A stretch of 64,000 nt of DNA from Candidatus Kapaibacterium sp. Lineage in GTDB: Bacteria > Bacteroidota > Ignavibacteria > Kapaibacteriales > UBA7675. The translations under genes were made by a program, and so were the position numbers. Shown in pieces: positions 1-64,000 of this stretch. The notes below the pieces were generated by a model. It saw only the letters and a list, made by a program, of their open reading frames with translations, was not told the origin of the DNA and ran no database searches. How positions within the stretch are numbered: the first letter of the stretch is position 1; the number at the start of each line of letters is the position of its first letter. The stretch is taken from the NCBI GenBank assembly GCA_028284775.1, contig JANQRB010000044.1, positions 65,342 to 129,341 of the forward strand, in the 5' to 3' direction.

Positions 1-512
1 TTCTGTACATCGAGCGCGGCGGCATTGTTTAAGGCGGTCGCTGTTTGACCGGGCGGCTGCAATTGCGTAAAATTGCCGCCGACGTAGAGCGTATTGCCAT
101 TAAGCGCCAGCGCGTTGACCGGGCCGTTGGGATTCGGCAGCCAGCTAGTCGTTACATTGCCGTTGTCGTCTACATGCGCAAGATTGTTAAGCACTGTGCC
201 GTCGACATTGCTAAAGTTGCCGCCGAGGAAAAAACCGCCGACGCCGTCCGGCACTGCGGCATTAACAGCGCCGTTTGCAATGGGCACCGGATTGACCACG
301 GCAAAGTCCCGCGGGAAAAAGGCGGTCGTCGTTACGAGCGCTGCGTTACCGGTAAACTGCTCAACGCTCTGAAAGTTGCCGCCGAAAATTAAGGTATTAT
401 TGTGGACGACTACGCTGCGCACTTCGCCGTTAACGTTCGGCACTTGCGCCTTAACATCGCATACAAGCCAGCACAGCAACATAGTGCAGGCAATACTCCA
501 TCGCTTAAGCAT
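1..512 (-). CDS. Secreted repeat protein, N-terminal part (delta-60 / DUF5122-like beta-propeller repeats); ATG at 512..510, 3' end lies beyond window start
   Basis: Minus-strand translation from ATG (plus 'cat' at 510-512) gives MLKRWSIACTMLLCWLVCDVKAQ (signal peptide, AQ cleavage) followed by repeated ~35-aa units each containing GGNF (LIFGGNFQSV, FFLGGNFSNV, LYVGGNFTQL). AAGGAGA Shine-Dalgarno 5 nt upstream (revcomp of 517-523). Not in ORF track because it is truncated by the window edge. Confidence 0.55.
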   Translation of the reverse strand, partial: MLKRWSIACTMLLCWLVCDVKAQVPNVNGEVRSVVVHNNTLIFGGNFQSVEQFTGNAALVTTTAFFPRDFAVVNPVPIANGAVNAAVPDGVGGFFLGGNFSNVDGTVLNNLAHVDDNGNVTTSWLPNPNGPVNALALNGNTLYVGGNFTQLQPPGQTATALNNAAALDVQ

Positions 513-1319
513 GGAATGATTCTCCTTAACAAAGTGGAATAATGCTCCGTCGGGCACAGGCCGGACGAAGTTGATCTTGAATTGTCTGATCGTAGTAAGT
601 CTGCCGGCAGGCATGCGATTCACAGCGCCGGCGGGAATTACAGTCAGAGCACAATACTCTCGTCGGGGCCTGAGGGAAAGCCCGATGAAAAGTGCTTAGT
701 GTCAGTTCTAGAGGGAAATACCTGCAGCCTGCTCCACCAATGTGATCAGGAGCGACTGTTCCGGCCTGCAACTTGCTCAGCGCCTGAGATATGCCGGCGG
801 AGCGGAAGCAGGGATGTGAGTGCTTTCGTAGCTTCGACGCCGCACGGAATGAAATCCGCGCAGCTCCATCATCGATGTGCCGATGCTGACAGGGCCGGCG
901 CCGACTGAGCGCCGTTCTTGTCGCCGGACACGAATTGCAGGACGTTTAACAGCGAAGAGCTCAAAGTCAATCTGTCTGTCTACGCGCTGGATAAAGCCCA
1001 AAGCGCTGTTGTCACTCGGACAAATTTCACACAATGGACGCGGAGCGGAAAATTATTATCCGGCCCCAGTGAGAATTCTACACTTGAGTTCGACGGCAAT
1101 TCGTGTTGCACAAATTTCGATTTCAGCCTGTTTCAGCCCTTTTTTGACTGGTAAAAGAAAGATTTCTATTTTATTTTGCTCCTCAAGAAACCTTCTTCAT
1201 AGCAGCGCACTCTCTCAACTATCGATTTGCAGATTGATGTATTCCGGAAAAACTCTTTTTGGAACGCTATGCTTTGCTGCGGTTTCGCCGAAGCAGTAAA
1301 CTGATAATGGAGACGTCGC

Positions 1320-2909
1320 ATGCCAAGGAGACGCAAATCAGATCTGTTTGATCTTGTCAAGTCGCTGACAAAATCAGAAAAACGCTATTTCAAGCTCTAT
1401 GCGACGCGTCAAAAGAAAAACGCCAGTAACAAGTACGTACTGCTGTTCAATACACTGGATGAGCAGGAGGAGTATGACGAAGCCGGCATTCTGGCGGCGA
1501 ATATTTCGAGGGATGAGAAAGGTTTGGCAAGCCTGAAGAAATATCTTTACGACCTGATTCTCAAGGCGCTACAGGATTTTCACACGGTCAGCTCCAGGAG
1601 CGTACGGCTGGAAATCAAAGACAAGATTGCGCGCGCATCCTTCCTTTTCAACAAAGGACTATTTAAACAATGCGCTACGCTTGTCGCCAAGGCGAAGAAA
1701 CTTGCCTTGGAGCACAATGAACTCATCCAGCTCCTTGAGCTCTACGACCTGGAGTCCATGCTTGCGACCAAAAAGGCCGGCTATTCATCCCAACTTAACA
1801 CCACTCTGGAAGGATTGCAGGAATTAGACCACGCCCGGATGAAGACACTGGACAGCCTTCGGACAGAACTGCACCTTCACAACCTGCTCGCGCAGCTTAA
1901 ACTCATCCTTTACAACGCTGACCACAGCTTTACAGGAGATCAGATTCAAAGGCTGGACGCGCTTATGGCCGACAAGCTGCTTGAGGACGAATCCAATGCC
2001 CGGACCTTTTTGTCGAAAGTATATTTTTATGCTATCCATGCTCTAAACTATCAGACATTAAACGACCTTGACAAGGCGCACACTTACTCGGGCAAACTTG
2101 TCGACCTGTATCGCAATGCGCCGGCGAAAGTCAGGAGCGGCCATGGACTGATCAATGTGATCGCCGCCTTTGGCCAGCATGCCGACAACTGCCTTTTGCT
2201 CGGACATTACGAGGAGTGCAAATCCCTGGTTGAAGAAGCGCGACTGCTTCAGCCGCACACCGATCATGACAAGGGACTGCTCTTTAGCTGCATTAACATT
2301 AATTTGCTCAACTGCTGGAGGGAATTGGGACAACTGCAGGAGTTCGGCGAGGGTCTGGCAGATATCGAAGCAGCGCTGGAGCGTTTCGGCGATAAGATTC
2401 ATCCCGGCAATCAACTCGTAATCGCCTATAACATCGTCATCAATCTAATTTGTATGAATCGTCACGCCGAGGCACTGGACTGGGCCAACAAGGTGTTGTA
2501 CAATCCATCCTTACAATTTCATCGGGATTTCGACGGGCTCATCCGTCTGATTATACTTGTTATTCACTACGAACTGCAAAACTTCGACGTGCTGGAATCT
2601 CTTGTACCTTCAACATTTCGCTACTTCGCCCAACATCGGACTGACAGCAAATTCGAGCAGTCCGTGCTGCGTTTTTTGCGGACGCTTCAACAGCGGACAT
2701 CCCATTCGTCGCTGATGTCGGGCTTTATGGATTTAAAGCGTGAACTGGAGCAACACCTGCGCCATGAAGAGTATCAGCGTGTTCTGCAGTATTTTGACTT
2801 CATCGCATGGCTGGAAAGCAAAATCAGCGGGCGTCCTTTTATGGAGGTATTCCTGGAACATGCGCCGCTGCGAAATGGACTTTGTCACGCTGCGGCTGCT
2901 GAATTATGA
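1320..2909 (+). CDS. Conserved hypothetical protein (529 aa), alpha-helical/TPR-like, basic N-terminus; function unknown
   Basis: Long uninterrupted ORF from ATG at 1320 with GGAGA 7 nt upstream. N-terminus MPRRRKSDLFDLVKSLTKSEKRYFKLY; no signal peptide; helical repeat-like composition. No catalytic motif recognised. Confidence 0.65.
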   Translation: MPRRRKSDLFDLVKSLTKSEKRYFKLYATRQKKNASNKYVLLFNTLDEQEEYDEAGILAANISRDEKGLASLKKYLYDLILKALQDFHTVSSRSVRLEIKDKIARASFLFNKGLFKQCATLVAKAKKLALEHNELIQLLELYDLESMLATKKAGYSSQLNTTLEGLQELDHARMKTLDSLRTELHLHNLLAQLKLILYNADHSFTGDQIQRLDALMADKLLEDESNARTFLSKVYFYAIHALNYQTLNDLDKAHTYSGKLVDLYRNAPAKVRSGHGLINVIAAFGQHADNCLLLGHYEECKSLVEEARLLQPHTDHDKGLLFSCININLLNCWRELGQLQEFGEGLADIEAALERFGDKIHPGNQLVIAYNIVINLICMNRHAEALDWANKVLYNPSLQFHRDFDGLIRLIILVIHYELQNFDVLESLVPSTFRYFAQHRTDSKFEQSVLRFLRTLQQRTSHSSLMSGFMDLKRELEQHLRHEEYQRVLQYFDFIAWLESKISGRPFMEVFLEHAPLRNGLCHAAAAEL

Positions 2910-2913
2910 TGTT

Positions 2914-3555
2914 TTACGAGTCCAATTCGTAAGCGCGCCGCAGCCAGTGCAGCACCGTGTCATCGATGTCTTCGATCGATGTCAGCGGAAATCGATGCGT
3001 AATACGATCCCCCTTCTGCAGTCCGCCCGTGGCGATCAGGCCCGCGGGCAGTTCTTCTCTCGAGTGTTTTAATGCCAGACCCAGGTCAATGCGTCTGCGC
3101 GTGGTCGGCTTGATTTGCGCAAAGACATTGTTGCGATAGAGCGGCACTGTTGTTTTAGTCGGGCTGGCTTTTACGGCCGGCCCGATATCCAGAGCAATGC
3201 CCAATATGTGCTCATACAATGAACGCAAGCCGCTTTTGGCTCCGGCATACATCGCATCCACGAGAGCTTCGGGTTTGTAATCATCAACGCCGCCGCGACC
3301 TTCGGCACGCCGGGCGATCAGCTCGGCCGTGGTCGTACCCAGGCCGAATTCCGCTTTGAGCCATTGGACGCGTTCGCCCTCCGTAGCGGCATCGGCCTCC
3401 GTAATGACCGCGATCCATTCGGCCAGCGTCCGGCCTGTTTTCTGCGGCAGATTATCTTCGATGGACTGCAGCCATGCAAAAGAAGGATGCAGCGTGTAAA
3501 CCGATTTTCGATTGCGAGGGGGCATAATCCGATTGTCGATTAGTCCAAAAGTCAT
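2914..3555 (-). CDS. DUF4287/DUF5655 family protein
   Basis: ATG confirmed (plus 'cat' 3553-3555). N-terminal segment SFAWLQSIEDNLPQKTGRTLAEWIAVI matches the DUF4287 signature (SFQAYLDxIxxKTGKTPxEF...). The C-terminal half (RIDLGLAL...RITHRFPLTSIEDIDDTVLHWLRRAYELD) resembles DUF5655. Confidence 0.7.
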   Translation of the reverse strand: MTFGLIDNRIMPPRNRKSVYTLHPSFAWLQSIEDNLPQKTGRTLAEWIAVITEADAATEGERVQWLKAEFGLGTTTAELIARRAEGRGGVDDYKPEALVDAMYAGAKSGLRSLYEHILGIALDIGPAVKASPTKTTVPLYRNNVFAQIKPTTRRRIDLGLALKHSREELPAGLIATGGLQKGDRITHRFPLTSIEDIDDTVLHWLRRAYELDS

Positions 3556-3638
3556 GTTCTTGAGTTGGATACGGGCACTGCGAAGCTACGACCGCATCAT
3601 CTAAGGTCATTGTACATTTTGGACATCGATTCGCCGGC

Positions 3639-4352
3639 TTAATCCAGATAGAAAAGCTTGCCCAGCACCCAGGCGACTCCGTTCGCCACCGCCGTCACCG
3701 GTCCCGGCGTACGATCGCGTTCCAGAATCAGGCGAATCGTGGTGTAAGCCACCTGAGCGCGCAGCGTCCGCAGTTGCGCTTCCAGCGTTTCAATCTTGAC
3801 CTGCACGCGGCTGAGCTCGTGTTCCAATGTGAGCAGATCTTTAAGGTTCTCCGCGCGTTCACCGAGCGCCTCCAGTCGAGACCGCAGCGCAATGGCGCTC
3901 TTGAGGCGTGCTTCCAGGTCAATGTAACGGCCTGTAACCTCGTCGGATGAAATGCGCCGATCGGTTTCGCGGCCCTGCTGCGCCAGTACATCCATCAGTG
4001 AGGTAAACTGCTCAACCGGCACACGCAGTTGCAGGTCGGCGTGGTCCTCATCGCCGGTACTGGATGATTCGACATAGCCGCCGGCTTCTTCCGTGGCCTG
4101 GCGGGCGACGGACACTGCCGGCTCCACCTCATCGACCTCCAGCGTTTGCGAGGCACGCCAGATAACCTGACGCTTAAGGTCGGCGGCCTGACTTTCTTTG
4201 TCGAGAGTGTTCGGTTGATTGGCCTGCGCTATTCTGTGCGGCGACGTCGCCTGACGCGCTACTTGCGAACAGGCGCTCAGCAGGACGGCGCAGCAGGCAA
4301 TTGCGAGGAAATTTCTTAGGAGGGCAGTCGATCCAGGGCGGGGGCAATACAT
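3639..4352 (-). CDS. DUF4349-like coiled-coil lipoprotein (start reassigned to internal ATG at 4352)
   Basis: The ORF track extends to 4754, but the first 134 residues are featureless. Met135 (plus 'cat' 4350-4352) begins MYCPRPGSTALLRNFLAIACCAVLLSAC, a lipoprotein signal with an LSAC lipobox. The C-terminal region (RISSDEVTGRYIDLEARLKSAIALRSRLEAL...LEHELSRVQVKIETLEAQL) is typical of DUF4349. Confidence 0.6.
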   Translation of the reverse strand: MYCPRPGSTALLRNFLAIACCAVLLSACSQVARQATSPHRIAQANQPNTLDKESQAADLKRQVIWRASQTLEVDEVEPAVSVARQATEEAGGYVESSSTGDEDHADLQLRVPVEQFTSLMDVLAQQGRETDRRISSDEVTGRYIDLEARLKSAIALRSRLEALGERAENLKDLLTLEHELSRVQVKIETLEAQLRTLRAQVAYTTIRLILERDRTPGPVTAVANGVAWVLGKLFYLD

Positions 4353-4654
4353 TGGCAGTTCCCGTTTAGCTGATAGATAAACGCCGACGCCTGCCTGGCC
4401 GACACAGCTCACCGTCATTCGGGGCCATGGATAGGGCAGCGGGCATCCGGCATGGATTGCGGCCCCCATTCGCTGCCGTTCGGAGGATATTGAACTTTTT
4501 TTGGGGCCAGTTGAAAAAAGCTGCGGCTCGGGAGCGGCTTCAGGCGAAACGCAGCAAGGCAGTGACGAATCCCCCCGAGGGAGAAGATCCGTCACTGCCT
4601 TGCAAATACTGGCTTGTGCGAAACAAAGCTCTCCGAATGAGCTGTCGGCCGGCC

Positions 4655-7600
4655 TTATCTCGTGACAACGAATGTCGTGGCCATGCTGCGCTCTCCGACC
4701 TGCAGCGTACAGAGATACCAGCCCTCGGACAGTGCGCCTGTCGCGATCACACAACGATGTTCGCCCGCGCTGTAGATTCGACGGCTGCAGGGGCGCGCCA
4801 CCTCGACGCCGAGGGCGTTACGGATTACGATTGTGACTGGCTGTTCGGCCTCCGTCCTGAAGCGCAGCGCGGCGGCATCGGCGACGGGGTTTGGGAATAT
4901 CACCACATCGGTGGCGGGCGGGCGGGTCTCGCTAATGTCTGTGGTCAATTTAAAGTCGAAGGGGGTTGAACGCGATGAGCAGCCCTGGTCATTATACACC
5001 TCCACCTGATAGAGCCCACTGCTTGTCGGCTGGTATTCTCGCTCCGTGGCGCCCGGTATCACGCTTCCGTCTAGGAACCACTGATAAGCGGCGTGAGCTG
5101 TCGTACCGAGCCGGTCGCCGTCCTGCGTGATCAGCGGAAGCGCCGGCAGAGGAATGACATTAAGGGTACGGCTGACCGTAGCAACGCATCCCTCGGCACT
5201 GCTGTAGCGGTAGATAATCGTGTGCGCGCCCGGCCCAGCGACGGCGGCATTGAAGAGCGCGTCCATAACGCCCGGGCCTTCGTAGCTGCCGCCGGCAGGC
5301 GTACCGCCGGACAAGGACAATGGCTCGGCATCGACGCAGATATCCTCGATGGGCGCCAGAGATACCGCAGGCAAGGCATGAATCTGAAAGGAGTCGTCGT
5401 TTGTCAGGCTGCTGACCGGAGGATTGGTTCCGCGAAGACGGATGCGGTACTGCGTCCCGGCTTCGAGGTCCGGCGGCAGCGAAACCGCGATACTTCCCGC
5501 CGCCAGGGAGCGAAGGCGTCCCAGTTCCAGCACCGCGCTGAATTCACCTTGCGGATCGGAAAGCTCCGCCACAAACTCGTTGCCCTCCTCAAAAACGCGG
5601 CTGACGTCGTAGTCAATTACCATGTCATCGCCCGCGCAATAGGATAATTCTTCAAGCGCCTGCACAGCCAGCACCGGCTGCGGCGCTGCGGCAACGTTGA
5701 AATAGATTGTGTCGGACAGGTTTTTGTAGCTCGCGATGGCGAATGTCTCGCCTTCGGCAAGGGCGGTGAAGTGGGACTGATCCTCATCAAAAGAAATGAT
5801 TGAAGGATTATCGATTGTAATGCTTATGAAGTTGTTATTGTCGTTAAGCTCCGAGCTGAATGTCTCATAATAGACGCGGATTGTCGGTTGATAGGTCTCG
5901 CCCTTAACCAGGTTCACCGATGGAAGCTCGTTAACAATTGTAGTAGGTGCTTCTTCGCTCGTTGCGCTGAAGTCGAGTGTCCGCAGCGAATACAGCAGTG
6001 TGTCGCTGCTGCTGAAGGTAGCCAAAATTTCCAGAATCTGGTTGTCAATGAAGCTGCCGGAAATCGGTATGTTAACCCGCCAGCTTGTAGTGGAATTGTT
6101 CAAAATAATGACATCGTCGGGCGTGGCGACTTTCACTTCCTGTAAGAAAGCGGCCAAGGAAGTGTCGGCCAAATCCACTTCCACTTCCATAATACCGCCG
6201 ATTCGCAGGTCGGCGACAGGCGTCAAAATTTTGGCTGTAAGTTGGGTGCTGTCGTCGATAACGACAGGCTCGCCGGCGGCAATACGGTCACCCGGCCGAT
6301 GTTTTTCCTGCCTGAGATGCCGCGCGTTCGATGCCGGAATCGGCGCAAAGAAGTTCTGTGAGCTGCGCGAATTCAGCAGCTTGTTAACCAGATTGCCGAC
6401 CGCTATATCTTCCGTGACCGGCATAAACAGGGTATGGCCGATCGCGTCAAAGAAGGAATAATTCGGTCTGACGATCCATTCACTGTGCGGGAGTCCCGCA
6501 AGCTGACTGCCGCGGCCTACGATCAAGTCGCTTTCCCAAAAGAAGTCGGGGCTGATATTGTTTGCTCGCAGCACCGGTTCGAGTATCAAGGCCATGGCAT
6601 TCATCGAACGGGCGCGAATCGATCGGTCGCCGTCATTCAGCAGCCAGAACAATTCGGAGCGCAGGCCCCGGTAGTTAACGTCGGCGAAGGCACGCGCCAG
6701 ACGCCATACCACGAGCTGTTTAGACCACAAGGGAATCGTTTCCTCGATAGCGCCGTCATGAAGTGGGCCGTTGCCGGAGAACAGGTCCGTCCCGATCAGA
6801 TGCGTCGGCACCGGCGTTGCAGCAAAACGCACGCCCTGCCCAACACTAAGATCGTAAATTGCCGCCGGTGCAAAGAAACGCGCGTTACGACCTCGCCCCG
6901 CCATTTGAATATAATCTCGCAGCCAATCGGTCCTAATTGCCACCGTCCGGATGGCCGAGTGAACTCGCCGGAAACTGTGGTCATTGAGGCTAAGCTCGCG
7001 ATTCATGTGCGCAAGAAAATCGATCAGCAAATCGGCAAAGGGCGAGCCATTGTGCGGGGTATTGAGCGTAACTGCCCGATTAACATAGCCCTTGTTGCGA
7101 TTAAACAATGTGTTGTAGCCCGGCATCGCGGCGGCCTGCCGCAGAATCGAGCCTCCCATACTGTGCGCCACATAATCAAGCCGGCAGGCGGCAAAACCCG
7201 CGCGGTGCGCTACTCCAAGTGCGTTGAGGAATGAGCGTGCATTCCAGGCGCCGCCATTGCGATGGTACAAGAGAATTTCGGCATTGGCGCGGAAAGAAGC
7301 GCGCGGGGACAGCGAAGGTACCTGCAAGGAAACAAAACGCGGATCGCTGGCAAAGGCCTGGTTACGCAGGAAGGGCCTTTCGTAGCGGAAGTTGTCCCAG
7401 CTTGAGCTGCTGCCCCCCAGCCCATGCACCAGCATCAGGGGAGGACGGCAGATCTGAACCTGTTTCGCAGCCTCGCTCTGTGTGCCGTCCTGGTATTTGA
7501 CAGTCGCCAGCGCTTCGACCTCGCGAAGGCGGGCGTCGTCAAGATCGGAATCGACGCTAAAATCGTCCGGCGCAACATACCAGAAATAGTAGGCCTCCTG

Positions 7601-9547
7601 GTGCGCGATGCTCTGGCTTGCACTGACCGCCCGCGTCCCGTCGGCCTCGGAGCTATACAGGCCGCGGTAGTCACGTCGCGCCATCACCTTGCCCAGGGCT
7701 TCCGGGTCCCGGCTTTCGTAGCGATCGCGCAGTTGCAGCGAGACGGAAGCAACAGGCTTGCTTCCGCCTTCAACCCGGATAAAGATACGCGCAAGGCCGT
7801 CAGCTGCCACGCCCTGGGGCTCATCCGCCTGATAATCGTAAATATTGTCCCATTCCAGGCTGATGGCGGCATCGGAGGAAGCGCGCGCGGCAATCAGGAG
7901 CGATACGATGTTCGAGTAGGGATGGGGACGCACAATCAGACCGGCGGCAATCCGGTCGTCGGCATCGGATTTGCGCGTGCCGTCGTCGGCAACCGGCGTG
8001 ATGTCCTGCACCCGAAAGCTGAGATTACCGATGTGATCGGCCTTGACTATAAAAGACTTTCTGAAGGCGGCTGTACGGCCCAGCGCCGCGTAACCGGAGT
8101 GTGTTGCCAGGGAAACCCAGGAAGCGCCGTCGTTGCGGGAGTATTGTATCTCGTATTCGAAGTATCGTTTTGTGCCGGCGCCGTTGAGCCTATCCTCCGA
8201 ACGACGGCGGATAGCGTCCTTCCATTCCACAAAAATGACATCGCCCTGATAGTAGGTCTTGCCGTTTTCCGGCGCAAGCAGGTCGATGCGTCCCGCCGAC
8301 GCTTCGTCTTCGCGTAGTTCAAACTGATGACGGCTGCTGCTTTTACCGGAAGTATTGTCAGTACCGCGGACATAGTAGACACCGGACGGACTCGTCGCGA
8401 GGCTGTTGAAGCTAAAGTTAAAACGTCCCTCGGCATCGACTGTCACTTCCTCTTCGCTGTGATACAGACCGACATTGGTGATAAACAGCGTGGCCGCGGC
8501 ACCGGGAGTAAAGCCCGTCCCGCTGATGATCACATTGTCACCCGCCTCGATCTGCGCCGATGAAAGCGTCAGGGCCGGATTGCTAGGCGCGAAGACGTAG
8601 CCTACCCGGATGGAAACTTCCTGCCCGAGCTCGGAGCGGAGCTTAATCTCGCCGCTCGCGTCTCTCGGCGTCGTGCGGACATCTTTTTCTACGAGCGTCA
8701 GGGTCTGCTGCGCGCCGTCCTGCAGGTAGCCTTCGCTGATGGGCGAGATTACCAGCCAGTCGGGCTGCTCGACGATACTCCACTTCTGATTTATGCCGCT
8801 GCCGTTCGTGATCGTTATTGTGGCCGCCTGTCCCGAGAGCAGATTAAGTACGGCGGGAGACAGCGAAAAGGCCGGCGGCTGATAGTTAACCGTCACTTCT
8901 TTGTTGCCTACGCCGCTGCTCACCGTAAATGTTCCGAGCGGATTGCCGGCGGGCGGAGCGGTCTTTTCCGATACGCTGATCGTTTGAGATTCGCCGGGGC
9001 CCAATTCACCCTCCGTCAGCGAGAGCTTCAGCCAGGGCGTAATCTTGGTCGGCGCGACGTTCCACGTTATGCGTCCCGTGCCGCTGTTTTTGACCGTCAC
9101 CGTCGCCGAGCCGCCGGCAGGCAAGTCGACAGCAAGCGGTTCAACCGAGAGGACGGGAGATCCGCCGGCGCGGTAGATCAGGCGCCCAATCGATGGATCG
9201 TACCAGAAACCGTCGTTCTTATTGCGATAGCGGACCGCCCAGTAGTACTTTTTGCCTGGACTGAGATCTTTCCAGCGCGCCGTCCAGCCCGGGTTGTCCG
9301 GCGTAACGGTCTTCGAGCCTACATTCTCGCTGATCAAAACATTGTCCATATCCGGAGCATCGGCTATCAGGATGGTGTAGCTGCTTGCATCCGCATGCTC
9401 GCTCCAGTGGAAGGTCGGCATTGCCGAGAAGGAAGCTCCATTGACGGGACTGAGAAGAATTACGTCGGCGGCCAGTATCTTGTCGGTCGTCGAAAAACCG
9501 AACAAGGTCAGAATCGAGCTAAGTAGAATTGCCGATGAGCGATACAT
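4655..9547 (-). CDS. Giant secreted multidomain protein: class-2 lipase/PGAP1-like alpha/beta-hydrolase domain, multiple Ig-like domains and a T9SS C-terminal sorting domain (~1630 aa)
   Basis: Start set at ATG 9547 (plus 'cat' 9545-9547), with GGGAGG SD 9 nt upstream and signal peptide MYRSSAILLSSILTLFGFS. Hydrolase motifs LMLVHGLGGSSSSW and VAHSMGGSILRQ (GxSxG nucleophile elbow). The C-terminal ~80 aa (IFPNPVADAAALRF...GWYLCTLQV...) match the Por/T9SS CTD pattern. Confidence 0.85.
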   Translation of the reverse strand: MYRSSAILLSSILTLFGFSTTDKILAADVILLSPVNGASFSAMPTFHWSEHADASSYTILIADAPDMDNVLISENVGSKTVTPDNPGWTARWKDLSPGKKYYWAVRYRNKNDGFWYDPSIGRLIYRAGGSPVLSVEPLAVDLPAGGSATVTVKNSGTGRITWNVAPTKITPWLKLSLTEGELGPGESQTISVSEKTAPPAGNPLGTFTVSSGVGNKEVTVNYQPPAFSLSPAVLNLLSGQAATITITNGSGINQKWSIVEQPDWLVISPISEGYLQDGAQQTLTLVEKDVRTTPRDASGEIKLRSELGQEVSIRVGYVFAPSNPALTLSSAQIEAGDNVIISGTGFTPGAAATLFITNVGLYHSEEEVTVDAEGRFNFSFNSLATSPSGVYYVRGTDNTSGKSSSRHQFELREDEASAGRIDLLAPENGKTYYQGDVIFVEWKDAIRRRSEDRLNGAGTKRYFEYEIQYSRNDGASWVSLATHSGYAALGRTAAFRKSFIVKADHIGNLSFRVQDITPVADDGTRKSDADDRIAAGLIVRPHPYSNIVSLLIAARASSDAAISLEWDNIYDYQADEPQGVAADGLARIFIRVEGGSKPVASVSLQLRDRYESRDPEALGKVMARRDYRGLYSSEADGTRAVSASQSIAHQEAYYFWYVAPDDFSVDSDLDDARLREVEALATVKYQDGTQSEAAKQVQICRPPLMLVHGLGGSSSSWDNFRYERPFLRNQAFASDPRFVSLQVPSLSPRASFRANAEILLYHRNGGAWNARSFLNALGVAHRAGFAACRLDYVAHSMGGSILRQAAAMPGYNTLFNRNKGYVNRAVTLNTPHNGSPFADLLIDFLAHMNRELSLNDHSFRRVHSAIRTVAIRTDWLRDYIQMAGRGRNARFFAPAAIYDLSVGQGVRFAATPVPTHLIGTDLFSGNGPLHDGAIEETIPLWSKQLVVWRLARAFADVNYRGLRSELFWLLNDGDRSIRARSMNAMALILEPVLRANNISPDFFWESDLIVGRGSQLAGLPHSEWIVRPNYSFFDAIGHTLFMPVTEDIAVGNLVNKLLNSRSSQNFFAPIPASNARHLRQEKHRPGDRIAAGEPVVIDDSTQLTAKILTPVADLRIGGIMEVEVDLADTSLAAFLQEVKVATPDDVIILNNSTTSWRVNIPISGSFIDNQILEILATFSSSDTLLYSLRTLDFSATSEEAPTTIVNELPSVNLVKGETYQPTIRVYYETFSSELNDNNNFISITIDNPSIISFDEDQSHFTALAEGETFAIASYKNLSDTIYFNVAAAPQPVLAVQALEELSYCAGDDMVIDYDVSRVFEEGNEFVAELSDPQGEFSAVLELGRLRSLAAGSIAVSLPPDLEAGTQYRIRLRGTNPPVSSLTNDDSFQIHALPAVSLAPIEDICVDAEPLSLSGGTPAGGSYEGPGVMDALFNAAVAGPGAHTIIYRYSSAEGCVATVSRTLNVIPLPALPLITQDGDRLGTTAHAAYQWFLDGSVIPGATEREYQPTSSGLYQVEVYNDQGCSSRSTPFDFKLTTDISETRPPATDVVIFPNPVADAAALRFRTEAEQPVTIVIRNALGVEVARPCSRRIYSAGEHRCVIATGALSEGWYLCTLQVGERSMATTFVVTR

Positions 9548-9798
9548 TGAGCAGCCTCCCGAATTGAAAGGTGAGAAATTCTCTGGCATGCTTCAGGCAT
9601 GTAAGCTTGCGCACGAAGGAATAATTAACTGATACAAGCTAATTGCTACAAAGTTGGTCCGCAATACGGATGCGCTACTTACATGAGCATTATCGCCGTT
9701 TTTGAGCTTGATTCGAAGTATTTAAGTTGTCTAGCGGAATGTGCAATGGCACATTTTCGCATCGTGGCCACTCTTGATGATATATGATGGGCAGCCAT

Positions 9799-11634
9799 TC
9801 AGGCAGTGTCTTTTCCCAGATCCAATCCTATGAAGAATGACATCAGGTCGGTATCGCTCTCGAGAGCAAGCTTCTTGCGGATGCGAAGCCTGTGCGTTTC
9901 GATGGTGCGGGCCGAATTGTTCAGCACTTCCGCCATTTCCTTCGATGTCAACTTGTTGTAGATCATCTTACAGATGAGAATTTCTCTGGTTGTTAAGGCG
10001 GAACAGCGTTCGATGAGACGTGCGTGAAACATAGGATGATTCTGCTCGAAGACGCTTTCCAATTGCTGCAGTTCAGTTGTCGTTGAAATCGCGCGACGAA
10101 TCTCGTTCGGCATCGCTGCCAATTGTTCTGACAATTCGTCCCGCGACGCGGAGGATTCGATCGCCTGGTCAATTCGCTTCGCGAGCGAGTGGAGCAGCAC
10201 CCGCAGTTCTTCAATTTTCTCAAAGGATACTGCCAGAATCTGCGTCTTCGATTGGAGGTCGCCCCGCAGATCGGTGATAGCATGGTCGAGACGCGCCAGC
10301 TTTTGATCGTATTCTTCCGTCTCGAGTCGCAGCCGCAGGGCCAGCATCATTTGCCGCTTCCTTTCATTCTCGAAAGCCTGGTAATACTCGAAATGTCTTT
10401 CGTGATGATCAAAAGCCCTGGCCGTAGCTTCGGGCGTCGAGAGCTTTTTATAACAGCTACAGAGGTTCAGATGCAGTTTGTGTAGCATTTCCGGCGCGGG
10501 AACCTCTAATCTCTCCACGATAGCGAGTGAACGCCGGAGCAGTGTAAGGGCATCTTCGACCTCCCCGATAGCGCGACGGGTTTGCGCGGCGAACATCAGG
10601 CTGACGGCTACGGTATGCTGATCGTCGATCGCTTCGCTAATCCGCAGGGCGTCGGCGAAGCACTGCAGCGCCTCCTGCATTAGCTCCTGGCGTTCGTAAT
10701 GGAGTCCGATTTCATTCAGGAGAATCGCAAGATCACCGTTTTGTCCACTGGCCTCGCGAAGGCGGCGGCTCTCTTCCAGCAATGGTCCGGCCCGGGTGTA
10801 GTCACCTGTTTCGGAGGCGATGACGCCCAGGTATCTAAGGATGAAAGCCTTGCGTGAGACCAGACCGATACTCTTCGCGATCTCGAGGCTTTCTTCGAAA
10901 TAGCGCAGAGCGCGCTCATTGTCTTCCAGGATATTATAGATGACGCCGATATTGGCCTGCACCGCCGATTCAGCCGGGCGGTTGTCCGTCGCGCGCGCCA
11001 GTTTCAAGCGCCGCTCGTTGTATTCCAGCGCCGCCGGATAATCGCCAAGATTGTGGTACACATTGGCAAAGATTCCCAGCGCCTCATCCAGCCCCGTATG
11101 AAAATCGGCCTCTTCAAAAAGTGGCAGCGCAGCGCCCGCTTGCCGCAGTGCCGCGGTATAATTCTCACGCATGCAATCCAGCAGCGCAATGTTGACGAGC
11201 GCCTGAGCCTCATCGAGCGTATCGGCCCGCGACCGACTGTTTTGAAGCGCCGTTTCATAGGAACGCTGCGCTTGTTCGAGTTCACGGCGGCGTTCATAGC
11301 AGACTCCTTCGAGCAGCAGCCAGCGGAACACTTCTCGCGCAGTGTCCTCTTTTGCTTGTGATTGGCGGGGATCGTTGAGATGGAGCAGACTCAATGCCCG
11401 ATCATACTGCGCCAGGGCATAGTGGCAGCGGGCCGCCCAATAGGCGGAGCTTCTGGCGACTTCGGGATTGTCGCATTCGGCGGCCAGCGACAGGGCCTGC
11501 TGTGCGAGGCTTAAACAATCGGCCGGCTGCGACAGCCAATGCTCTTCTACGTAGGCTGTTAAAATCTGCGCCTTTTTGTGCGGCTTGCGCAGACGCCGAA
11601 GGCTTTGATGGAGTTCAGATAATGTAGTCGCCAT
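9799..11634 (-). CDS. TPR-repeat transcriptional regulator with C-terminal LuxR-type HTH
   Basis: The C-terminus TREILICKMIYNKLTSKEMAEVLNNSARTIETHRLRIRKKL is a LuxR/GerE HTH. The upstream ~450 aa are TPR-like helical repeats (AxxxYxxxG patterns). Start moved to the second ATG (11634), because GGAGA lies 9 nt upstream of it but abuts the first ATG at 11643. Confidence 0.8.
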   Translation of the reverse strand: MATTLSELHQSLRRLRKPHKKAQILTAYVEEHWLSQPADCLSLAQQALSLAAECDNPEVARSSAYWAARCHYALAQYDRALSLLHLNDPRQSQAKEDTAREVFRWLLLEGVCYERRRELEQAQRSYETALQNSRSRADTLDEAQALVNIALLDCMRENYTAALRQAGAALPLFEEADFHTGLDEALGIFANVYHNLGDYPAALEYNERRLKLARATDNRPAESAVQANIGVIYNILEDNERALRYFEESLEIAKSIGLVSRKAFILRYLGVIASETGDYTRAGPLLEESRRLREASGQNGDLAILLNEIGLHYERQELMQEALQCFADALRISEAIDDQHTVAVSLMFAAQTRRAIGEVEDALTLLRRSLAIVERLEVPAPEMLHKLHLNLCSCYKKLSTPEATARAFDHHERHFEYYQAFENERKRQMMLALRLRLETEEYDQKLARLDHAITDLRGDLQSKTQILAVSFEKIEELRVLLHSLAKRIDQAIESSASRDELSEQLAAMPNEIRRAISTTTELQQLESVFEQNHPMFHARLIERCSALTTREILICKMIYNKLTSKEMAEVLNNSARTIETHRLRIRKKLALESDTDLMSFFIGLDLGKDTA

Positions 11635-11881
11635 AAGCCGCATTCTCCAACCGAGCCGACCCAGTCATGGCCCAATGAAAATCGCGAAACGCAGTATGTC
11701 CCAAGCAGTGCAAACGCAGACGCTACTAATATAGCGCTGCAGGGCGGAACTCCCGACACATTCCGCCGATTCCGATTTTCAAACCCGGTTTATTGTTTGG
11801 CGCGGCCTGTCCGCTGTGCAGATTCGGACTCTGCGGCCTGCGGTAGAAGAGAACATCGCCCTCCGCTCGCCGCCCTCCACC

Positions 11882-13072
11882 TTAGAGTTCCCAGACGGAG
11901 ACATCTTCGATGACTTCGTTAAGGGCTTGCGGCAGCGAGGCCAGGGCGTGCCGCAAATCCGCAATCAGATCCTCGATGTCTTCGATACCGACCGACAGCC
12001 GGATCAGGTTATCGCTGATGCCGGCCAGGAGACGCTGTTCGGGCCGCATCGAGGCGTGACTCATCGTGGCGGGATGCTCGATGAGCGATTCCACGCCCCC
12101 GACCGACACCGCCAGATTAAACACGCGCACTGTTCGCAAGACATGTTCCGCGGCGGCCTGATCGCCGGTTACGGTAAACGAAAGGATGCCGCCGAAGCCT
12201 TCCTGCTGCCGGCAGGCCAGTTCGTGATCGTCATGGCTTGCGAGTCCGGGATAGAGCACGCGTTCAACCGCCGGATGATCTTCCAGGAAGCGCGCCACCG
12301 CCAGGGCGTTTGCTTCATGCCGGCGCATGCGCAGTGGCAGGGTTTTCATGCCGCGCAGCACCAGCCAGCAATCGAAGGGCGCGGCCCCCGTACCGTAGGC
12401 ATTGGCCAGAAAACGGATCTTTTCAGCCAACTCGTCCGTCGCGGCCACCAGCGCGCCGCCGATGACATCGGAATGGCCGTTTAAGTATTTTGTGGTTGAA
12501 TGAACGACAATGTCCGCTCCATACTGAAGCGGCTTCTGCAAAAGAGGTGAGAGAAAGGTATTGTCAACAATCAGCAGCAAACCCTGTTCTTGGGCCAGAT
12601 CGGCCAGATAGCCGAGGTCGACGACGCGAAGAAGTGGATTGGAAGGAGTTTCGACCCAGAGCGCCTTCGTCTCCGGTCGCAGGGCTGCCCGCAGCGCGGC
12701 GCTGTCGCGAAGATCGACGTAGTCTACATCGATCTTGGCCTGCGAGGCCAGGTGAGTCAGCAGGCGTTCAGTGCCGCCGTAACAGTCATGGGAACAAATG
12801 ATATGAGCGCCGGCATCCAGCACATGGAGGGCGGTGGCGATTGCCGCCATTCCGCTGGACAGTGCCACGGCGTCCGCGCCGCCTTCCAGGGCAGCCAGCG
12901 ACTCTTCCAGCGCGCTGCGGGTGGGGTTGCCGCTGCGCGTGTAGTCATAACCTTTGTCGCTGCCGACATCGTCAAATCGGAAAACGGCTGTTTGATAAAT
13001 CGGCGGTGCAATGGAGTTAAAGGCGGTATCGGTATCGCGGCCGGCCAGGGCCAGGCGTGTACTGTGTTGCAT
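11882..13072 (-). CDS. Cys/Met-metabolism PLP-dependent enzyme (cystathionine gamma-synthase / beta-lyase family)
   Basis: 396 aa. The N-terminus MQHSTRLALAGRD...IAPPIYQTAVF and the PLP-lysine region HSTTKYLNGHSDVIGGALV are characteristic of the Cys_Met_Meta_PP family. An in-frame TAG upstream fixes the ATG at 13072. Confidence 0.9.
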   Translation of the reverse strand: MQHSTRLALAGRDTDTAFNSIAPPIYQTAVFRFDDVGSDKGYDYTRSGNPTRSALEESLAALEGGADAVALSSGMAAIATALHVLDAGAHIICSHDCYGGTERLLTHLASQAKIDVDYVDLRDSAALRAALRPETKALWVETPSNPLLRVVDLGYLADLAQEQGLLLIVDNTFLSPLLQKPLQYGADIVVHSTTKYLNGHSDVIGGALVAATDELAEKIRFLANAYGTGAAPFDCWLVLRGMKTLPLRMRRHEANALAVARFLEDHPAVERVLYPGLASHDDHELACRQQEGFGGILSFTVTGDQAAAEHVLRTVRVFNLAVSVGGVESLIEHPATMSHASMRPEQRLLAGISDNLIRLSVGIEDIEDLIADLRHALASLPQALNEVIEDVSVWEL

Positions 13073-13196
13073 GTCATTCTCCCGCTGGTCTATAGTAATG
13101 AAACGTTTATTTTCGCTTCATCGTGAACTGCGAGAGATGAGCCGGCGCGGGTGCGCAAATGCTCTGCCTGCGGCAGTACCCATCATTCCCTTAAAC

Positions 13197-13223
13197 AGAA
13201 AAACCTCCCGCTGAGGGAGGTTT
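13197..13223 (-). terminator. Rho-independent terminator hairpin (CCTCCC-GCTGA-GGGAGG) with U-run on the minus strand
   Basis: Plus 13204-13220 cctcccgctgagggagg is a perfect 6-bp GC stem with a 5-nt loop. It is preceded on the plus strand by agaaaaa (a UUUUUCU run on the minus-strand transcript) and followed by ttt. It lies ~600 bp downstream of the minus-strand hydrolase gene and 125 bp upstream of the metB-like start. Confidence 0.55.
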
Positions 13224-13831
13224 GCACAAGCTTTGGCAGCATTGATTGAAACTCCGCTCATCGTTCCCGTTTCTGCTTCGGGCAGGATTTAGCACCATGA
13301 CGGAGTTTCGCTTTTGGCGAAGCCCCCGGTTGCTACGACGTCTTCGGGCCTGATCCCTCGGTCGTTCTCGATGAGAGCGCCGCAAATATACAGCGCTTGC
13401 TTCGCACAATGCAAATTTTTTTGTAAAAGCTGAAGCTCGTGCGAAGGCTAGCAGCACAGATATCCGCGCAGACCGAGCAGACCATTAACGACTTGCCGAA
13501 TGCCGCTATAGCGTGAGTCTGCTGCATGGTTGCTTAACATATCTTCCACATTTTCAAGTCCAGCAGCACGGCCTCTACAGTCGATTGACTGCGATCACAG
13601 CCGCCCGACAGTTTGCTGAAATCGAAGTGAACCAACCTTTTTATGTTTAAATAGCAGAACAGCGATTTTTCAAATTAGTTTCTTGTATATTTTTACCCTC
13701 TTAAAACAAGGAAGTGCGACGCAGACTGAGCGTTGAATGGAAGAAATTATGAATTTTCAGCGGATTCTTAACTCCCCTAGCCCTTCTTTCAAAAAAGAGG
13801 CGGACTTGAAAATTACTTGGTTGACAAAGCA

Positions 13832-15220
13832 CTAATCAGTAATCAGAACGGGCAGAGATTTTGTTGTCTCTTCTGTTAACAGATAGCAGACGTAGACACC
13901 TGCTGGCAGTGAATGAGTTGCAAAAGTCGCAACGTGGTCACCCGCCTGCTGCTCGGCTGTTTGGAGGCCGAGTGTGCTGGTCCCGGTCATGCTTACGAGT
14001 CGCAAGCGAACCGTCTGCGGTTCCGGAAGACGATAGTGGATGTTAAGGACACTACGGGCGGGGTTTGGCGCCGCTGCCAGACCGTAATCGAGGCGCTCGA
14101 AGTCCGTCACGGCAGTGACCGAGGACGGCACGGCCTCGCGTATAAGTTGTTTAAGTCGGAAGTAAGTCGGATAGATCTTCTGATAGTCATTGAAGACGGA
14201 GAGGACGCCCGCGAGATTGCGCTGCAGATCGATCCAGGGGCTAAAGCCGAAGCGACCCTGCGAGGCGGCCTCCTGCAGAGCGCCGTCCTCAGCGTCGAGT
14301 CGCTCGCGCCACACGCCGACGCCATAGCGTGTTTGCGGAAGGGCCGGATCCAGGTAGCCAAAGCCGAAATAGGGCGAATAGACGATCGTGGCGTCGCCGG
14401 TCTGATCGCTCAGCATCGCGGCGATCGATTGTTCCGAAAGAATTCGCTGTCCGTCGAAACGACCGCCGTTCAGCAGCATCTGCAGAAAGTTCATGTACTC
14501 AGCGCCGGTTGACCAGACGCCGCCGTCGATCCGCGGGTTATCGGTGGGCCGCAAGGGACCTTCGTAGCGGCTGCGCTCCATGCCCAGCGGCCGGGCAAGC
14601 AGACGCTGGAAAAGCGAATCCCAGACCTGACCGCTGCCATAATCCCATCCGCTGGCCAGCTCGGCGATCCGCCCCGCTACATGCATCGAGTTGCTGCCGT
14701 AGCTGAAGAATCGACCGGGCCGGCCGATCAATTCCTCCGCCAAAACTTCCTCCACGCATTCAGCCAGGCTGATGTCGGCCCCGCTATCCTCCACACAATC
14801 GCTGGGACCGCCGACATTGCCGGGCAAGCCGGAGGTATGCGAAAACAACTGCCCTAAGGTTATGTCGGCGTGTTCACCCGCCAGCGCGGGAAAGTAGTCG
14901 CCGGCCCGGGCATCCAGCCTCAGCTTGCCTTCATCCACAAGGGCCATGATTACTGCGCCCGAGAGCCATTTACTGGCGGATGCGATCGGGATAAAACTGT
15001 CTTCATCGAAGCGTTTGCCCGGCAGAGTCAGGGACCGACGGTAAATCAGCTCACCATTCTGCTGCAGAAGCAGCGACAGTCCCCCGCCGGGGCCCGCCAG
15101 CACTTCCAGGGAGTCTTCCAGTAGCCGGTCAACGGCGCTGAAGTCATACATTGCAGCGCCGGGCCGTGCTACAAACACCGGCAATACCAGCAGCATAAGG
15201 CCTAATAACCTGGGGCTCAT
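13832..15220 (-). CDS. Serine hydrolase of the beta-lactamase/transpeptidase superfamily (class C-like) with T9SS C-terminal sorting domain
   Basis: Start reassigned to ATG 15220 (plus 'cat' 15218-15220), with TGGAGGA SD 8 nt upstream and signal peptide MSPRLLGLMLLVLPVFVARPGAA. SxxK motif in IASASKWLSGAVIMAL. C-terminus LAAAPNPARSVLNIHYRLPEPQTVRLRLVSMTG...GVYVCYLLTEE matches the T9SS CTD. Confidence 0.85.
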   Translation of the reverse strand: MSPRLLGLMLLVLPVFVARPGAAMYDFSAVDRLLEDSLEVLAGPGGGLSLLLQQNGELIYRRSLTLPGKRFDEDSFIPIASASKWLSGAVIMALVDEGKLRLDARAGDYFPALAGEHADITLGQLFSHTSGLPGNVGGPSDCVEDSGADISLAECVEEVLAEELIGRPGRFFSYGSNSMHVAGRIAELASGWDYGSGQVWDSLFQRLLARPLGMERSRYEGPLRPTDNPRIDGGVWSTGAEYMNFLQMLLNGGRFDGQRILSEQSIAAMLSDQTGDATIVYSPYFGFGYLDPALPQTRYGVGVWRERLDAEDGALQEAASQGRFGFSPWIDLQRNLAGVLSVFNDYQKIYPTYFRLKQLIREAVPSSVTAVTDFERLDYGLAAAPNPARSVLNIHYRLPEPQTVRLRLVSMTGTSTLGLQTAEQQAGDHVATFATHSLPAGVYVCYLLTEETTKSLPVLITD

Positions 15221-15519
15221 CGAACAGTCCTCCACAGCGTTGAAGCTAGAGTTTCGGTTTCTTGCACATCGACGGGACTCACTGTCGTGTGATCTGCTTT
15301 GCGGCAAACTACGATTTTCAGCGCAGCTCTGTTACAAGCGCCGCCCGGTTTATGTCGCCGCCGGACGCGCCTGCCGGTGGCGCCTGGCTTCAGCCATAGG
15401 AAATACCTCATTCGTAAATTCGACCGCAGGGATTTCAGACTTGTTATGCTGCTGCGTAATGGCCTATTTTTAAGACTACCACTACTGTAGTGATACGGCA
15501 CATTTGAGGAGATTCGACA

Positions 15520-18500
15520 ATGCCATGCTCCTTCCGGCACGTCAGGACGGCAATTGACGGCAATCCATGGCGCGCGCAGGTCGCAATTGTTCTATGCGTT
15601 ATTTGCCTTTGCGGCCTTCCTCTTTCCGCCCTGCCGCTTATCGACCCGCCTGTCCGAGAATCCGACCTGAGCGTTCAACGCTTTGGCACCAAAGACGGTC
15701 TGTCTAATAGCGACGTCCGGGCCATCATGCGGGATTCTAAAGGCTTCATGTGGTTTGCTACCGGTGACGGCCTCAACAAATTCGACGGTTATCAATTCAC
15801 AGAATACAAGCCGGAACGCCATGACTCGAATTCGATCTCGGAAAACAGTATTGCCGCACTTTGTGAAGCCAGCGACGGCCTGCTGTGGATCGGCACGTCC
15901 GACGGCAGGCTCAATTCTTTTGACCGCCTGACCGAAGATTTTCGGTGCTATGACATTGACGGCTCCACGATTCAGGGCACCGCCGTCAGCAGTATTATTA
16001 AAATAATCGAGGACCGGCAGCGGCAGCTCTGGCTGATCACCCAGGGCGGACAGATCTTCCGCTTTGATCCCGCGACCGCCGGATGCCTTGCGCTAAACGA
16101 GCGTTTTACGCAGGTCTACCCGGAAGCCCTCAGCCGGCGTTTTGCCCTCGACGTCATTGAAGACCGGAGCGGTGCGATTTGGCTCGGCACCGTGGTGGGG
16201 CTTGTCCGATATCTGCCCGAATCGGGACGGATAGATCAATTTCTGCCGCAGCCCAATCCCCTGAGTCGTGCACACAGTCATTTTGTTATGAAAATAATCT
16301 GCCAGGAAGATAGCAGTATCGCGCTCTGTACGCAGTCCAGCCTTTATACTTTCAACCCGGCTGACCAGAGTTTTACGACTCTCCTGCACATCAAACTACC
16401 GCAATTCGCCCCCGGCGCATACTGTTTTTCGACCTTCGCCCGTCAGGCCGACGGCAGTTACTGGCTCGGTACTTTCAACAACGGATTGCTGCATTTCTCG
16501 ACACATAACCAAGAAGTGATCAGGCATGAGCGCCACGCGCTGAACCCCAACAGCCTGAGCGGCAATTCCATCAGAGCGCTGGCGACGGACAACCTGGGTA
16601 CCCTCTGGTGCGGTACGCGCTTCGGACTCAACAAGTTATCCGCGGCATCGCAGCAATTCAGCGGCATTAACGGTGAGAGGGCCTACATTAAAGGAATGCG
16701 CCATAGCGTTGTGAGATCTCTGTATCACGATAGCGACGGCGAGCTCCTGATCGGTACGGACGGCGGGCTGTATTCTACTCGCGATAAGGGCGGAGACAGC
16801 ATTCGCCGGCGCGAGGAATTGGCGCCCAGCGACGGCGAGAACTATCCCCTGAATGCCATCTACAGGGATCGGCTGGGGTGGATGTGGTTCGGCTATACCG
16901 GGATAGAGCTGATCGCCCATCATCCGGCGACAGAGCAGGTTCGGCGCTACAGAAATCTCTCCGACACTTCCAGCCAGCTCATTGGCCACGTGTTCTGTTT
17001 CGAGGAAAATCGCCATGGAACACTGTATATCGGCACCGGCCGCGGTCTGCTGCGTTTCAATCGCGCGACGGAGACTTTCGATATTTACAAGCTTAACGAA
17101 ACGATGCATGCGGATCCGGTGCTGTATGTATTCGATATTCTGGAAGTCAGCGAGGGAATGCTGTGGCTCGCCACCAACGACGGCATCTGCGTTTTCGATC
17201 AGCGAAGCGCCAGCTTCGTAAAGCACTATGAGTTCGACGAGCGGGATTCGGGATCCTTGAGCTCCGATGAGGTATGGTGCCTGCACCGCGACAAGCGGGG
17301 ACGATTGTGGGTCTGTACCTTTGGCCAGGGTATCAATCTCTATGACCCGCAGAGCGATACTTTCCGCTGCTACAATGAAGCACAAGGGCTGCCGGGCGGC
17401 GCGGCGCTGGGTATGCTGGAGGACTCTCGCGCCAGGCTCTGGATAAGCACCACGAAGGGGTTGTCGCGCTTCGATCCGCAGACCGACGTCTTTCGCAATT
17501 TCGATGTCCATGATGGTCTGCAGAGCAATGAATTCTACTTCGGCGCCTATCACCGCAGCCGGCACACCGGCGAACTGTTCTTCGGCAGTGTTAACGGATT
17601 CAACCGTTTTCATCCCGACAGTATTCGCGATAACCCGCACCCGCCGCCGCTGGCAATCACTGGCCTGAAGGTATTCGGCCGCAGACTGCGCCCGGAGATG
17701 TTCAACGGCGACAGCGTACAACTCTCTTACCGTGAAAATTTTGTTTCATTCACTTTCGCGGCCCTCGATTACACCAACCCTGGCCAACATCAGTATGCCT
17801 ATATTCTCGAAGGCGTCGACCCCGAATGGGTTAACTGCGGCACGCGGCGTTATGCCGAATACACGAATCTGCCGGGCGGCAGCTACACGTTTCGCGTTAA
17901 GGGCTCGAACAACGACGGCGTCTGGAACGAGCCGGGAATCGCCATTAGCCTGACTATTACTCCGCCAATCTGGCAAACGCTCGCTTTTCGCATCGGCCTT
18001 GCCCTCCTCCTGATCGGCATTGCGGCATGCGGCATGCGCCTGCGGATCAAGGCCGTGCAGCGCAAGGCGGCACTGCAGCACAAGGTACTGGAGTCCGAAC
18101 TGGAGGCATTGCGTTTGCAGATGAATCCACACTTTATGTTTAACTCGCTGCACTCGATTCAAAACTATATTATTAAACACGATCAGGACAGGGCCTACAC
18201 CTACCTGGCGCGCTTCGCCAGCCTCATGCGCATGACGCTTGAAAACTCCGGTGAACAGGAGATTACGCTCGCGCGCGAACTCAGGACATTGGAACTGTAC
18301 CTGGAGCTCGAAACCCTGCGCTTTGAGCATAAAATCCGTTATGACATCGAGCTCGACCGTACGATCGACCGCGATCGGCTGATGGTGCCGCCCCTGCTCT
18401 TGCAGCCCTACGTCGAAAACGCAATCGTCCATGGTCTGCAGCCCAAACGCGGCCAGGGCGTGGTAAAAATCCGGGTGCGCCGGCGAGGCCGGCATATCGT

Positions 18501-18765
18501 CTGCACGGTAGAAGATGACGGCGCCGGCCGCGCCTACGCCCGCCGCCTGAAACAGCGCAATACCAACCGGCACCTGTCCATCGGGACGAGGGTGGCTCGA
18601 AAGCGTCTCGAACGTCTCAGCACTCAACATCAGCAGTCGATGCATGTCAGCGTCACCGATTTATACGATTTTCACGGTCAGGCCGCCGGCACCCGTGTCG
18701 ACATCACGCTTGCGGCAACGATACGTTCCGATGGCCACGACAAGGGTCGGTCTGTGCTTGCCTGA
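15520..18765 (+). CDS. Sensor histidine kinase, periplasmic two-component-regulator-propeller repeats + Y_Y_Y domain + TM + LytS/YehU-type His_kinase + HATPase_c (paralog 1 of 3)
   Basis: ATG 15520 with GAGGAG SD 9 nt upstream. N-terminal TM/signal, repeated ...IWIGTxxGLxxFD... propeller units, the Y_Y_Y signature YAYILEGVDPEWVNCGTRRYAEYTNLPGGSYTFRVKGSNNDGVW, a TM helix LAFRIGLALLLIGIAA, LytS-type H-box LQMNPHFMFNSLHSIQ, and ATPase region LLLQPYVENAIVHGL...VEDDGAG. Confidence 0.9.
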   Translation: MPCSFRHVRTAIDGNPWRAQVAIVLCVICLCGLPLSALPLIDPPVRESDLSVQRFGTKDGLSNSDVRAIMRDSKGFMWFATGDGLNKFDGYQFTEYKPERHDSNSISENSIAALCEASDGLLWIGTSDGRLNSFDRLTEDFRCYDIDGSTIQGTAVSSIIKIIEDRQRQLWLITQGGQIFRFDPATAGCLALNERFTQVYPEALSRRFALDVIEDRSGAIWLGTVVGLVRYLPESGRIDQFLPQPNPLSRAHSHFVMKIICQEDSSIALCTQSSLYTFNPADQSFTTLLHIKLPQFAPGAYCFSTFARQADGSYWLGTFNNGLLHFSTHNQEVIRHERHALNPNSLSGNSIRALATDNLGTLWCGTRFGLNKLSAASQQFSGINGERAYIKGMRHSVVRSLYHDSDGELLIGTDGGLYSTRDKGGDSIRRREELAPSDGENYPLNAIYRDRLGWMWFGYTGIELIAHHPATEQVRRYRNLSDTSSQLIGHVFCFEENRHGTLYIGTGRGLLRFNRATETFDIYKLNETMHADPVLYVFDILEVSEGMLWLATNDGICVFDQRSASFVKHYEFDERDSGSLSSDEVWCLHRDKRGRLWVCTFGQGINLYDPQSDTFRCYNEAQGLPGGAALGMLEDSRARLWISTTKGLSRFDPQTDVFRNFDVHDGLQSNEFYFGAYHRSRHTGELFFGSVNGFNRFHPDSIRDNPHPPPLAITGLKVFGRRLRPEMFNGDSVQLSYRENFVSFTFAALDYTNPGQHQYAYILEGVDPEWVNCGTRRYAEYTNLPGGSYTFRVKGSNNDGVWNEPGIAISLTITPPIWQTLAFRIGLALLLIGIAACGMRLRIKAVQRKAALQHKVLESELEALRLQMNPHFMFNSLHSIQNYIIKHDQDRAYTYLARFASLMRMTLENSGEQEITLARELRTLELYLELETLRFEHKIRYDIELDRTIDRDRLMVPPLLLQPYVENAIVHGLQPKRGQGVVKIRVRRRGRHIVCTVEDDGAGRAYARRLKQRNTNRHLSIGTRVARKRLERLSTQHQQSMHVSVTDLYDFHGQAAGTRVDITLAATIRSDGHDKGRSVLA

Positions 18766-18820
18766 CTTTGTTCCGATCACATCGCTTCGCTGTCTGGCCC
18801 GGACGATCGGAACACAGTCA
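18763..18820 (+). other. Long imperfect hairpin spanning the HK1 stop codon (16-bp arms TGACTTTGTTCCGATC / GATCGGAACACAGTCA, 26-nt loop), possible intercistronic terminator/attenuator
   Basis: The arms are reverse complements with one mismatch. No canonical U-run follows. Confidence 0.35.
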
Positions 18821-19143
18821 AAGCCACTCGGCTTTGTCGTCCTTTACATGATCGCATATTGTTAACTGACGAGCTGAAAGAAGACTCCGCCGGCATCGGA
18901 TTTTCTTCCGCGCGCATCGCAGTCGAACGCGGCTATCGCGCAGCGCGTTAAGCCGAGCCCTTAGATGCAGAAAGAAGCAGAATGATAAAACAATAGCCGC
19001 GGCGGCGACACCTCCTGTTTTCCAGAGGCCGGACAAAGGAAAATACGGCGCAAGCAATTCTTAACTGGAATTCATCTCGCATTTGGTCTATTTTTCGGCA
19101 CCACTGCTTTCGCGAAACTGTTCATTACTTGGAGATCTTCCGG

Positions 19144-22100
19144 ATGAAATCCGCTTTTCGTTCCACAACGCGGACTTGCACGCTCTTCCGGCACAGGCTA
19201 GCGACGATCTGGCGCAGCCTACTTGCCATCCTCTGTTGCGTCGCATCCGCAATGGCGCAGAACAATCCGCCAATCCGGGAGTCGCAACGCGACTTTCAGC
19301 ACTACGGCACGCGCGACGGGCTTTCCAACAGCGAGGTACGTGTGATTCTGCGGGACAGCATGGGTTTCATGTGGTTCGGCACCAGCGATGGTCTGAACAA
19401 ATTCGACGGATATGATTTCACGGTGTACAAACCCGACCGTCTTGACACGCACTCGATCGCGGGCAACAGCATCGACGCTCTTCACGAATCGTCCAACGGC
19501 ATACTATGGATCGGCACGTCCGAGGGCCGGCTCTGTTCCTTCGACCGGACAAGGGAAGTGTTTCGCAATTATGTAGTCGACTCGTCCGGGACAGGCGGCG
19601 CCTTCGGCAGCGGCATCACCAAAATTATCGAAGATCGCCATGGCAAACTCTGGTTGATCACTATGGCCGGTCGTCTCATTCATTTCGACCCGGTTGACGG
19701 AAACTGTACTGCCCGCAATGCGACTTTCGCGGATTTCAAAGCAGTCACCCTTTCGAACCGCTTAGTGTATGACGCGCTTGAAGACAGCACGGGCGCGCTC
19801 TGGCTTGGTACTTCGGCGGGTTTATTGCGCTATCAACCCGCCACCGGCAGCACACAACGATTCAAGCCGCCGCAAAATTCAAGGGTGGAGCCGCGCTATA
19901 ACGACGCAGCATACAGGCTGATGAAAATCCCCAACGGCAACATTGTAGCTGTCAACAACGTTTGCCTGTTCGAGTTCGACCTTAGCAGCGAATCGTTTAC
20001 GACCCTTCTGACGAGCGACTATGTCACAACGAAAAATTCCAACCAACACTTTACTGCCATCAGCTATCAGCCGGACGGCACCTACTGGATCGGAACCATC
20101 GGCGCGGGGTTGCTGCAGTTTACGCCAAGAAGTGACGAGCTGCTGCTACATCAGCATCACGAGCTTTTTCCCGGCAGCCTGAGCGGCAACTCGGTCCGCT
20201 CACTGTCGGTCGACGATAGCGGCATGCTGTGGTGTGGAACGCGCTTCGGCATCGATATGCTCGCCCTGACCTCGCGGCACATCACGAAGGTAGGCGGCGA
20301 ACGAGCCTTTACGCAAGGCCTGCGGAATCTCGTCGTGCGCTCGCTGCTTCACGACCGCAGACGGAATATCTGGATCGGGACGGACGCCGGCGCCTATGTC
20401 ATGCGAGATAGCGATGACGGTACAATCCGCGCGCGTCCTGATGTAAGCCCCCTGGGCGACACTAAGTATCCCTTGAATGCCTTATATGAAGACATTCACG
20501 GTTGGATCTGGTTCGGCTACAGCAGTCCGGAGCTCATTGTCTATCAGCCTGACTCCAGGCGCGTGAAACGCTACTCTTCGCTGTCCGTCAATTCCGGCAT
20601 CACCTTCGATTATGTGTATAGCTTCACGGAAAGCAGCGCGGGGGAGCTCTGGTTCGGCACGCGGAGAGGGCTGGTCATTTATGATCGCGACGCGGATCGT
20701 TTTGAAGCGTTCAGACGCGAAATGCAGAATGACAATCTCTTATACGTCTTCGACCTGCTCGAACTGGAGGATGGTAAATGGTGGCTTGCCACCAACGAAG
20801 GCATCTGGGTTTTTGATGCAAAAACAAGGAGTTATGTCCATCGCTATGAATTCAAGATCGGGGACAGCGGCGCGCTCAGCTCCAACGAAGTATGGTGTCT
20901 GCACCGCGACAGGCAGGACCGAATCTGGGTATGTACCTATGGACAGGGGATCAATCTTTACGATCCGCAAAGCGATTCCTTCCGTTGTTTTGGCGAGAGT
21001 GAAGGGCTGCCGAGCGGTGCCACGTTCGGTATGCTGGAAGACGGACAGGGCCGGTTCTGGCTTAGCACGACCAAAGGACTGTCACGATTCGATCCCGCCG
21101 GTGGTATTTTTCGCAACTTCGACGAACGCGACGGCCTGCAAAGCAATGAGTTTTACTTCGGCGCTTATCACCGCAGCAGGTACAGCGGAGAAATGTTTTT
21201 CGGCGGCGTTAAAGGGTTAAACCGCTTTTACCCGGACAGCATTCGCGATAACTCACAGCCGCCGCCGCTGGCGATCACGGGCTTGCAGGTTTTCGGTCAC
21301 ACACGGCGTCGCGAGCTGGTCGACGGAGACAGCCTGCGACTCTCGTACAGCGACAATTTTATCTCACTCACCTTCGCGGCGCTCGACTACAGCAACCCGG
21401 GCAAACAGCACTATGCTTATGTTCTGGAGGGCGTCGATCCCGATTGGGTTTATTGCGGCACACGGCGCTATGCCGCTTACACCGATCTGCCGGGTGGAAG
21501 CTATACCTTTCGTGTTAAAGGCTCGAATTGCGACGGCGTCTGGAACGAAGAGGGTATCGCCATTACGCTCATCATTACGCCGCCTTTCTGGAATACACTG
21601 CTCTTTCGCGCCGCCGTCGTGCTGTTGCTGATCGCCGGGGTTGCCGGCGGACTGCGAGTTCGTATCAGAGCGATTCAGCGCAAGGCGGAGCTGCGACGCA
21701 AAATGCTGGAGTCCGAGCTGGAAGCCCTGCGATTACAGATGAATCCGCATTTTATGTTTAACTCGCTGCATTCGATCCAGAATTTTATCATTAAACACGA
21801 CCAGGATACGGCCTATTCCTATCTGGCGCGTTTTGCATGCCTGATGCGTATGACGCTCGAAAATTCCGGCGCCAAGGAAATCACGCTGGCGCGCGAGCTG
21901 CAGACGCTGAAGCTGTATCTCGAACTTGAAACACTGCGTTTCGAGCATAGAATACGCTATGTCATCGACGTCGATAACTCGATCGACGTCGAACGACAAT
22001 TACTGCCGCCCCTGCTTTTGCAGCCTTACGTCGAAAACGCCATTGTCCACGGTCTGCAGCCCAAGTACGGCAAGGGGCTCATTACGGTCAGAATTCGCCG

Positions 22101-22383
22101 TCAGGCTCATCAGATCATCTGCTCGGTGGAAGATGACGGCGCAGGTCGCGCATTCGCACGCCGGGCGGTACAGAAAAACAATGCCAGGCACCTGTCGATC
22201 GGCATGAAAGTGGCACGCAAACGGCTGGAACGCCTCAACGCACAGTTCCAACAATCAATGGCGGTCCGGGTCACTGATTTGTACGATGCGCTCGGCAAGG
22301 CCGCCGGTACGCGTGTCGATATTACGCTGGCAGCTACCGCCTTTCACGAAAACCGGGATAATCGGGAGTCCATTCCAGCCTGA
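19144..22383 (+). CDS. Sensor histidine kinase, propeller + Y_Y_Y + TM + LytS-type His_kinase + HATPase_c (paralog 2 of 3)
   Basis: The ORF-track start 19129 is TTG. ATG at 19144 (MKSAFRS...) has GGAGA 8 nt upstream. Same architecture as HK1: Y_Y_Y YAYVLEGVDPDWVYCGTRRYAAYTDLPGGSYTFRVKGSNCDGVW; H-box LQMNPHFMFNSLHSIQNF. The kinase core is ~80% identical to HK1 by eye. Confidence 0.9.
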   Translation: MKSAFRSTTRTCTLFRHRLATIWRSLLAILCCVASAMAQNNPPIRESQRDFQHYGTRDGLSNSEVRVILRDSMGFMWFGTSDGLNKFDGYDFTVYKPDRLDTHSIAGNSIDALHESSNGILWIGTSEGRLCSFDRTREVFRNYVVDSSGTGGAFGSGITKIIEDRHGKLWLITMAGRLIHFDPVDGNCTARNATFADFKAVTLSNRLVYDALEDSTGALWLGTSAGLLRYQPATGSTQRFKPPQNSRVEPRYNDAAYRLMKIPNGNIVAVNNVCLFEFDLSSESFTTLLTSDYVTTKNSNQHFTAISYQPDGTYWIGTIGAGLLQFTPRSDELLLHQHHELFPGSLSGNSVRSLSVDDSGMLWCGTRFGIDMLALTSRHITKVGGERAFTQGLRNLVVRSLLHDRRRNIWIGTDAGAYVMRDSDDGTIRARPDVSPLGDTKYPLNALYEDIHGWIWFGYSSPELIVYQPDSRRVKRYSSLSVNSGITFDYVYSFTESSAGELWFGTRRGLVIYDRDADRFEAFRREMQNDNLLYVFDLLELEDGKWWLATNEGIWVFDAKTRSYVHRYEFKIGDSGALSSNEVWCLHRDRQDRIWVCTYGQGINLYDPQSDSFRCFGESEGLPSGATFGMLEDGQGRFWLSTTKGLSRFDPAGGIFRNFDERDGLQSNEFYFGAYHRSRYSGEMFFGGVKGLNRFYPDSIRDNSQPPPLAITGLQVFGHTRRRELVDGDSLRLSYSDNFISLTFAALDYSNPGKQHYAYVLEGVDPDWVYCGTRRYAAYTDLPGGSYTFRVKGSNCDGVWNEEGIAITLIITPPFWNTLLFRAAVVLLLIAGVAGGLRVRIRAIQRKAELRRKMLESELEALRLQMNPHFMFNSLHSIQNFIIKHDQDTAYSYLARFACLMRMTLENSGAKEITLARELQTLKLYLELETLRFEHRIRYVIDVDNSIDVERQLLPPLLLQPYVENAIVHGLQPKYGKGLITVRIRRQAHQIICSVEDDGAGRAFARRAVQKNNARHLSIGMKVARKRLERLNAQFQQSMAVRVTDLYDALGKAAGTRVDITLAATAFHENRDNRESIPA

Positions 22384-22474
22384 CATTTGCGGTATTCGCT
22401 TCCCCGCACACCGGCAGCCTCCCGGCGCTGCCGGCCGTAATGTACTGCCGCGGCCGACGTCGGTCGCCAAAATC

Positions 22475-22492
22475 AACAGCGTCGCTGTTTTT
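22475..22492 (+). terminator. Weak terminator-like hairpin (AACAGC-GTC-GCTGTT + TTT) downstream of HK2
   Basis: 6-bp stem, 3-nt loop, followed by tttta. Marginal stability; listed only as a possibility. Confidence 0.2.
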
Positions 22493-22683
22493 AGGGTGAT
22501 CTCATCGCTCCAGTCGATGAGTATCCGACCGAAGTGGAGAATCGGATGCTGGAAATCCACCATTGTCCCACAATGAATATTGAGCCTTCGGCCATTCTTC
22601 ATTGTATGGCATCGTCCTTGGACGTAATTTTTCCGTCAACCACTGGAACCTCCGACGCTGATCACAATCAGGAGAAGGACTCG

Positions 22684-25600
22684 ATGTCGGGAGCGCTACG
22701 TTTTTTCACTGCGTCCGGGGGGGCTCGTCCCTGGTCCGACTTTCTACGTATGTACTGCTTAGTCCTTGTATTTTTTTGTTGTTGCGCCCAGTCAGCGGCG
22801 CAGATTGCAGCCATTAGCACGAAGTCCGACCGGGACTTCCAACGTATCGGCACGGAGCATGGACTTTCCAACAGCTACGTTGAAGTAATGTTACAGGATA
22901 GCAAGGGATTCATGTGGTTCGGAACCAGCGACGGCCTTAACAAATATGACGGTTATGAGTTCACGGTCTACAAGCCGGACCGCAGCAATCCGCATTCGAT
23001 TACCGACAATACCGTCACTGCGCTGCTCGAAGCGTCAGACGGTTTATTGTGGATGGGTACGTCCGAAGGCAAACTGTGTTCATTTGACCGCCGAGATGAA
23101 AAGTTTACAACCTACTCAATCGAATCGACGCCGATCTTCGGCACCGCAATCAGCAGCATCACCGGCATTGTCGAAGATCAACACCGAAAGCTCTGGCTGA
23201 CAAACTATGCCAACAGGTTCTTCTGTTTTGATCCGGACAGCGGTGTCTTCAGCGAGCACAGCGCTATTTTCAGGGGCCCGCGCGGTGACGAGGATGTTTA
23301 CTTTAACGTCGAAAGCCTGCTGGCGGACGGCGGCGGCGTTTGGATCGGTACATCGAAGGGCCTGTTGCATTATCAGCCATACAGCGGCAGAGCAGACCAC
23401 TACCCGCAGCCATCCGATACGGATACCTCGCTGTACCATACCGAGGTAATAAGTATTCTCAAGGCCGCCGAAGGAAAATTTATCGTATTAACGAAAGTCG
23501 GCTTGTACAGCTTTGACCCCGCACTGGAAACTTTTACTCCGCTGCTCAGATGCGATCGCGAGCCGGATGCGCCACCTCTCGGCTTTTTTCATGTTTTGGC
23601 TCCCGGCAGCGACGGTAGCTATTGGATTGGTACAATCGCCCATGGTTTATATCAGTTTCTGCCGCAGTCAAATAAACTGATTCATCACGAACATCATCCG
23701 CTGTATCCCAACAGTTTGAGCAGCAATTCGATTTTTGCCCTCGAGGTCGACCGCTTTGGCACGCTGTGGGCCGGTACTCGTTTTGGTGTTAACAAGCTTT
23801 CCGTCTCAGCGAAGAATTTCAGAACAATCGGCGGCGAACGCGCCTTCACTCAAGGAATGCGCAATCGCGTCGTGCGCGCACTGTGCCACGATCGACGGGG
23901 CTACCTCTGGATTGGAACCGACGGCGGACCATACTATATTCACGATAGCGCGACGGAGATGGCTATCGGGCGTCCGAAAGCCGGCGCCCGCGCGTTTTAT
24001 GACAGTCCCGTTAACGCGATTTACGAAGATAGCTACGGCTGGATATGGATCGGATACTCCAACCTGCATCAGACGGCTTACCATCCGGACAAAGGTGAAA
24101 TCAGGCAGTATGCTTTTCTGTCGGATTCATGCCGGCAGGTTCTCGGCCCCATCTATTGCTTCGCGGAGGATCACGAAGGCCGATTATGGACCGGAACCCG
24201 CAAGGGATTGCGGCGTTTCGACAGGGATGCGGATCGATTCGAGGAATTCGGATACGGCATCCTGCAACTCCATAGAACATACTTTTATGTTTTTGACATT
24301 CTGGAAGTGGAAAACGGCATACTGTGGCTCGCCACTAACGAAGGGCTTTATGTCTTTAACACGCGAATAGGGCGCTACATCCGACGTTACACAATGGATG
24401 CGCAGGACAGCAGCTCGATCAGTTCCAATGAAACATGGTGTTTGCATCGCGATCGTCGGGGGCGTATCTGGGTAGGAACGTTCGGACAGGGAATTAATCT
24501 TTACGATCCCCAAAGCGATTCCTTTCGCAGCTTTAACGAAGCGGAAGGACTGCCCAGCGGCGCAACCTTCGGTATACTGGAAGATGATCGCGGACGACTG
24601 TGGATCAGTACCGCCAGAGGTCTTTCCCGCTTCGACCCTCGCAGCGGCATTTTTCGCAATTACGATGTACAGGATGGCCTGCAAAGCAATGCTTTCTACT
24701 TCGGCGCCTACCATCACAGTAAGTACAGCGGCGAAATGTTCTTCGGCGGCGAAAACGGTGTTAACCGCTTTCACCCCGACAGTGTGCGCTATAATCCGCA
24801 CGAGCCGCTGCTCGCGATAACCGAGCTCCAGGTATCAGACAGCACATGGCGCAGAGAAATGCTCGATGGCGACAGCCTGAATCTCTCGTATCGCGACAAT
24901 TTCATCACATTCACGTTTGCCGCGCTTGACTACAACAATCCCGGTAAACATCAATATCGATACATGCTCGAAGGCGTTGACGACAAGTGGGTGGAGTGCG
25001 GCACCCGTCGCTTTGCCGCTTATACCAAACTACCGGCCGGTGACTATACCTTCCGTTTGCAGGGTTCGAACAGCGACGGAGTTTGGAATCATCGCGGCAT
25101 CACCATTCCGGTGAGGATTGCGCCGCCATTCTGGAATACGCTGCTCTTTCGCAGCGGCGTCGCGCTGCTGCTGATTGCTCTGGTAGGCTGGGGGGCACAC
25201 CGGTGGACCAAAGCGGTACAGCGCAAAGCGGATCTTAAACGCCAGGTGCTGGAATCCGAGTTGGAAGCATTGCGTTTGCAGATGAATCCGCACTTCATGT
25301 TTAATTCGCTGCATTCGATTCAACACTTTATCATTAAACATGACCAGGACACGGCCTATACCTATCTGGCGCGTTTTGCCAGTCTGATGCGTATGACACT
25401 GGAAAACTCGCGCAAACAAGAAATATCGCTTGCGCGCGAGTTAATGACGCTGGAATTGTATCTCGAGCTCGAAACACTGCGCTTCGGACACAAGATACGA
25501 TATGTTATTGACCTTGATTGCACGATTGACAGCGAGCAGCTGATGCTGCCGCCGATGCTTCTGCAGCCATTTGTAGAAAATGCCATTGTTCACGGTCTGC

Positions 25601-25899
25601 AACCGAAAATCGGCCCCTGTCTTCTCACAATTGCCGTTCGCCGGCAGGGCGACCAGATTGTCTGCACGGTGGAAGACAACGGCGTCGGCCGCACCTTTGC
25701 CCGCCGGCAGAAACAGAAAAACCGCAACCGGCATCTGTCGATCGGAATGAAGGTCGCGCGCAAGCGACTCGAACGCCTCACCGCCCAAATGCAACAATCC
25801 ATGAGTATACATGTCACCGATCTGTTCGACGCGCATGGTCAGGCCTCCGGCACCCGCGTCGACATCACCCTTGCGGCGAGTGAGATCTCCCGTGTTTAA
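22684..25899 (+). CDS. Sensor histidine kinase, propeller + Y_Y_Y + TM + LytS-type His_kinase + HATPase_c (paralog 3 of 3)
   Basis: Start reassigned to ATG 22684 (MSGALRFF...) with AGGAGAAGG SD 6 nt upstream. Signal/TM MYCLVLVFFCCCAQSAAQ. Y_Y_Y YRYMLEGVDDKWVECGTRRFAAYTKLPAGDYTFRLQGSNSDGVW; H-box LQMNPHFMFNSLHSIQHF. Confidence 0.9.
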   Translation: MSGALRFFTASGGARPWSDFLRMYCLVLVFFCCCAQSAAQIAAISTKSDRDFQRIGTEHGLSNSYVEVMLQDSKGFMWFGTSDGLNKYDGYEFTVYKPDRSNPHSITDNTVTALLEASDGLLWMGTSEGKLCSFDRRDEKFTTYSIESTPIFGTAISSITGIVEDQHRKLWLTNYANRFFCFDPDSGVFSEHSAIFRGPRGDEDVYFNVESLLADGGGVWIGTSKGLLHYQPYSGRADHYPQPSDTDTSLYHTEVISILKAAEGKFIVLTKVGLYSFDPALETFTPLLRCDREPDAPPLGFFHVLAPGSDGSYWIGTIAHGLYQFLPQSNKLIHHEHHPLYPNSLSSNSIFALEVDRFGTLWAGTRFGVNKLSVSAKNFRTIGGERAFTQGMRNRVVRALCHDRRGYLWIGTDGGPYYIHDSATEMAIGRPKAGARAFYDSPVNAIYEDSYGWIWIGYSNLHQTAYHPDKGEIRQYAFLSDSCRQVLGPIYCFAEDHEGRLWTGTRKGLRRFDRDADRFEEFGYGILQLHRTYFYVFDILEVENGILWLATNEGLYVFNTRIGRYIRRYTMDAQDSSSISSNETWCLHRDRRGRIWVGTFGQGINLYDPQSDSFRSFNEAEGLPSGATFGILEDDRGRLWISTARGLSRFDPRSGIFRNYDVQDGLQSNAFYFGAYHHSKYSGEMFFGGENGVNRFHPDSVRYNPHEPLLAITELQVSDSTWRREMLDGDSLNLSYRDNFITFTFAALDYNNPGKHQYRYMLEGVDDKWVECGTRRFAAYTKLPAGDYTFRLQGSNSDGVWNHRGITIPVRIAPPFWNTLLFRSGVALLLIALVGWGAHRWTKAVQRKADLKRQVLESELEALRLQMNPHFMFNSLHSIQHFIIKHDQDTAYTYLARFASLMRMTLENSRKQEISLARELMTLELYLELETLRFGHKIRYVIDLDCTIDSEQLMLPPMLLQPFVENAIVHGLQPKIGPCLLTIAVRRQGDQIVCTVEDNGVGRTFARRQKQKNRNRHLSIGMKVARKRLERLTAQMQQSMSIHVTDLFDAHGQASGTRVDITLAASEISRV

Positions 25900-25940
25900 C
25901 AAAGCCCGGTATTGTCAGGTATATCAAGGCTCAGGAAGCA

Positions 25941-27101
25941 TTAGCCGCCGACCAGATAAGAGAGCTGCGCCGTCAGAACAGCAAGATAGTTACCGGCGGC
26001 GTAGCCGACCATGGCCATGAGAATGGCTGCCGGCACCAGCGCCTGACGATGATGAGCGGCGACGATCGGTGCGGAAGCAATTCCGCCGATGTTGGCGGCT
26101 GAAGCAATTGCGGCGCTGTGAAGATCCACGCGCAGCAGCCGGGCGCCGAGCAGGCAGACAGCGCCGTGAATGAAGATCATCAGAAACGAGGCGAGCAGAA
26201 AGATCGGCGCATCGTCGAGCCCCTGCAGGGAGGCGCGAGCCCCCATTCCGGCCAGAAAGAGATATACCAGGGCGAGCCCGATTGCCCGCGAGCCGGGGAT
26301 ACGCCGGGCCGGACTGAAGGAGAGGGCCAGGGCAAAGGTCGTCAGCAGCAGCGTACGCCAAGTTCCGGTACTGACAACCGGTGGCAGCTCCGGCAGCAGC
26401 GGCGCCAGCTCGCGTGCCGCCCAGGTCACGGCGGCGACAATCGTTAACAGATAGAGCACATGATGGATCTGCAGCGGTTCTTCGCTTGTGTTGCCTGTTT
26501 CCAGGGCAGCCGCCTCCAGTTGCCGGATACGCGCCGGGTCCACGCCGGCCCATGCGTTGAAACGCTCCGCCAGTGCACGCGAAGAGAGCAAGAGCGGCAA
26601 CCAGACAATGTACACGATGTTATCGGCCAGAATCGCAACCCCCAGGTCATCGGGCTTCAGGCCTAAGCCGGCGGCGGTAGCGGCCATATTGGCTGTGCCG
26701 CCGATCCAGGAGCCGGCCAGGCTGCCGATCAGTTTCCAGCCATCGCCGGCGAGCCAGGCGCTACACAAGGCATAGGCCAGTGTGCCGCCCAGCACTATGC
26801 CAAAGCTGCCGATCAGCATCACGCCAATGCCGCGGCCCATCGTTCGCAGGGCGGCGGGCAAGTCGACCGAAATAAGCATCAGCACCAGGAATGCCGGGAG
26901 CACAAAGTCCGACAAAGCATCATAAGCCGCCGACTTTGCCGGCAGAACGCCGACGTTATTCAGCACAACCGGCAAGGCATAGATCCAGAGCAAAGGAGGA
27001 AAATACCGGAAGCCGCGCCAGCCGGTACTGCGATCCAGATAAAAGAAAAGCATGCACACGGCTGACAGAATGGCGAAAACAGCGGCCGGCGAGCTAATCA
27101 T
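25941..27101 (-). CDS. Polytopic inner-membrane protein, DUF819-like (putative)
   Basis: Start placed at ATG 27101 (MISSPAAVFAILSAVCMLFFYL, first TM helix), because the 71 upstream residues of the track ORF are non-hydrophobic and would overlap the S41 gene. At least 10 hydrophobic segments. Family call is from overall resemblance only. Confidence 0.55.
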   Translation of the reverse strand: MISSPAAVFAILSAVCMLFFYLDRSTGWRGFRYFPPLLWIYALPVVLNNVGVLPAKSAAYDALSDFVLPAFLVLMLISVDLPAALRTMGRGIGVMLIGSFGIVLGGTLAYALCSAWLAGDGWKLIGSLAGSWIGGTANMAATAAGLGLKPDDLGVAILADNIVYIVWLPLLLSSRALAERFNAWAGVDPARIRQLEAAALETGNTSEEPLQIHHVLYLLTIVAAVTWAARELAPLLPELPPVVSTGTWRTLLLTTFALALSFSPARRIPGSRAIGLALVYLFLAGMGARASLQGLDDAPIFLLASFLMIFIHGAVCLLGARLLRVDLHSAAIASAANIGGIASAPIVAAHHRQALVPAAILMAMVGYAAGNYLAVLTAQLSYLVGG

Positions 27102-27192
27102 ATCGAAGCGTAGTAAATAGATGGAAGAAGGAGTCGAATGCAAGATAGCAGTGGCCACGGGGATATGAAACTTTAATGCGACCGGATTCCCT

Positions 27193-28698
27193 TCACCAGT
27201 TCCGATCGGCTTCCCACAGCAAAGGATCTTCATCCGGCCGCCCTGGCTTGCTCTCCGGCACGAGACGGTCGACGGGAATGCCATTGCCTTCGATGCAGCG
27301 CCCATTGCGGTCATAGGTCAGTGCGGTACTGACTGTCAGGCGCCAGCCCGGCAGGAGGCGAATCGTGCGCACCCGACCACTGCCGCCGCCGCTCGGCGTC
27401 CCCAACACTTCCACATGATCGAGCCCCTGTAAGCCAAGCAGCGCGTCTTCGGCGGCCGAATAGCTGAGGGCGTCGGTCAGAAAACGGACCGGACCCATCC
27501 AGCGTTGCCGCTCCGGGGCAGGATGCGCGTAAATCGGCGCGGGTGCGCTAAGTCCACCTCCCGGCAGGCTGGTACGCAGACTGCCCATCAGCCCCGGCCG
27601 TCGCAGAAATCGGTCGCGCACTCGCAGGGCCAGCGGAAAGTTGCCGCCCGGGTTGCCGCGCAGATCGACCACCAGGCCGGGCGCTCCGGCAAAAGCTGAG
27701 ATGGCATCGTCAAGCGATTCCTCGATACCCTGACCGGCAAGGAAAGCCTTGAGCTTAAGATAACCGGCGCCCGACGGCAGACGACGCCAGGTCAGCGGCG
27801 GCAACCACTGTCGCTCGCGGGGCGGCACACGTTCTTCCCAACTCACGCGCCGACCCGATGGTGAGACTGCGCTAAAACGCCGTAAGGTATCGACCGGCGC
27901 TGCGAGCAAGCGTTTGCCGGCGACATAGGGACGGGAATGGGCTGTTGCTGCCGTACGCCGCCAGCAGCCGCGCAGATCTTCGTCCAGCAGTAGATAGCCG
28001 GGCCGGACACCCGCCTCCCAGGCCGTGCTGTCCGGCGGCAACGAGGTGAAAAGCGCTCGATCGCCATCGATCCGCAGGCCATAGGGCAATTCACCCCAGG
28101 CGGGGACAGGACGCAGCCAGGTGTGCGCGTCTTCCAGCACAGCCAGCCACTCCTGGATCGCGGCGACAGGTTCGGCCGCCGCGCGTACCCGCGGCACATG
28201 CTCGGCGCAGATTCTCTCCCAGTCCAGCGCACGCAGCTCGAAAGAAGGGTAGCTGAGAGCAACCTCGCGAACGATAACTTCGATCGCCTCATCGAGATTG
28301 CCGCAGTCGCCGACCTCAAATACTCCATCCGCCAAACGATAAAGGCTGCGCAGATAACTGAATGTCTCAATGACCGCCGCCGCATCGGCTCCATTCGTGA
28401 TAAGCAGCTGTCGTCCGCGATCCAGATACAGGTAGGCTGCGTCGGGAGCGGGATGGATGAGTCCTGCGATCGCCGGATTGCAATGCGCCGGACCTATCAG
28501 CCATCGCGCACCCTCGCCTGGATCGTGCTCGCTGATGACAAGCGGCGCGCCAAGTTCGGTTTCGAGAGCGGTCTGATTTTCGCGGATCAGGGCGGGGAGG
28601 TCGCGCAGGATGCGGGCTTCAGACGCGGAAATATCCTTGAATTGCGTGGGAACAACGACAGTCACGGTGCTTGTCCCTGTAAATGGAAGTCCACTCAT
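27193..28698 (-). CDS. S41-family (C-terminal processing/tail-specific-like) serine peptidase
   Basis: DLRGNPGGN motif and SYSAAE catalytic-serine motif. The track start 28719 is GTG; the first ATG is at 28698 (MSGLPFTG). Start uncertain (no SD). Confidence 0.75.
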   Translation of the reverse strand: MSGLPFTGTSTVTVVVPTQFKDISASEARILRDLPALIRENQTALETELGAPLVISEHDPGEGARWLIGPAHCNPAIAGLIHPAPDAAYLYLDRGRQLLITNGADAAAVIETFSYLRSLYRLADGVFEVGDCGNLDEAIEVIVREVALSYPSFELRALDWERICAEHVPRVRAAAEPVAAIQEWLAVLEDAHTWLRPVPAWGELPYGLRIDGDRALFTSLPPDSTAWEAGVRPGYLLLDEDLRGCWRRTAATAHSRPYVAGKRLLAAPVDTLRRFSAVSPSGRRVSWEERVPPRERQWLPPLTWRRLPSGAGYLKLKAFLAGQGIEESLDDAISAFAGAPGLVVDLRGNPGGNFPLALRVRDRFLRRPGLMGSLRTSLPGGGLSAPAPIYAHPAPERQRWMGPVRFLTDALSYSAAEDALLGLQGLDHVEVLGTPSGGGSGRVRTIRLLPGWRLTVSTALTYDRNGRCIEGNGIPVDRLVPESKPGRPDEDPLLWEADRNW

Positions 28699-29511
28699 GG
28701 TATCGGGGCCTGTATTCACTACCCAGCCTGCGTGTTCGAAGTAGCATTGATTAGTTTTCTGAAATGTAACACAATTCTTTCCAGTTCAAGCAAACGCTTG
28801 TGTTGTTTGTCTATGGCTTTCGCCGTTTTGCGCGGTCTATCCCAGTGTTTTGTGTTGAGCCTGGAATCGTTTATCAGGGAGATGCTCCGAGAAAAATTCC
28901 GCTAAACGAAGGCCTGGCCGGCAAACTAAAGGCGACCTGGGTCACGGGCCGGTGATGAAAACATCGCGAGAAGGGCCGGCGCAAAACATTTACCGGATCA
29001 CTTGCAACGTCAGTCTTCGGATCACATAGCTAAAAACAGCTACACGATATAGCTAAAACAGGCTATTTACACAGAGCGCATTTTTGTGTACTTTGTACGT
29101 GTGGCTTGAAGGCTTCTTTGTTGTCGCCCCACGGCAAGGCCTGATTTGATTCCACTACCACTGCCAATAATTCCGGATGCGCCGCAGCATTCGGCGGATA
29201 GTCAGATCGGTACAGTTCAAACAGAAAGCTCTTCATGGGACACTGAAGATGCAGAGAACATTTTGTTTAGTGTTTAGCAGCCGGCGCAGTTGACAGAACA
29301 ACAACGCGCTCCTACGTAGTCAGTCGTGATCGCTAGCATGGGCTAAGTTGACTTGCTTCCGGCCAAGGACACAACAAGCACAGCTTCACGATACTTTTGT
29401 GCAATGCTGCAATCAAATTACAGTAGACATGACAAGAAAGAGGCAATCGATCGACGCTCGTTACGGACAAGCTTCAAAATCACATTACGGCTTCGAAAAA
29501 GGGAGGCATCT

Positions 29512-32500
29512 ATGACCCGCCAACTAGTTTACTTGCTAGTATCTGCACTGTTTGCACCAATTGCGACCGTTTATGCCGATGAATTTCCGGACGGACCCGG
29601 CGACCCCTCTTGTCCCGATGATATGGCGACCGGCGCCATCTTCAAAATTTCGCTGCTCAACCAGGGTGTTAATCTAGTAGTGGAGTTGTCGGACGATCAT
29701 ACGATAGTCGGTCGCAGTAATCCGCACAAAGAGGGTGACGCAGCCGACGATGGCGCTCTGATATGCGGCGCAGGTGTTGCGCCTTTCGAGGACATGCTCC
29801 AGTTAGTACCCGACCCATGTCGTCAGCCTAATGATTGGGTGGAATCACCCGTCAGCCGGCGTGAAGTGCACACACAAATACTCGCATTGGAGTTAAAAAG
29901 TGACGACAACAGTGTTATTGTGCGGGCTGGGCAGCCCTTCCTGAATTCGGTTAAGGGCACAGCCCAAGAACGCTTTTTTCGCTATAGTATTGGTGAAGTT
30001 GCCTCAGAATATGACGGCAGTCCGGTCGATTTTTCAAAAGACTTCAGTGCCAAGAGTTATTTCAATGTTTACATCGAAGTTGAAATATTGCTTGGGCCCG
30101 GCCAGACTGTTAAACTCTACAACAAATCGCCAATGGTGCTCAGCTCAGAGCTCACGCAGTTCCCACCGGATTTCGATCTTCCGCAATCGACTTACATTCA
30201 CGATCCCTCGTTCGGTCCGGTTGCACTCTACGATGCGGCCGGTAATCTCTACGCTTATCTCTCGAGCGCGGGCCACGGTTCAACCACGCCTTCAACAAAC
30301 CAGGGCTTCAACAATATCTCCAATGCCGATCCATTGACAAGTCCAGTGTGTTTCGCTGTTGACCGGCAAAGTGACGGCACGAGTGTCGCCATACCAAATC
30401 ATGTCGCGGAGGACTTTGGCCATACTTCACATGTCCTGACGATCTATCAGTCCGCGACAACGGCCAGTGGCGGCGCACCGAATTTGCGAAACGTCCGCAA
30501 GCTTGTCGGCGCTACGGGTGGCACGATCCCGCCAAACTTCGCCACTGACGATGCGATTAACAGCATATCCTTCGGAGTGGACGGCACTATCCGTCCCTAT
30601 CAACCTGCCACAGTATGTTCGCAGCACCCAGGCGTACTGTTCTTTTCCGTTTCGCGTCAATCAACCGGTGTTTCCTGTTCGGATGTCCACCGTAACGCAA
30701 CCGGTTTATCGATTGCTATCGGCGAAGCCGCGGCCGACATTTACGCCTCGCGCGTCGGCAGTTTCGGTCACTACAGTACAACTGATGCAGTCAGCCCGCC
30801 TACCGGCAATAATGTACTGGTGACGGACAATACAGACCTGGGGCTCGTGAGTATGAGTTCCGGTGTTACGCAAGCGAACCTCACAAGCCTGGAGTTGGCA
30901 AACTTCAGCACCACGGGCAGCAGACGCAGTTTTGTGTATCTCAGCCTGACCGGTCCCTCCTTCACCGATAGTCGCGCCACGATTTATGTTTACGATCCCG
31001 CCGACGGCGTTTTTCATCAAAGCAATCTCACGACCTTTGCAACTTTGGCGTCGCTTGGCTTGCAGACGGGTGATATTATCGATGCTTTAGCCGTCTCCGA
31101 CGTCGACCCCTCACAGCAATGTCCACCCACTTCCAATCGAACGATGGATGCAGGTGTAGACCAGGTCTTGTTTTCACTGGCGCCGGGTTCACCCAGCCTG
31201 ACAGGTCAGCGTTCCGCCGCCGACATATTCAAATCGGATTTTGATGGTAGTTTTGCCGAGTTTTGCTCCTACGCCGATTTGGGTTTGTTGCCAACGGACG
31301 ATGTCGATGCGATCGACATCAAACCGATCACGGCGCCCTTTCTACGCTACGACTACCAGAGCTCGGGCGCCAAGACGAGCCTGGATGTCACACTCACGGT
31401 TTCACAGATTGTCAATATTAACTCGGAACGCAGAGGAGGTCGTTATCCATTTGCCTATACAACAATCTCGGGCAGCTTGCCGGGTGGTTTAGCGCTCAAT
31501 CCTCTCACGGGCAATATCAGTGGATCTCCGACTTCAGCACAGGTTAGTCCTCAATCTGTCGATTTTCGTGTGACGGATTTTGACAATTTCACATCCGATG
31601 CTCAAATAGTGTTTATCATCAACCCCGCGCCTACGATCAGCTATCCTACGTCGAATACGATTGCCACAAATCAATCGGTGAGCATCCCGGCAATTGTTAG
31701 CGGCGGCACAGGACCATTTACATTTGGCACGATCGCCGGCGCTCTGCCCGACGGCCTCAGCCTGAATGTGTCGGACGGTACGGTCAGCGGCATTCCCTTA
31801 ATGAATGGAAGCTACACGACAACAATCGAATTGACGGATGCCAATGGTGTAGTGTCAAGTGCAAGTCTTACGATTCATGTCGTTACACAAGCCACAATCC
31901 CCACGGCCATTAATCTCAGGCTTGCGCTGCAGGGGGCGCAAAACGGCGCAAGCTCCGGTACGATAATGAATACCGGATTAAACAATGTTAACCTGCTGCC
32001 ATTAAGCGACCCATACACCGCCTCGGTAACGCTGGCTAGCATACCCTCGACGGTCGTGGATTGGGTTGCGGTTCAACTTCGCAGCGGCACGGGGGCAACA
32101 ACGGCTCTGGCGGAGGGCGTGGGGTTTGTACGCAGCGACGGTCTTGTAACGGGCAGTGACGGCATCTCGCAGCTTCTCTTCGACCAATCGACGCTCCCGC
32201 CGGGCGACTATTACATTGTTGTTAAACACCGCAACCACCTGTGGCTGATGAGCAGCGGCAAAACGCCTCTCGCGACTAATGCCAGCATTGAATACAATTT
32301 TACGTCTTCACAGGCACAGGCATTCAGCAGTTTTCAGGATCCGATGATTCACGACGGCGCGTTCGGGATGGTTACAGGCGATGCTTCCAATGGCGCAGGA
32401 CAGCTCGGCATTATCAATGCCGCGGACCGCGTGGCCGTCCGCAATGCCTCGGGCAGCGTCGGTTACCTGGATGAAGACCTGACGCTCGACGGCCTCGTCA

Positions 32501-32559
32501 GTGCGCCCGACCGCGTTCTTGTGCAAAACAACTCCTTCAGATTTACCCAGGTGCCCTAA
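29512..32559 (+). CDS. Large secreted protein with 'putative Ig' (He_PIG-like) domains
   Basis: ATG 29512 with AAGGGAGG SD 7 nt upstream (strongest SD in the window) and signal peptide MTRQLVYLLVSALFAPIATVYA. Repeats TISGSLPGGLALNPLTGNISGSP and GTIAGALPDGLSLNVSDGTVSGIP are typical He_PIG motifs. No T9SS CTD at the C-terminus. Confidence 0.75.
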   Translation: MTRQLVYLLVSALFAPIATVYADEFPDGPGDPSCPDDMATGAIFKISLLNQGVNLVVELSDDHTIVGRSNPHKEGDAADDGALICGAGVAPFEDMLQLVPDPCRQPNDWVESPVSRREVHTQILALELKSDDNSVIVRAGQPFLNSVKGTAQERFFRYSIGEVASEYDGSPVDFSKDFSAKSYFNVYIEVEILLGPGQTVKLYNKSPMVLSSELTQFPPDFDLPQSTYIHDPSFGPVALYDAAGNLYAYLSSAGHGSTTPSTNQGFNNISNADPLTSPVCFAVDRQSDGTSVAIPNHVAEDFGHTSHVLTIYQSATTASGGAPNLRNVRKLVGATGGTIPPNFATDDAINSISFGVDGTIRPYQPATVCSQHPGVLFFSVSRQSTGVSCSDVHRNATGLSIAIGEAAADIYASRVGSFGHYSTTDAVSPPTGNNVLVTDNTDLGLVSMSSGVTQANLTSLELANFSTTGSRRSFVYLSLTGPSFTDSRATIYVYDPADGVFHQSNLTTFATLASLGLQTGDIIDALAVSDVDPSQQCPPTSNRTMDAGVDQVLFSLAPGSPSLTGQRSAADIFKSDFDGSFAEFCSYADLGLLPTDDVDAIDIKPITAPFLRYDYQSSGAKTSLDVTLTVSQIVNINSERRGGRYPFAYTTISGSLPGGLALNPLTGNISGSPTSAQVSPQSVDFRVTDFDNFTSDAQIVFIINPAPTISYPTSNTIATNQSVSIPAIVSGGTGPFTFGTIAGALPDGLSLNVSDGTVSGIPLMNGSYTTTIELTDANGVVSSASLTIHVVTQATIPTAINLRLALQGAQNGASSGTIMNTGLNNVNLLPLSDPYTASVTLASIPSTVVDWVAVQLRSGTGATTALAEGVGFVRSDGLVTGSDGISQLLFDQSTLPPGDYYIVVKHRNHLWLMSSGKTPLATNASIEYNFTSSQAQAFSSFQDPMIHDGAFGMVTGDASNGAGQLGIINAADRVAVRNASGSVGYLDEDLTLDGLVSAPDRVLVQNNSFRFTQVP

Positions 32560-32904
32560 GTGTAGCCGCTTTTTGTGGTCGGCAAGCAGATCCACTATCC
32601 CTGTGATCTGCTTGCCGGCGGCTGCTGAATAGAGTAGTAAAGCGAGCAAGCAGCCTTCAATTGAACTGTTGTGAAGACAAAGTCTCTCATTAGACTGCTC
32701 GCCGGAACTGAATGGAAGAATAGCACAGCTGTTGATCTTCGCTTTTTTCATCGATCGTGCCACAAGTATGCAATGCTCCAAACATTTGAATCCGGTTTAA
32801 TTTTTGCATTGGAAGTTGGCTGAATTATCCATAGCCTTGCGCAACCTTACAGGCAGCCTGATTAATTACACTTTCCTATCAGAGTTCGTAAAAGGAAAAA
32901 AATT

Positions 32905-33270
32905 ATGAAAGGCACTCTCCTTATCCGCCTGTTTTCCCTGGTTATAGGCTTTTTTCTGTTAAGCGGCCCTTCCCAATTCGTCGCTGCCCAATGCAGCATG
33001 TACGCTCTCGAGACGCTGGTCAACGATACCGATTGCAGTTTCTACCTGACCTTCGATGATTGTGATGAACAGTCTTTTCAGGCTACTTGGGGTCTTTGCT
33101 GCCGCAATACCAGCACTAGCATAACAGTTGATGCCGGTAGAGTTCGCTACGACGGCATTTGGTACACCCTGCCCGCGCCGGGCGGCAATGTTGCGATTGC
33201 TTCCAGCAGCACCTGCTCCGCGATTATCATGAGCCTCAGCTCCGACGGAACAACACTGAGCTTTCATTAA
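32905..33270 (+). CDS. Small secreted Cys-rich protein (121 aa), unknown function
   Basis: ATG 32905 with AAAGGA 8 nt upstream. Signal peptide MKGTLLIRLFSLVIGFFLLSGPSQFVAAQ. 8 Cys in the mature region (CSMY..CSFY..DDCDE..GLCC..CS). Confidence 0.5.
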   Translation: MKGTLLIRLFSLVIGFFLLSGPSQFVAAQCSMYALETLVNDTDCSFYLTFDDCDEQSFQATWGLCCRNTSTSITVDAGRVRYDGIWYTLPAPGGNVAIASSSTCSAIIMSLSSDGTTLSFH

Positions 33271-33288
33271 ACAAACGATGCCGACTGA

Positions 33289-34122
33289 TTACTCGGCGGC
33301 GTGCCATGCGGCGCGCTGATACACATAGGCCGTTTTCGTCGTCAGCGCAGGATCATACCAGTGCTCCAGCGTCTGTAACACCTCAAAGGTGTCAAGGGCT
33401 ATCGTCGCCAGTTCGCCCGAGTAATGCTCTTTGCTGTCTTTGTAGCGAAAGCTGAATTCGGCGAGCAGCGGCCGGCTGTGGTCGCCCTCGTGCTCATACC
33501 ACAGAATCAGCGCGCATTCGGCCTGCATTCCGGCGGCAGCGCCGAAGTCGAAGGAGCCGCCGGTCAGCACCAGCTCGCGAATACTGAGGTCGCCGACGAT
33601 CAACAGGGCGTCGTCTTCATTGCAGTGGTCGAGCTGCGCCTCCAGGTCGGGAAACAGCCGCAATGGCTCTATCATGGACTCGAGCCTTGCGCTCGCGGCA
33701 ACGGCTGTGCTGGCGGAATAAGAATAAAGGGAGATAAAGGGCGGCTTGATGTCTTCTTCAAATTTAGCTATGCCGTGCCCTTCAAACGCGCTGGCCATGC
33801 AGCGGTCCAGCGTAACGAAGCGGTCGCGGTGACGGAATTTGAGAGTGAGCTCCCGCCGCATCGATTCGAGATCGAGGCGCTCGCGAAAACGGTAATTGTT
33901 ACAGTGCAGAACGCCGGCGCTCGTATCATAGAAGCGGATACGACGCCGGCGGCCGATTGTCGAGGGCGAGCCCTTGAGATCGATCGCAGACGTCTCAAGG
34001 GCGTCCTTGCAGGCATACCAGAAAAGCCCGGTCGCATCCATCATCCGGGCTTCAGGGCCTTCGAACAAATCTGCCTTCAGCAGCATCTTGTATTCACGGG
34101 CGCAAATGGGGCACTCTGCCAT
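33289..34122 (-). CDS. Hypothetical cytoplasmic protein (277 aa) with N-terminal CPIC motif
   Basis: The track start 34131 is GTG. ATG at 34122 (plus 'cat' 34120-34122) with AGGTGA 6 nt upstream, giving MAECPICAREYKML. No recognisable domain. Confidence 0.55.
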   Translation of the reverse strand: MAECPICAREYKMLLKADLFEGPEARMMDATGLFWYACKDALETSAIDLKGSPSTIGRRRRIRFYDTSAGVLHCNNYRFRERLDLESMRRELTLKFRHRDRFVTLDRCMASAFEGHGIAKFEEDIKPPFISLYSYSASTAVAASARLESMIEPLRLFPDLEAQLDHCNEDDALLIVGDLSIRELVLTGGSFDFGAAAGMQAECALILWYEHEGDHSRPLLAEFSFRYKDSKEHYSGELATIALDTFEVLQTLEHWYDPALTTKTAYVYQRAAWHAAE

Positions 34123-34283
34123 ATCGATCACCTGTCTGCAATTGAATCTCGGAATTCATAATATGCGTCCCCTTGTGGACGGCAGGCAGTGATGGAATCA
34201 ATATAGCATTTCCGCCAATTCCGCGAGGGCCGGATTGCGGACAAATCGTCGCCGGCGCGAGCGCTTCGGCAGACGCCGGCCAA

Positions 34284-34622
34284 TCAGTCGGAAGACCCGG
34301 GGCGCCCCCTGAAGCTGATTTCCTCCGGGCCGTACCACGGAAGTAGCTCGAAACTGAAGCGTCCGGCTTTGACGGCGGGGTCAGCGCCCATCAGGTCCTC
34401 GGCTTCCTTCTGCGTTGCCACATCGAGCAAAAAGATACCGGCCAGACTGCCTGCGGGGGCGTCGTCCGGCTGCAGAAAGGGACCGGCGAGGACCAGTTTG
34501 CCGCTCGCGACAAGGCGCTGAATGTTCTGCATGTGCCCCTGGCCGATCGCAAGCGTTGCCGGCGTTTGTTCAGACGTCCAGGCTGCGCCGCGGCGAAGAA
34601 AAGCCATAAAATAGACGCGCAT
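34284..34622 (-). CDS. YciI-like (Dabb-fold) small protein
   Basis: MRVYFMAFLRRG...LVASGKLVLAGPFL...GSLAGIFLLDVATQKEAEDLMGADPAVKAGRFSFELLPW fits the YciI family pattern (GKL..AGP...G..F.L.....EA......DP.VKAG.....PW). The track ORF begins at a TTG (34793) with a 57-aa extension containing no ATG. I chose ATG 34622; the N-terminus is uncertain. Confidence 0.65.
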   Translation of the reverse strand: MRVYFMAFLRRGAAWTSEQTPATLAIGQGHMQNIQRLVASGKLVLAGPFLQPDDAPAGSLAGIFLLDVATQKEAEDLMGADPAVKAGRFSFELLPWYGPEEISFRGRPGSSD

Positions 34623-35246
34623 GACGCTCGCCGCGGCACTGTCCGTCTTTAGCAGACCATCACTTTCGGACGGGGGAGCCGGGGCGGCACACTCGAGAAT
34701 AAGAGTGGCGCAAATAACAAGAATGCAAGTGTCGTCAGAGTTCGCTGCATGGAAGCGCTCCCAAATAGTCAGAGATAGCCAGGCCAATTGCAAGCTGAGC
34801 CCGGTTTGTCGCTTACTGTTCTATTCAACGGAATTGCCTGTTCCTTTACCCTTGCGACCGGGCACAAAAAAGCGCGCCGCCGACATCTCCCCTCTGGCTT
34901 GTAACGATTTCCGGATACCAACAGGCTGCCTAAAAAATGACCTGTTCAGGCTATTTCGCAATCGCGCCGATTTCCGTAATTTTTCGAACACCCACAATTA
35001 AACAAGCGAATCGTCCATTCACAGTGAGCTTAGAAGCACGCCTGGTCTTCTTATGTCATTAACAAACTGGTAATCAGCCGGCAGATCACATGCCTCGGCA
35101 GGCGAGGAGGCTTCGCCTGTCCAATGGACGCAAGGCTGATTACACCACTGCTGGGTCCGCGAAACCGACGACAGACAGCGCGCTGCCGATATGGGCTGCC
35201 GTGGAATGGAGTTATTGTCATTTTTTAACCACTGGTAATTGTAAAC

Positions 35247-38201
35247 ATGAAAACAAAGTATGACGCTCAATTGAAAGGTCATCTTTCCTTTGATGATCAG
35301 AACGTGGTCAGGTACATCAATCACAATCAGCAGTACTGGCTTGCCGCAACGAATAATCCACGGCAGCTTGCCTGCGAATATGTACAGCAGGTGGCGGCTA
35401 CTTTTCACATCGGCGAGAGCCAGGTTAATCATTTACATCAGCGCGTCGATTTTCTCAATCCCCGCAAGCAGGCCATCGAATTCCGTCTAAGCGATGAGAA
35501 GAGCCAGTTCGATGCTACAACAATCGGCTTTTATCAAACCTGTAATAATGTACCGGTCTGGCGCGCGGGACTTTCCGTCAGTGTTAAACAGAATCCGGCC
35601 CGGGTCGTTTTTGCCGTCAACAATGCGCAGCAGAATGTTGCCTGCAGCATGCCGTCAAGCAAACTGATCGATACCTACAAGCGGCTGTTCGAGCAAATTC
35701 AGAAGACCGGGTCCGGCGGTGAAACAGGGGAGGGGGGCGACGAGGGAGATGCTACTTCCACCTTTCTGGAGCAGATACTAAAATCCGGCAGGACCGGTAA
35801 GGTCGGCGGCGGCAAAAAGGCCGGCGAAACGGCCGCCGGCACTCCGCGGGCGCGGCTGAATCGCGGACGCTTTTATGTCTACCGCTACGATAGTTCGCAA
35901 CGACTGGCGGATCATGATCATCAGACGCACGACCCGAGCACAGGCGGTGAAACGGAAGGCCCGCATCCTACACTGCCGCTGCCGGCGGTGCCGGACGCCA
36001 TCAAGGACAAAGAATATTACCTGGTGGCGGAGCTCCTGTTTACATTACCGTATCCGGGCTACGGCAGCATGAACTGGCGGGCCCTTGTGGATGTCGGCAG
36101 CAACACGGTATTATACCTGCGCTCGCTCGTGGATAATGTTAATGGCCTCGTGTTTAAGCAAGATCCGATCACTTCGACCGGCATTCTGTCCAATTCGGCG
36201 GACAAGGACAATATGACGCTCAACCCGCTCCGCAGCGACGAGCTGCTCAGCAACCTGGATGCGCCTGTCGACGACGTTCAATCCTTGCGCGGCAGTTTCG
36301 TTCAATTAGTCGATGACAACCTCCCCACTATCGACGCTCCGACGCAGCCGGGTGGAGATGATTTCGATTATGAAGTGCGCACGAACAACTTCGCGGCCGT
36401 CAGCGCCTACTATCATTCCAACAATCTCTTTGCGACGATCGAAGACCTCGGCTTTAACGTGGCCAGCTATTTCGACGGAACGAGCTTCCCGGTACGCGTG
36501 GACCACAGAGGCAAAAACGGCACGGTTAATGCGTCCTGCAGCGGCGATGCGCAAGGCGATGGTATCGGTCTGGTCGCTTTCGGCCTGGGCCACGCCGCCG
36601 ACACTATGAATCCGATCGGTCGCGCAGTCGATAATTATGTACACTGGCATGAAATCGGTGGCCACGGAATTCTGTGGGATCATGTGGAATCGCCGAACTT
36701 CGGCTTCGCGCACAGTGCCGGCGACTCATTAGCGGCAATCCAGAACGACCCGACCTCGATGCTGCGTGACAAGCCTGAGCGCTTCCGCTACGCGCCTTTT
36801 CGTCCTTTGCGCCGGCTGGACCGTGATGTGACGGCGGGCTGGGCCTGGGGCGGCGCGTTTGATGCCGGTGGCTACCTGAGTGAGGAGATTCTTGCGACCA
36901 CCCTCTTCCGCATTTACCGCGCGCTGGGCGGTGATGCCGATTCACTTAATCGCCGGCGCTTCACTTCACGCGTCGTTTCCTATCTCATTCTGCGGGCGGT
37001 CGGTACATTAACGCCCGGCACCAACCCCTCTGACGCGCTTGGGTTCTGCAATGCGCTTATTGCGGTCGACCTTTTAAACTGGACTTCAGAAGGCATCTTC
37101 GGCGGCGCGTACAACAAAGTGATTCGCTGGGCTTTTGAAAAGCAGGGGCTCTATCAGCCGCCGGCCGCTCCGATGCCGGTGGTATCGGAGGGCGCGCCAC
37201 CGGAAATCGATGTTTACATCAATGACGGTCGCGACGGCGAGTACGAATACCAGAAAGTGCATTGGCATACAACCACAATCTGGAATCGATACGAAGATGA
37301 CGGACTGACAGGCCATCAGCCGCCCAAGCTTGATGAAGTTAACTACGCCTATGTAAAAATCAAAAACCGCGGGACGGAGAATGCGACGAACAATGTGCTG
37401 GTGAAAGGCTTTCACTGTCTGCCCGGTGCCGGTCTCGTCTGGCCCAATGATTTTAACCAGATGGGACCGAATGCGGGCATCAGCGTTCCCAGCGTGGCGG
37501 CCGATGACGCCGAAGAAGTGATCGTCGGTCCCTTCGAATGGTCGCCCAATGAAAACGTCTACGGTCACGACTGTATGCTGATGATTGTCTCGGCGGACGG
37601 CGACCCCAGTAATATCGACAACTTTACGGTGGGTGAGTCGATCGACGAGTGGCGTCTGGTGCCGCACGACAACAATGTCGGCCAACGCAATGTTAACCTG
37701 GTGCCGGGCGACGGCGAAAGCAGAGGACTGATGCTCGGCTTGCATAATGTGGTATTCTGGGCCGGCAACACCAGCCGTCGCCGGGCAGAGATGGAATTGA
37801 AAGTTGCGCTGCCCCGCGTGTTAGCGCAGAAAGGCTGGTCAGTTGGCTTTAAGGACATTCCCGACAGCAGGTTTACGCTTGCGGCCGGCGAACGACGCGC
37901 CGTGGCGCTCCAGGTCACGCCGGGACTGAATTTCAGCAGAGATGACATCGACAATACGCTCGACCGCGACATCAGAGTCGAGCTCTACGGCGATGGCGCG
38001 CTTTTCGGCGGAATGACTTATCGCATCGATCCGAACATGAAGGAGCCGGTCAACTTTCCAGGCAAGGTCAGCGACAGCTGTAATGACAAAGCGCAGGACC
38101 TGCTGGATTGTCTGGACCTGGGCGCTCAAAAAGTCAAAAAGATATGTGTGAAGAAAGTCTCGCTCGATATCGAGCTTGACAATGACTGCGGCTGTGATTA
38201 G
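35247..38201 (+). CDS. Large signal-less hypothetical protein (984 aa) with atypical HEIGGHGILWDH motif and C-terminal Cys cluster
   Basis: Single long ORF from ATG 35247 (no SD). No signal peptide (MKTKYDAQLKGHLSFDDQNV). Gly/Glu-rich linker (GSGGETGEGGDEGD...GKVGGGKKAGE). VHWHEIGGHGILWDHVES is metzincin-like only if one residue is deleted. C-terminus CNDKAQDLLDCLDLGAQKVKKICVKKVSLDIELDNDCGCD. Followed by a strong terminator. Confidence 0.75.
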   Translation: MKTKYDAQLKGHLSFDDQNVVRYINHNQQYWLAATNNPRQLACEYVQQVAATFHIGESQVNHLHQRVDFLNPRKQAIEFRLSDEKSQFDATTIGFYQTCNNVPVWRAGLSVSVKQNPARVVFAVNNAQQNVACSMPSSKLIDTYKRLFEQIQKTGSGGETGEGGDEGDATSTFLEQILKSGRTGKVGGGKKAGETAAGTPRARLNRGRFYVYRYDSSQRLADHDHQTHDPSTGGETEGPHPTLPLPAVPDAIKDKEYYLVAELLFTLPYPGYGSMNWRALVDVGSNTVLYLRSLVDNVNGLVFKQDPITSTGILSNSADKDNMTLNPLRSDELLSNLDAPVDDVQSLRGSFVQLVDDNLPTIDAPTQPGGDDFDYEVRTNNFAAVSAYYHSNNLFATIEDLGFNVASYFDGTSFPVRVDHRGKNGTVNASCSGDAQGDGIGLVAFGLGHAADTMNPIGRAVDNYVHWHEIGGHGILWDHVESPNFGFAHSAGDSLAAIQNDPTSMLRDKPERFRYAPFRPLRRLDRDVTAGWAWGGAFDAGGYLSEEILATTLFRIYRALGGDADSLNRRRFTSRVVSYLILRAVGTLTPGTNPSDALGFCNALIAVDLLNWTSEGIFGGAYNKVIRWAFEKQGLYQPPAAPMPVVSEGAPPEIDVYINDGRDGEYEYQKVHWHTTTIWNRYEDDGLTGHQPPKLDEVNYAYVKIKNRGTENATNNVLVKGFHCLPGAGLVWPNDFNQMGPNAGISVPSVAADDAEEVIVGPFEWSPNENVYGHDCMLMIVSADGDPSNIDNFTVGESIDEWRLVPHDNNVGQRNVNLVPGDGESRGLMLGLHNVVFWAGNTSRRRAEMELKVALPRVLAQKGWSVGFKDIPDSRFTLAAGERRAVALQVTPGLNFSRDDIDNTLDRDIRVELYGDGALFGGMTYRIDPNMKEPVNFPGKVSDSCNDKAQDLLDCLDLGAQKVKKICVKKVSLDIELDNDCGCD

Positions 38202-38231
38202 AAACCATCTTGCAGTTTTTTGGCTTGAAAT

Positions 38232-38271
38232 CAGCAGCCTCTTCGTTGGAAGGGGCTGCTGGTTCTTTTTT
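38232..38271 (+). terminator. Rho-independent terminator of the 984-aa gene
   Basis: cagcagcc-tcttcgttggaagg-ggctgctg hairpin (8-bp outer stem plus 4-bp inner stem), followed by gttctttttt. Confidence 0.8.
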
Positions 38272-38759
38272 GATCTGTAGCTACTTAAGCGGTGAAGCGG
38301 GAAAGATCAATTGTATTCGAACAAACTCAGGTCTAACGTAACACTATCATCATTCCCTGTTGAAGCTGCTGCTTAGCAAAGTTGTCTGGAACACACTGTC
38401 TTGCAGAAGGCAACATATGGCTGATTTCACACCAATGCCAGGTTGACTGTGTTTGACCGATTCTGAAATCGGGAAATCCATTTCAAACCACATCCATGTT
38501 AGAATCGGCACACTTATGTAGTATATGAGTACAGATATACACTAAAGATTGCTTTTGAATCTGCGCGATTCTACCTTAAAACTACTGCCCGATCCTCACA
38601 ATTTGCTACTACGGCACAACGCTGCCATGTATCCCCGTGAGTGAGTTGTTTTTGATCGATAACACAGATTAAACATTGGGAGCGGTATCGTTTTTTTGGA
38701 AGCGCAGCCATGCCGTACACCTGAGTATTAAGACTTTGCCACGCTAATTGGAGTCTGTT

Positions 38760-41597
38760 ATGTTCAGAAAGTTTACTTTGGCTTTTGTTACTTTGACTTT
38801 TTGTTCGCTCTTCACTCTTGAAGCTGCCAATGAACGCACGCACAATTGGTACTTCGGGCAAAATGCTGGATTAACTTTTTCCTCAGGTGCACCTGCGGTA
38901 TTAACAAATGGAGCGATGAATACGGGAGAAGGTTGTTCTTCCATAAGTGACAAAAGCGGCAATCTCGAGTTTTACACTAGCGGTATCAATGTGTATACTC
39001 GCAACCATACCGTAATGGTTAACGGCACAGGCTTGGGAGGAGACAATTCCTCAACTCAATCGGCGCTCATCGTGCCTAAGCCCGGCAGTACAAGCATCTA
39101 CTACATTTTCACCGCCGACGCCTGGGGTCGCCCGCGCGGCATCCGCTATTCCGAAGTGGATATGACTCTGCAGGGCGGTCTGGGCGAAGTGACCGTTAAG
39201 AATGTTCAACTCATTACGCCGGCGCATGAAAAGCTGACAGCTGTTTGCCATGCCAATGGCAGCGACTATTGGGTAATTGCGCACGAACGCAACCACAATA
39301 GATTCAGCGCCTATCTCGTGAGCAACACAGGCGTCAACACCACTCCGGTGACCAGTACCAGCGCACCCACCGCAATGAGCAATATGCACGACATGCCCGG
39401 TGCGCTCAAAGCTTCCCCGGACGGCACGAAGCTGGTACAGGCGATATATACGCGAGGTTTGTTTGAACTCTACGATTTCGACAATTCAACCGGAATGGCT
39501 TCCAATCGAATTCAATTAGCGCCCGCACCGGCGCATAGAAACGCATATGGAGTAGAGTTCTCGCCAAATAGCCAGGTTGTTTACTGCGCTTACCAGACCG
39601 ACTGGATTTACCAATATGATCTTAACGCGGGTTCCGCGAGTGCCATAGTCAACTCCGCGACAGCAATCGGCAATTCCGTTGACATGCACACTTCACTTCA
39701 ATTGGGATCTGACGGCAAAATTTATGTCGCTCGGCCCGGTAGCGTATACCTTGCTGTTATCAATCAACCCAATACTTTAGGCCTGGGCTGCAGTTTCGTT
39801 GATAATGGGATAAATCTTGGTTCGGGCAAATCAAGAGCTGGTTTGCCGAACTTTGCGTCGTGTTTTCTGGCTCCCTGCGACATCCCCTGGCCCCGACATC
39901 CCTTGGGTCCTTTAAGCGGTGGTTCAGACTATGACTTCGAATACGGTTATGCCGTAACGGCTGACCCTGACGGCAACATCTACAACACGGGCCATATTAC
40001 AGGAACAACGGACTTCGAGGATGGCATCAGTGTAACACCGAAAGGCGGCCAGGATCTGTTCCTATCGAAATACAATGACTGCGAAACCGAATGGGCTATC
40101 AGCGGTGGCGGTGCAGATGATGTACTTGTCTATGCTACATCTGTCGACCATGATGGGGTGGACGATATGATTTACCTTAGCGGTGTTACAGATGGTCCCA
40201 TGACCTTCGGCGGAATATTTCTTAATGTGACTACAACGAAAGGGGTGGTTGCCAAGGTAGATCCCAATGGGAATGTTATCTGGGCTCGAGCGATCGATGG
40301 CGCTTCGGCTCACCCGAATAAGGTATATGATGTTAAATATGATGAAAATACTCAGGAAGTCTATGTTGTAGGCGCATTTAACAAAGAAATCGAGTTCGCC
40401 GACTTTTCAGAGACTAGTTTTGGCTATGGCGAATGGATCGCAGGTCGCCAGTTGAGCTGGCCGCAGCACGACAATGACTGGGATATGTTTATCGCAAAGT
40501 TCGATCAAAACGGCAACGAACTATGGCTGGACACTTACGGTGGCTATTTAGATGATGAAGCCTATGCTTTGGACATCGATATTAACACAAGCGATGTCTA
40601 CATCACCGGCTATACGATGGATCCTAATCCTAATTCCTTCGGAAGCGGCAGCCCCTTAAACTGGGGACAGGAAGATATTTTTATCGGTAAATACGACGCT
40701 TCCGGATCGCGCCAGTGGTCGGATTTCGTTGGCGGGAACAGCCGGGACGTCGGAAACGATATCGTGGTTGAAGGCAACAGCGGCAACGGCCAGGTCTTTG
40801 TCGCCGGCAGTTTCGAAGACCTTCTCTCGGGTTCGGGGGTAGCCAGCGCGGGACAATCGGATGTTCTCGTGCTTTCCTATGATCAGAATGGTTCGCAGCT
40901 CTGGTTTGATCATGGCGGATGGCAGGCAGTTGATGAAGCTATGGCCATAGACTTAACGCCTGGTGGGGAAGTGATCGTCACCGGCAATTTCGACCATGAG
41001 CTGTCCTTCCCGAACAATCCCATACTCGACATTGCGACACTCACGGGCGAGAACATCTTTCTCGCCGCCTATGACCCCGGCGGCAGCGGCTTGTGGTCAA
41101 TTCCCGCGACGCCCATGGGTGGCTGGACAAGAGTGAAGGATGTGGTGGTGAGCGGTGAATACTCCTTTATAACCGGAGGTGTTTGGGATGGCTCGGTACA
41201 GTTCGGCACGGCGCCAGTCATCAGCACAACGCCTGGTACGGATATCTATGTCGCGCGCCTGAATAATGATGCGATAGTATTTCAGAAACCGACGTCGCGG
41301 GACCGATTCACTCCAGCCGAAACGGCGACAGTACTACGAATGGAGACCGAAGCGGGGGTCTCTCCTAATCCGACGACCGGCAAAATTGTCATCACGCCGC
41401 CGGTTGCAGATGAATCCCGGCTCCGGGAAGTTCGCATCAGCGACATCTTCGGCAATGAGGTACAGTGCCCGGTCAGATTTAACAGGTTGGACAACACAAT
41501 TGACATCGACTTAAACGGCAATGCGCCCGGACTCTATTTCTATTCGCTTCGGTACGACAATTGCCTGCTCAGCGGAAAGTCGATGCTGATCGAATAA
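38760..41597 (+). CDS. Secreted beta-propeller repeat (SBBP-like) protein with T9SS C-terminal sorting domain
   Basis: The track start 38748 is TTG. ATG 38760 (MFRKFTLAFVTLTFCSLFTLEAANE signal) with TGGAG SD 8 nt upstream. Repeated ...YxTGxT.GxxDF...GG.D.F..K.. units. C-terminus GVSPNPTTGKIVITPP...GLYFYSLRYDNCLLSGKSMLIE matches the T9SS CTD. Confidence 0.8.
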   Translation: MFRKFTLAFVTLTFCSLFTLEAANERTHNWYFGQNAGLTFSSGAPAVLTNGAMNTGEGCSSISDKSGNLEFYTSGINVYTRNHTVMVNGTGLGGDNSSTQSALIVPKPGSTSIYYIFTADAWGRPRGIRYSEVDMTLQGGLGEVTVKNVQLITPAHEKLTAVCHANGSDYWVIAHERNHNRFSAYLVSNTGVNTTPVTSTSAPTAMSNMHDMPGALKASPDGTKLVQAIYTRGLFELYDFDNSTGMASNRIQLAPAPAHRNAYGVEFSPNSQVVYCAYQTDWIYQYDLNAGSASAIVNSATAIGNSVDMHTSLQLGSDGKIYVARPGSVYLAVINQPNTLGLGCSFVDNGINLGSGKSRAGLPNFASCFLAPCDIPWPRHPLGPLSGGSDYDFEYGYAVTADPDGNIYNTGHITGTTDFEDGISVTPKGGQDLFLSKYNDCETEWAISGGGADDVLVYATSVDHDGVDDMIYLSGVTDGPMTFGGIFLNVTTTKGVVAKVDPNGNVIWARAIDGASAHPNKVYDVKYDENTQEVYVVGAFNKEIEFADFSETSFGYGEWIAGRQLSWPQHDNDWDMFIAKFDQNGNELWLDTYGGYLDDEAYALDIDINTSDVYITGYTMDPNPNSFGSGSPLNWGQEDIFIGKYDASGSRQWSDFVGGNSRDVGNDIVVEGNSGNGQVFVAGSFEDLLSGSGVASAGQSDVLVLSYDQNGSQLWFDHGGWQAVDEAMAIDLTPGGEVIVTGNFDHELSFPNNPILDIATLTGENIFLAAYDPGGSGLWSIPATPMGGWTRVKDVVVSGEYSFITGGVWDGSVQFGTAPVISTTPGTDIYVARLNNDAIVFQKPTSRDRFTPAETATVLRMETEAGVSPNPTTGKIVITPPVADESRLREVRISDIFGNEVQCPVRFNRLDNTIDIDLNGNAPGLYFYSLRYDNCLLSGKSMLIE

Positions 41598-41667
41598 GAA
41601 CAACACGCCGTTGCCTTGATAGTGTTAAAAGCCGCCAACGCTGTATGCTATGAATGCGCCGGATAGA

Positions 41668-41727
41668 GGAAACATCACCCTTGGAATTTCACGATTAGTG
41701 CGTGAAGAAAGGGTGATGTTTCTTTTT
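41668..41727 (+). terminator. Putative terminator: 12-bp stem (GAAACATCACCC/GGGTGATGTTTC) with a large loop, followed by TTTTT
   Basis: Perfect 12-bp inverted repeat 41669-41680 / 41711-41722 followed by ctttttata. The ~30-nt loop is unusual for a simple terminator. Confidence 0.45.
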
Positions 41728-41952
41728 ATATTCCGGCCTGCACTTCATAATCTTTTGCTCTGAGATAGCAAAAGCATATCAGGTTATACGAGTTAACAGA
41801 TTCAATATTCAGCCTTACTGAGAGCGGATGCCTTCAGCGGAAAGAGATGCTGATGCTTTGGAATGAGCTAAGCAGAAAGAACTGTTACGTCCCGCCACGG
41901 ATACGAAGCTCTGCAAGTTTCCTCAAGCAGAGGAATTCTATGACTGCCTGAT

Positions 41953-44073
41953 TCAGCGAACAACGACAACCCTTGCAGCCGGCTGCAATTCCGCGCTGTG
42001 CAGGCTGACGATGTACACGCCGGCGTTCAGCCTGTCTGTCGCCCATGTAATCCGATGGCTGCCGGGGGCGAAGTGACCTTGCCGCAGGGTTCGGACGAGG
42101 CGACCGAAGGTGTCATGAATTGTCAAGCGAGCCTCCGTCGCAGCTGTCAGATAAAACTCGATTTGGGCGACGCCGACTGTAACGGGGGTCGGGTGAACCG
42201 ACAGCACGACGGACGACGGAGCCTCGCGAAAATCCCGATCCACGGATGTCGGTATACGCCGGCGATAGAGATTACGGCGACCATCCTCCAATGCCAGGAT
42301 GCTGCCGCGACGATTGACGACAATTCGTTCGATGGCTTCATTGCCCGGTGCGTCTGCAATTTTGCGCCAGCCATTCGCTTTATGATATACATAGATTCCC
42401 GAATTCGCCGCCAAGGTCATAGATCCGTCGTCACTCGTCGTCATTGCCCAGGGCAGCAGCTTGTTTGCGCCGGGATTGAGGATCTGCCAGGTTTGACCGC
42501 CGTCGCCGGAGTGCATCAGATTGTCATCGCGCTGCTGATCGACATGGCCGACAAAAATGTCGCCGTCGACCGTTACCGCGAGGGTATTGCGCTCGCTGAC
42601 CGCCTCGTCATACAGCCGCCGCTCGGTCCAGGATCCGCAAGCATTTTCAGTGTGAAAAAGCAAACCGCTTTGCGTCAGGGCATAGGCCGAAACATCAGGG
42701 CCGCGCTGCAAGGCAAGGACCTGGTGCCCTTCCAGCTCCGGCGCGCGGCACCAACTGCCTCTATAATAGGCCAGACCCGAGCTTTCAGCGATCAGCAAAC
42801 TACGGTGATTGTGGCCGAGAATGCCCAGAATCCGTGTTTCTTCATCGGGCGGCTCGTACAGAGGCCACCAGTCCCCGCCGTCGGTAGAGCTGAGAATCGC
42901 CATCGAGCGGCCGTCGAGGGCCTGCCCATAGGCAAACCATGCCGCCTGATCAGGGCTGAGGACAAATCCACGCATGCCATCATCCGCCAGAGGCGGGCGT
43001 CCGAAGTAGCTCCATGAACTTCCTTCGTCAGCGCTGATTGCTATACCCGCGGTCGCCAGACTGAGAATGAAATTGTCATCAGGCAGAATGCTGAGATCCG
43101 TGATTTCTTCTTCGACCGGAAGGCCGATGCGTTGCCAGGACTCGCCCTTGTCTTGCGACTGAAGGAGCCCCGCGTGGCGATAGCCGAGCAGCAGCGTATT
43201 ATCGGCGGCGACACTAAGGCTGAGAGGAATCCCCGCAGGTATCGTCAGTTCTTCGGCACCGCTGCCATTGTTGAGAATTCGAAAGACCTCTTTGTTTTCC
43301 AGCAGCGCAAAAATTACTCCCTGTTGGTTGACGGCAAGTTTGGCGATGCTCTTCTGAGCGAGCGCAAAGCTGCTCCAGCTAGCGCCCCGGTCGTCGGAAC
43401 GCAGTATGCCCCCGTTCAGCGTGCCCGCCAGCAAGCTGCCGCCGGCGCGAATCAGCAGCTGCTGAACGCCATAGCCGGGATCGATGCTCTGCCAGTCCAA
43501 GCCATCATCATCGCTGCGGCTCAGGCCCGCCCCCGCGACGAAGGCGTAGACGGCATCGTCGGAGCCTCCGTAGACCCGACATGCATTGCCGATCGAATTA
43601 CTGAGGACCAGCGACCAGCTCAGTCCCTTATCCGTGGAACGCAGCACTCCCTGATTGCCGGCGACAAGCAAACTACCGCCCGGACTCTGTGCGGCGACAT
43701 TAAAGGTTCCGACCGGCGCAGCGATGTTCAACTGGCGAAAACTACTGCCGCCATCGACCGACAAATAAAGAATTCCCTCCGCACTATTCACCGCTATGAT
43801 AGTTCCATCTTCACCAAGCAGCACCGGTACGCCGGAGGCTTGCAAAGGAGTCCAGGTGGCTCCTCCGTCCCAGGATCGTAGGCCGCGAAATTTCGTATCA
43901 AGTTGCTGACCGGCAATAATACCGTCGTCCGGCGTCGGCATCAGATGAAGAATGGTTCCTCCCTGCTGCGGATCGAGCAGTTCCCAGGATATCGTCTGTG
44001 CCTTTGCCGAAAGACAGAATGCCAGGCAGCTCAGCACAACTATGACGCTAGCTTTGTGATTTTTACAATGCAT
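41953..44073 (-). CDS. BNR/Asp-box repeat (sialidase/sortilin-like beta-propeller) protein with T9SS C-terminal sorting domain
   Basis: Start reassigned to ATG 44073 (plus 'cat' 44071-44073) with GAGAGGA SD 6 nt upstream. Signal peptide MHCKNHKASVIVVLSCLAFCLSAKAQ. Multiple S-x-D-x-G-x-(T/S)-W Asp-box units (SWDGGATW, STDKGLSW, SDDDGLDW, SDDRGASW, SQDKGESW, ADEGSSW, STDGGDWW, SGDGGQTW). C-terminus SVHPTPVTVGVAQIEFYL...GVYIVSLHS matches the T9SS CTD. Confidence 0.8.
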   Translation of the reverse strand: MHCKNHKASVIVVLSCLAFCLSAKAQTISWELLDPQQGGTILHLMPTPDDGIIAGQQLDTKFRGLRSWDGGATWTPLQASGVPVLLGEDGTIIAVNSAEGILYLSVDGGSSFRQLNIAAPVGTFNVAAQSPGGSLLVAGNQGVLRSTDKGLSWSLVLSNSIGNACRVYGGSDDAVYAFVAGAGLSRSDDDGLDWQSIDPGYGVQQLLIRAGGSLLAGTLNGGILRSDDRGASWSSFALAQKSIAKLAVNQQGVIFALLENKEVFRILNNGSGAEELTIPAGIPLSLSVAADNTLLLGYRHAGLLQSQDKGESWQRIGLPVEEEITDLSILPDDNFILSLATAGIAISADEGSSWSYFGRPPLADDGMRGFVLSPDQAAWFAYGQALDGRSMAILSSTDGGDWWPLYEPPDEETRILGILGHNHRSLLIAESSGLAYYRGSWCRAPELEGHQVLALQRGPDVSAYALTQSGLLFHTENACGSWTERRLYDEAVSERNTLAVTVDGDIFVGHVDQQRDDNLMHSGDGGQTWQILNPGANKLLPWAMTTSDDGSMTLAANSGIYVYHKANGWRKIADAPGNEAIERIVVNRRGSILALEDGRRNLYRRRIPTSVDRDFREAPSSVVLSVHPTPVTVGVAQIEFYLTAATEARLTIHDTFGRLVRTLRQGHFAPGSHRITWATDRLNAGVYIVSLHSAELQPAARVVVVR

Positions 44074-44423
44074 AGTTCCTCTCAAGTTCAATTTGAGCTT
44101 AGAAAAAGAGCTGTGCACGTAAGCTTGCCGGAAGATTCTTGAGGATTCGCCAATGTAGGATGTTTCATGCTTTTCTCCAACTTTGGCTGACTGCCGGCGG
44201 CTAGTTTGAAAGCGACGCAGTCTTAATCTACAATGGACCAGTCTGTTCAAGGGTAGTCTCCCGGATCCGGATGTAGGCAGACGGACCGGGCTTTGGCATT
44301 TGATTTCTGCAGCACTTTCCGATTGCGAACTTCTTTAAGGCGGTGATTGCAACAATTATTGCGATTCTACGACCTTTGAACGGACCGACATCATAATACA
44401 CTCAATCAAAATGGCAGGACACT

Positions 44424-45812
44424 ATGACGGAATTGCTGCAGGACCTCCAATCGATCGAATTGTTCAGCAAGCTACCGCCGGAACAACTGAAGTGGCTCGT
44501 GGAAAAGTCGGAATTGCGCGGATTTGATGTGGGGGATATCATGTTCAATATCGGCGATCCGATCGACAACATGGGAGTGATCCTGGAGGGAGCATTTGCG
44601 CTTAAATTCAAGCAGGGCGATCAATTCAAGGAGTTCGCGCAATCAGAAAAGGGCAGCATCACCGGCAAGCTGCCATATTCGCGCGCTAAAGTAGCGTCGG
44701 CCCTGGCCGTGGCGATTGAGCCGGCGCGGGTGCTCATTATGCACGAACGCCATCTGCCGGAGATGATCCGCAGTCAGCACGAAATGACCGAAGCCCTGGT
44801 TCACACGATGCTGACGCGCATCCGCGACTTCACTAAGTCGCAGCAGATGAACGAAAAGCTGATGGCTCTCGGCAAACTTTCGGCCGGATTGGCGCACGAG
44901 CTGAATAATCCTTCGTCAGCAGTCGTCCGCAGCGCCGGCGAGCTCAAAAAGCACCTGGCATTGGTACCGGAAAAATTCAAGCGCGTGATTTCCATCCGGC
45001 TGGACAACAGCCAAATCGACATCCTGAACCGGATTTTGTTCAGCAGAGTTCAGCAAGGCATCGCTGAGGGCATGAGCCTGATGGAGCGCAGTGAACGCGA
45101 AGAAGAGCTTACAGACTGGTTGGATGATCATGAGGTTGACAATTCCGACGGCATCGCAGAGACCCTGACGGATTTTGCTTTTAATACCGACGATCTCGAG
45201 GCGATTCGCGAAGCGACAACTGATGAGTATCTCGACGACGCCGTTGCCTGGCTGGAAGACGTCCTCACAACCGAAAAGCTGGTGCAGGAAATTCAAGACG
45301 CCTCGAAACGCATCGCCGACCTTGTAAAATCCGTCAAAACCTACACTCACATGGATCAGGCACCCGACAAACAGAAGATCGACATTCGCAAGGGAATCGA
45401 AAGCACGCTGGTCATGCTGAATCACAAGGCGCGGCGAAAGAACATCACCTTGCAATGCGAGCTGCCGGATGATTTGCCTCTCATCAACGCCTTTCCCAGC
45501 GAGCTGAACCAGGTATGGACCAACCTGATCGACAATGCCATCGATGCGGTGGATCAGGACGGCACCCTTACGCTGCGCGCGCGCCGGGAACGCGAATTCG
45601 TGATGATAGACATCATCGACGATGGCAAGGGTATTCCGGAAGAAATTCAATCACGGATCTTCGAACCGTTTTTCACGACGAAACCGCAGGGACAGGGCAC
45701 CGGCCTGGGGCTCGACATTGTCCAGCGTATCATACAGCATCACAATGCCGATATCAAAGTTGAATCACAGCCGGGAGAGACGAAATTCAAATTGTGCTTT
45801 CCGATGGAGTAG
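44424..45812 (+). CDS. Orphan histidine kinase with N-terminal cyclic-nucleotide-binding (cNMP/CAP-effector) domain
   Basis: ATG 44424 (GGCAGGA 5 nt upstream). cNMP-binding-like N-terminus (FSKLPPEQLKWLVEKSELRGFDVGDIMFNIGDP...). HisKA H-box LSAGLAHELNNPSSAV. HATPase N/G1/G2 boxes (LIDNAIDAV, DDGKGIP, GTGLGLDIV). No adjacent response regulator. Confidence 0.85.
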   Translation: MTELLQDLQSIELFSKLPPEQLKWLVEKSELRGFDVGDIMFNIGDPIDNMGVILEGAFALKFKQGDQFKEFAQSEKGSITGKLPYSRAKVASALAVAIEPARVLIMHERHLPEMIRSQHEMTEALVHTMLTRIRDFTKSQQMNEKLMALGKLSAGLAHELNNPSSAVVRSAGELKKHLALVPEKFKRVISIRLDNSQIDILNRILFSRVQQGIAEGMSLMERSEREEELTDWLDDHEVDNSDGIAETLTDFAFNTDDLEAIREATTDEYLDDAVAWLEDVLTTEKLVQEIQDASKRIADLVKSVKTYTHMDQAPDKQKIDIRKGIESTLVMLNHKARRKNITLQCELPDDLPLINAFPSELNQVWTNLIDNAIDAVDQDGTLTLRARREREFVMIDIIDDGKGIPEEIQSRIFEPFFTTKPQGQGTGLGLDIVQRIIQHHNADIKVESQPGETKFKLCFPME

Positions 45813-47339
45813 GGCAGGTTTTTTTGATTAAGAATTAAGCTTATGCTGCACAGAAGGCAACATCAAAACGCCGGGATCCAGGTGGCATCACGGCCGGAAT
45901 TAACACCTTAATTGTTTTGCTTTTCGATGGGATGATAAGTAGACATGGAGGAGTCCTCCGTCTGCTGTCATACGCGCCACTATAATTGCAGACAAGGGCC
46001 AGAAGAGAAATTTGCAAAATCAGGCTAAAGCAAACTGTAAGGTAAACGGATAGGCTTACGGTCATTCACTATCGAGCGCCGCTCGCCATCGGTAGCATGC
46101 TTGTCGATCCTGATTGACTTCGCGGTGACAGGACGTTAAAGTGACCGTTAGCCTGGTTGAACAGCCCGTTGAGTATTTTTGTCGTATAGCGGATGTTTTC
46201 ACGGCGGTTTGAAGGACAAGTATTTGTATTGTTGTAGCAAATCCGTACGGGGTTTAGCAATCGAGACTGAATGTTTAGTGCAGTGGTGCTGATTAATGGG
46301 TGAGTTGGCGGTGCTGTGGTATGGCTTGGTCTGGCTGCGGATTTCTGGAGGTGGTGGAGGGGAGGCACGCCGCAGGCGAGGTTTATGTGAGGAGATCTGT
46401 TAATTCGACAACTATTATTACGACACTCAGCCTAAAATCCTCAGCCCCTCACAAGTTCACCATCTCACACACCACTCCACCAGACCATCCATACAATCTT
46501 CCCACCCGCCCGTCCTGCGACCAGAAACGTAGCCGCGGTCAATGATCGGCAGCACATTTCTTGTGAAAATGCGTTTAAGACACCGGCGATCAACCATACT
46601 ATCGGCCGACATCGTCAGATCTTCCTACAAGAGCTCCGCAGTGTATACTCCCTAAGCCGGACCTTCCCGCTCAACATTTTACTACTGCTCGGCCAAATAG
46701 AGCGACATAGTTGGACTCATTTGCATAACAACTCTCTCATGAAATGCATCCGACTCATGGCGGATATCGATACGCGGTTCTTCTGCAAAAATAATTTCGC
46801 AGAGGCAGTCCCATGGGCCAAACCCATGTCTCTGCCCCGCAACTCGAATCACCGCAATTCACTGCGGTCAATGTTTTGCGGCCGAACTGTAACACTGACG
46901 CGGCTTCTGTATCATTATGCCGCTTCGAATGCTGGCGACGATGCACTCCAAGAGAATAATCTATGGATCTCCGGTGTCGATTTATGAGTACTTTTGCGGC
47001 AGTGCCCCACTCTCAGGTCGGAGCCGTTCAAACGATTTCCGGCGCTCAATTGGAAGAGGATGCACTCGGAATTTCCGGGACAGCTGCTCCCGCTGATATT
47101 GCCGGTGGAATTCAACGGCAGATAAGTCCGAGACAAATGTGCTACCCGCGATTCAAAACCGCGGCGCTCATCCGGCTGTCGGAAGGAACTGGCAAGGTAG
47201 GGGCAGAACTTGCCGAATCGTTGACAAGAACGACATTCGCAAAATTGTGTTCAAATTCTATGCGTCTGGCGGTAAGCTGATTTGTGACAAAGCCTAATCA
47301 CGAGGGCACCTGCCGCTTTTAGACAATTCTAGGTATGCT

Positions 47340-50300
47340 ATGCGAGGCAAAATTTCGCAATTCCTTCATGCGATGGCCCCTCCGGCCGATACCAAAGGGT
47401 CTACACTCCGACGCTTACCACTCCTGCTGGTCGTTCTGCTTGCCCTCCATCAGCTTCAGGCACAGGAGTTCGTTGCTAATGTAGGCCAATGGCCGGAGCA
47501 GGTTCTCTTCCGCACGCATGCATGTCAGCCGGAGCTTTGGATCACTGAGCAGGGCTTCGTGACCGACCTCCGTAATGAAAAATTGGGGTCAGCCGCTGCA
47601 ATGCACTATTCTTTTGTTGCCGGCAGATTTCAATCCGCAGAAGGACAGCAGCCTCTTCCCGGCCGGTATAATTATCTGCAGGGCGACCGGGTTCGAGGGC
47701 TCAGCCCCCGCTATCGGCGTGTACTCCTGCGAAATGTTTATCCTGACATCGACATGGTCTGGTATTTTGAAGAAGGCAAAGCGCGCTACGATCTTCTTGT
47801 CCATCCGGGCGCCAATCCCTCCTCAATCAGGATGAATATTACCGGCGCAGCGACAGCCGGCGTCACCTTGGCGGGTGATCTGCAGCTTGCCAGCGAAGCC
47901 GGCACTTTGCAGCAGCGCGGATTACGCGCCTATCAGCTTGATGCCAATCGCAATCAGCTGGAAATCAAGTGCTGCTTCAAGATTGATGAGTCCCGCTCGC
48001 CCATAACCGTTGCTTTCGAATGCGGTGATTATGATAAGAAGCGTACGCTTGTCATCGATCCACTGGTGTACAGCAGCTATCTCGGCGGCGCCGATCGCGA
48101 CGAAATATTGGCAATGTCAATCGACAGCCAGGGCTATACTTATGTGGCGGGAGTGACGAACTCGGCGCAATTTCCGACAGTACCCGGCTCCTACGATACC
48201 GATGGTAAAGGTGACCGCTCGGCTTTTGTCAGCAAGCTGAGTCAAGACGGGTCAACGCTGATATGGTCCACCTTTCTCGGCGGCGGCGCGGACGATCAGG
48301 CCAATGCCATTGCTCTGGGTCCTGACAATGATGTTTTTGTCGCCGGAATGACAAAATCGACTGATTTTCCATCGACGGCACGCTTCGGCAGGGAACTGGA
48401 AAGATCCATTGCCTTTGTTGCGCGCTTAAGCGCCGATGGCGGCAGCCTACGCTACGGCGTGCTCTTTGGCGGCGAGAAAGATGATGTGATTAGCGCTGTG
48501 ACAGTTGATCCTTCCGGTAATGCCTATGTAACCGGCAGCACCAGCTCTGATGAGTATTTCCCTCTTCGCAATGCCTTCGACTCAGACTACAACGGCGGCA
48601 TCGATGCCTTTCTCCTGGCACTTAACCCCGCCGGCGATGCCTTGCTTTTTGCGAGTTATCTGGGCGGCAACGGTCACGATGCAGGGCAGGATGTTTCACT
48701 CTCCGCCGAGGGCAGCGTCATCCTTTGCGGAAACACGGAATCGGAAAACTTTCCCGCTACTGTGGGTACCCCGATCAATGATTCTGATGCTTTTCTCGCC
48801 GTTTTCGATCCGGATGGTTCACGCCGCCTTATCCGCCTCTTTGGAGGTGAGAAGGATGATGTCCCGCTTGCACTTATCGAGGGCAAGGACAAGGACATCT
48901 ATGTGGCCGGCTATACCGCTTCCGATGATTTTCCCGTGACGCCGGGCAGCTATGGGCAGAACCCGGTCGGCAAAGACGACGCCTTTGTTGCACGTATTGA
49001 TCGTGCAGGTGAAATCCTATTTGCGCGGCGTTTGGGCGGAATCGAGCGTGACTACGCGACGGCCATCGACCTGGACAAAAGCGGAGGCATCTTCCTAAGC
49101 GGCGCAACGGAATCGTCGTCGTTTCCGATAAGCGATAATGCACCCTGGCCTGATTGGCGGGGCGGGCGAGATGCCTTTGTGGCACATCTGCACCCCGACA
49201 GCAGCGCCCTGCTTTTCGCCACATTTATTGGCGGCAGCGACGACGACGAGGCTGTGGCAGTTGCTGTTGACGACCAGAGCAATATTTATGTCGCCGGCAG
49301 CAGTGAATCCGACGACTTTCCCACAACAGATAATGTCTTGTTGCCGCTTTTTCAGCAAGACCGGGACGGCTTCATCACCAAGTTCAGCATTGACGCCGTC
49401 GCACGACGGCCGCTCTTGCGTGTAAGCGCCGCCGATTTGGATTTTGGCACTGTGTCCCTTGGTGAAAAGCTTGTTGAGCGAGTAGCAATCTCGAATGTTG
49501 GCAATGCACCGGCATTGTTGCAAAAATTGTCATTCAGCGACAATGACGAAAATGCTTTCAGCGATATCTTCGGCAGCGAACTGCCCATCACTATCGAGCC
49601 GGGAACCGAGTACAGCGCTGCTTTTGGCTTTCATCCGCTTTCAGAAGGACCAAAAACAGCTGCGTTGACAATCAGCGGCACTGCGAATCCGATTCTCCTG
49701 CGTCTGAAAGGCAGTGCAACAGAGGATGATGGAAGCAGGGATTCGGCTATTGTGGCCCTACCGGCTCTCGAGGCGGCTTCCGGCGACACGGTCCTTCTGC
49801 CCCTGCGCATACTCCGTATTCCGGCATCTTTCGATCAGCGTTCCGCGACCGGCTTCAGAGCTGAATTTCATTTCAATGCCAGCCTCTTGACACCGCTCGA
49901 CCCGGCACTCCGTGGACAGATAAACGATGGCAGACAGCACATTGTCATCGAAGGCGTTTACCTGGGCGGTTCCTCTAACGATGTGTTAGCAGAGTTGCCG
50001 ATGATCTGCGGCCTCGGGGATGCCGAACAAAGTGAACTGATTCTGGATTGTTCTTCGATACGATGGGAGGTTGACGGCAGTACTATCGATCAGGCCAATG
50101 TATGCCGCGACGGCAGCTTTCGTTTAACTGACATCTGGCGCTTCCGCGAAGATAGGCTGGTTAACAGCAACAAAGGCAACCTGGCACTGGATATACAGCC
50201 CAATCCGGTTGGCGATGCGGCAACAATTCAGGCAAGGATTTCCTCAGCGCCGGCTCACCTGCGGCTGCACGATGCGCTCGGTCGGCCCCTCATCGACCTG

Positions 50301-50432
50301 AGTGACAGACTGCCGGCAGCGGCTGGAAACCTTCGTTTCACTTTCGTAACTGCCGGCCTGGCCTCCGGCACATATTATCTGCGACTGACCTCCGGAACTT
50401 TTGTCCTGCTACGAGTTATGCAGGTTAAATAG
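47340..50432 (+). CDS. SBBP beta-propeller repeat protein (DUF7948-like N-terminus) with T9SS C-terminal sorting domain
   Basis: ATG 47340. Signal ...LRRLPLLLVVLLALHQLQAQ. SBBP-type repeats (DIYVAGYTASDDFPVTPGSY; NAYVTGSTSSDEYFPLRNAF; NIYVAGSSESDDFPTTDN...). C-terminus LDIQPNPVGDAATIQARIS...GTYYLRLTSGTFVLLRVMQVK matches the T9SS CTD. Confidence 0.85.
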   Translation: MRGKISQFLHAMAPPADTKGSTLRRLPLLLVVLLALHQLQAQEFVANVGQWPEQVLFRTHACQPELWITEQGFVTDLRNEKLGSAAAMHYSFVAGRFQSAEGQQPLPGRYNYLQGDRVRGLSPRYRRVLLRNVYPDIDMVWYFEEGKARYDLLVHPGANPSSIRMNITGAATAGVTLAGDLQLASEAGTLQQRGLRAYQLDANRNQLEIKCCFKIDESRSPITVAFECGDYDKKRTLVIDPLVYSSYLGGADRDEILAMSIDSQGYTYVAGVTNSAQFPTVPGSYDTDGKGDRSAFVSKLSQDGSTLIWSTFLGGGADDQANAIALGPDNDVFVAGMTKSTDFPSTARFGRELERSIAFVARLSADGGSLRYGVLFGGEKDDVISAVTVDPSGNAYVTGSTSSDEYFPLRNAFDSDYNGGIDAFLLALNPAGDALLFASYLGGNGHDAGQDVSLSAEGSVILCGNTESENFPATVGTPINDSDAFLAVFDPDGSRRLIRLFGGEKDDVPLALIEGKDKDIYVAGYTASDDFPVTPGSYGQNPVGKDDAFVARIDRAGEILFARRLGGIERDYATAIDLDKSGGIFLSGATESSSFPISDNAPWPDWRGGRDAFVAHLHPDSSALLFATFIGGSDDDEAVAVAVDDQSNIYVAGSSESDDFPTTDNVLLPLFQQDRDGFITKFSIDAVARRPLLRVSAADLDFGTVSLGEKLVERVAISNVGNAPALLQKLSFSDNDENAFSDIFGSELPITIEPGTEYSAAFGFHPLSEGPKTAALTISGTANPILLRLKGSATEDDGSRDSAIVALPALEAASGDTVLLPLRILRIPASFDQRSATGFRAEFHFNASLLTPLDPALRGQINDGRQHIVIEGVYLGGSSNDVLAELPMICGLGDAEQSELILDCSSIRWEVDGSTIDQANVCRDGSFRLTDIWRFREDRLVNSNKGNLALDIQPNPVGDAATIQARISSAPAHLRLHDALGRPLIDLSDRLPAAAGNLRFTFVTAGLASGTYYLRLTSGTFVLLRVMQVK

Positions 50433-51322
50433 CGGCATTGCATTAATGGCATACGGCGAAGTCCTATCACGCCAAGCGTCATGAATTTGAATTGATGCCA
50501 AGAACAGGCAGCGGTGAATCACCGTTTCATTATCATCAGAATGAACGAAATATCGTTGACAGCGGTACAATGAAGATTGTGGCGGTCTTTAACAATCTTG
50601 CCGCACTTCCATTCCTGAACCGTGTTCTTCACAATGTCGTCGGATCACTGTTTTCAAACCGACCTGCTTTGTTAAAGTCAGAGATCATTCGAAAGAGTTT
50701 ATCTTCTAGCAGTGGCAAATCGGTTTTTTTGTTGTTTCCAGCTTGTTAAGCTCCTTCTTCCCAACAATGTCGATTAACAGCACAAGTCTCGCCAATGTCG
50801 GAGCAGGCAGCAATATAGCCATTCTCTAGGTCGGCAGCAGCATAGTCGTGTTTGAAGCAAGGGCCTTCCGGTCGATATCAGCGGCTGCGCCACGGCATGT
50901 CCCGTCGCACATGGCCTTATAAGCTTCCATAGAATCAGCTATGAACTGCGGACGCCAAGCATCCTGAGCTTGAGGCCCGAGTTAAATTCTGCCGACGGGC
51001 ATCGACAAGGTGACCTCGTCACTTTAGAAAGGTACATTTGCCCCGGCTTTAGGGAATTTTGCAATCGAAGGGAAAGGCGACAGGCGGGCAGTCAGGGAGG
51101 TAAGAACATCATTATCAGCTTAACTCTTAGTGGTGCTTGCGGCGGCATCTACATCCAATCCTAGCTTAAGATCGTCGTTCGACGTCGCCGGCGTTCTATC
51201 CGATGGAATGCTGCGGATTCACTATCGACGGTCGTAGAAAAACTTAAAAGTAAGGGCCTCTTGATCATCGCCGGACCAGCCGCTCTTCGGCCGGAGAACA
51301 TAAGTGTACGAGTTGTTTCCCT

Positions 51323-51859
51323 TCAGCTGGCGGGAAAGCGAATTGTCAGCTCCTCCCGTCCGGCGGCATAACTCGCAGGATAACGACGCAGATCGCTCGT
51401 TACCAGTGGCGAATCGCGCCAGCCGCCGTCGCTGGAAGAGAATTCAGCCCCGTGGCATGGGCATATCATATTGGCGCCGGGTTCGGCCGGCAAATTTACT
51501 TCACAAACCTGGTGCGTACAAAGGGCGGTGACGACCAGAAATTCGCTTTCACTCTTCCGGATGATAATCAATCGCCGGCCGTCGTTAAAGGGTGGTATTG
51601 CGATTTTGATTGCACCGCCAACCGATCCTAGTGCCGGATAGTCACTCAGGAGCAGCGTCGCAGCAGCATCCGGCTGAAGGGCATCGCCGGTAGATGGCCC
51701 GACGATCTTAACGACACGCGGTTCACACGAAGACAGGAGCTGGCCGAGCGCTCCACTGCAACATGCAGTACAGCAAAGCGTTCCTGCGCTGCGCAGAAAC
51801 TCCCGTCGTTGCTGCCTGCGTCTTGCTTGTACCTTTTTCGATTTAGCATTCGTTTGCAT
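51323..51859 (-). CDS. Rieske [2Fe-2S] domain protein with twin-arginine (Tat) signal
   Basis: ATG 51859 with GGAG SD 8 nt upstream. Tat-type motif RRRQQRREFLRSAGTL. Rieske cluster ligands CTHQVCEV ... CPCHGAEF (CxH...CxxH). Confidence 0.85.
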   Translation of the reverse strand: MQTNAKSKKVQARRRQQRREFLRSAGTLCCTACCSGALGQLLSSCEPRVVKIVGPSTGDALQPDAAATLLLSDYPALGSVGGAIKIAIPPFNDGRRLIIIRKSESEFLVVTALCTHQVCEVNLPAEPGANMICPCHGAEFSSSDGGWRDSPLVTSDLRRYPASYAAGREELTIRFPAS

Positions 51860-52115
51860 CGCCTGACTCCGGAACCGTTAAACACTTATTCGCCCGATAA
51901 CTCTGCTCAGCAAGGGTGATACATTTACGGGACGAATGTTACAGGCACACGCTGCAAGTCTCGTCCCTGCCTGAATGTTCGCCTTTTCCCAACGACGGGA
52001 TGTAATGAAGGCGGTCTTCAAAATACCGAGTCGGTCCAGACCCTTAACGCTTGTCGGCAAGTGCAGCAATCATATTTTTTGCAACGAAGATTGCAGTTTG
52101 AGTATTTTTGGTTCT

Positions 52116-54266
52116 ATGTGTCCAAGGTTAAGCACCGCCGTCCTCAGCTGCATCTTTCTTACTTTCAACCTGCTTGACGCCGCCGGCACCGACAGCAGCG
52201 CCCTTTCCTGGCGATACAGCCTGAGCGCTGCCCTGAGCTACAGCAGCCACTCGCCCGCGTTCGGGACTTTCGTGGACGAAGGCATCGAGCTGCCCGCAGA
52301 AGCAGGGATCTTCGATTCGGGCGATGATACGGGCCTCGGTCTATTCTTCGATGGCGCCGCTCAGCTGCATGACCGCCTCTGGCTGGGCTTGGCGCTTGAC
52401 TTTCGCAATGCCGACGGCGACATAAGTACGACCGAAGAAAAGACCTATATCATCCAGGGTGTGCCCACCAGTGGTGTTAACAATCACACTGTCTCATTTA
52501 CAATCCGTTCACTCGGCCTGACGCCCAGTCTGAGTTATGATTTACCCGGCAGCTTGTACCTGCGTGCCGGTCTGCGTCTGGCCTTTGTTATCGACGCTCC
52601 CTTCACACAACGTGAAACGATTCAATCACCGGAGGGGCTTGAATTCCCCAACGGCAGTTCACGACGCGTGCTGAGCGAGGCATCCGCCGGTTTTGATGAT
52701 GTTCAGATTCCCGGCGTCGCCGCTTTGCTGGGGCTGGGTGTTCATCTGCCGCTTAATGAAGCTGGCTCCTTGGGCCTACGGGGGGAGATGCACTATCAGA
52801 CCGATCTGACGAGTATCACCCACGATGTTGAATGGAAGGCTGCCACGCTGGCCCTGGCTTTGGGTATCACAATAACGCCGACTACCTCCATACCTGTCCT
52901 GCGCGACACCATCATCATGCGTGATACTATAATCGACAGGCGCGCCGACATCGAAACGGAGATAACACGGCTGGAAGAGCGAAACAGCAGCACCGAACGT
53001 AAGACGAGCGCCGAGCACATCCGCGAGACCCTGCGCATCACGGAACGCTATCGGCGCAGCGAGCCGAAAAAACCGCCGCTGCTCCTGCCTTCACTGAAGC
53101 TTCGCTTTGCGCTGCCTGATGGTAGTGAAGCGGAAGCGGTAGCCTTGCAGATTCGCCGCCGCCGGGAGAAATTTCGCGCACCGCTGCTGCCATACATCTT
53201 TTTCGCGGAAGGTTCCGATAGCCTGCCACAGCGGTATCGCTCCCAGGGAACCGCCTCGCCCGATGAATTCACCGAGTCTGATCTGGATAGGGTATCGCTG
53301 CCGGGCATGTACCGGGAGCTGCTGAACATCGTTGGCAGTCGATTGCGTCAACGCCCCGGAGCTACCCTCGTCATAACGGGTTGCAATGACGGCGGCCTTT
53401 CTGAAGCAGGCGACAGCGCTTTGTCGCAAAGGCGGGCGGCAGCAGTCCGTGACTTTTTGCGGGATCACTGGCAGATCAACCCCGAGCGCATGCCGCTCCG
53501 GTCGCGCCTGCTGCCGGAACGAGCTTCCTCCTTGCGCCATGCCAGCGGACGCGCCGAAAACCGTCGCGCCGAGCTCAGCTCTGATGATTCCGCCATCCTG
53601 GCTCCGGTTCGTCTGCAGCTAACGAGCTTCGAAGCGAATCCACCCGAGCTTCTATTGTACCCGGAGGTACTGACTACATCACTGTTGAGCCATTGGTCGA
53701 TTGCAGTGACCGCGGGCGATGCGTCGACGCGTCTGATACAACGCTGGGAAGGTGTCGGCAGCTTACCCCCGCTCCTGCGCTGGTCGATCGCTGAGGACAG
53801 CAGCGCCATGCGGCTTGTCCAGGGTGAGGAGCGCATGCAAAGCTTTCTCACGGTACAGGATACAGCGGGTTTCATCGCCATTAGTGACACGGGCAGCATT
53901 CGCTTTCGCCATTCGCAGCGCGACGTCGCGGCGGACGTCGAATTACGGGAGCGCTATTCGCTCCTGTTTTTTGGCTTCGACGATGCGGACCTCAGAACCG
54001 ACCAGCAGGATTATCTGCAAAGCATTCGGCCGGCGTTGCTGCAGGCAGACAGCATAGTAATCAGCGGTACGACGGACAACAGCGGCAGTGTATCTTACAA
54101 TCGGGCTCTTGCTCTGCAACGCGCAGAGAATGTCGCCGACTTGCTCGGTCTGCCGTCCTCGATACCGGTCAGCATCAAGGCGGCAAACGGCAGTCTGTCC
54201 AATGAGCTGCCTGAGGGACGCTGCTATAATCGCAGTGTGAGTATCCTGGTCGACCGAGGCGACTGA
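52116..54266 (+). CDS. Outer-membrane protein with two C-terminal OmpA-like domains
   Basis: Start tentatively at ATG 52116 (MCPRLSTAVLSCIFLTFNLLDAAG, signal-like). The track start 51975 adds 47 residues without a signal peptide. Two OmpA_C-like segments (GRAENRRAELS ; NRALALQRAENVADLL...GRCYNRSVSILV). Confidence 0.7.
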   Translation: MCPRLSTAVLSCIFLTFNLLDAAGTDSSALSWRYSLSAALSYSSHSPAFGTFVDEGIELPAEAGIFDSGDDTGLGLFFDGAAQLHDRLWLGLALDFRNADGDISTTEEKTYIIQGVPTSGVNNHTVSFTIRSLGLTPSLSYDLPGSLYLRAGLRLAFVIDAPFTQRETIQSPEGLEFPNGSSRRVLSEASAGFDDVQIPGVAALLGLGVHLPLNEAGSLGLRGEMHYQTDLTSITHDVEWKAATLALALGITITPTTSIPVLRDTIIMRDTIIDRRADIETEITRLEERNSSTERKTSAEHIRETLRITERYRRSEPKKPPLLLPSLKLRFALPDGSEAEAVALQIRRRREKFRAPLLPYIFFAEGSDSLPQRYRSQGTASPDEFTESDLDRVSLPGMYRELLNIVGSRLRQRPGATLVITGCNDGGLSEAGDSALSQRRAAAVRDFLRDHWQINPERMPLRSRLLPERASSLRHASGRAENRRAELSSDDSAILAPVRLQLTSFEANPPELLLYPEVLTTSLLSHWSIAVTAGDASTRLIQRWEGVGSLPPLLRWSIAEDSSAMRLVQGEERMQSFLTVQDTAGFIAISDTGSIRFRHSQRDVAADVELRERYSLLFFGFDDADLRTDQQDYLQSIRPALLQADSIVISGTTDNSGSVSYNRALALQRAENVADLLGLPSSIPVSIKAANGSLSNELPEGRCYNRSVSILVDRGD

Positions 54267-54276
54267 TTGTCAAGGC

Positions 54277-55272
54277 TCAATCTTTAAGATGCTGCAGTCG
54301 TGCGATCCAGTATTGTTCTTTGTCGCTGCCGGCGGCACGCAGGGCAGCCAGAGACCGCGACTTCAGTTGCAGCGCATCGGCCCGACGACCTTCCTGACCG
54401 GCGCCGAATGCCAATTCTCCCAATAGCTCGCCCTGTAGCTCCCGCCATTGGCCTGATTCCGCCAAAGCAAGCGCGCGTTTCAGTATGCTGCGACTGCTAT
54501 CCGGGTGGCCGAGCTGACGGTGAGCAACGCCAATCTGGCGCAGGCTGCGAACCCGATCCGCCGAGCCGGGCGGCGGCAGGTGCTCCCAGAGACCTAGAAT
54601 GACTTCTTCGATCTTCTGCGCTTTCGCTCCACCGCTTTCCACAAAGCCGTGCATTCGCTGTGATGCGTCGGAGGCCGATTTTGGCACTGTGTTTGCGTTG
54701 CGGGAACTGTCTGTTTGCGCCGCTTCTGCATCCGAAGGCGTCGGTACGTCGGGGATCTGACGCTCCGGCTCGACGGCTGACGGGCTGGGGGCCGGTACCG
54801 CCGCGGGCTGCGAATGTGAAATCGCCTCATCGACGGACTCCGTTTGATGGAAAGAACTGAAATTCTCCGACGGTGTCGCGGTCTGGTCATCACGCGTGGC
54901 GACCGGAAGAGGCGTCTTCTCCGTTGGAGCCGGCAGGACGTCACCAGCGGCGCCGGTATCATCGCCGGGTGCGAGCCATAGCAGCGAGCTGAGAATTATC
55001 ACACCCGCGCCGGCAAACCACAGCCAGAGCGGAGGCCGCCGCCGCTGGATCTGCAGTGCTGCCCGAATGCTTTCTTTAGTCGCAGCGCGATAATCAAGGG
55101 CGCGCGCGTCGCGGGACTGCTGTTCCGCCGTCAGGATTGTTTCCAGTCGCTGAAGGTCATGCAGTTCCTCAGCCAGAGAGCTGTCGTGCATCAGCAAGGC
55201 ATCGAGCTCGGCCTGCTCGGCGGGACTGAGGCTGCCGTCCAAAGCTTTAGCGATTAATTCATCATGTCTCAT
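54277..55272 (-). CDS. Membrane-anchored anti-sigma factor (putative), single TM, periplasmic C-terminal helical domain
   Basis: ATGA start/stop overlap with the upstream ECF sigma gene (55269-55272). N-terminus MRHDELIAKALDGSLSPAEQAELDALL resembles an anti-sigma N-domain. TM helix LWLWFAGAGVIILSSLLWLA. Pro/Ala-rich linker, then a helical C-terminus. Confidence 0.6.
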   Translation of the reverse strand: MRHDELIAKALDGSLSPAEQAELDALLMHDSSLAEELHDLQRLETILTAEQQSRDARALDYRAATKESIRAALQIQRRRPPLWLWFAGAGVIILSSLLWLAPGDDTGAAGDVLPAPTEKTPLPVATRDDQTATPSENFSSFHQTESVDEAISHSQPAAVPAPSPSAVEPERQIPDVPTPSDAEAAQTDSSRNANTVPKSASDASQRMHGFVESGGAKAQKIEEVILGLWEHLPPPGSADRVRSLRQIGVAHRQLGHPDSSRSILKRALALAESGQWRELQGELLGELAFGAGQEGRRADALQLKSRSLAALRAAGSDKEQYWIARLQHLKD

Positions 55273-55826
55273 TCTTCATCTGATAAATAGGGTTGCAGAC
55301 TTGTACGAAGCATTTTCTTGGCGCGATGGATGCGCACTTTCACGAGCGCCATCGAAATATCGAGCCGCTGCGCTATTTCGTGATAGGCAAAGCCATCCCT
55401 GTATTTTAACTCGAAAGCAGCGCGGAACTCCTCCGGGAGTGCGGCGATCGCTTTGTTCAAAGCTTCAGCGAAAAAAATATCCTTATCCGGTCCTCTCTCC
55501 GGAGCCGCGAGTGCATAGCCCGCGTCATCGATGTCGGTCGTCTGCAATTGGTTGCGTACCGACAGCAGACAGTTGTTCCGCGCGATGGTAAACATCCAGC
55601 CGGCAAAGTTGCCTCCCTTGAATTGTTCCGCTTTCTGAAACACCGTCATCAAGGTCGATTGATAGATATCTTCGGCAACCTGCCGGTTCTTCGTCGCTGC
55701 CAGACAGTAGGCATACAACCGCCGATCATAACGCCGGTACAACTCGTCGAAAGCAGCCTCATCCCTCTGTTGTATAAGGGTCAGGAGCGCTTCGTCTGTC
55801 TGACACTGGTACGCCGCTTTGTTCAT
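55269..55826 (-). CDS. ECF-subfamily RNA polymerase sigma-70 factor
   Basis: 185 aa. Region-2-like YRRYDRRLYAYCLAATKNRQVAEDIYQSTLMTVF and a region-4 HTH near the C-terminus (FAYHEIAQRLDISMALVKVRIHRAKKMLR). Confidence 0.85.
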   Translation of the reverse strand: MNKAAYQCQTDEALLTLIQQRDEAAFDELYRRYDRRLYAYCLAATKNRQVAEDIYQSTLMTVFQKAEQFKGGNFAGWMFTIARNNCLLSVRNQLQTTDIDDAGYALAAPERGPDKDIFFAEALNKAIAALPEEFRAAFELKYRDGFAYHEIAQRLDISMALVKVRIHRAKKMLRTSLQPYLSDEE

Positions 55827-55894
55827 TCTTCGCAGTCCGTTTCATTGCTTCGGGGGCAGGAATACACAATATCGGCAATTGTTACAAGGGTATT

Positions 55895-56069
55895 CTTGTG
55901 GATTGAGATTATTTAGGATTGGTCGGGGGTGGTTTGTGGGGCGACCACGGGGGACACGGAGGCACGGGGGACACTTCAGTTGGCGGGCTCTTGTGGATGG
56001 AGATTATTCAGGATTGGTCGGAGGTGGTTTGTGGGGCGACCACGGGGGACACGGAGGCACGGGGGACAT
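55895..56069 (+). repeat. Tandem direct repeat: two ~80-bp G-tract-rich units with 95-bp period in the sigma/heme-cluster divergent intergenic region
   Basis: Unit 1 is 55895-55974 (cttgtggattgagattatttaggattggtcgggggtggtttgtggggcgaccacgggggacacggaggcacgggggacac). Unit 2 is 55990-56069, differing at ~4 positions, with a 15-bp spacer. Each unit has G5/G4/G5/G5 tracts. GGATTGG occurs in each unit and again at ~56141. Confidence 0.9.
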
Positions 56070-56273
56070 TTTAGCGGCTGCGGCTTTGGGTGAAGATGGC
56101 GGTTGCCTGTTAAGAAAAATGGGCGGGACTGTAACAATCGGATTGGATTTACATTCCTGGCGCAAGTTTTATTATTGCTTCGGCGGAATTAACAAATAGC
56201 ATCGCGTGGAGTATTGTGAAGGGTGCTATGTCGGCGGCGGCAATTTTTTCGGATTATTCGGATGCAAAGTTGT

Positions 56274-57518
56274 ATGATTAAACAACAGACCATCAAGGCG
56301 CTGGCATTAAGTCTGGCGATCGTGCTCCTGCCGCACTGCAGTTCAGACGAGGACGGCGGTAGTCCGAGCTCTCCTTCCCTGGAAGATGCCGTGATAATTG
56401 ATCCCGCGGATGCTGCGATCGCGATAGGTGAGCAGCTTCAACTACAGGCCCGGCATGCAGGCGCAGCGGTTGAAGTTCATTGGAAGGTGGCGCAAGGGCC
56501 GGGCAGCATCGACGACAGCGGCGTCTACAGCGCGCCCGCGAGCCTGACGGTTCGTTCGGTAACCGCCACCATTCGGGCCACGATGCAGCGTGACGAGTCG
56601 ATTCGCGGCTTTGCGCAGATTGTCGTCAGCACTAACGAACCCGACCCAAATGACGATCCCGGTACAACGGTCTCCCTGGCAGTACAGCCTGAGTCGGCCG
56701 CGCTCAATCTTAACGAAGAGCTGCAGTGCCAGGCATTTTTCAACGGCCAGCCTGCAAGCGGCGTTTCCTGGGCAGTGACGGAAGGGCCCGGAACGGTCGA
56801 TGCCAATGGACTCTACCGCGCGCCATCCTCAATTGACGCGTCAAAGCTGCGCGCCCTCATCGAGGTCCGTAGCGCGGGATCGCCGCCACTCACGCGCAGC
56901 GTAGAAGTTCAAGTATACAACTACATGCCCGGCACGGTCTGTTTTCAGCGCGACGTGATGCCGATGCTCTTGTCGAACTGCGCTATGAGCGGCTGTCACG
57001 ACGCCAAGACACATGCCGATGGCATAGACCTCTCCAGTTATGAAGCGATGATGCGCTCGCATGAAACGGTACGGCCGTACAATGCGGGAGACAGTGAACT
57101 CTACGAGTCGATCACCGACTTCGGCGATGACGACCTGATGCCGCCGCCGCCCCGCGATCCGTTGTCAAAAGAGCAGATTGCACTGGTCCGACGCTGGATC
57201 AATGAAGGCGCCCCGGACTCGGATTGCGCTCCGCCGGACGGCAGCAACTGCGATACGGTCGATGTCGGCTTCCGTTCTACCATTCAGCCTCTGATGCAAA
57301 GCTATTGCGTCGGCTGCCACAGCAATGCCGCGCCGGCAGACAATCTTGCTCTGGAAAGCTACGAACAGGTCCGCAACTCAGCTCGCGATGGCGGCCTCCT
57401 GGGATCGATCGTCCACGATCCGGCTTACAAAGCCATGCCGTCAAAGGATCTGAAGCTGAACGACTGCCAGATCAAACAGATCCGGGTCTGGATTGCTGCC
57501 GGTACACCGGATAACTAA
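56274..57518 (+). CDS. Lipoprotein with two Ig-like (Big_2-type) domains and two PSCyt1-type (Planctomycete cytochrome c) c-heme-binding modules
   Basis: Start tentatively at ATG 56274 (MIKQQTIKALALSLAIVLLPHCSS); the track start is GTG 56223. Module 1 is FQRDVMPMLLSNCAMSGCHDAK...LMPPPP...WINEGAP (C-x4-CH). Module 2 is FRSTIQPLMQSYCVGCHSNAAP...AMPS...WIAAGTP (canonical CxxCH). Both follow the PSCyt1 pattern F..V.P.L...C..CH...MPP...WI..G. Confidence 0.75.
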   Translation: MIKQQTIKALALSLAIVLLPHCSSDEDGGSPSSPSLEDAVIIDPADAAIAIGEQLQLQARHAGAAVEVHWKVAQGPGSIDDSGVYSAPASLTVRSVTATIRATMQRDESIRGFAQIVVSTNEPDPNDDPGTTVSLAVQPESAALNLNEELQCQAFFNGQPASGVSWAVTEGPGTVDANGLYRAPSSIDASKLRALIEVRSAGSPPLTRSVEVQVYNYMPGTVCFQRDVMPMLLSNCAMSGCHDAKTHADGIDLSSYEAMMRSHETVRPYNAGDSELYESITDFGDDDLMPPPPRDPLSKEQIALVRRWINEGAPDSDCAPPDGSNCDTVDVGFRSTIQPLMQSYCVGCHSNAAPADNLALESYEQVRNSARDGGLLGSIVHDPAYKAMPSKDLKLNDCQIKQIRVWIAAGTPDN

Positions 57519-57753
57519 ATCCTGTCCGCTTCCGCAAGAAGATAATCTCTCTTCGTTTGTCCGTTCCCCCCGACACTTCTTTGCCCGGGCAAAGAATGGC
57601 GTCGGGGGTCGTTTTTTCGGCAATAATTGGCCGGAAGAAAAAATTCATTCCCAGATTGGTCGGGATTGATGAACTTTGCGGTCAGAAAGACCTCCGGCAA
57701 GGACTAGTGCTCAATCGTTCAGTACTATTCACCAGAAAGGAGAAGTTGCGACC

Positions 57754-58281
57754 GTGAAATCCAACAAAGCAGGCAACTGGAGACGATGGATACTTTGGGG
57801 ACTGCTGGCGCTCGTCATTGTCATTCAGCTGATTCCGGTGGAACGCGGTAATCCGCCCGTTGAAACGACCATCGGTGCACCCGAGGCCGTAATGGCTATT
57901 CTGCGCAGCGCCTGTTACGACTGTCATTCCAATGAATCGCATTGGCCCTGGTACAGTTATGTTGCGCCTGTTTCCTGGCTTATTGCGCACGATGTGGAGG
58001 AAGGCCGCGAGCATCTCAACTTTTCGACCTGGAACCGATTCAGCGACAAAGACCGCGTTGAGCTGCGCGAGGAGATATGGGAGGAAGTCGAAGAGGGCGA
58101 AATGCCGCTCGCAATTTATTTGCCATTGCACCCCGAAGCCGAGCTGAGTGAGAGCCAGAAAGCCACGTTACGCAGTTGGGCTCTCGGCAGCGCACACAGT
58201 GGCAACCGGGACGCGCGTCTGGAGCCGAGCCAGGCCCGCAGCGGCGAGGAGCATCAAGACGCAAGCCATGAAACACATTAA
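57754..58281 (+). CDS. Membrane-anchored Haem_bd (PF14376-like) heme-binding domain protein
   Basis: GTG 57754 with AAAGGAGAAG SD ~8 nt upstream (the track ORF starts at TTG 57676). N-terminal TM WRRWILWGLLALVIVIQLIPV. CYDCHSNESHWPWYSYVAPVSWLIAHDVEEGREHLNFSTW matches the Haem_bd signature, including CxxCH. Confidence 0.7.
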   Translation: MKSNKAGNWRRWILWGLLALVIVIQLIPVERGNPPVETTIGAPEAVMAILRSACYDCHSNESHWPWYSYVAPVSWLIAHDVEEGREHLNFSTWNRFSDKDRVELREEIWEEVEEGEMPLAIYLPLHPEAELSESQKATLRSWALGSAHSGNRDARLEPSQARSGEEHQDASHETH

Positions 58282-58401
58282 AAAACACTAGACTTTCGGA
58301 AGGCTTAAGGCCGTTCGGCCCAGGGCCCCTACGGCAAGCTCGAAGATCGTGTTTACCGGTCGCGAAAGGACCGGCATAATTTTCAGGAAAGGATTGTAAC
58401 G

Positions 58402-60063
58402 ATGAAAAAGCCGCTGATAGTTGCACTTGACGACGACCCGCAGGTGCTCAGAGCGATCCGACGCGATCTACGCAATGAATACCGCGAAGAGTATCGCATA
58501 CTTTCCACGACCTCGGCGCGGGAAGCATTGGAGTCCTTGAAAGAGTTGAAGCTGCGTGGCGAGAAAATCGCGCTTTTCATTTCCGACCAGCGGATGCCAG
58601 AAATGGAGGGCGTCGACTATCTGGAGCGGGCCAAGGAGATTTTCCCCGAGGCGCGGCGCGTGCTCCTGACGGCATATTCCGATACGGAAGCGGCCATTAA
58701 AGCGATCAATGACGTGCAGCTCGACTACTATCTGATGAAACCCTGGGATCCGCCGGAAGAAAAATTGTACCCTGTGCTGAACGACCTGCTCGACGAATGG
58801 CAGGCGAGCTACCGGCCGGACTTCGAAGGCATCAAAATCGTAGGCTATCAGTGGTCGCCGCGCTCGCATGGCATTAAGGACTTTCTGGCGGGCAACCTGA
58901 TTCCTTACCTTTGGCTGGATATCGAATCGAATGAGGAAGCACGCCGCTTGATCGACGCTGCCGGCGTGGCGCATAAAGAGTTGCCGGCGGTGTTTTTCGA
59001 GGACGGCAGCCACATGGAGAATCCCACAGCAACCCGGATCGCCGCAAAAATTGGCATGAATGCCCACGCTTCCGACACGATGTACGACGTCGTGATTGTT
59101 GGCGCCGGCCCGGCGGGTCTGGCTGCGGCCGTTTATGGCGCATCGGAAGGCCTCAAAACGCTGCTGGTGGAAAAGCGGGCGCCGGGCGGGCAGGCGGGCA
59201 CAAGTTCGCGCATCGAAAATTACCTCGGCTTCCCGAAAGGTCTGAGCGGCTCGCAGCTCACGCAACGCGCCATCACCCAGGCCACTCGACTGGGGGCGGA
59301 GTTCCTGCTGCCGCAGGAAGTCAAAAGCATCAGCCTGCGCGATAAATACAAAATCATTACACTCGCCGACGGTGCTGAGATCCACGCGCTCAGCGTCATC
59401 ACGACTACAGGCGTGGACTACCGCAAGCTCGCGACCAAGGGCATTGCTGATTTCACCGGGGCGGGCGTTTATTACGGCGCGGCGACGACGGAGGCGGCAG
59501 CCTGCCGCGATAAGGACGTCTATATCGTCGGCGGCGGCAACTCGGCCGGACAGGCTGCCATGTATCTCTCGACATTCGCCAGCAATGTCTACATTCTTAT
59601 CCGCCGCGACTCGTTGAAACACTCGATGTCGCAGTACCTTATAGACCAGATTGCCGGCACAGCCAATATCGTGCTGCAGCCGCATACGGTGGTAGAAGAA
59701 GCTATCGGCAACGGCAACCTGAGCGCCCTGGTGCTGAAAGACCTGAATAGCAATGAATGCCGCAGGGTAGAGGCGGGCTCGCTCTTCATCTTTATCGGCG
59801 CACGCCCCTATACCGAGTGGCTGGAAGCCGATATCATCAAGAATCAGCGCGGCTTTATCGAAACTGGACGCGACCTGATCCGGCATCCGGACTTTAAGAA
59901 AGTCTGGAAACTCGATCGCGAGCCTTTCCTGCTGGAATCGAGCTCGCCCGGCCTCTTTGCCGCCGGCGACGTGCGCGCCGGCGCCATGAACCGCGTCGCT
60001 TCGGCCGTCGGCGAAGGATCGATGGCCATCAAATTTGTCCACGAGTACCTGGCTCAGCTCTGA
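58402..60063 (+). CDS. Response-regulator receiver (REC) domain fused to a thioredoxin-reductase-fold FAD/NAD(P)H flavoprotein that lacks the CxxC redox centre
   Basis: ATG 58402 with AAAGGA SD. REC has LDDD (res 9-12), phosphoacceptor Asp in FISDQRMPEMEG, T in VLLTAY and K in YYLMKPW. The C-terminal ~330 aa have TrxB-like Rossmann motifs (VVIVGAGPAGLAAAVY ; YIVGGGNSAGQAAMYL). TrxB 'CATC' aligns to AATTEAAAC, so there is no CxxC. Confidence 0.85.
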   Translation: MKKPLIVALDDDPQVLRAIRRDLRNEYREEYRILSTTSAREALESLKELKLRGEKIALFISDQRMPEMEGVDYLERAKEIFPEARRVLLTAYSDTEAAIKAINDVQLDYYLMKPWDPPEEKLYPVLNDLLDEWQASYRPDFEGIKIVGYQWSPRSHGIKDFLAGNLIPYLWLDIESNEEARRLIDAAGVAHKELPAVFFEDGSHMENPTATRIAAKIGMNAHASDTMYDVVIVGAGPAGLAAAVYGASEGLKTLLVEKRAPGGQAGTSSRIENYLGFPKGLSGSQLTQRAITQATRLGAEFLLPQEVKSISLRDKYKIITLADGAEIHALSVITTTGVDYRKLATKGIADFTGAGVYYGAATTEAAACRDKDVYIVGGGNSAGQAAMYLSTFASNVYILIRRDSLKHSMSQYLIDQIAGTANIVLQPHTVVEEAIGNGNLSALVLKDLNSNECRRVEAGSLFIFIGARPYTEWLEADIIKNQRGFIETGRDLIRHPDFKKVWKLDREPFLLESSSPGLFAAGDVRAGAMNRVASAVGEGSMAIKFVHEYLAQL

Positions 60064-60723
60064 CTACGTGCGGCCATCAGCAAGTGTCGGCAGACGCGGC
60101 CGTTAGCCCGCCCGCTTCGCAGATTTCGCAATATCTCACCCATACCGACATGGCCGGCGACGGTATTTTGCGGCCGTAGGAAAGAAATGCGAAAGCGGAC
60201 ACCGTCACTGGCGAAATGCGCGCCACCGCCGAAATAATACCAGGGAAAGACGGCATTATCAAGATCGGCGATCTTCCAGTCGAAGAGTGTCACATGGTGA
60301 TTTTGCCGCAGCCGGTCTGCCACGTCGGGCAGAGCGCACATTCGCTCGATGCGCCGCAGATGCCGCCGGCTAAGCGCGCCGCAGCCCCGCGCCGTAAAGG
60401 CGATGCGCCCGTTGGCAATCCGCAGGCTGCCGGAGGTGCTGCCCGACAAACCCACCAGCAGCCAGGCCTCGCACAGTAAGGATTGTTTTGATTCGTTGTA
60501 TCTGCTTTGCGCCATTGCCGTTTCGCTCCATAAGCCGAAAATCTCACAAATTTAGCATTATTTTGTGCGGATCGCAGCTGGGAGACCGACCGACCGGATG
60601 GCGGTGATACCAGAAGCCTGCGCCAGTGTCTCGTGCAGTCCTAATTGATCGGGGCAGCAGGTTGAACTCAATCTCAAGCTTTCAATAACTCTTCACGGAT
60701 AAATAAAACAGAAGGACGTCAAT

Positions 60724-61164
60724 ATGTCAATCTTGCAAAAAATGATTCATCCTCTGGGGGCCGGTTCGCGGGGGCTGTTCAGCGATCTGGGCTTACTGCT
60801 GCTGCGGCTCTTCTTCGGAGGGATTATGTTGTTCGGCCACGGCTGGGGAAAGCTGACGGGTTTTGGCCAGATCGCCGGCGGTTTCCCTGATCCCCTCGGC
60901 GTAGGCAGTACTCTTTCCCTGAGCCTGACGGTGTTTGCGGAGTTCTTTTGTTCCTTGGCACTGATTTTCGGCTTCATGACACGGCTCGCCTCGCTACCGC
61001 TGATAGTGACAATGCTGGTCGCCGTCTTTGTCATTCACATCGACGATCCTTTCGGCAAGCAGGAATTGGCCTTACTCTACCTGGGCGCCTACTTTACTCT
61101 GTTTCTGGCCGGTCCCGGACGCTTTGCAGTGGATGCTCGGCTTTCCGACAAAAACGCTGCCTGA
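60724..61164 (+). CDS. DoxX-family membrane protein
   Basis: ATG 60724 with GAAGGA SD 8 nt upstream. 146 aa, 4 predicted TM segments. LLLLRLFFGGIMLFGHGWGKL is typical of DoxX. Confidence 0.75.
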   Translation: MSILQKMIHPLGAGSRGLFSDLGLLLLRLFFGGIMLFGHGWGKLTGFGQIAGGFPDPLGVGSTLSLSLTVFAEFFCSLALIFGFMTRLASLPLIVTMLVAVFVIHIDDPFGKQELALLYLGAYFTLFLAGPGRFAVDARLSDKNAA

Positions 61165-61354
61165 TCCAAGGGGCAGGCGCAACCGGGTCTTATGAAGAGC
61201 GGTCGAGTCGCAACTGCCTTAAGAGCCAGGGAAGGTCGTTGTGGAGTATGAATTGCGCATCGGGAATAGTTGTTGCCGTTGACGGAAACGCGAGCGCCAG
61301 TGGCGCCGACTTGCCGAAGGTCGTGGGCAGGGCTTATGATCTTCCGATATAATA

Positions 61355-61389
61355 AAGCCCGACGGAAACGCTGTTCCATCGGGCTTTTT
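61355..61389. terminator. Bidirectional Rho-independent terminator between convergent DoxX and OmpA-family genes
   Basis: aagcccgacgg-aaacgctgttc-ccatcgggctt hairpin (11-bp stem, one mismatch) followed by ttttt on the plus strand and preceded by aataa (a U/A-rich run on the minus-strand transcript). Confidence 0.7.
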
Positions 61390-61442
61390 CGATTGTATTC
61401 CGGTCAGCGGTCAGTCAAAGGCCAAGGCCGCTGCGGTCTGCT

Positions 61443-63410
61443 TTACGATGCTTCGATTATCTCGATCACGACCGTACGGTTGTAAAAGCGGCCTTCCGGC
61501 AAACTGTTGTCGAACAGCGGACGGGTGCCGTCTTCGCCGAAGCCGACGCTCTCGATCTTAACCCTGCGACCGAGTTTGCGCAATTCATCGCGCAGGACAT
61601 CGGCGGTTTCGCGGGCGCGTTTTTGCGACAAACGAAAATTGCCGTCGGCATCGCCAACATTGTCCGTGTAGCCGTGGATAATGACTTTTTGCCCTTGCTG
61701 GGTCTGAGCCGCCACGACATTGCGCAGGAAGCGATCGTAGGTCTTGACGGCGTCTTTCTGTCCGTATTCAAACACGATCGAATAACGGCGGGCTCCTTCT
61801 CCGGTGTCGGCACGCACGACCAAATCGAATTCGCGCCGTTCCCGCAGCACCTGGTCGTCATTGGTCGTCACAATGACTTCCGCCGTATAGCGCCCCTGTT
61901 CGATATCTTTCATCAGGTCGCCGGGATTAATACGTTGCGACGCGCGCCGAAAAGGCCCGAAATTGAAGTTGCGACCTTCGCCTTCCAGCTTAACCTGCCA
62001 TGACTTGATGCCGCCGCCTTCGTCAACCGCAAGCACCAGATCGTTATCGATCGGATTGTTTTGCACAAGACGCATACGGACAGGCTGCAGCAGAATATCG
62101 TTGTTGGTCACAAACTCGACGCGCCGGTTTTCTTCATCCACCAGCGGGCGGTCTTCTTTCGGCGTGCCGGCCGAGCCAGATGGACGCCGGGGAAGCTTTT
62201 GACTCTTGATCGAAATACGATCCGGGTCGATGCCGAAGGAGTTAGTCAGATAGGATTTGACGTTTTCGGCCAGAATGTGACCGTCGTCCTTGTCACCGCC
62301 GGAGCCGATCAGGGTAACTTTCTGCTCGGGGTTATCACGCATACGGGCGCCAATAATATTCATCACATTGTAATAGGTATTCATCTGGCGCTGAGAACGC
62401 TGGCGCTCCGTCAGATTGCCGATCTCATCTTCATCGAGCAGATCGTTCTCCGAAAAGTCGCCGGCATCACCCTGGTCGAGTTGCACATAGCGTCCCGGAA
62501 TGGCCGTGCTGTTGCTGTCGAAAAAGACATTCGCCACCAGGGGGAAGTATTCTTCCACTTTACGGGAGCGAATAATGCCGCCGGTAGGTGTCAGCAGCGA
62601 AAGGTTGATAAGTGGATTGGAGGCATCGATTTCCACCAGCTCCACCGGCGGAGCGGCACCGAACATAAAATGAACGCCCGCGCGCAGGGTCACCGTACTC
62701 CAGATGTCGTCGATCGAATTCTGGTCGAGATCTTCGAAGCTTGTTCCACGCTGATTAACCATCCACGAGCCTTCCAGATAGGGCGTCAGATAGAACCAGG
62801 TTTCCTCGCGGCGGTCATTGAGCAGAATGTCATAGCCGACGCCCGCCGAAATGCCGAGCGTCAGCGACGACAGTTCGGGAAACTCCACTCCTGTGGCCGT
62901 GGCCGGACCGTCTTTGTCCGGTTTATAATCATATTCGCCTGTCAGGTTGATGCCAATCAGCGGGCCGGCGGTAAAATGCAGACCGGGCGTGATTTCCGGA
63001 TAGATACGCAGAAGAGGCTCAATGGTAAAATAGCTGAAGTTGGCGTCGAATTCCTTCTCCGGCGTGAAGCTGGCATCATTGACGACCGCATTGCGCATAT
63101 CATAGCTGAGCCGGAGCTGCGCCCCCCACCAGGAATCGGAATTGTACTCGGCCAGCAGACCGCCGTAAAGACCGACACCGCTGCCGTCATTTACTTCGAG
63201 CGGGATGAAGTTACCGATTGATGTATTGCCCGGCGGCGCCAGGTTCTGGTAGCCGGCACCGGCGAAGTTCAGGTTGAGTCCCGCATTAAGACCGAATTTC
63301 CAGATCGGCTGCCGGTATTCATCCTGCGCCGACCCAGGTGAGCTCAGCGCAAAAAAGGCAATGAGAAGTATTCGTAATACTGTTCCACGGCCAAGGGTAC
63401 CATTCGTCAT
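61443..63410 (-). CDS. Outer-membrane beta-barrel protein with two C-terminal OmpA-like domains
   Basis: The track start 63416 is GTG. ATG 63410 (plus 'cat' 63408-63410) with GGAGA SD 9 nt upstream, giving signal peptide MTNGTLGRGTVLRILLIAFFALSSPGSAQ. OmpA_C segments (...ENRRVEFVTNN ; IIHGYTDNVGDADGNFRLSQKRARETADVL...GRFYNRTVVIEI). Paralogous in architecture to 52116..54266. Confidence 0.85.
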   Translation of the reverse strand: MTNGTLGRGTVLRILLIAFFALSSPGSAQDEYRQPIWKFGLNAGLNLNFAGAGYQNLAPPGNTSIGNFIPLEVNDGSGVGLYGGLLAEYNSDSWWGAQLRLSYDMRNAVVNDASFTPEKEFDANFSYFTIEPLLRIYPEITPGLHFTAGPLIGINLTGEYDYKPDKDGPATATGVEFPELSSLTLGISAGVGYDILLNDRREETWFYLTPYLEGSWMVNQRGTSFEDLDQNSIDDIWSTVTLRAGVHFMFGAAPPVELVEIDASNPLINLSLLTPTGGIIRSRKVEEYFPLVANVFFDSNSTAIPGRYVQLDQGDAGDFSENDLLDEDEIGNLTERQRSQRQMNTYYNVMNIIGARMRDNPEQKVTLIGSGGDKDDGHILAENVKSYLTNSFGIDPDRISIKSQKLPRRPSGSAGTPKEDRPLVDEENRRVEFVTNNDILLQPVRMRLVQNNPIDNDLVLAVDEGGGIKSWQVKLEGEGRNFNFGPFRRASQRINPGDLMKDIEQGRYTAEVIVTTNDDQVLRERREFDLVVRADTGEGARRYSIVFEYGQKDAVKTYDRFLRNVVAAQTQQGQKVIIHGYTDNVGDADGNFRLSQKRARETADVLRDELRKLGRRVKIESVGFGEDGTRPLFDNSLPEGRFYNRTVVIEIIEAS

Positions 63411-63615
63411 TGACACGCTCTCCAGGATTTTTGAGTATGATGTTGGTATAGCTTCTGCTTGTTTGATTTGTAGCGGGAAATCTTCAGGGGATTCGGCCCG
63501 CTTTTTCCGCTATCGTTGTCGGCACATCATCGATAGCTTCGGCGAGCCACAATTACAGACAGGTCGCTTCAATGTTGGTATATCTTACAAAACTAGTGGT
63601 TTTTTTATCACCATG

Positions 63616-64000
63616 CTACGATTTCGGTCGCACCTGCGGTTTGAGCATATTCTTTGGGTCGAGTACGGTATCCAGCTCTTCCTTGGAAAGCAGCTTCTGC
63701 TCCACCACCAGATCGTAGATGCCGCGCTTGCTCTCCAGCGCTTCCTTCGCCAGCTTGCTGCAGACTTCATAGCCCAGCAGCGGACTGAGTGCCGTTACGA
63801 TACCGATACTGTTCTGCACATAACGCCAGCAGACGTCTTCATTGGCCGTAATGCCGTCGATACAGCGATGTTTCAAGGTAACGATGCCGTTTTTAAGCAT
63901 CTGGATCGACTCCAGGATGCAGGCGGCGATAACAGGCTCCATCACATTCAGTTCTAACTGACCGGCCTCCGCCGCCATAGAAACCGTGGTATTGTTACCC
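63616..64000 (-). CDS. Class-II fumarase / aspartate ammonia-lyase family enzyme, C-terminal ~128 aa (5' end beyond window)
   Basis: AAEAGQLELNVMEPVIA...VTALSPLLGYEVCSKLAKEAL...LSKEELDTVLDPKNM matches the conserved C-terminal region of the FumC/AspA lyase family. The reading frame continues to the window edge. Confidence 0.8.
   Translation of the reverse strand, partial: GNNTTVSMAAEAGQLELNVMEPVIAACILESIQMLKNGIVTLKHRCIDGITANEDVCWRYVQNSIGIVTALSPLLGYEVCSKLAKEALESKRGIYDLVVEQKLLSKEELDTVLDPKNMLKPQVRPKS

Follow-up and report, generated by a model that had tools for sequence, protein, structure and literature searches.

The interval described here covers positions 54277–61164 of the window, i.e. of the whole 64,000-nucleotide stretch of DNA that was analysed. 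It contains a minus-strand pair of genes for an ECF sigma factor and a putative anti-sigma factor and, in the opposite direction, genes for a di-heme lipoprotein, a Haem_bd protein, a REC-flavoprotein and a DoxX-family protein, together with a minus-strand gene of an unannotated family, designated ORF153. Across the window, the top matches of the encoded proteins are mainly of the Bacteroidota/Balneolales/Ignavibacteria type, and T9SS sorting domains were recognized by Pfam, both pointing to an FCB-like lineage.

The sigma gene (55269–55826, minus strand) encodes 185 residues matching Sigma70_r2 (47.5 bits), Sigma70_r4_2 (52.1 bits) and Sigma70_ECF above the Pfam cut-offs, as well as TIGR02937 (82 bits vs a cut-off of 42.9). 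ECF, or group IV, factors possess the regions sigma2 and sigma4 only and measure ~180–200 residues; by its length, both Pfam regions and TIGR02937, the protein is a member of this group of the sigma-70 factors, and the sigma gene named in the first-pass annotation is thus backed by Pfam. Its stop codon and the start codon of the following ORF (54277–55272, minus strand) share the ATGA that had been reported, located within ...GAAGAATGAGACATG... In a typical ECF pair, the anti-sigma gene is co-transcribed directly downstream, its product combining an N-terminal anti-sigma domain with a membrane anchor. The product of the overlapping ORF matched no Pfam family and no anti-sigma model in the Pfam and the second HMM search, the sole Pfam match, TPR_12, being sub-threshold. 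As read from the sequence, it has a single hydrophobic segment (about residues 82–103), preceded by cytoplasmic helices resembling an anti-sigma domain without the zinc ligands and followed by a linker rich in Pro, Ala and Ser and then by a TPR-like C-terminal part. This putative single-pass anti-sigma factor would be translationally coupled to the sigma gene and would expose its N-terminus to the cytoplasm and, beyond one transmembrane segment, its TPR-like domain to the periplasm.

Concerning the region between the divergent genes, two exact copies of an ECF-type promoter-like motif, TGTAACAAT-N14-ATTCCTG, are present—one at 55857–55886 on the minus strand, preceding the start codon of the sigma gene by 30 nt, and the other at 56130–56159 on the plus strand, preceding that of the lipoprotein gene by ~100 nt. 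They form an inverted, outward-facing pair, directed toward the sigma gene and the lipoprotein gene at promoter-like distances. A third copy with one mismatch (50588–50617, plus strand) lies within 900 bp that contain no convincing ORF; a small RNA 3' of this copy was considered and dropped, the hairpin downstream of it folding no better than shuffled sequences. The three sites in the 64-kb window compare with 0.04 expected by chance, and none of 100 shuffled controls contained three or more; in all three copies the 14-nt spacer is fixed in length and not conserved in sequence. Both strict and looser scans found no copy upstream of the Haem_bd, flavoprotein, ORF153 or DoxX genes. The geometry, TGTAAC followed by 17 nt, is ECF-like, and the -10-like element is ATTC, unlike the usual CGT/CGA. 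At the sequence level, a common motif thus precedes both the sigma operon and a candidate target, the arrangement of an ECF-dependent local regulon, and the sigma pair and the di-heme lipoprotein gene appear to be linked through it, the promoter assignment being based on the similarity of the two sites and on their geometry. That the ECF pair would regulate the genes facing it, as first suggested, can be kept for the lipoprotein gene, owing to the identical ECF-like motif, but not for the other genes. Exactly between the two motifs lies the previously noticed tandem repeat (55894–56068, extending to 56074; period 95 bp, 1.8–1.9 copies, 96% matches), which is G-rich on the plus strand, contains CACGGGGGACAC twice in each 95-bp unit and is unique within the window.

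The lipoprotein gene occupies positions 56274–57518 of the plus strand, its start being placed at 56262 in the database copy P0121. Pfam, the family alignment and the AF2 model (pLDDT 78.5; two beta domains plus two helical modules) indicate two Big_2-like Ig domains and two His/Met c-heme modules, with the tandem Big_2 domains of LigA as the top PDB match of the model. The layout given in the first-pass annotation stands, with a correction at the first heme site: the first module is a PSCyt1 member (PF07635, 43.2 bits vs a gathering cut-off of 22), with a heme site of the form C-x4-CH (C-AMSG-CH) that is invariant in 23/23 family members, whereas the second one is called as Cytochrome_CBB3 (27.6 bits vs a cut-off of 27) and has a CxxCH site (CVGCH) accompanied by M388. 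The invariant positions of the family alignment are C22, C236/C241/H242, M289, C345/C348/H349 and M388. A c-type cytochrome is exported to the periplasm and has a CxxCH attachment motif plus a distal ligand; the sequence offers CVGCH with M388, the variant C-AMSG-CH with M289 and a lipoprotein signal with an invariant cysteine, and we infer that heme is attached to the protein. It would be exported and lipid-anchored, with a stalk of two Ig domains presenting a pair of His/Met c-type hemes, and a role in electron transfer or redox protection at the envelope is therefore the most likely one. Its nearest database match shares 41% identity, the C-terminal 195 residues are 40–49% identical to small di-heme proteins of Bacteroidota, and the two extra Big_2 domains occur in only 2 of 53 homologues. 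Located 50 nt past the stop codon, a plus-strand hairpin followed by a U-run (57567–57620; MFE -29.6 kcal/mol, z = -3.1, 0/200 shuffles equally stable) resembles an intrinsic terminator and would close the gene strongly.

In the six loci anchored on the di-heme protein (L082, L083, L086, L088, L170 and L171), the partners of the family are a mono-heme paralogue and YceI, with DUF5777 and a protein of the OB fold also present in most of them. None of the four is encoded in the window, where YceI, DUF5777 and the OB-fold protein were sought by tblastn, phmmer and a custom HMM. In L082, an ECF pair is located upstream of a cytochrome related to the window lipoprotein. It was rejected as an ortholog of the window pair, the sigma factors being 25% identical and the anti-sigma factors not alignable, and therefore lends no orthologous support.

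The next plus-strand gene (57754–58281), with a GTG start behind a GGAG-type ribosome-binding site, encodes a TM-anchored mono-heme protein of 175 residues, confirmed as Haem_bd (PF14376, 150.4 bits vs a gathering cut-off of 27) with the heme motif CYDCH. Its homologues number >7700 and are mostly standalone proteins of 134–207 residues; standalone PSCyt1-type di-heme proteins proved to be common in the homologue search as well, so that the view of both modules as unusual outside giant proteins has to be abandoned. No conserved neighbour of Haem_bd emerged among the 80 anchored metagenome loci, and no strong independent promoter for it was found in the window; it would seem to be a ubiquitous free-standing gene. 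ECF genes are found near Haem_bd five times against 1.3 expected (P ~0.012), a mild and marginal enrichment in which two of the five cases are near-duplicates. Together with the ECF pair of L082, this makes a looser association between ECF factors and heme proteins possible.

The REC-flavoprotein gene (58402–60063, plus strand) codes for a response regulator in which, as had been noted, a REC domain is fused to a TrxR-fold flavoprotein (Pfam REC and Pyr_redox_2); the earlier description, however, lacked a third, Cys-less glutaredoxin-like domain between the two and did not take into account that the CxxC motif is absent. The REC domain is a genuine member of PF00072 (55 bits), with D10–D12, D62, T90 and K113 invariant. 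Thioredoxin-disulfide reductases carry a redox-active CxxC in the NADPH domain. Its position is taken by GAATTE in 17/17 aligned members, there is no invariant cysteine anywhere, and the TIGR01292 score of 226 remains below the cut-off of 343; the missing motif and the sub-cut-off score exclude a thioredoxin-disulfide reductase, and the enzymatic output cannot be thioredoxin reduction. The similarity to TrxRs in the PDB is nevertheless high (E 1e-47), the FAD and NAD(P)H motifs are present, and the protein is conserved at about 65–72% identity across phyla. It would be a non-disulfide NAD(P)H/FAD enzyme whose on/off state presumably depends on whether Asp62 is phosphorylated.

The likely source of that phosphorylation is encoded in the window, too. 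Elsewhere, a histidine kinase with a cNMP-binding domain is adjacent to the flavoprotein gene in 66 of 75 loci and one gene away in another four (70/75 in total), a zf-UBP protein being found near the flavoprotein in 41 of 80. A kinase of this type (44424–45812, plus strand; Pfam cNMP_binding and HATPase_c), 53% identical to the flavoprotein-adjacent kinase in Fulvivirga, is located 12.6 kb upstream of the flavoprotein gene, so that the cassette of kinase, REC-flavoprotein and zf-UBP protein does not have its usual arrangement here; no zf-UBP protein was detected in the window by tblastn, phmmer or a custom HMM. Between the kinase and the flavoprotein genes there are no flanking repeats and no mobile genes as signatures of insertion, and no Rfam families were found at 40–64 kb of the window. 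The flavoprotein would be the response regulator of this kinase. Since its conserved partner is encoded in the window, nothing calls for a connection between it and the heme proteins, and the suggestion that it is an output of heme sensing gives way to its own kinase.

ORF153 (60054–60515, minus strand; 153 residues) is a real gene with 193 homologues, 68 of them at E<=1e-10, and full-length alignments, yet without a Pfam or PDB match to name it. Convergent with the gene of the flavoprotein, with which it shares 10 bp at the 3' ends, it is divergent from the DoxX gene (60724–61164, plus strand), whose product is a DoxX-family membrane protein, as proposed (PF07681, 66 bits vs a gathering cut-off of 23.6). 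Separated from the flavoprotein gene by 660 bp with ORF153 on the opposite strand, DoxX probably represents its own transcription unit.

The first-pass annotation had joined the ECF pair, the PSCyt1 lipoprotein, Haem_bd, the REC-flavoprotein and DoxX into a single redox-signalling module. Its domain assignments hold in Pfam (PF07635, PF14376, PF00072, PF07681 and Pyr_redox_2), and the genes and strands of its four co-directional plus-strand genes are correct, although ORF153 had been omitted. These genes are separated by gaps of 235, 120 and 660 bp, and the string is interrupted by the terminator-like hairpin behind the lipoprotein gene and by ORF153 between the flavoprotein and DoxX. Co-occurrence was judged in 166 anchored loci, belonging to distant relatives with closest matches of 72% for the flavoprotein and 41% for the lipoprotein. 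Haem_bd, the PSCyt1 lipoprotein or DoxX were found within 10 kb of the flavoprotein in none of 80 loci (the best 80 of 596 genome loci, mostly from Bacteroidota); the 80 metagenome loci anchored on Haem_bd contained no flavoprotein, one DoxX gene, 6 kb away, and one PSCyt-type protein; and none of the six di-heme loci had Haem_bd, the flavoprotein or DoxX. The string PSCyt1–Haem_bd–REC-flavoprotein is thus conserved in none of the three sets, and the full combination never occurs as proposed, the very outcome that had been named as refuting it. Because the genes never co-occur elsewhere, the proposed module is unsupported.

The best account is a sigma/anti-sigma unit of the usual ECF kind with a single predicted target nearby, beside unrelated genes. 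The whole interval probably consists of five to six independent transcription units whose proximity is peculiar to this lineage; among them, the sigma/anti-sigma pair and the lipoprotein gene appear to be functionally linked. That a single envelope module for redox sensing might still comprise the ECF pair together with the four plus-strand genes, with the heme proteins signalling through the ECF pair and/or the flavoprotein, is very improbable: every component is redox- or envelope-related and lies within 7 kb, a PSCyt1-type protein adjoins Haem_bd in locus L129, and a few Haem_bd loci have ECF pairs (L152, L157/158 and L162), but against this stand the zero co-occurrence, the different sensor kinase of the flavoprotein, the hairpin, large gaps and opposite-strand gene that break the string, and the promoter motif missing before Haem_bd, the flavoprotein and DoxX. 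A lineage-specific extended regulon, recently recruited, in which transcription of the lipoprotein gene by the sigma factor would partly continue past the terminator into Haem_bd and the relocated flavoprotein gene, is unlikely on balance. The co-directional order with modest gaps (235 and 120 bp), the failure to find a strong promoter for Haem_bd itself and the mild ECF enrichment near its homologues would agree with it, whereas the strong hairpin with its U-run, a further hairpin plus a sigma-70-like site ahead of the flavoprotein gene, and the missing backing from conservation speak against it. It is quite improbable that the ECF pair would have recruited in this manner the di-heme lipoprotein, possibly surface-exposed and with its unusual, conserved C-x4-CH site, plus Haem_bd and the REC-flavoprotein into a new redox circuit; if true, such a circuit would link a heme signal from outside the cytoplasm to a flavoenzyme under phosphorylation control, in a poorly sampled FCB lineage.

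It should also be considered whether the motif is a promoter at all, since the inverted copies enclose a 243-bp segment holding the tandem repeat and the third copy, located in non-coding DNA, is not followed by a gene. They could be ends of a mobile or duplicated element, or sites of another regulator, leaving the ECF pair unlinked to the lipoprotein gene, but this is improbable in view of the bipartite conservation around a fixed, non-conserved 14-nt spacer in all three copies. Conserved halves with a spacer of fixed length and variable sequence are characteristic of -35/-10 recognition, whereas terminal inverted repeats do not usually show them. The inverted copies, moreover, face outward at promoter-like distances from both genes, the core of the repeat is absent elsewhere in the window, and no transposase or target duplication was seen. 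Returning to the local regulon, we infer the sigma-dependence of both promoter-like motifs as well as the signal: the anti-sigma factor would retain the sigma factor until an envelope cue frees it; the sigma factor would thereupon act on both promoters sharing TGTAACAAT-N14-ATTCCTG and so switch on its own operon as well as the lipoprotein gene.

The outcome mainly keeps a chance juxtaposition from being recorded as a new signalling system. It also provides three leads—a concrete ECF promoter motif with the Big_2/di-heme lipoprotein as its one predicted target; a small cytochrome family with an invariant C-x4-CH heme site, usually accompanied by YceI and DUF5777; and a REC-flavoprotein belonging to a very widespread and strongly conserved kinase/regulator/zf-UBP cassette.

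With regard to known systems, DoxX shares the PF07681 domain with the DoxX/DoxD family and is a generic member of it, with neither a TQO partner nor a link to its neighbours. The window flavoprotein has the fold and the FAD and NAD(P)H motifs of low-Mr thioredoxin reductases and TrxR-type ferredoxin-NADP+ reductases, but differs from TrxRs in the absent CxxC, the extra Cys-less Grx-like domain and the kinase and zf-UBP partners. Response regulators of the REC-TrxR type appear in two-component censuses (PMC5847659), and the window protein resembles them in its N-terminal REC domain, in which every phospho-acceptor residue is present; beyond this census mention, no literature characterising them, Haem_bd or the di-heme/YceI/DUF5777 cluster was found. 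The lipoprotein has the PSCyt1 domain in common with the giant PSCyt1-PSD1-DUF1549/DUF1553 proteins of Planctomycetes and Verrucomicrobia, yet it is small, lacks PSD1, DUF1549 and DUF1553, and has a two-residue insertion in the heme motif. The small Bacteroidota cluster, consisting of the di-heme protein, its mono-heme paralogue, a tRNA_anti-like OB protein, YceI and DUF5777, is closer: its di-heme protein shares the lipobox cysteine, C-x4-CH, CxxCH and both distal methionines with the window lipoprotein, which in turn adds two Big_2 domains and lies in a region without the mono-heme, OB, YceI and DUF5777 genes. As far as the regulatory unit is concerned, the ECF16 systems BcrS/AbcS of Brucella and EcfF/OsrA of Bradyrhizobium combine, in an autoregulated operon, a two-domain sigma factor with a co-transcribed membrane anti-sigma factor (PMC8315932, PMC3420878), an arrangement predicted for the window pair as well. 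In ECF16, one motif, (T/C)GTAAC-N17-CGAA, precedes both the sigma operon and the target operon (PMC8315932, PMC3420878), and the anti-sigma factors of its pairs (SigF/NrsF, BcrS/AbcS) contain DUF1109 with six TM segments (PMC8315932). The window pair is not a member of ECF16, with no DUF1109 match and a single hydrophobic segment; its putative anti-sigma factor is single-pass with a TPR-like periplasmic domain instead of the six-TM DUF1109, and its -10-like element is ATTC rather than CGAA. It nevertheless has in common with ECF16 the TGTAAC -35 element and the 17-nt spacer before both the sigma operon and a neighbouring envelope redox gene, the predicted target in the window being, unlike in the ECF16 systems, a di-heme lipoprotein.

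The ORFs of the first-pass annotation exist, and its domain calls for the ECF sigma factor, the di-heme lipoprotein, Haem_bd, the REC-flavoprotein and DoxX are all upheld by Pfam. Every component falls into an established family; no new system is claimed here. The proposal that they form a single redox-signalling module does not hold. The gene string was searched for from three anchors (flavoprotein, lipoprotein and Haem_bd), in collections without close relatives of the source organism, and was absent from all 80 flavoprotein loci and all six lipoprotein loci, with no matching string in the 80 Haem_bd loci. Since the annotation had itself named the failure of the four genes to occur together in related genomes as grounds for rejection, the lack of any joint occurrence from the three anchors speaks against the module as a whole.

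Concerning the flavoprotein (58402-60063, plus strand), the Response_reg and Pyr_redox_2 domains (Pfam) agree with the REC and TrxR-fold parts described earlier, but a third, Cys-less glutaredoxin-like domain (TIGR02200-like, residues 144-217), with SP[KR]SH at the CPYC position, lies between them. The REC residues D10-12, D62, T90 and K113 are invariant. The CxxC of the TrxR fold is replaced by GAATTE in every aligned member, no cysteine of the protein is invariant, and the TIGR01292 score reaches 226 bits versus a cut-off of 343; identity as a thioredoxin reductase is therefore ruled out. The family is large—at least 8000 matches listed—and its members share 65-72% identity across Bacteroidota, Balneolales, Ignavibacteria-type and Dadabacteria/Thermodesulfobacteriota MAGs. 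Within flanks of up to 10 kb in the best 80 of 596 genome loci, mostly from Bacteroidota, homologues of Haem_bd, the PSCyt1-lipoprotein, DoxX and the 153-aa ORF153 are found in none. A 460-500-aa cNMP_binding, HisKA and HATPase_c protein lies directly upstream in 66 of the 75 loci with enough flank and one small gene away in four more, the five others, among them one MAG each of Thermochlorobacteriaceae and Kapaibacterium, having no adjacent kinase. A zf-UBP protein of ~90 aa occurs in 41/80 loci, immediately downstream in 39, and the order in a complete Balneola genome is zf-UBP, kinase, flavoprotein. These genes (loci L001-L080 and L172) form a widespread and strongly conserved three-gene cassette whose enzymatic output cannot be thioredoxin reduction; the literature searched yielded no characterisation of it.

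In the window this cassette is split: the kinase (44424-45812), Pfam-supported and 53% identical to that of Fulvivirga, is located 12.6 kb upstream of the flavoprotein, and no zf-UBP gene was found within the window. As this kinase is the orthologue of the conserved partner, the flavoprotein would have its own sensor; it is thus probably the regulator of the cNMP-binding kinase, having come to lie next to Haem_bd by a lineage-specific rearrangement. No sign of an insertion between the two, in the form of repeats, mobile genes or RNA genes, was found in the window. The 1.5 kb directly downstream of the kinase gene (45813-47339), occupying the position of the response-regulator gene in most other genomes, contains no ORF >105 aa and no Rfam match. 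Several large secreted proteins, encoded at 38748-41597, 41953-44250 and 47340-50432, have T9SS sorting domains at the C-terminus, SBBP, BNR/sortilin and DUF7948 repeats, suggesting that the organism belongs to the FCB group.

The string is also interrupted in the window itself. Haem_bd (Pfam, 150 bits) most likely starts at GTG 57754, like the database copy P0174; 235 bp then remain behind the lipoprotein gene, and this spacer holds a hairpin (57567-57608; MFE -29.6 kcal/mol, z = -3.1) followed by UCGUUUUUU, its stability being equalled in 0/200 shuffles. The 120 bp ahead of the flavoprotein gene hold a sigma-70-like site and a second hairpin, weaker than the first. The four genes had been described as co-directional; the 660-bp "gap" before DoxX (60724-61164, Pfam) contains, however, a real minus-strand gene, ORF153 (60054-60515), which belongs to an unannotated family with no Pfam or PDB match. 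Its 193 homologues, mostly 140-150 aa long, align over nearly their full length, and 68 of them reach E<=1e-10. ORF153 and DoxX appear to be separate transcription units. The ORF153 family conserves the motif FPWYYFGGG...R.SFLRP, and the 3' end of its gene overlaps that of the flavoprotein gene by 10 bp.

Haem_bd has more than 7700 homologues, spread over many phyla and sharing 55-69% identity with the window protein, and as nearly all are standalone proteins of 134-207 aa, the standalone form is the norm. Among its 80 metagenome loci, ~40 of them with at least 1.5 kb of flank, recurrence of a neighbour family never exceeds eight loci; the flavoprotein is found in none, DoxX in one (6 kb distant) and a PSCyt-type protein in one (L129, where it is a large protein of the usual PSCyt1/PSD1 kind). 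Five loci have ECF genes, versus 1.3 expected from the flavoprotein-locus density (P ~0.012), two of the five being near-duplicates and the taxa differing from those of the flavoprotein set. Haem_bd is probably an independent gene, for a membrane-anchored mono-heme protein.

The lipoprotein (56262 or 56274 to 57518) was modelled by AlphaFold from a 23-sequence alignment (pLDDT 78.5). Its two beta domains (41-119 and 135-215), with the tandem Big_2 domains of LigA as the top PDB match, bear out the two Ig-like domains of the first-pass annotation; they precede two helical modules (224-310 and 333-408). Of the two PSCyt1-type heme modules claimed, the former matches PSCyt1 (43 bits, cut-off 22), but its heme site is C-AMSG-CH, i.e. 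C-x4-CH (window 56979-56999, residues 236-242; family pattern C-A/T-x-S-G-C-H), invariant in 23/23 members, with M289 as the likely distal ligand from the sequence; the latter has a canonical CVGCH with M388, but matches Cytochrome_CBB3 (27.6 bits, cut-off 27). The acidic SSDED following the lipid-modified Cys presumably resembles the Bacteroidota surface-lipoprotein export signal. Only 53 homologues were retrieved, most of them ~230-aa lipoproteins matching the C-terminal di-heme unit. Six independent loci (L082, L083, L086, L088, L170 and L171) share another cluster, which appears uncharacterised: the di-heme protein, a ~130-aa mono-heme paralogue, a tRNA_anti-like OB protein, YceI (6/6) and DUF5777. 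None of the six contains Haem_bd, the flavoprotein, DoxX or ORF153; an ECF gene is upstream in L082 only, 25% identical to the window sigma, and the 463-aa protein downstream of it is unrelated to the window anti-sigma. The window lipoprotein has the C-x4-CH site in common with this cluster, but no YceI, DUF5777 or OB homologues occur within the window. The L082 cluster ends in a Rieske gene, its similarity to the window's Tat-signal Rieske protein (51323-51859, minus strand, 178 aa) not being significant (E 0.009). Together with this window Rieske gene, genes for large OmpA-domain proteins of 763 and 657 aa, at 51975-54266 (plus) and 61443-63416 (minus), flank the region.

The ECF sigma gene (55269-55826, minus strand; Sigma70_r2 and Sigma70_r4_2) overlaps by ATGA, as previously described, the start of an ORF (54277-55272, minus) that is plausibly an anti-sigma factor; its single hydrophobic segment fits the single-pass protein proposed, but it has no family assignment and a TPR match below threshold only. 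When the 450-bp divergent region was examined on both strands, TGTAACAAT-N14-ATTCCTG emerged in two exact copies, at 55857-55886 (minus), 30 nt ahead of the sigma start codon, and at 56130-56159 (plus), ~100 nt ahead of the lipoprotein start; a copy with one mismatch lies at 50588-50617 (plus). Window shuffles give a chance expectation of 0.04 matches, three sites being reached in 0/100. The conservation is bipartite, with a spacer fixed in length but not in sequence, and thus fits sigma-factor recognition, unlike terminal inverted repeats. ECF control of the divergent genes, as first suggested, is consequently narrowed, the motif preceding the sigma and lipoprotein genes but none being found in the window upstream of Haem_bd, the flavoprotein, ORF153 or DoxX. 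The third copy falls in a 900-bp stretch (50433-51322) without a convincing ORF, and a transcript starting from it would enter the Rieske gene in antisense orientation; a hairpin and U-run ~100 nt downstream are no more stable than shuffles. Exactly between the divergent copies, the 95-bp-period tandem repeat noticed earlier is real (55894-56068, or as far as 56074; 1.8 copies, 96% matches) and occurs once in the window. Its plus strand is strongly G-rich (56000-56499 has a GC skew of 0.25), and every unit carries CACGGGGGACAC twice, 17 nt apart, four in total; these could be putative regulator-binding sites or G-quadruplex-prone DNA.

Based on the motif, the only functional link supported is that of an ECF sigma factor to a single neighbouring target, the lipoprotein, in the standard ECF pattern. 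An envelope cue would reach the anti-sigma factor through its TPR-like part in the periplasm, and the released sigma would transcribe both the sigma operon itself and, as a single-gene unit, the lipoprotein gene. The lipoprotein, whose stalk of paired Ig domains would carry two c-type hemes with His/Met ligation, may serve envelope electron transfer or redox protection. A comparable arrangement is that of ECF16 in Brucella and Bradyrhizobium (PMC8315932, PMC3420878), where (T/C)GTAAC-N17-CGAA precedes the autoregulated sigma operon as well as the target operon next to it. The window motif likewise has TGTAAC and then 17 nt, in keeping with the geometry described for ECF promoters, whereas its -10-like element is an atypical ATTC in place of CGAA. 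Membership of ECF16 is ruled out, because the defining mark of that group is an anti-sigma factor with DUF1109 and six TM segments, and the putative one in the window is single-pass.

Follow-up and report, generated by a model that had tools for sequence, protein, structure and literature searches.

A lineage-specific, G-rich tandem duplication in the spacer between conserved, putative divergent ECF promoters

The stretch of DNA analysed here (64,000 nucleotides, hereafter the window) carries a head-to-tail duplication of a G-rich, 95-bp unit between two putative ECF-type promoters that face away from each other. We suggest, with a probability of roughly 60%, that this repeat is a recent, lineage-specific insertion that was then duplicated, and that it serves as a passive spacer with no dedicated function beyond the geometry of the region. 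The repeat does not reach into either core promoter and lies upstream of the two -35 boxes. It is non-coding, holds no recognisable or stably folded RNA, and, as judged from the window and the collections searched, does not belong to a dispersed repeat family. Intergenic tandem duplications whose G-quadruplex propensity stems from composition are well known and common, and the locus adds one more example.

An earlier note, made from the letters of this DNA, had described a tandem repeat with a 95-bp period, and both the repeat and its coordinates were borne out. TRF placed it at 55894-56068 (period 95, 1.8 copies, 96% matches, score 329), and a repeat search recovered two 86-nt copies, at 55894-55979 and 55989-56074, with 94% identity. 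There are thus two copies, head to tail, with a similarity above chance, and 33- to 36-mers derived from the unit occur at only these two places in the window (0.00 expected from shuffles). The repeat is also the only sizeable one in the window, as had been said, since all others found by TRF have periods of at most 24. Its parts are as follows.

55894..55988, no strand: repeat unit 1, full 95 bp (TRF, repeat search, sequence, pairwise comparison)
55989..56074, no strand: repeat unit 2, 86 alignable nt, 94% identity (TRF, repeat search, pairwise comparison)
55928..55973, + strand: 46-nt stretch identical between the units, first copy (pairwise comparison, motif count)
56023..56068, + strand: the identical 46-mer, second copy (pairwise comparison, motif count, Logan contig breaks)

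In unit 1, an AT-richer head (GTGGATTGAGATTATTTAGGATTGG) is followed by a G-rich core, whose runs are arranged as G5-N8-G4-N7-G5-N12-G5. The earlier note had given this arrangement to both units; it holds for unit 1, but in unit 2 the first run is broken (GGAGG). Similarity to unit 1 is gone past ~56074, and the 15 bp that had been taken for a spacer between the units turned out to be the tail of the 95-bp unit. Three positions in the first 80 nt differ between the copies, at 55904 (T/G), 55914 (T/C) and 55927 (G/A). All three fall in the AT-richer head and leave the G-rich core unchanged, a distribution with a chance probability of ~0.08 for 3 differences in 80 nt. This identity of the core, with the differences confined to the head, is a sign against a purely passive spacer, albeit an only suggestive one. 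No degenerate third copy downstream, and no origin of the unit in its flanks, could be recognised, as the local alignment of flank and unit was no better than that of 367 of 500 shuffles.

The composition of the region is strongly asymmetric, with 79 G and 27 C over 181 bp (G content 44%), a GC skew that peaks at +0.5, and 5 of the 30 runs of at least five G on the + strand of the 64-kb window. The motif CACGGGGGACA occurs twice in each 46-mer, 17 nt apart, which gives four copies in total against 0.74 expected; beyond these four there is none in the window on either strand. A second candidate element, GGATTGG, had been reported to recur a third time downstream. This copy is present (56140-56146), but the 7-mer is found 16 times in the window against 9.6 expected, which is chance level, and we therefore rejected it as a meaningful element. 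The third copy sits in the spacer of the cytochrome promoter described below, where the orthologues do not conserve it.

Since this DNA evidently comes from a metagenome-assembled contig and the changes between the units resemble SNPs, it might be asked whether the repeat was created by the assembler, either as a collapsed or duplicated repeat or as two strain variants that were concatenated; the earlier note had itself named such an artefact as what would undo its claim. The sigma factor and the cytochrome are also encoded in an independent assembly, the Logan k=31 contigs of run SRR20820731, which allows a direct comparison. The contig on the sigma side ends at 55957, the final base of the last 31-mer holding the distinguishing base 55927, and the contig on the cytochrome side begins at 56039, the first base of the first 31-mer holding the distinguishing base 56069. 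These are the exact branch points around the shared 46-mer that are predicted for a true repeat, which argues that the repeat was not made by the assembler. The contigs do not break at SNP sites, and strain-level SNP bubbles would produce another pattern. Furthermore, the 15 nt of the unit junction (55974-55988) are found nowhere else; as judged from the sequence, a merging of strain variants cannot yield them, nor could an assembler invent them. The gene order on both sides agrees with that of orthologous loci, which indicates that the contig is not chimeric here. On these grounds we take the repeat to be real, and an artefact is highly improbable.

The repeat sits between two groups of genes, listed below together with the promoters assigned to them.

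54277..55272, - strand: putative anti-sigma factor, 331 aa, weak TPR match (role inferred; its start overlaps the sigma stop codon)
55269..55826, - strand: ECF sigma factor, 185 aa (Pfam Sigma70_r2, Sigma70_r4_2, Sigma70_ECF)
55857..55886, - strand: putative ECF-type promoter of the sigma/anti-sigma operon, TGTAACAATTGCCGATATTGTGTATTCCTG (pattern statistics, conservation in orthologues)
56130..56159, + strand: putative ECF-type promoter of the cytochrome operon, TGTAACAATCGGATTGGATTTACATTCCTG (pattern statistics, conservation in orthologues)
56262..57518, + strand: cytochrome c protein, PSCyt1 and Cytochrome_CBB3 (Pfam; ATG 56262 agrees with the gene call of the public collection)
57676..58281, + strand: haem-binding domain protein (Haem_bd), the next gene downstream on the same strand (Pfam)
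58402..60063, + strand: receiver domain fused to a pyridine nucleotide-disulphide oxidoreductase, with no DNA-binding domain (Pfam)

The 331-aa TPR-containing protein is probably an anti-sigma factor, and its position after the sigma gene is conserved in loci L002, L003, L004 and L008. The cytochrome c gene has an orthologous divergent gene in L004 and L005, and partly in L008.

Several lines of evidence support the two promoters. The sigma promoter has the -35 box TGTAAC at 55886-55881 and a -10-like GTATTC at 55865-55860, ~30-60 nt upstream of the ATG at 55826. In the window, the pattern TGTAACAAT-N14-ATTCCTG has 3 matches against 0.04 expected, and TGTAAC-N15-17-ATTC likewise has 3 against 0.21. 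A perfect 9-bp inverted repeat, ATTGTTACA/TGTAACAAT, brackets the repeat and flanks 243 bp; its arms are the cores of both promoter-like sites and contain the -35 boxes. Moreover, TGTAAC-N15-17-G(G/T)(A)TTC(T)T stands upstream of ~42 retrieved loci of sigma homologues, 45-180 nt from the gene, and this TGTAAC-type motif reads as the signature of an autoregulated ECF promoter. The -35/-10 pair is shared by the sigma gene and its putative target and is conserved in orthologues, as expected of a divergent ECF promoter pair, and the sigma factor encoded in the window would be the one that recognises both sites. The earlier note had located the repeat in a divergent promoter region; with both promoters placed, the repeat falls wholly between their -35 boxes. 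The flanking inverted repeats do not mark an invertible DNA switch of the fimS kind, a candidate that we rejected because they are the -35 boxes themselves and stand 37-40 bp apart in orthologues; the neighbouring genes scanned yielded no recombinase. An additional promoter within the unit, of ECF or sigma-70 type, was discarded as well after a pattern search and a consensus scan.

Comparison with related loci provides the main evidence that the repeat is lineage-specific. The sigma factor has its relatives in Kapaibacteria- and Ignavibacteria-like MAGs, and in the closest orthologous loci (L003, L008 and L009) the sigma factor is 67% identical. In all three, both -35 boxes and both -10 regions align and are conserved base for base. 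Synteny with orthologous loci is conserved on both sides of the repeat. The -35 boxes are 37-40 bp apart in these closest orthologues, ~71 bp apart in the more distant L004, and 243 bp apart in the window, which implies that ~207 bp including the repeat are lineage-specific. The extra segment is

55888..56094 (approximate), no strand: segment missing from the orthologous intergenic regions, ~207 bp, comprising the repeat and short flanks (alignment with L003, L008 and L009)

The alignment gap opens directly upstream of the sigma -35 box. Between its far end and the -35 box of the cytochrome promoter 35 bp are left, which match the orthologous spacer in length. The repeat is absent from every orthologous locus found, and TRF detected no tandem repeat between the promoters at that position in 87 related loci; tandem repeats as a recurring trait of the promoter regions of this sigma family were rejected on that account. 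Where TRF repeats do occur in related loci, they fall elsewhere: in L003 and L008 where the divergent gene is called, and in L087 as an intergenic, hairpin-containing array far upstream. Note that even the nearest sigma factor is only 67% identical, at which distance such a comparison would not distinguish a young, lineage-specific regulatory element from neutral DNA.

The unit has no detectable relatives. No other copy was found in the 64-kb window by k-mers or by blastn of the insert against the masked window, which gave nothing meaningful. An exact 28-mer of the unit had 0 matches in genome representatives of 185,579 species, a 24-mer had 0 in JGI metagenomes, and two 22-mers had 0 in IMG/VR. 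Only one sample carries the locus, with no copy-number variant seen in the collections searched. No terminal inverted repeats were found at the insertion boundaries. With no second locus in the window or the databases searched and no inverted repeats at the boundaries, a dispersed repeat family (REP, MIRU or MITE-like) was rejected. A template/variable repeat pair of a DGR was dismissed as well: A is involved in just one of the three differences, the repeat is non-coding, and the genes scanned from 35 to 63 kb yielded no reverse transcriptase.

The period of 95 leaves a remainder of 2 when divided by 3, and the ORF across the repeat (55819-56199, 126 codons) reads unit 1 as ...GRGWFVGRPRGTRRHGGH... 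and unit 2 as ...GGGLWGDHGGHGGTGD..., with no match to a Pfam family. The earlier note had held this ORF not to be credible, and we agree; with a period that is not a multiple of 3, frames that differ between the units and no Pfam match, a protein-coding repeat was rejected. At the RNA level, Rfam gave nothing in the repeat at the gathering score, and relaxing E up to 10 added a single chance-level match outside the repeat; ARAGORN found no tRNA or tmRNA. The z-scores of the fold are -0.54 on the + strand and +0.21 on the - strand, with minimum free energies equal to those of shuffles, and a structured non-coding RNA was excluded from further consideration for lack of an Rfam match and of a fold stabler than shuffles. 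It could still be imagined that the repeat gives rise to a small non-coding RNA, for instance a GGA-rich protein sponge, or forms part of a long 5' leader. The 12 GGA triplets in 181 nt, counted by hand against ~6 expected from composition, would fit this idea. However, a consensus scan detected no sigma-70-type promoter or terminator inside the repeat, neither strand folds more stably than shuffles, no Rfam family matches within it at E up to 10, and both recognisable promoters face away from it, so that we regard such an RNA as extremely unlikely.

We now turn to readings in which the repeat has a function. Three observations sit uneasily with a passive spacer: the strongest G4Hunter score of the window at scales of at least 50 nt, the position between divergent promoters, and the four copies of CACGGGGGACA with a regular 17-nt spacing in each unit. 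It would be tempting to infer from the first two that the repeat is a non-B DNA element, in which G-quadruplexes on the + strand and i-motifs on the C-rich strand form as divergent ECF transcription under-winds the DNA, and which couples or insulates the two promoters or tunes their firing. According to the twin-domain model, negative supercoils build up between divergent transcription units, and negative supercoiling would therefore be expected exactly where the repeat is placed. The G4Hunter scores in the repeat region are 1.84, 1.72 and 1.72 in a 25-nt window, and at 50, 100 and 180 nt the region ranks first in the 64-kb window (1.66 being the strongest at scales of at least 50 nt). The sequence is thus G-quadruplex-prone in the extended sense (loops up to 12 nt or G4Hunter of at least 1.5), the GC skew of +0.5 points in the same direction, and unit 1 fits the extended motif of four G3+ runs with loops up to 12 (55925-55970). 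However, unit 2 lacks the fourth long run and does not fit, and a higher 25-nt score is reached elsewhere, at 35727-35751, inside an ORF. A regular-expression scan found no canonical motif (four runs of at least 3 G with loops of 1-7 nt) in the repeat, and the only one in the window lies at 59177-59198. When quadruplex energies are included, the quadruplexes that ViennaRNA predicts all have two tetrads, and a quadruplex also appears in the minimum-energy fold of 92-107 of 200 composition-matched shuffles (about half). As modelled, the propensity appears moderate and mainly a matter of composition (44% G) rather than of a special arrangement. The quadruplex potential put forward in the earlier note is in this sense real but moderate, with no canonical motif, the extended motif in unit 1 only, and about half of the shuffles doing equally well. 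The same promoter pair also exists in orthologues with no G-rich DNA between its halves, and we consider a non-B element unlikely. A more elaborate version, in which a young, lineage-specific non-B device answers supercoiling, couples or insulates sigma autoregulation and cytochrome expression, and has its strength set by copy number, is quite unlikely.

The third observation hints at another possibility, namely that CACGGGGGACA (four times) and GGATTG (about four times) are candidate operators of a regulator-binding array that modulates one or both ECF promoters, and that the duplication doubled the sites. The exact copies exceed the 0.74 expected, their spacing within each unit is regular, and the head of unit 1 would be centred ~60 nt upstream of the presumptive start of sigma transcription, a typical position for an activator. 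However, two of the four CACGGGGGACA copies are a mere result of the duplication, a spacing of 17 nt is not a helical repeat, the motif is missing from the rest of the window on either strand and the sites from the orthologues, and GGATTGG is at chance frequency. Moreover, among the genes examined from 35 to 63 kb the sigma factor was the only DNA-binding regulator to turn up, and an operator array is unlikely. The repeat might also be a copy-number-variable, phase-variable minisatellite, in which gain or loss of a 95-bp unit by recombination changes the geometry of the promoters and switches expression. Head-to-tail copies with an identical 46-nt stretch are indeed a substrate for slippage or unequal exchange, but there are only ~1.9 copies, and the complete -35 and -10 elements of each promoter lie outside the repeat, so that copy number leaves the core spacing unaltered. 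In addition, the sequence comes from one sample with no variant found, and the de Bruijn breakpoints fit two copies with no hint of heterogeneity; phase variation is very unlikely. The regulatory array, phase-variable element and structural element that the earlier note had offered as possible roles all gain no support from comparison, as L003, L008 and L009 keep the promoters with no such sequence between them.

Thus, we favour the reading of the repeat as an insertion that was duplicated and remained a passive spacer, for which the following course of events may be proposed. The unit would have been acquired, or would have grown, in the non-essential spacer between the promoters, and the 95-bp unit might then have been duplicated head to tail (~1.9 copies) via replication slippage or unequal recombination. 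Its main consequence would be passive, a shift of the -35 boxes from ~40 bp to 243 bp apart, and the sequence that adjoins the sigma -35 box on its upstream side would have been replaced as well. Under this scenario, the moderate G-quadruplex propensity would be a by-product of the 44% G content, not a selected design. Meanwhile, the promoter at 55886-55857 (-) would autoregulate the sigma/anti-sigma operon, and that at 56130-56159 (+) would drive the operon of the cytochrome c, haem-binding and receiver-oxidoreductase genes.

As it stands, the repeat matters little, being a single, unconserved tandem duplication in spacer DNA. The more solid result is the conserved back-to-back pair of putative ECF promoters, which links the sigma/anti-sigma and cytochrome c/haem operons in Kapaibacteria-like bacteria. 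The locus also represents a natural experiment: the same promoter pair stands ~40 bp apart in relatives and 243 bp apart here, and could serve to study whether spacing or G-rich DNA has an effect on the coupling of two such promoters. The repeat would gain a wider interest only if it were a supercoiling-responsive quadruplex element or an operator array.

How does the locus compare with known systems? Bacterial intergenic minisatellites (VNTRs), for example the 40-100-bp MIRU repeats of Mycobacterium tuberculosis, arise and change by slippage or unequal recombination. The present repeat resembles them in having head-to-tail units of tens of bp that are non-coding, intergenic and close to promoters. 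MIRUs, however, form a family dispersed over many loci of a genome, with documented copy-number polymorphism, whereas here a single locus with ~1.9 copies is known, and none other exists in the 64 kb or the public collections searched. Promoter-proximal G-quadruplex motifs are also known in bacteria, and the likeness consists in strand-asymmetric G-runs at most 250 bp upstream of two genes, with G4Hunter above 1.5. In contrast to such motifs, the loops here (8, 7 and 12 nt) exceed the canonical limit, four long runs are present in one unit only, the prediction is of two tetrads with about half of the shuffles equal, and conservation is missing in the orthologues.

Some sequence is shared with simple repeats. 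A looser pattern, CACGGGGGACA-N5-7-CACGGGGGACA, retrieved 75 metagenome loci, which are 9-bp microsatellites of the form (CACGGGGGA)n, some coding and some in hairpin arms; they were rejected as homologues because their likeness to the unit is limited to ~30 nt of low complexity. About 30 nt of the G-rich core of the unit also recur in metagenomic intergenic hairpins whose arms are (CACGGGGGA)n (for example L137, L139, L096 and L143), in the form of the 9-nt-periodic ACCACGGGGGACACGG(A/G)GG(A)CACGGGGGACA. These elements are inverted repeats (AACCACGG...CCGTGGTT) that form long hairpins, whereas the window has two direct copies with no complementary arm anywhere. The likeness stops at the low-complexity core, and we treat it as convergence of simple sequence.

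The promoter context resembles that of autoregulated ECF sigma factors with TGTAAC -35 promoters. TGTAAC is on record as a -35 element of ECF promoters: the ECF16 consensus reads (T/C)GTAAC-N17-CGAA, and the ECF16-type factor BcrS, besides controlling its own expression, activates the bcrXQP operon directly (PMC8315932, PMC3420878). The window differs in its -10 element, which is GTATTC or GGTTCTT-like in place of CGAA, and in its repeat, as no tandem repeat between promoters is reported in those systems as described. Like BcrS of Brucella melitensis and EcfF of Bradyrhizobium japonicum (PMC8315932, PMC3420878), the sigma factor here would be an autoregulated ECF sigma with a TGTAAC -35 box; the likeness concerns the promoter context and not the repeat, with the sigma/anti-sigma operon and the target operon each carrying a TGTAAC box.

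Within the ~100-nt leader of the cytochrome gene, ~15 nt upstream of its ATG at 56262, there is a terminator-like hairpin on the plus strand (56229-56248, TGTCGGCGGCGGCA followed by ATTTTTT), which could act as an attenuator in the leader or have arisen by chance. The same leader shares a direct similarity of 31 nt (71%, plus strand) with the region of the sigma promoter: 55844-55874 (ATTGCTTCGGGGGCAGGAATACACAATATCG), which overlaps the -10 region and leader on the sigma side, resembles 56174-56204 (ATTGCTTCGGCGGAATTAACAAATAGCATCG) in the cytochrome leader, possibly by chance.

On the plus strand, the ECF promoter motif recurs a third time at 50588-50617 (TTTAACAATCTTGCCGCACTTCCATTCCTG), as a near-copy with one mismatch. 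It lies inside an ORF-poor gap of ~890 bp (50433-51322), flanked by the gene for a 1030-aa DUF7948/SBBP protein and the Rieske gene, and is oriented towards the 3' end of the latter. An Rfam search of this gap returned no match. The near-copy could drive an unannotated small gene, or a non-coding or antisense RNA, or could be a relic. An additional match to TGTAAC-N15-17-ATTC on the minus strand (24365-24391, TGTAACGTCGGATGTAGCGCCCTATTC) is probably due to chance; it falls within an ORF on the opposite strand (22534-25899). Elsewhere in the window, a full-length SAM riboswitch (RF00162, 71 bits) occupies 13255-13377 on the minus strand, directly upstream of a same-strand ORF (11882-13072).

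Metagenome contigs contain a family of intergenic hairpins. The arms are built from 9-nt-periodic (CACGGGGGA)n repeats and closed by AACCACGG...CCGTGGTT, the loops span 20-150 nt, and T-runs follow some of the hairpins. They come from several unrelated metagenomes:

L137, 6044-6134, (CACGGGGGA)n hairpin, metagenome contig
L139, 3383-3568, (CACGGGGGA)n hairpin, metagenome contig
L096, 1953-2125, (CACGGGGGA)n hairpin, metagenome contig
L143, 1930-2006, (CACGGGGGA)n hairpin, metagenome contig
L094, 14558-14640, (CACGGGGGA)n hairpin, metagenome contig

These hairpins appear to have no kinship with the window's repeat beyond low-complexity similarity.

Tandem repeats also occur in related loci. At two orthologous sigma loci, long GAT/GAC-rich repeats with periods of 27-75 (L008 1705-2276; L003 4827-5226) lie where the orthologues' divergent gene is located and would be translated into an acidic linker made of repeats; no repeat of this kind is present in the cytochrome protein of the window. 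In a Candidatus Kapaibacterium MAG, locus L087 carries an intergenic array at 18-306 (period 83-85 bp, 3.5 copies, 85% identity), every unit of which contains hairpins of the GGGAATC/GATTCCC type. This array demonstrates that the group does have intergenic repeats of long period, albeit away from the promoter pair.

Follow-up and report, generated by a model that had tools for sequence, protein, structure and literature searches.

A receiver-domain protein joining glutaredoxin-like and thioredoxin-reductase-like modules, both devoid of redox cysteines, and its probable histidine kinase partner

The usual outputs of two-component systems and cyclic-nucleotide-type sensors are transcription, the turnover of second messengers or the phosphorylation of proteins. 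Among flavoproteins of the thioredoxin reductase (TrxR) fold, the best-known members devoid of a CxxC motif are the TrxR-like ferredoxin-NADP+ reductases (FNRs). Proteins in which a receiver (REC) domain precedes a TrxB-like (Pyr_redox_2) module appear in censuses of response regulators, which record architecture only: a REC-TrxB class has been listed for Mycobacterium-like bacteria and Heimdallarchaeota (PMC5847659), while such regulators have been counted in a thermophilic cyanobacterium (PMC9953108). These census mentions were all that the literature gave; no functional or biochemical study of any member was found, nor any statement in the searchable papers about missing cysteines, a glutaredoxin (Grx)-like domain, a dedicated kinase or a function.

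Here we analyse a protein of the same architecture, encoded in a stretch of 64,000 nucleotides from Candidatus Kapaibacterium sp. (“the window”, whose numbering is used for all coordinates below). The gene (58402..60063, + strand) is an open reading frame with an ATG start and 553 codons plus a stop, and its start is correct, since M1 is invariant in 120 full-length homologs (about 70% identical, members of different phyla included). Pfam recognises two domains, Response_reg at residues 7-118 (55 bits for a cut-off of 30.2) and Pyr_redox_2 at 228-539 (117 bits for a cut-off of 26.1), and the AF2 model of the whole protein has a mean pLDDT of 86.8 and a pTM of 0.80. All the strings quoted in a preliminary description of this DNA were located where expected, i.e., ALDDD (8-12), FISDQRMPEMEG (59-70), VLLTAY (87-92), YYLMKPW (109-115), GAGPAG (234-239), GVYYGAATTEAAACRD (355-370) and GGGNSAG (377-383). 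Its picture of a REC domain fused to a TrxR-fold flavoprotein stands for these two parts, but it overlooked a third, Grx-like domain lying between them, as well as the conserved motif that replaces the disulfide centre, a histidine kinase with a CRP/cNMP-type sensor and sister proteins carrying other regulatory domains.

The gene belongs to a large and old clade, with a member in at least 598 species genomes across eight or more phyla, including Bacteroidota, Cyanobacteria, Acidobacteriota, Chloroflexota and Actinomycetota. To call it an “unusual output” for a two-component pathway, as was done previously, is thus an overstatement, REC-TrxB proteins being both widespread and already present in censuses. 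A one-off degenerate gene or pseudogene was likewise rejected, given the intact reading frame, the close relatives in other phyla and the breadth of the distribution. Distant relatives were sampled through 150 representatives, which are 38-64% identical to the 553-residue protein (three partial sequences being higher). The core made of the Grx-like and TrxR-like domains is also found in other settings: preceded by a cNMP-type domain, followed by EF-hands, together with a REC domain and, at the C-terminus, a canonical cNMP domain, or on its own without any sensor (about 410 residues). Regulatory domains are therefore interchangeable in this family, as one would expect of an effector enzyme under regulation.

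Residues 1-125 (58402..58776, + strand) form a REC domain of the RpfG/HupR-like type with a KPW motif, as indicated by the PF00072 match, the CheY register and the model, where it adopts the (beta-alpha)5 secondary structure. It matches NF053512 at 114 bits, and its closest PDB matches are 2rjn and 2jk1 (E~1e-16). In a BLASTP alignment to CheY, the predicted phospho-acceptor Asp62 (58585..58587, + strand) is aligned with D57, the acidic pocket D11/D12 (58432-58437, + strand) with D12/D13, T90 (58669-58671, + strand) with T87 and K113 (58738-58740, + strand) with K109, and all these residues are invariant in the 120 homologs. The canonical phosphorylation residues described earlier are thus in register, and the window's REC matches 65 of the 70 family-conserved columns.

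The middle domain (residues 140-218, 58819..59055, + strand) has a glutaredoxin/mycoredoxin fold but is redox-dead. It was identified from TIGR02200 (mycoredoxin, 35 bits, which is under the cut-off of 89.5), from the PDB mycoredoxin 2lqo (E 7e-6) and from the model, in which it reads beta-alpha-beta-alpha-beta-beta-alpha; about 126 of the 150 distant representatives possess it too. According to homolog alignments, the place of CPxC in Grx and Trx, at the N-terminus of helix 1, is taken by SPRSH (58855..58869, + strand), of which S152, P153, S155 and H156 vary little or not at all among the 120 close homologs. In distant relatives, the SPRS site loosens to [S/D/A]-x-x-[S/T/A], with single-Cys relics in 16 of them and a CxxC in none of the representatives. 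P195, at the cis-Pro position, is retained in 118 of 126 Grx-like domains.

The remainder of the protein (residues 226-553, 59077..60060, + strand) is a pair of FAD and NAD(P)H domains with the low-Mr TrxR fold, supported by PF07992, TIGR01292, PDB TrxRs and Foldseek. The last of these matched the AF2 model to TrxRs in the flavin-reducing (FR) state (TMt 0.86-0.89); for one and the same enzyme, the FR structure 5mh4 gave 0.89 versus 0.58 for the FO structure 5mjk. Both Rossmann motifs are intact, in agreement with the preliminary description, and near-invariant among the 150 representatives: G234, G236, P237 and G239 of the FAD motif GAGPAG (59101..59118, + strand) are found in 150 of 151 sequences, while N380, S381, A382 and Q384, in and next to the NAD(P)H motif GGGNSAG (59530..59550, + strand), are found in at least 145 of 151. 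Similarly conserved are the GGQ motif (59185-59193, + strand; G262-G263 in 151/151, Q264 in 149/151) and the GD(VR) motif (59965-59976, + strand; G522-D523 in 140 of the 141 residues present). The FAD-contacting loop 260-268 is modelled with a pLDDT below 50. The 2'-phosphate motif HRRxxxR is shortened to IRRDSL (59599-59616, + strand; MAFFT alignment), its third Arg having been removed by a deletion of three residues. R401, the first Arg, is kept in 142 of 151 sequences, position 402 is Gly in 86 of 151, and, as R401 is the only residue of the motif conserved clade-wide, it is uncertain which nucleotide is preferred and, perhaps, how tightly it is bound. Finally, the clade has its own insertion of about 15-22 residues before the GD motif (residues 490-511, 59869..59934, + strand), which is absent from TrxB and YumC in the MAFFT alignment and also appears as a gap in HMMER alignments to 7aaw and 4zn0; it is conserved at W502 (93/151), R506 (120/151) and P508 (123/151).

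The former redox-centre loop, GAGVYYGAATTEA (59458..59496, + strand), was placed by HMMER and MAFFT alignments to TrxRs. In the former, made with solved TrxRs, GVYYGAATTEAAAC falls opposite GVSYCAVCDGAFF; in the latter, made with E. coli TrxB, C135 becomes G359, C138 becomes T363 and D139 becomes E364, such that GAATTE stands where TrxR has CATCD. The absence of the CxxC reported earlier is borne out across the clade, no Cys occurring in those columns in the 150 representatives. A CxxC located elsewhere in the TrxB register was looked for and not found, the only cysteines of the protein being C368 and C453, which lie 85 residues apart and are both unconserved. Moreover, there is no conserved Cys in the 120 close or 150 distant relatives, no CxxC in the Grx-like or TrxR-like domain of any of the 150, and no TrxR-like column with more than 40% Cys across them, the richest being column 368, a hydrophobic position. 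All redox cysteines have been lost clade-wide. Without the CxxC, the protein is not a dithiol-disulfide reductase, as already proposed, and its TIGR01292 (TrxB) score of 226.2 bits, albeit the best family match, lies below the equivalog cut-off of 343.45. The loop is nevertheless the most conserved segment (mean column identity 0.91, vs. 0.82 for REC and 0.83 for the FAD domain), which argues for a working site and not for decay. Its consensus is G-x-G-V-[YF]-Y-[GA]-A-x-x-x-E-A, and distant representatives retain Y358 in 144, E364 in 135 and A365 in 126 of 151 cases.

The family has a dedicated histidine kinase partner with a CRP/cNMP-type domain, and the linkage was examined in 80 genome loci, for which all flanking ORFs were clustered: a full-length kinase ortholog lies in the flanks of 70 of them and is directly adjacent in 62, on the strand of the REC gene in all but one locus and with a median gap of 38 bp when upstream. 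In the window, the probable cognate kinase (44424..45812, + strand; Pfam and orthology) is a soluble protein composed of a CRP/cNMP-type sensor (cNMP_binding, 27.0 bits for a cut-off of 27.5), a DHp domain with the H-box GKLSAGLAHELNNP (HisKA, weak) and HATPase_c (91 bits). It is located 12.6 kb upstream of the REC-TrxR gene, is 47-48% identical over its full length to kinases adjoining the ortholog elsewhere and matches 101 of 110 family-conserved columns, so that the two separated proteins are probably still partners. Its phosphate-binding cassette has neither the FGE Glu nor the R[ST]A motif when compared with the CRP reference sequence. The cassette being non-canonical, something other than a cyclic nucleotide may be the ligand, and a designation as cAMP/cGMP sensor is not justified.

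Besides the kinase, the only recurring neighbour among the 80 loci is a small zf-UBP protein (17/80), none of which was found in the window; no acceptor or substrate gene recurs, nor does any ferredoxin or flavodoxin gene. The other clusters are antisense-frame artefacts or sporadic. A CPA2 antiporter was considered as a linked gene, but its presence near the REC-TrxR gene in two loci did not hold more broadly, while the contexts of one cNMP-fused and one EF-hand relative gave nothing consistent. In the window, the REC-TrxR gene is surrounded by Haem_bd, PSCyt1 cytochrome and DoxX genes, a lineage-specific context.

The reading that we favour, with moderate confidence, is that of a signal-gated NAD(P)H/FAD oxidoreductase, which would act on a non-thiol acceptor as the terminal regulator of a dedicated two-component pair. 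Briefly, the soluble kinase (44424..45812 in the window) would detect a small ligand through its CRP/cNMP-type domain and phosphorylate Asp62 of the REC domain, which would in turn control a C-terminal module presumably descended from a fused glutaredoxin-thioredoxin reductase ancestor. This module lost both of its redox-active disulfides but kept its sites for FAD and NAD(P)H, as well as a rebuilt, strongly constrained loop; because these three are kept, it most likely still reduces its FAD by hydride transfer from NAD(P)H. As dithiol-disulfide exchange is not possible, the electrons would have to go to a non-thiol acceptor; candidates are O2, quinones, metal chelates, haem or iron-sulfur proteins and other small molecules. 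Phosphorylation would gate the activity, probably because it alters how the dimer is arranged or releases the NAD(P)H domain to rotate. What the sequences show is the domain anatomy, the clade-wide loss of redox cysteines, the kept cofactor motifs, the linkage to the kinase and the exchange of regulatory domains; the catalytic activity, the direction of regulation, the nature of the acceptor, the kinase ligand and the continued cooperation of the two separated window genes are inferred. Several observations count against this scheme, i.e., the lack of a recurrent acceptor gene, the eroded 2'-phosphate motif, the low confidence of the loop 260-268 in the model, the non-canonical phosphate-binding cassette of the kinase, the split of the pair in the window and the different, lineage-specific context of the regulator.

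Some of these observations are also what a pseudoenzyme or sensor-scaffold would display. The module would then have no turnover and would either sense the redox or nucleotide state by binding FAD and/or NAD(P)H, or use the FO/FR rotation of TrxR as a switch, and the pathway would act by binding to other proteins or by feeding back on the kinase. The joint loss of the Grx-like and TrxR-like disulfides, reminiscent of a fossilised intramolecular Trx-TrxR couple, fits such a protein, and so do the absence of any linked substrate or acceptor gene, the erosion of the NADPH motif and the closed two-gene unit that kinase and regulator form without another output protein. Yet the strongest constraint falls on the cofactor motifs and, above all, on the loop of the former active site; moreover, stand-alone sensor-less forms suit an enzyme better than a signalling adaptor, and effector enzymes typically have upstream regulatory domains that can be exchanged. 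On balance, we regard a module without turnover as possible but rather unlikely.

At face value, the missing CxxC and the intact FAD and NAD(P)H motifs might instead suggest a YumC-type ferredoxin/flavodoxin-NADP+ reductase under phosphorylation control, the resemblance originally proposed for this protein, and the Haem_bd, PSCyt1 cytochrome and DoxX genes nearby, along with a Rieske protein in the window (51323..51859), are of the haem/electron-transfer type. That haem-gene context, however, is shared with a syntenic relative only, and no electron-carrier gene of the required kind recurs in the 80 loci. In PDB profile comparisons, solved TrxRs match at E 1e-47 to 1e-33, against 3e-17 for YumC (3lzw) and 1e-11 to 1e-14 for other TrxR-like FNRs. 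The protein ends 9 residues past the last position aligned to 3lzw, which has 24 more, and the flavin-stacking C-terminal extension is not seen in a MAFFT alignment with YumC either; conversely, the clade has an insertion and a Grx-like domain that FNRs lack. The resemblance stops at the missing CxxC. Membership of the YumC-type FNRs was rejected for the weak similarity and the absent C-terminal extension, and a phosphorylation-controlled enzyme of this kind is improbable. As for a genuine thioredoxin/glutaredoxin reductase whose cysteines would lie in another part of the protein or be supplied by a partner, suggested by the label “thioredoxin reductase (NADPH)” that automated pipelines give to relatives and by TIGR01292 being the best family match, it is scarcely credible in view of the sub-cut-off score, the two unconserved cysteines and the Cys-poor columns, for which reasons a canonical TrxR was rejected and the automated annotation of the family is wrong.

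If the signal-gated oxidoreductase is the correct reading, a redox flavoenzyme as terminal output would let a bacterium respond by directly changing electron flow. More speculatively, and with considerable doubt on our part, the clade may represent a widespread regulated redox output, in which an NAD(P)H-burning flavoenzyme is switched on by a kinase cascade, by a directly bound CRP/cNMP-type ligand or, in the EF-hand variants, by Ca2+, and either makes reactive oxygen or a reduced small-molecule signal, or drains or redirects NAD(P)H. Were this true, bacteria would possess a functional analogue of the EF-hand-regulated NADPH oxidases, derived from a thioredoxin-reductase scaffold whose active site is now of a new, Tyr-Tyr/Glu kind. 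The family merits study in any case, being old, broad, strongly constrained and mis-annotated as thioredoxin reductase. It is a clear-cut example of a Trx/Grx-TrxR fusion in which both disulfides disappeared and the old active-site loop was rebuilt and frozen, and thereby bears on the origin of new flavoenzyme chemistries. In practical terms, kinase and regulator are tightly paired, soluble and free of membrane components, and can be tested directly as a two-protein system.

Compared with known systems, the protein shares with low-Mr TrxRs (7aaw, 4zn0, 1tde) the fold with two Rossmann domains for FAD and NAD(P)H, about 30% identity and the motifs GxGxxG, GGQ, xENYxGFP, GGGNSA and GD, but it differs from them by the missing CxxC, the Glu in place of the acid-base Asp, the shortened HRRxxxR, the insertion before GD, the N-terminal Grx-like and REC fusions and the sub-cut-off score. 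TrxR-like FNRs (YumC 3lzw; 2zbw, 3ab1, 6gas) are alike in having a TrxR fold without CxxC that binds FAD and NADPH, whereas they carry the flavin-stacking extension and neither a Grx-like domain nor the clade-specific motifs. The middle domain has the fold and the cis-Pro position of glutaredoxin/mycoredoxin, with SPRS in place of CPxC (or of the monothiol CxxS). AhpF/NTRC-type fusions, in which a Trx-fold domain is likewise covalently joined to a TrxR module, are a plausible model for the ancestor. AhpF (TIGR03140) is the second-best NCBIfam match (159-163 bits for a cut-off of 503, covering the reductase part only) and a Foldseek match over about 550 columns, with a poor global superposition (TM 0.36-0.39); it has two N-terminal Trx folds with CxxC plus the CxxC of the reductase, against a single Grx-like fold with SxxS here. 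Finally, RpfG (HD-GYP), PleD (GGDEF), RsbU (PP2C) and CheB are regulators in which a REC domain gates a C-terminal enzyme, as proposed for the 553-residue protein, but their outputs are nucleotide-second-messenger, phosphatase or methylesterase domains, whereas its own is a redox flavoprotein.

The REC-TrxR-like ORF (58402..60063, + strand) begins with ATG and encodes 553 aa, in which Pfam recognizes a receiver domain (REC; PF00072, residues 7-118, 55 bits) and a pyridine-nucleotide-disulfide oxidoreductase domain (PF07992, residues 228-539, 117 bits). All the strings quoted in the preliminary description were found in the protein where it had placed them, and its claim of a canonical receiver holds: D11/D12, D62, T90 and K113 align with D12/D13, D57, T87 and K109 of CheY and are invariant across 120 homologs. 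The absence of a CxxC from the thioredoxin reductase (TrxR) active site was likewise borne out, both by HMMER alignments, which place GVYYGAATTEAAAC on GVSYCAVCDGAFF of solved TrxRs, and by comparison with E. coli TrxB, whose C135, C138 and D139 correspond to G359, T363 (after a one-residue insertion) and E364. As the whole protein holds only two cysteines, C368 and C453, neither of them conserved, no CxxC stands elsewhere in register and the observation is left intact.

Between these two domains lies a third one (residues ~140-218), overlooked by the preliminary description, which resembles a glutaredoxin (Grx). It matches the mycoredoxin profile TIGR02200 weakly (35 bits, under the cut-off) and the solved mycoredoxin 2lqo with an E-value of 7e-6, and its topology in the AlphaFold model of the protein (mean pLDDT 86.8, pTM 0.80) is the beta-alpha-beta-alpha-beta-beta-alpha of glutaredoxins. 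At the N-terminus of helix 1, SPRS(H) replaces the CPxC of glutaredoxins, and the cis-Pro position is retained (P195). Relatives were collected by an exhaustive HMMER search of 50%-identity representatives with residues 125-553, of which the top 150 matches were kept (305-469 bits; mostly 38-64% identical to the query, with three partial sequences above that); none has a CxxC at the Grx-like motif, and 16 have a single Cys at one of its two positions. Given the SPRS and the retained cis-Pro, the protein looks as if it descends from a Grx/Trx-TrxR couple fused as in AhpF or NTRC, with both redox-active disulfides since lost.

Our close homologs, i.e., the best 120 among the matches listed by a word-indexed search, are all full length, ~70% identical to the query, and originate from Balneolaceae, Cytophagales, other Bacteroidota and Thermodesulfobacteriota. 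When single genomes per species were scanned, relatives occurred in at least 598 genomes, the best 80 of which include Chitinophaga, Dyadobacter, Hymenobacter, Nostoc, Anabaena, Streptomyces, Micromonospora and Caballeronia, along with many Acidobacteriota, Chloroflexota, Gemmatimonadota and one Planctomycetota MAG. The gene typifies a widespread family, catalogued but unstudied, whose public annotations are either unspecific or incorrect (“FAD-dependent oxidoreductase”, “response regulator”, “thioredoxin reductase (NADPH)”). The CxxC of the TrxR site is absent from all 150 representatives and is replaced by a loop of the form G-x-G-V-[YF]-Y-[GA]-A-x-x-x-E-A (representatives plus query: Y358 in 144/151, E364 in 135/151, A365 in 126/151). 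In the close family, conservation along the protein peaks in this loop (mean column identity 0.91, followed by the FAD domain with 0.83, REC with 0.82, the NADPH domain with 0.73 and the Grx-like domain with 0.71), which argues against a decaying active site; judged from these alignments, it reads as a rebuilt and frozen site. Moreover, the 150 representatives show virtually no variation in the FAD motifs GxGPxG, GGQ and GD or in the NAD(P)H motif GGGNSAGQ, and they also share clade-specific invariants (M409-S-x-Y-L413, W502, R506-x-P508, R525 and R531). Across the clade, only the first Arg of the 2'-phosphate motif HRRxxxR is kept, the third having been lost by a 3-residue deletion, so that the nucleotide used may be NADPH or NADH.

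In four of the five contigs sampled first, the REC gene adjoins a same-strand gene for a soluble histidine kinase of ~470 aa, with an N-terminal cNMP_binding-type domain and a HATPase_c domain; in Catalinimonas, the kinase stop and the REC gene start overlap. When an HMM built from five such adjoining kinases was searched against the stop-to-stop ORFs of 80 genome loci, a full-length ortholog was found in the flanks of 70, directly adjacent to the REC gene in 62 (upstream in Bacteroidota; downstream in Cyanobacteria, Acidobacteriota, Actinomycetota and others). Both genes lie on the same strand in all but one of the 70 loci (L041, where the kinase is not directly adjacent), and in three of the 10 loci devoid of the kinase, the upstream flank is nearly missing. 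The window is of the minority type with kinase and regulator split: its sole match (44424..45812, + strand) is 47-48% identical over the full length to the adjacent kinases found elsewhere, and retains the H-box GKLSAGLAHELNNP. The family-conserved columns are matched at 101/110 positions in this kinase and at 65/70 in the REC domain, and we infer that the two still work together. Within the ~1.5 kb downstream of the kinase (45813-47339), the sole ORF of at least 100 aa (46963-47280) has no Pfam match.

Regarding the signal, the sensor domains of the kinases differ from classical cAMP/cGMP binders (CRP as reference) in having neither the Glu of FGE nor an R[ST]A motif, the phosphate-binding cassette of the window kinase being G-K-L-P-Y-S-R-A, and the cassettes of cNMP-type domains fused directly to the core vary between proteins; because of this, the ligand may be other than a cyclic nucleotide. 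Among the 150 representatives, REC is found on ~60, and the same Grx-like and TrxR-like core stands behind other sequence in ~60. According to Pfam, the core carries a directly fused N-terminal cNMP_binding domain in P0129, P0132, P0136, P0137, P0154 and P0174, C-terminal EF-hands in P0211 and no sensor domain in P0148 (~410 aa). Finally, the metagenomic protein P0121 (714 aa) combines an N-terminal REC, the core and a C-terminal cNMP domain whose cassette is fully canonical (GE...PRTASVRA), which suggests that phosphorylation and a cyclic nucleotide both control the same polypeptide. These combinations point to the core as an effector, wired in evolution to a phosphorelay, a directly bound ligand or Ca2+.

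The regulator lies among an ECF sigma factor (55269-55826, - strand), a TPR-containing putative anti-sigma (54277-55272, -), a PSCyt1/cbb3-type cytochrome c-like protein (56223-57518, +), a Haem_bd protein immediately upstream (57676..58281, +) and DoxX downstream (60724-61164, +). This context (54277-58281, 60724-61164) is lineage-specific and common to the close syntenic relative L007, which has the same split and the order ECF sigma, TPR anti-sigma-like, PSCyt1 cytochrome, Haem_bd, REC-TrxR-like, DoxX, OmpA. A convergent ORF of 153 aa without Pfam match (60054-60515, -) overlaps the last 10 bases of the regulator gene. As the distance to DoxX is ~660 bp in the window vs. ~170 bp in L007, this ORF is either a small gene specific to the lineage or does not code for protein. 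Besides the kinase, only one further neighbour recurs, a small zf-UBP protein (~85-100 aa) beside the kinase/regulator pair in 17/80 loci (L008-L087). It could be a third component restricted to certain lineages, and the window was found to have no homolog. Other zf-UBP occurrences are at 6277-6528 in locus L001, where a CPA2/TrkA_N gene lies nearby, and at 9293-9565 and 9951-12329 in locus L005, where the domain is also found C-terminally on a CPA2 Na+/H+ exchanger with TrkA domains.

Elsewhere, the 3' end of the window cuts through a gene for a class II fumarase/aspartase-type lyase, leaving its C-terminal part (63616-63978, -; FumaraseC_C, 72 bits) inside and its N-terminus beyond; the syntenic gene of L007 (12619-14490) encodes a 623-aa cNMP_binding-Lyase_1-FumaraseC_C fusion, a second neighbourhood enzyme joined to a cNMP-type sensor. 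A Rieske-domain ORF lies at 51323-51859 (-). The gene of a Cys/Met-metabolism PLP enzyme (11882-13072, -) has a SAM-I riboswitch (13255-13377, -; RF00162, 71 bits) ~180 nt upstream, an ordinary arrangement. GC content is raised at 25900-28600 (0.60-0.67 vs. ~0.55), with a strongly positive AT skew (up to 0.48), where a DUF819 membrane protein (25941-27314, -) and an S41 peptidase (27193-28719, -) are encoded; one of these starts is probably mis-set, because the ORFs overlap by ~120 bp as called. Large secreted-type proteins (13832-15307, -; 38748-41597, +; 41953-44250, -; 47340-50432, +) include BNR/sortilin, SBBP beta-propeller and FlgD-Ig domains, and two show weak Por_Secre_tail (T9SS sorting domain) matches just below the Pfam cut-off. 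Taken with the Balneolaceae and other Bacteroidota among the closest homologs of the regulator, these proteins indicate a genome of Bacteroidota/Balneolota-like type.

In the best-supported model, towards which we lean, the kinase would sense a ligand through its CRP/cNMP-type domain and phosphorylate D62 of REC, which would gate a predicted FAD/NAD(P)H oxidoreductase incapable of thiol-disulfide chemistry and passing its electrons to a non-thiol acceptor. The main rival, a pseudoenzyme or cofactor-state sensor signalling by conformation, appears rather unlikely. The neighbourhood analysis of the 80 loci yielded no acceptor gene near the regulator. The best Foldseek placement of the AlphaFold model is with TrxRs in the flavin-reducing conformation (of the two forms of Lactococcus TrxR, flavin-reducing 5mh4 has TMt 0.89 and flavin-oxidizing 5mjk 0.58), a superposition that would fit retained NAD(P)H-to-flavin hydride transfer. 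Kinase and regulator form a well-defined, soluble two-protein system that is directly testable.

The ferredoxin reductase of the preliminary description would be a special case of the oxidoreductase model, and an improbable one. The interpretation given there was partly right, the ferredoxin part having little specific support: the flavoprotein matches true TrxRs at E-values of 1e-47 to 1e-33, whereas the match to YumC (3lzw) is weaker (3e-17), as are those to other TrxR-like ferredoxin reductases (FNRs; 1e-11 to 1e-14), and the C-terminal flavin-stacking extension of FNRs is absent. As no cysteine is conserved, a true disulfide reductase is essentially excluded. The protein fails the curated cut-offs of TrxB (226 vs. 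343 bits) and AhpF (159 vs. 503 bits), and an insertion at residues 490-511 is its own with respect to the TrxR and FNR families compared. The architecture itself is already in the literature: PMC5847659 lists a REC-TrxB class from Mycobacterium-like bacteria and Heimdallarchaeota, and PMC9953108 counts it in a thermophilic cyanobacterium. In a search that reached a minority of the subscription journals, no paper was found on the missing cysteines, the Grx-like domain, the dedicated kinase or a functional test. As far as checked, what is new at the family level is the loss of both disulfides, the constrained rebuilt loop, the dedicated kinase and the swappable regulators.
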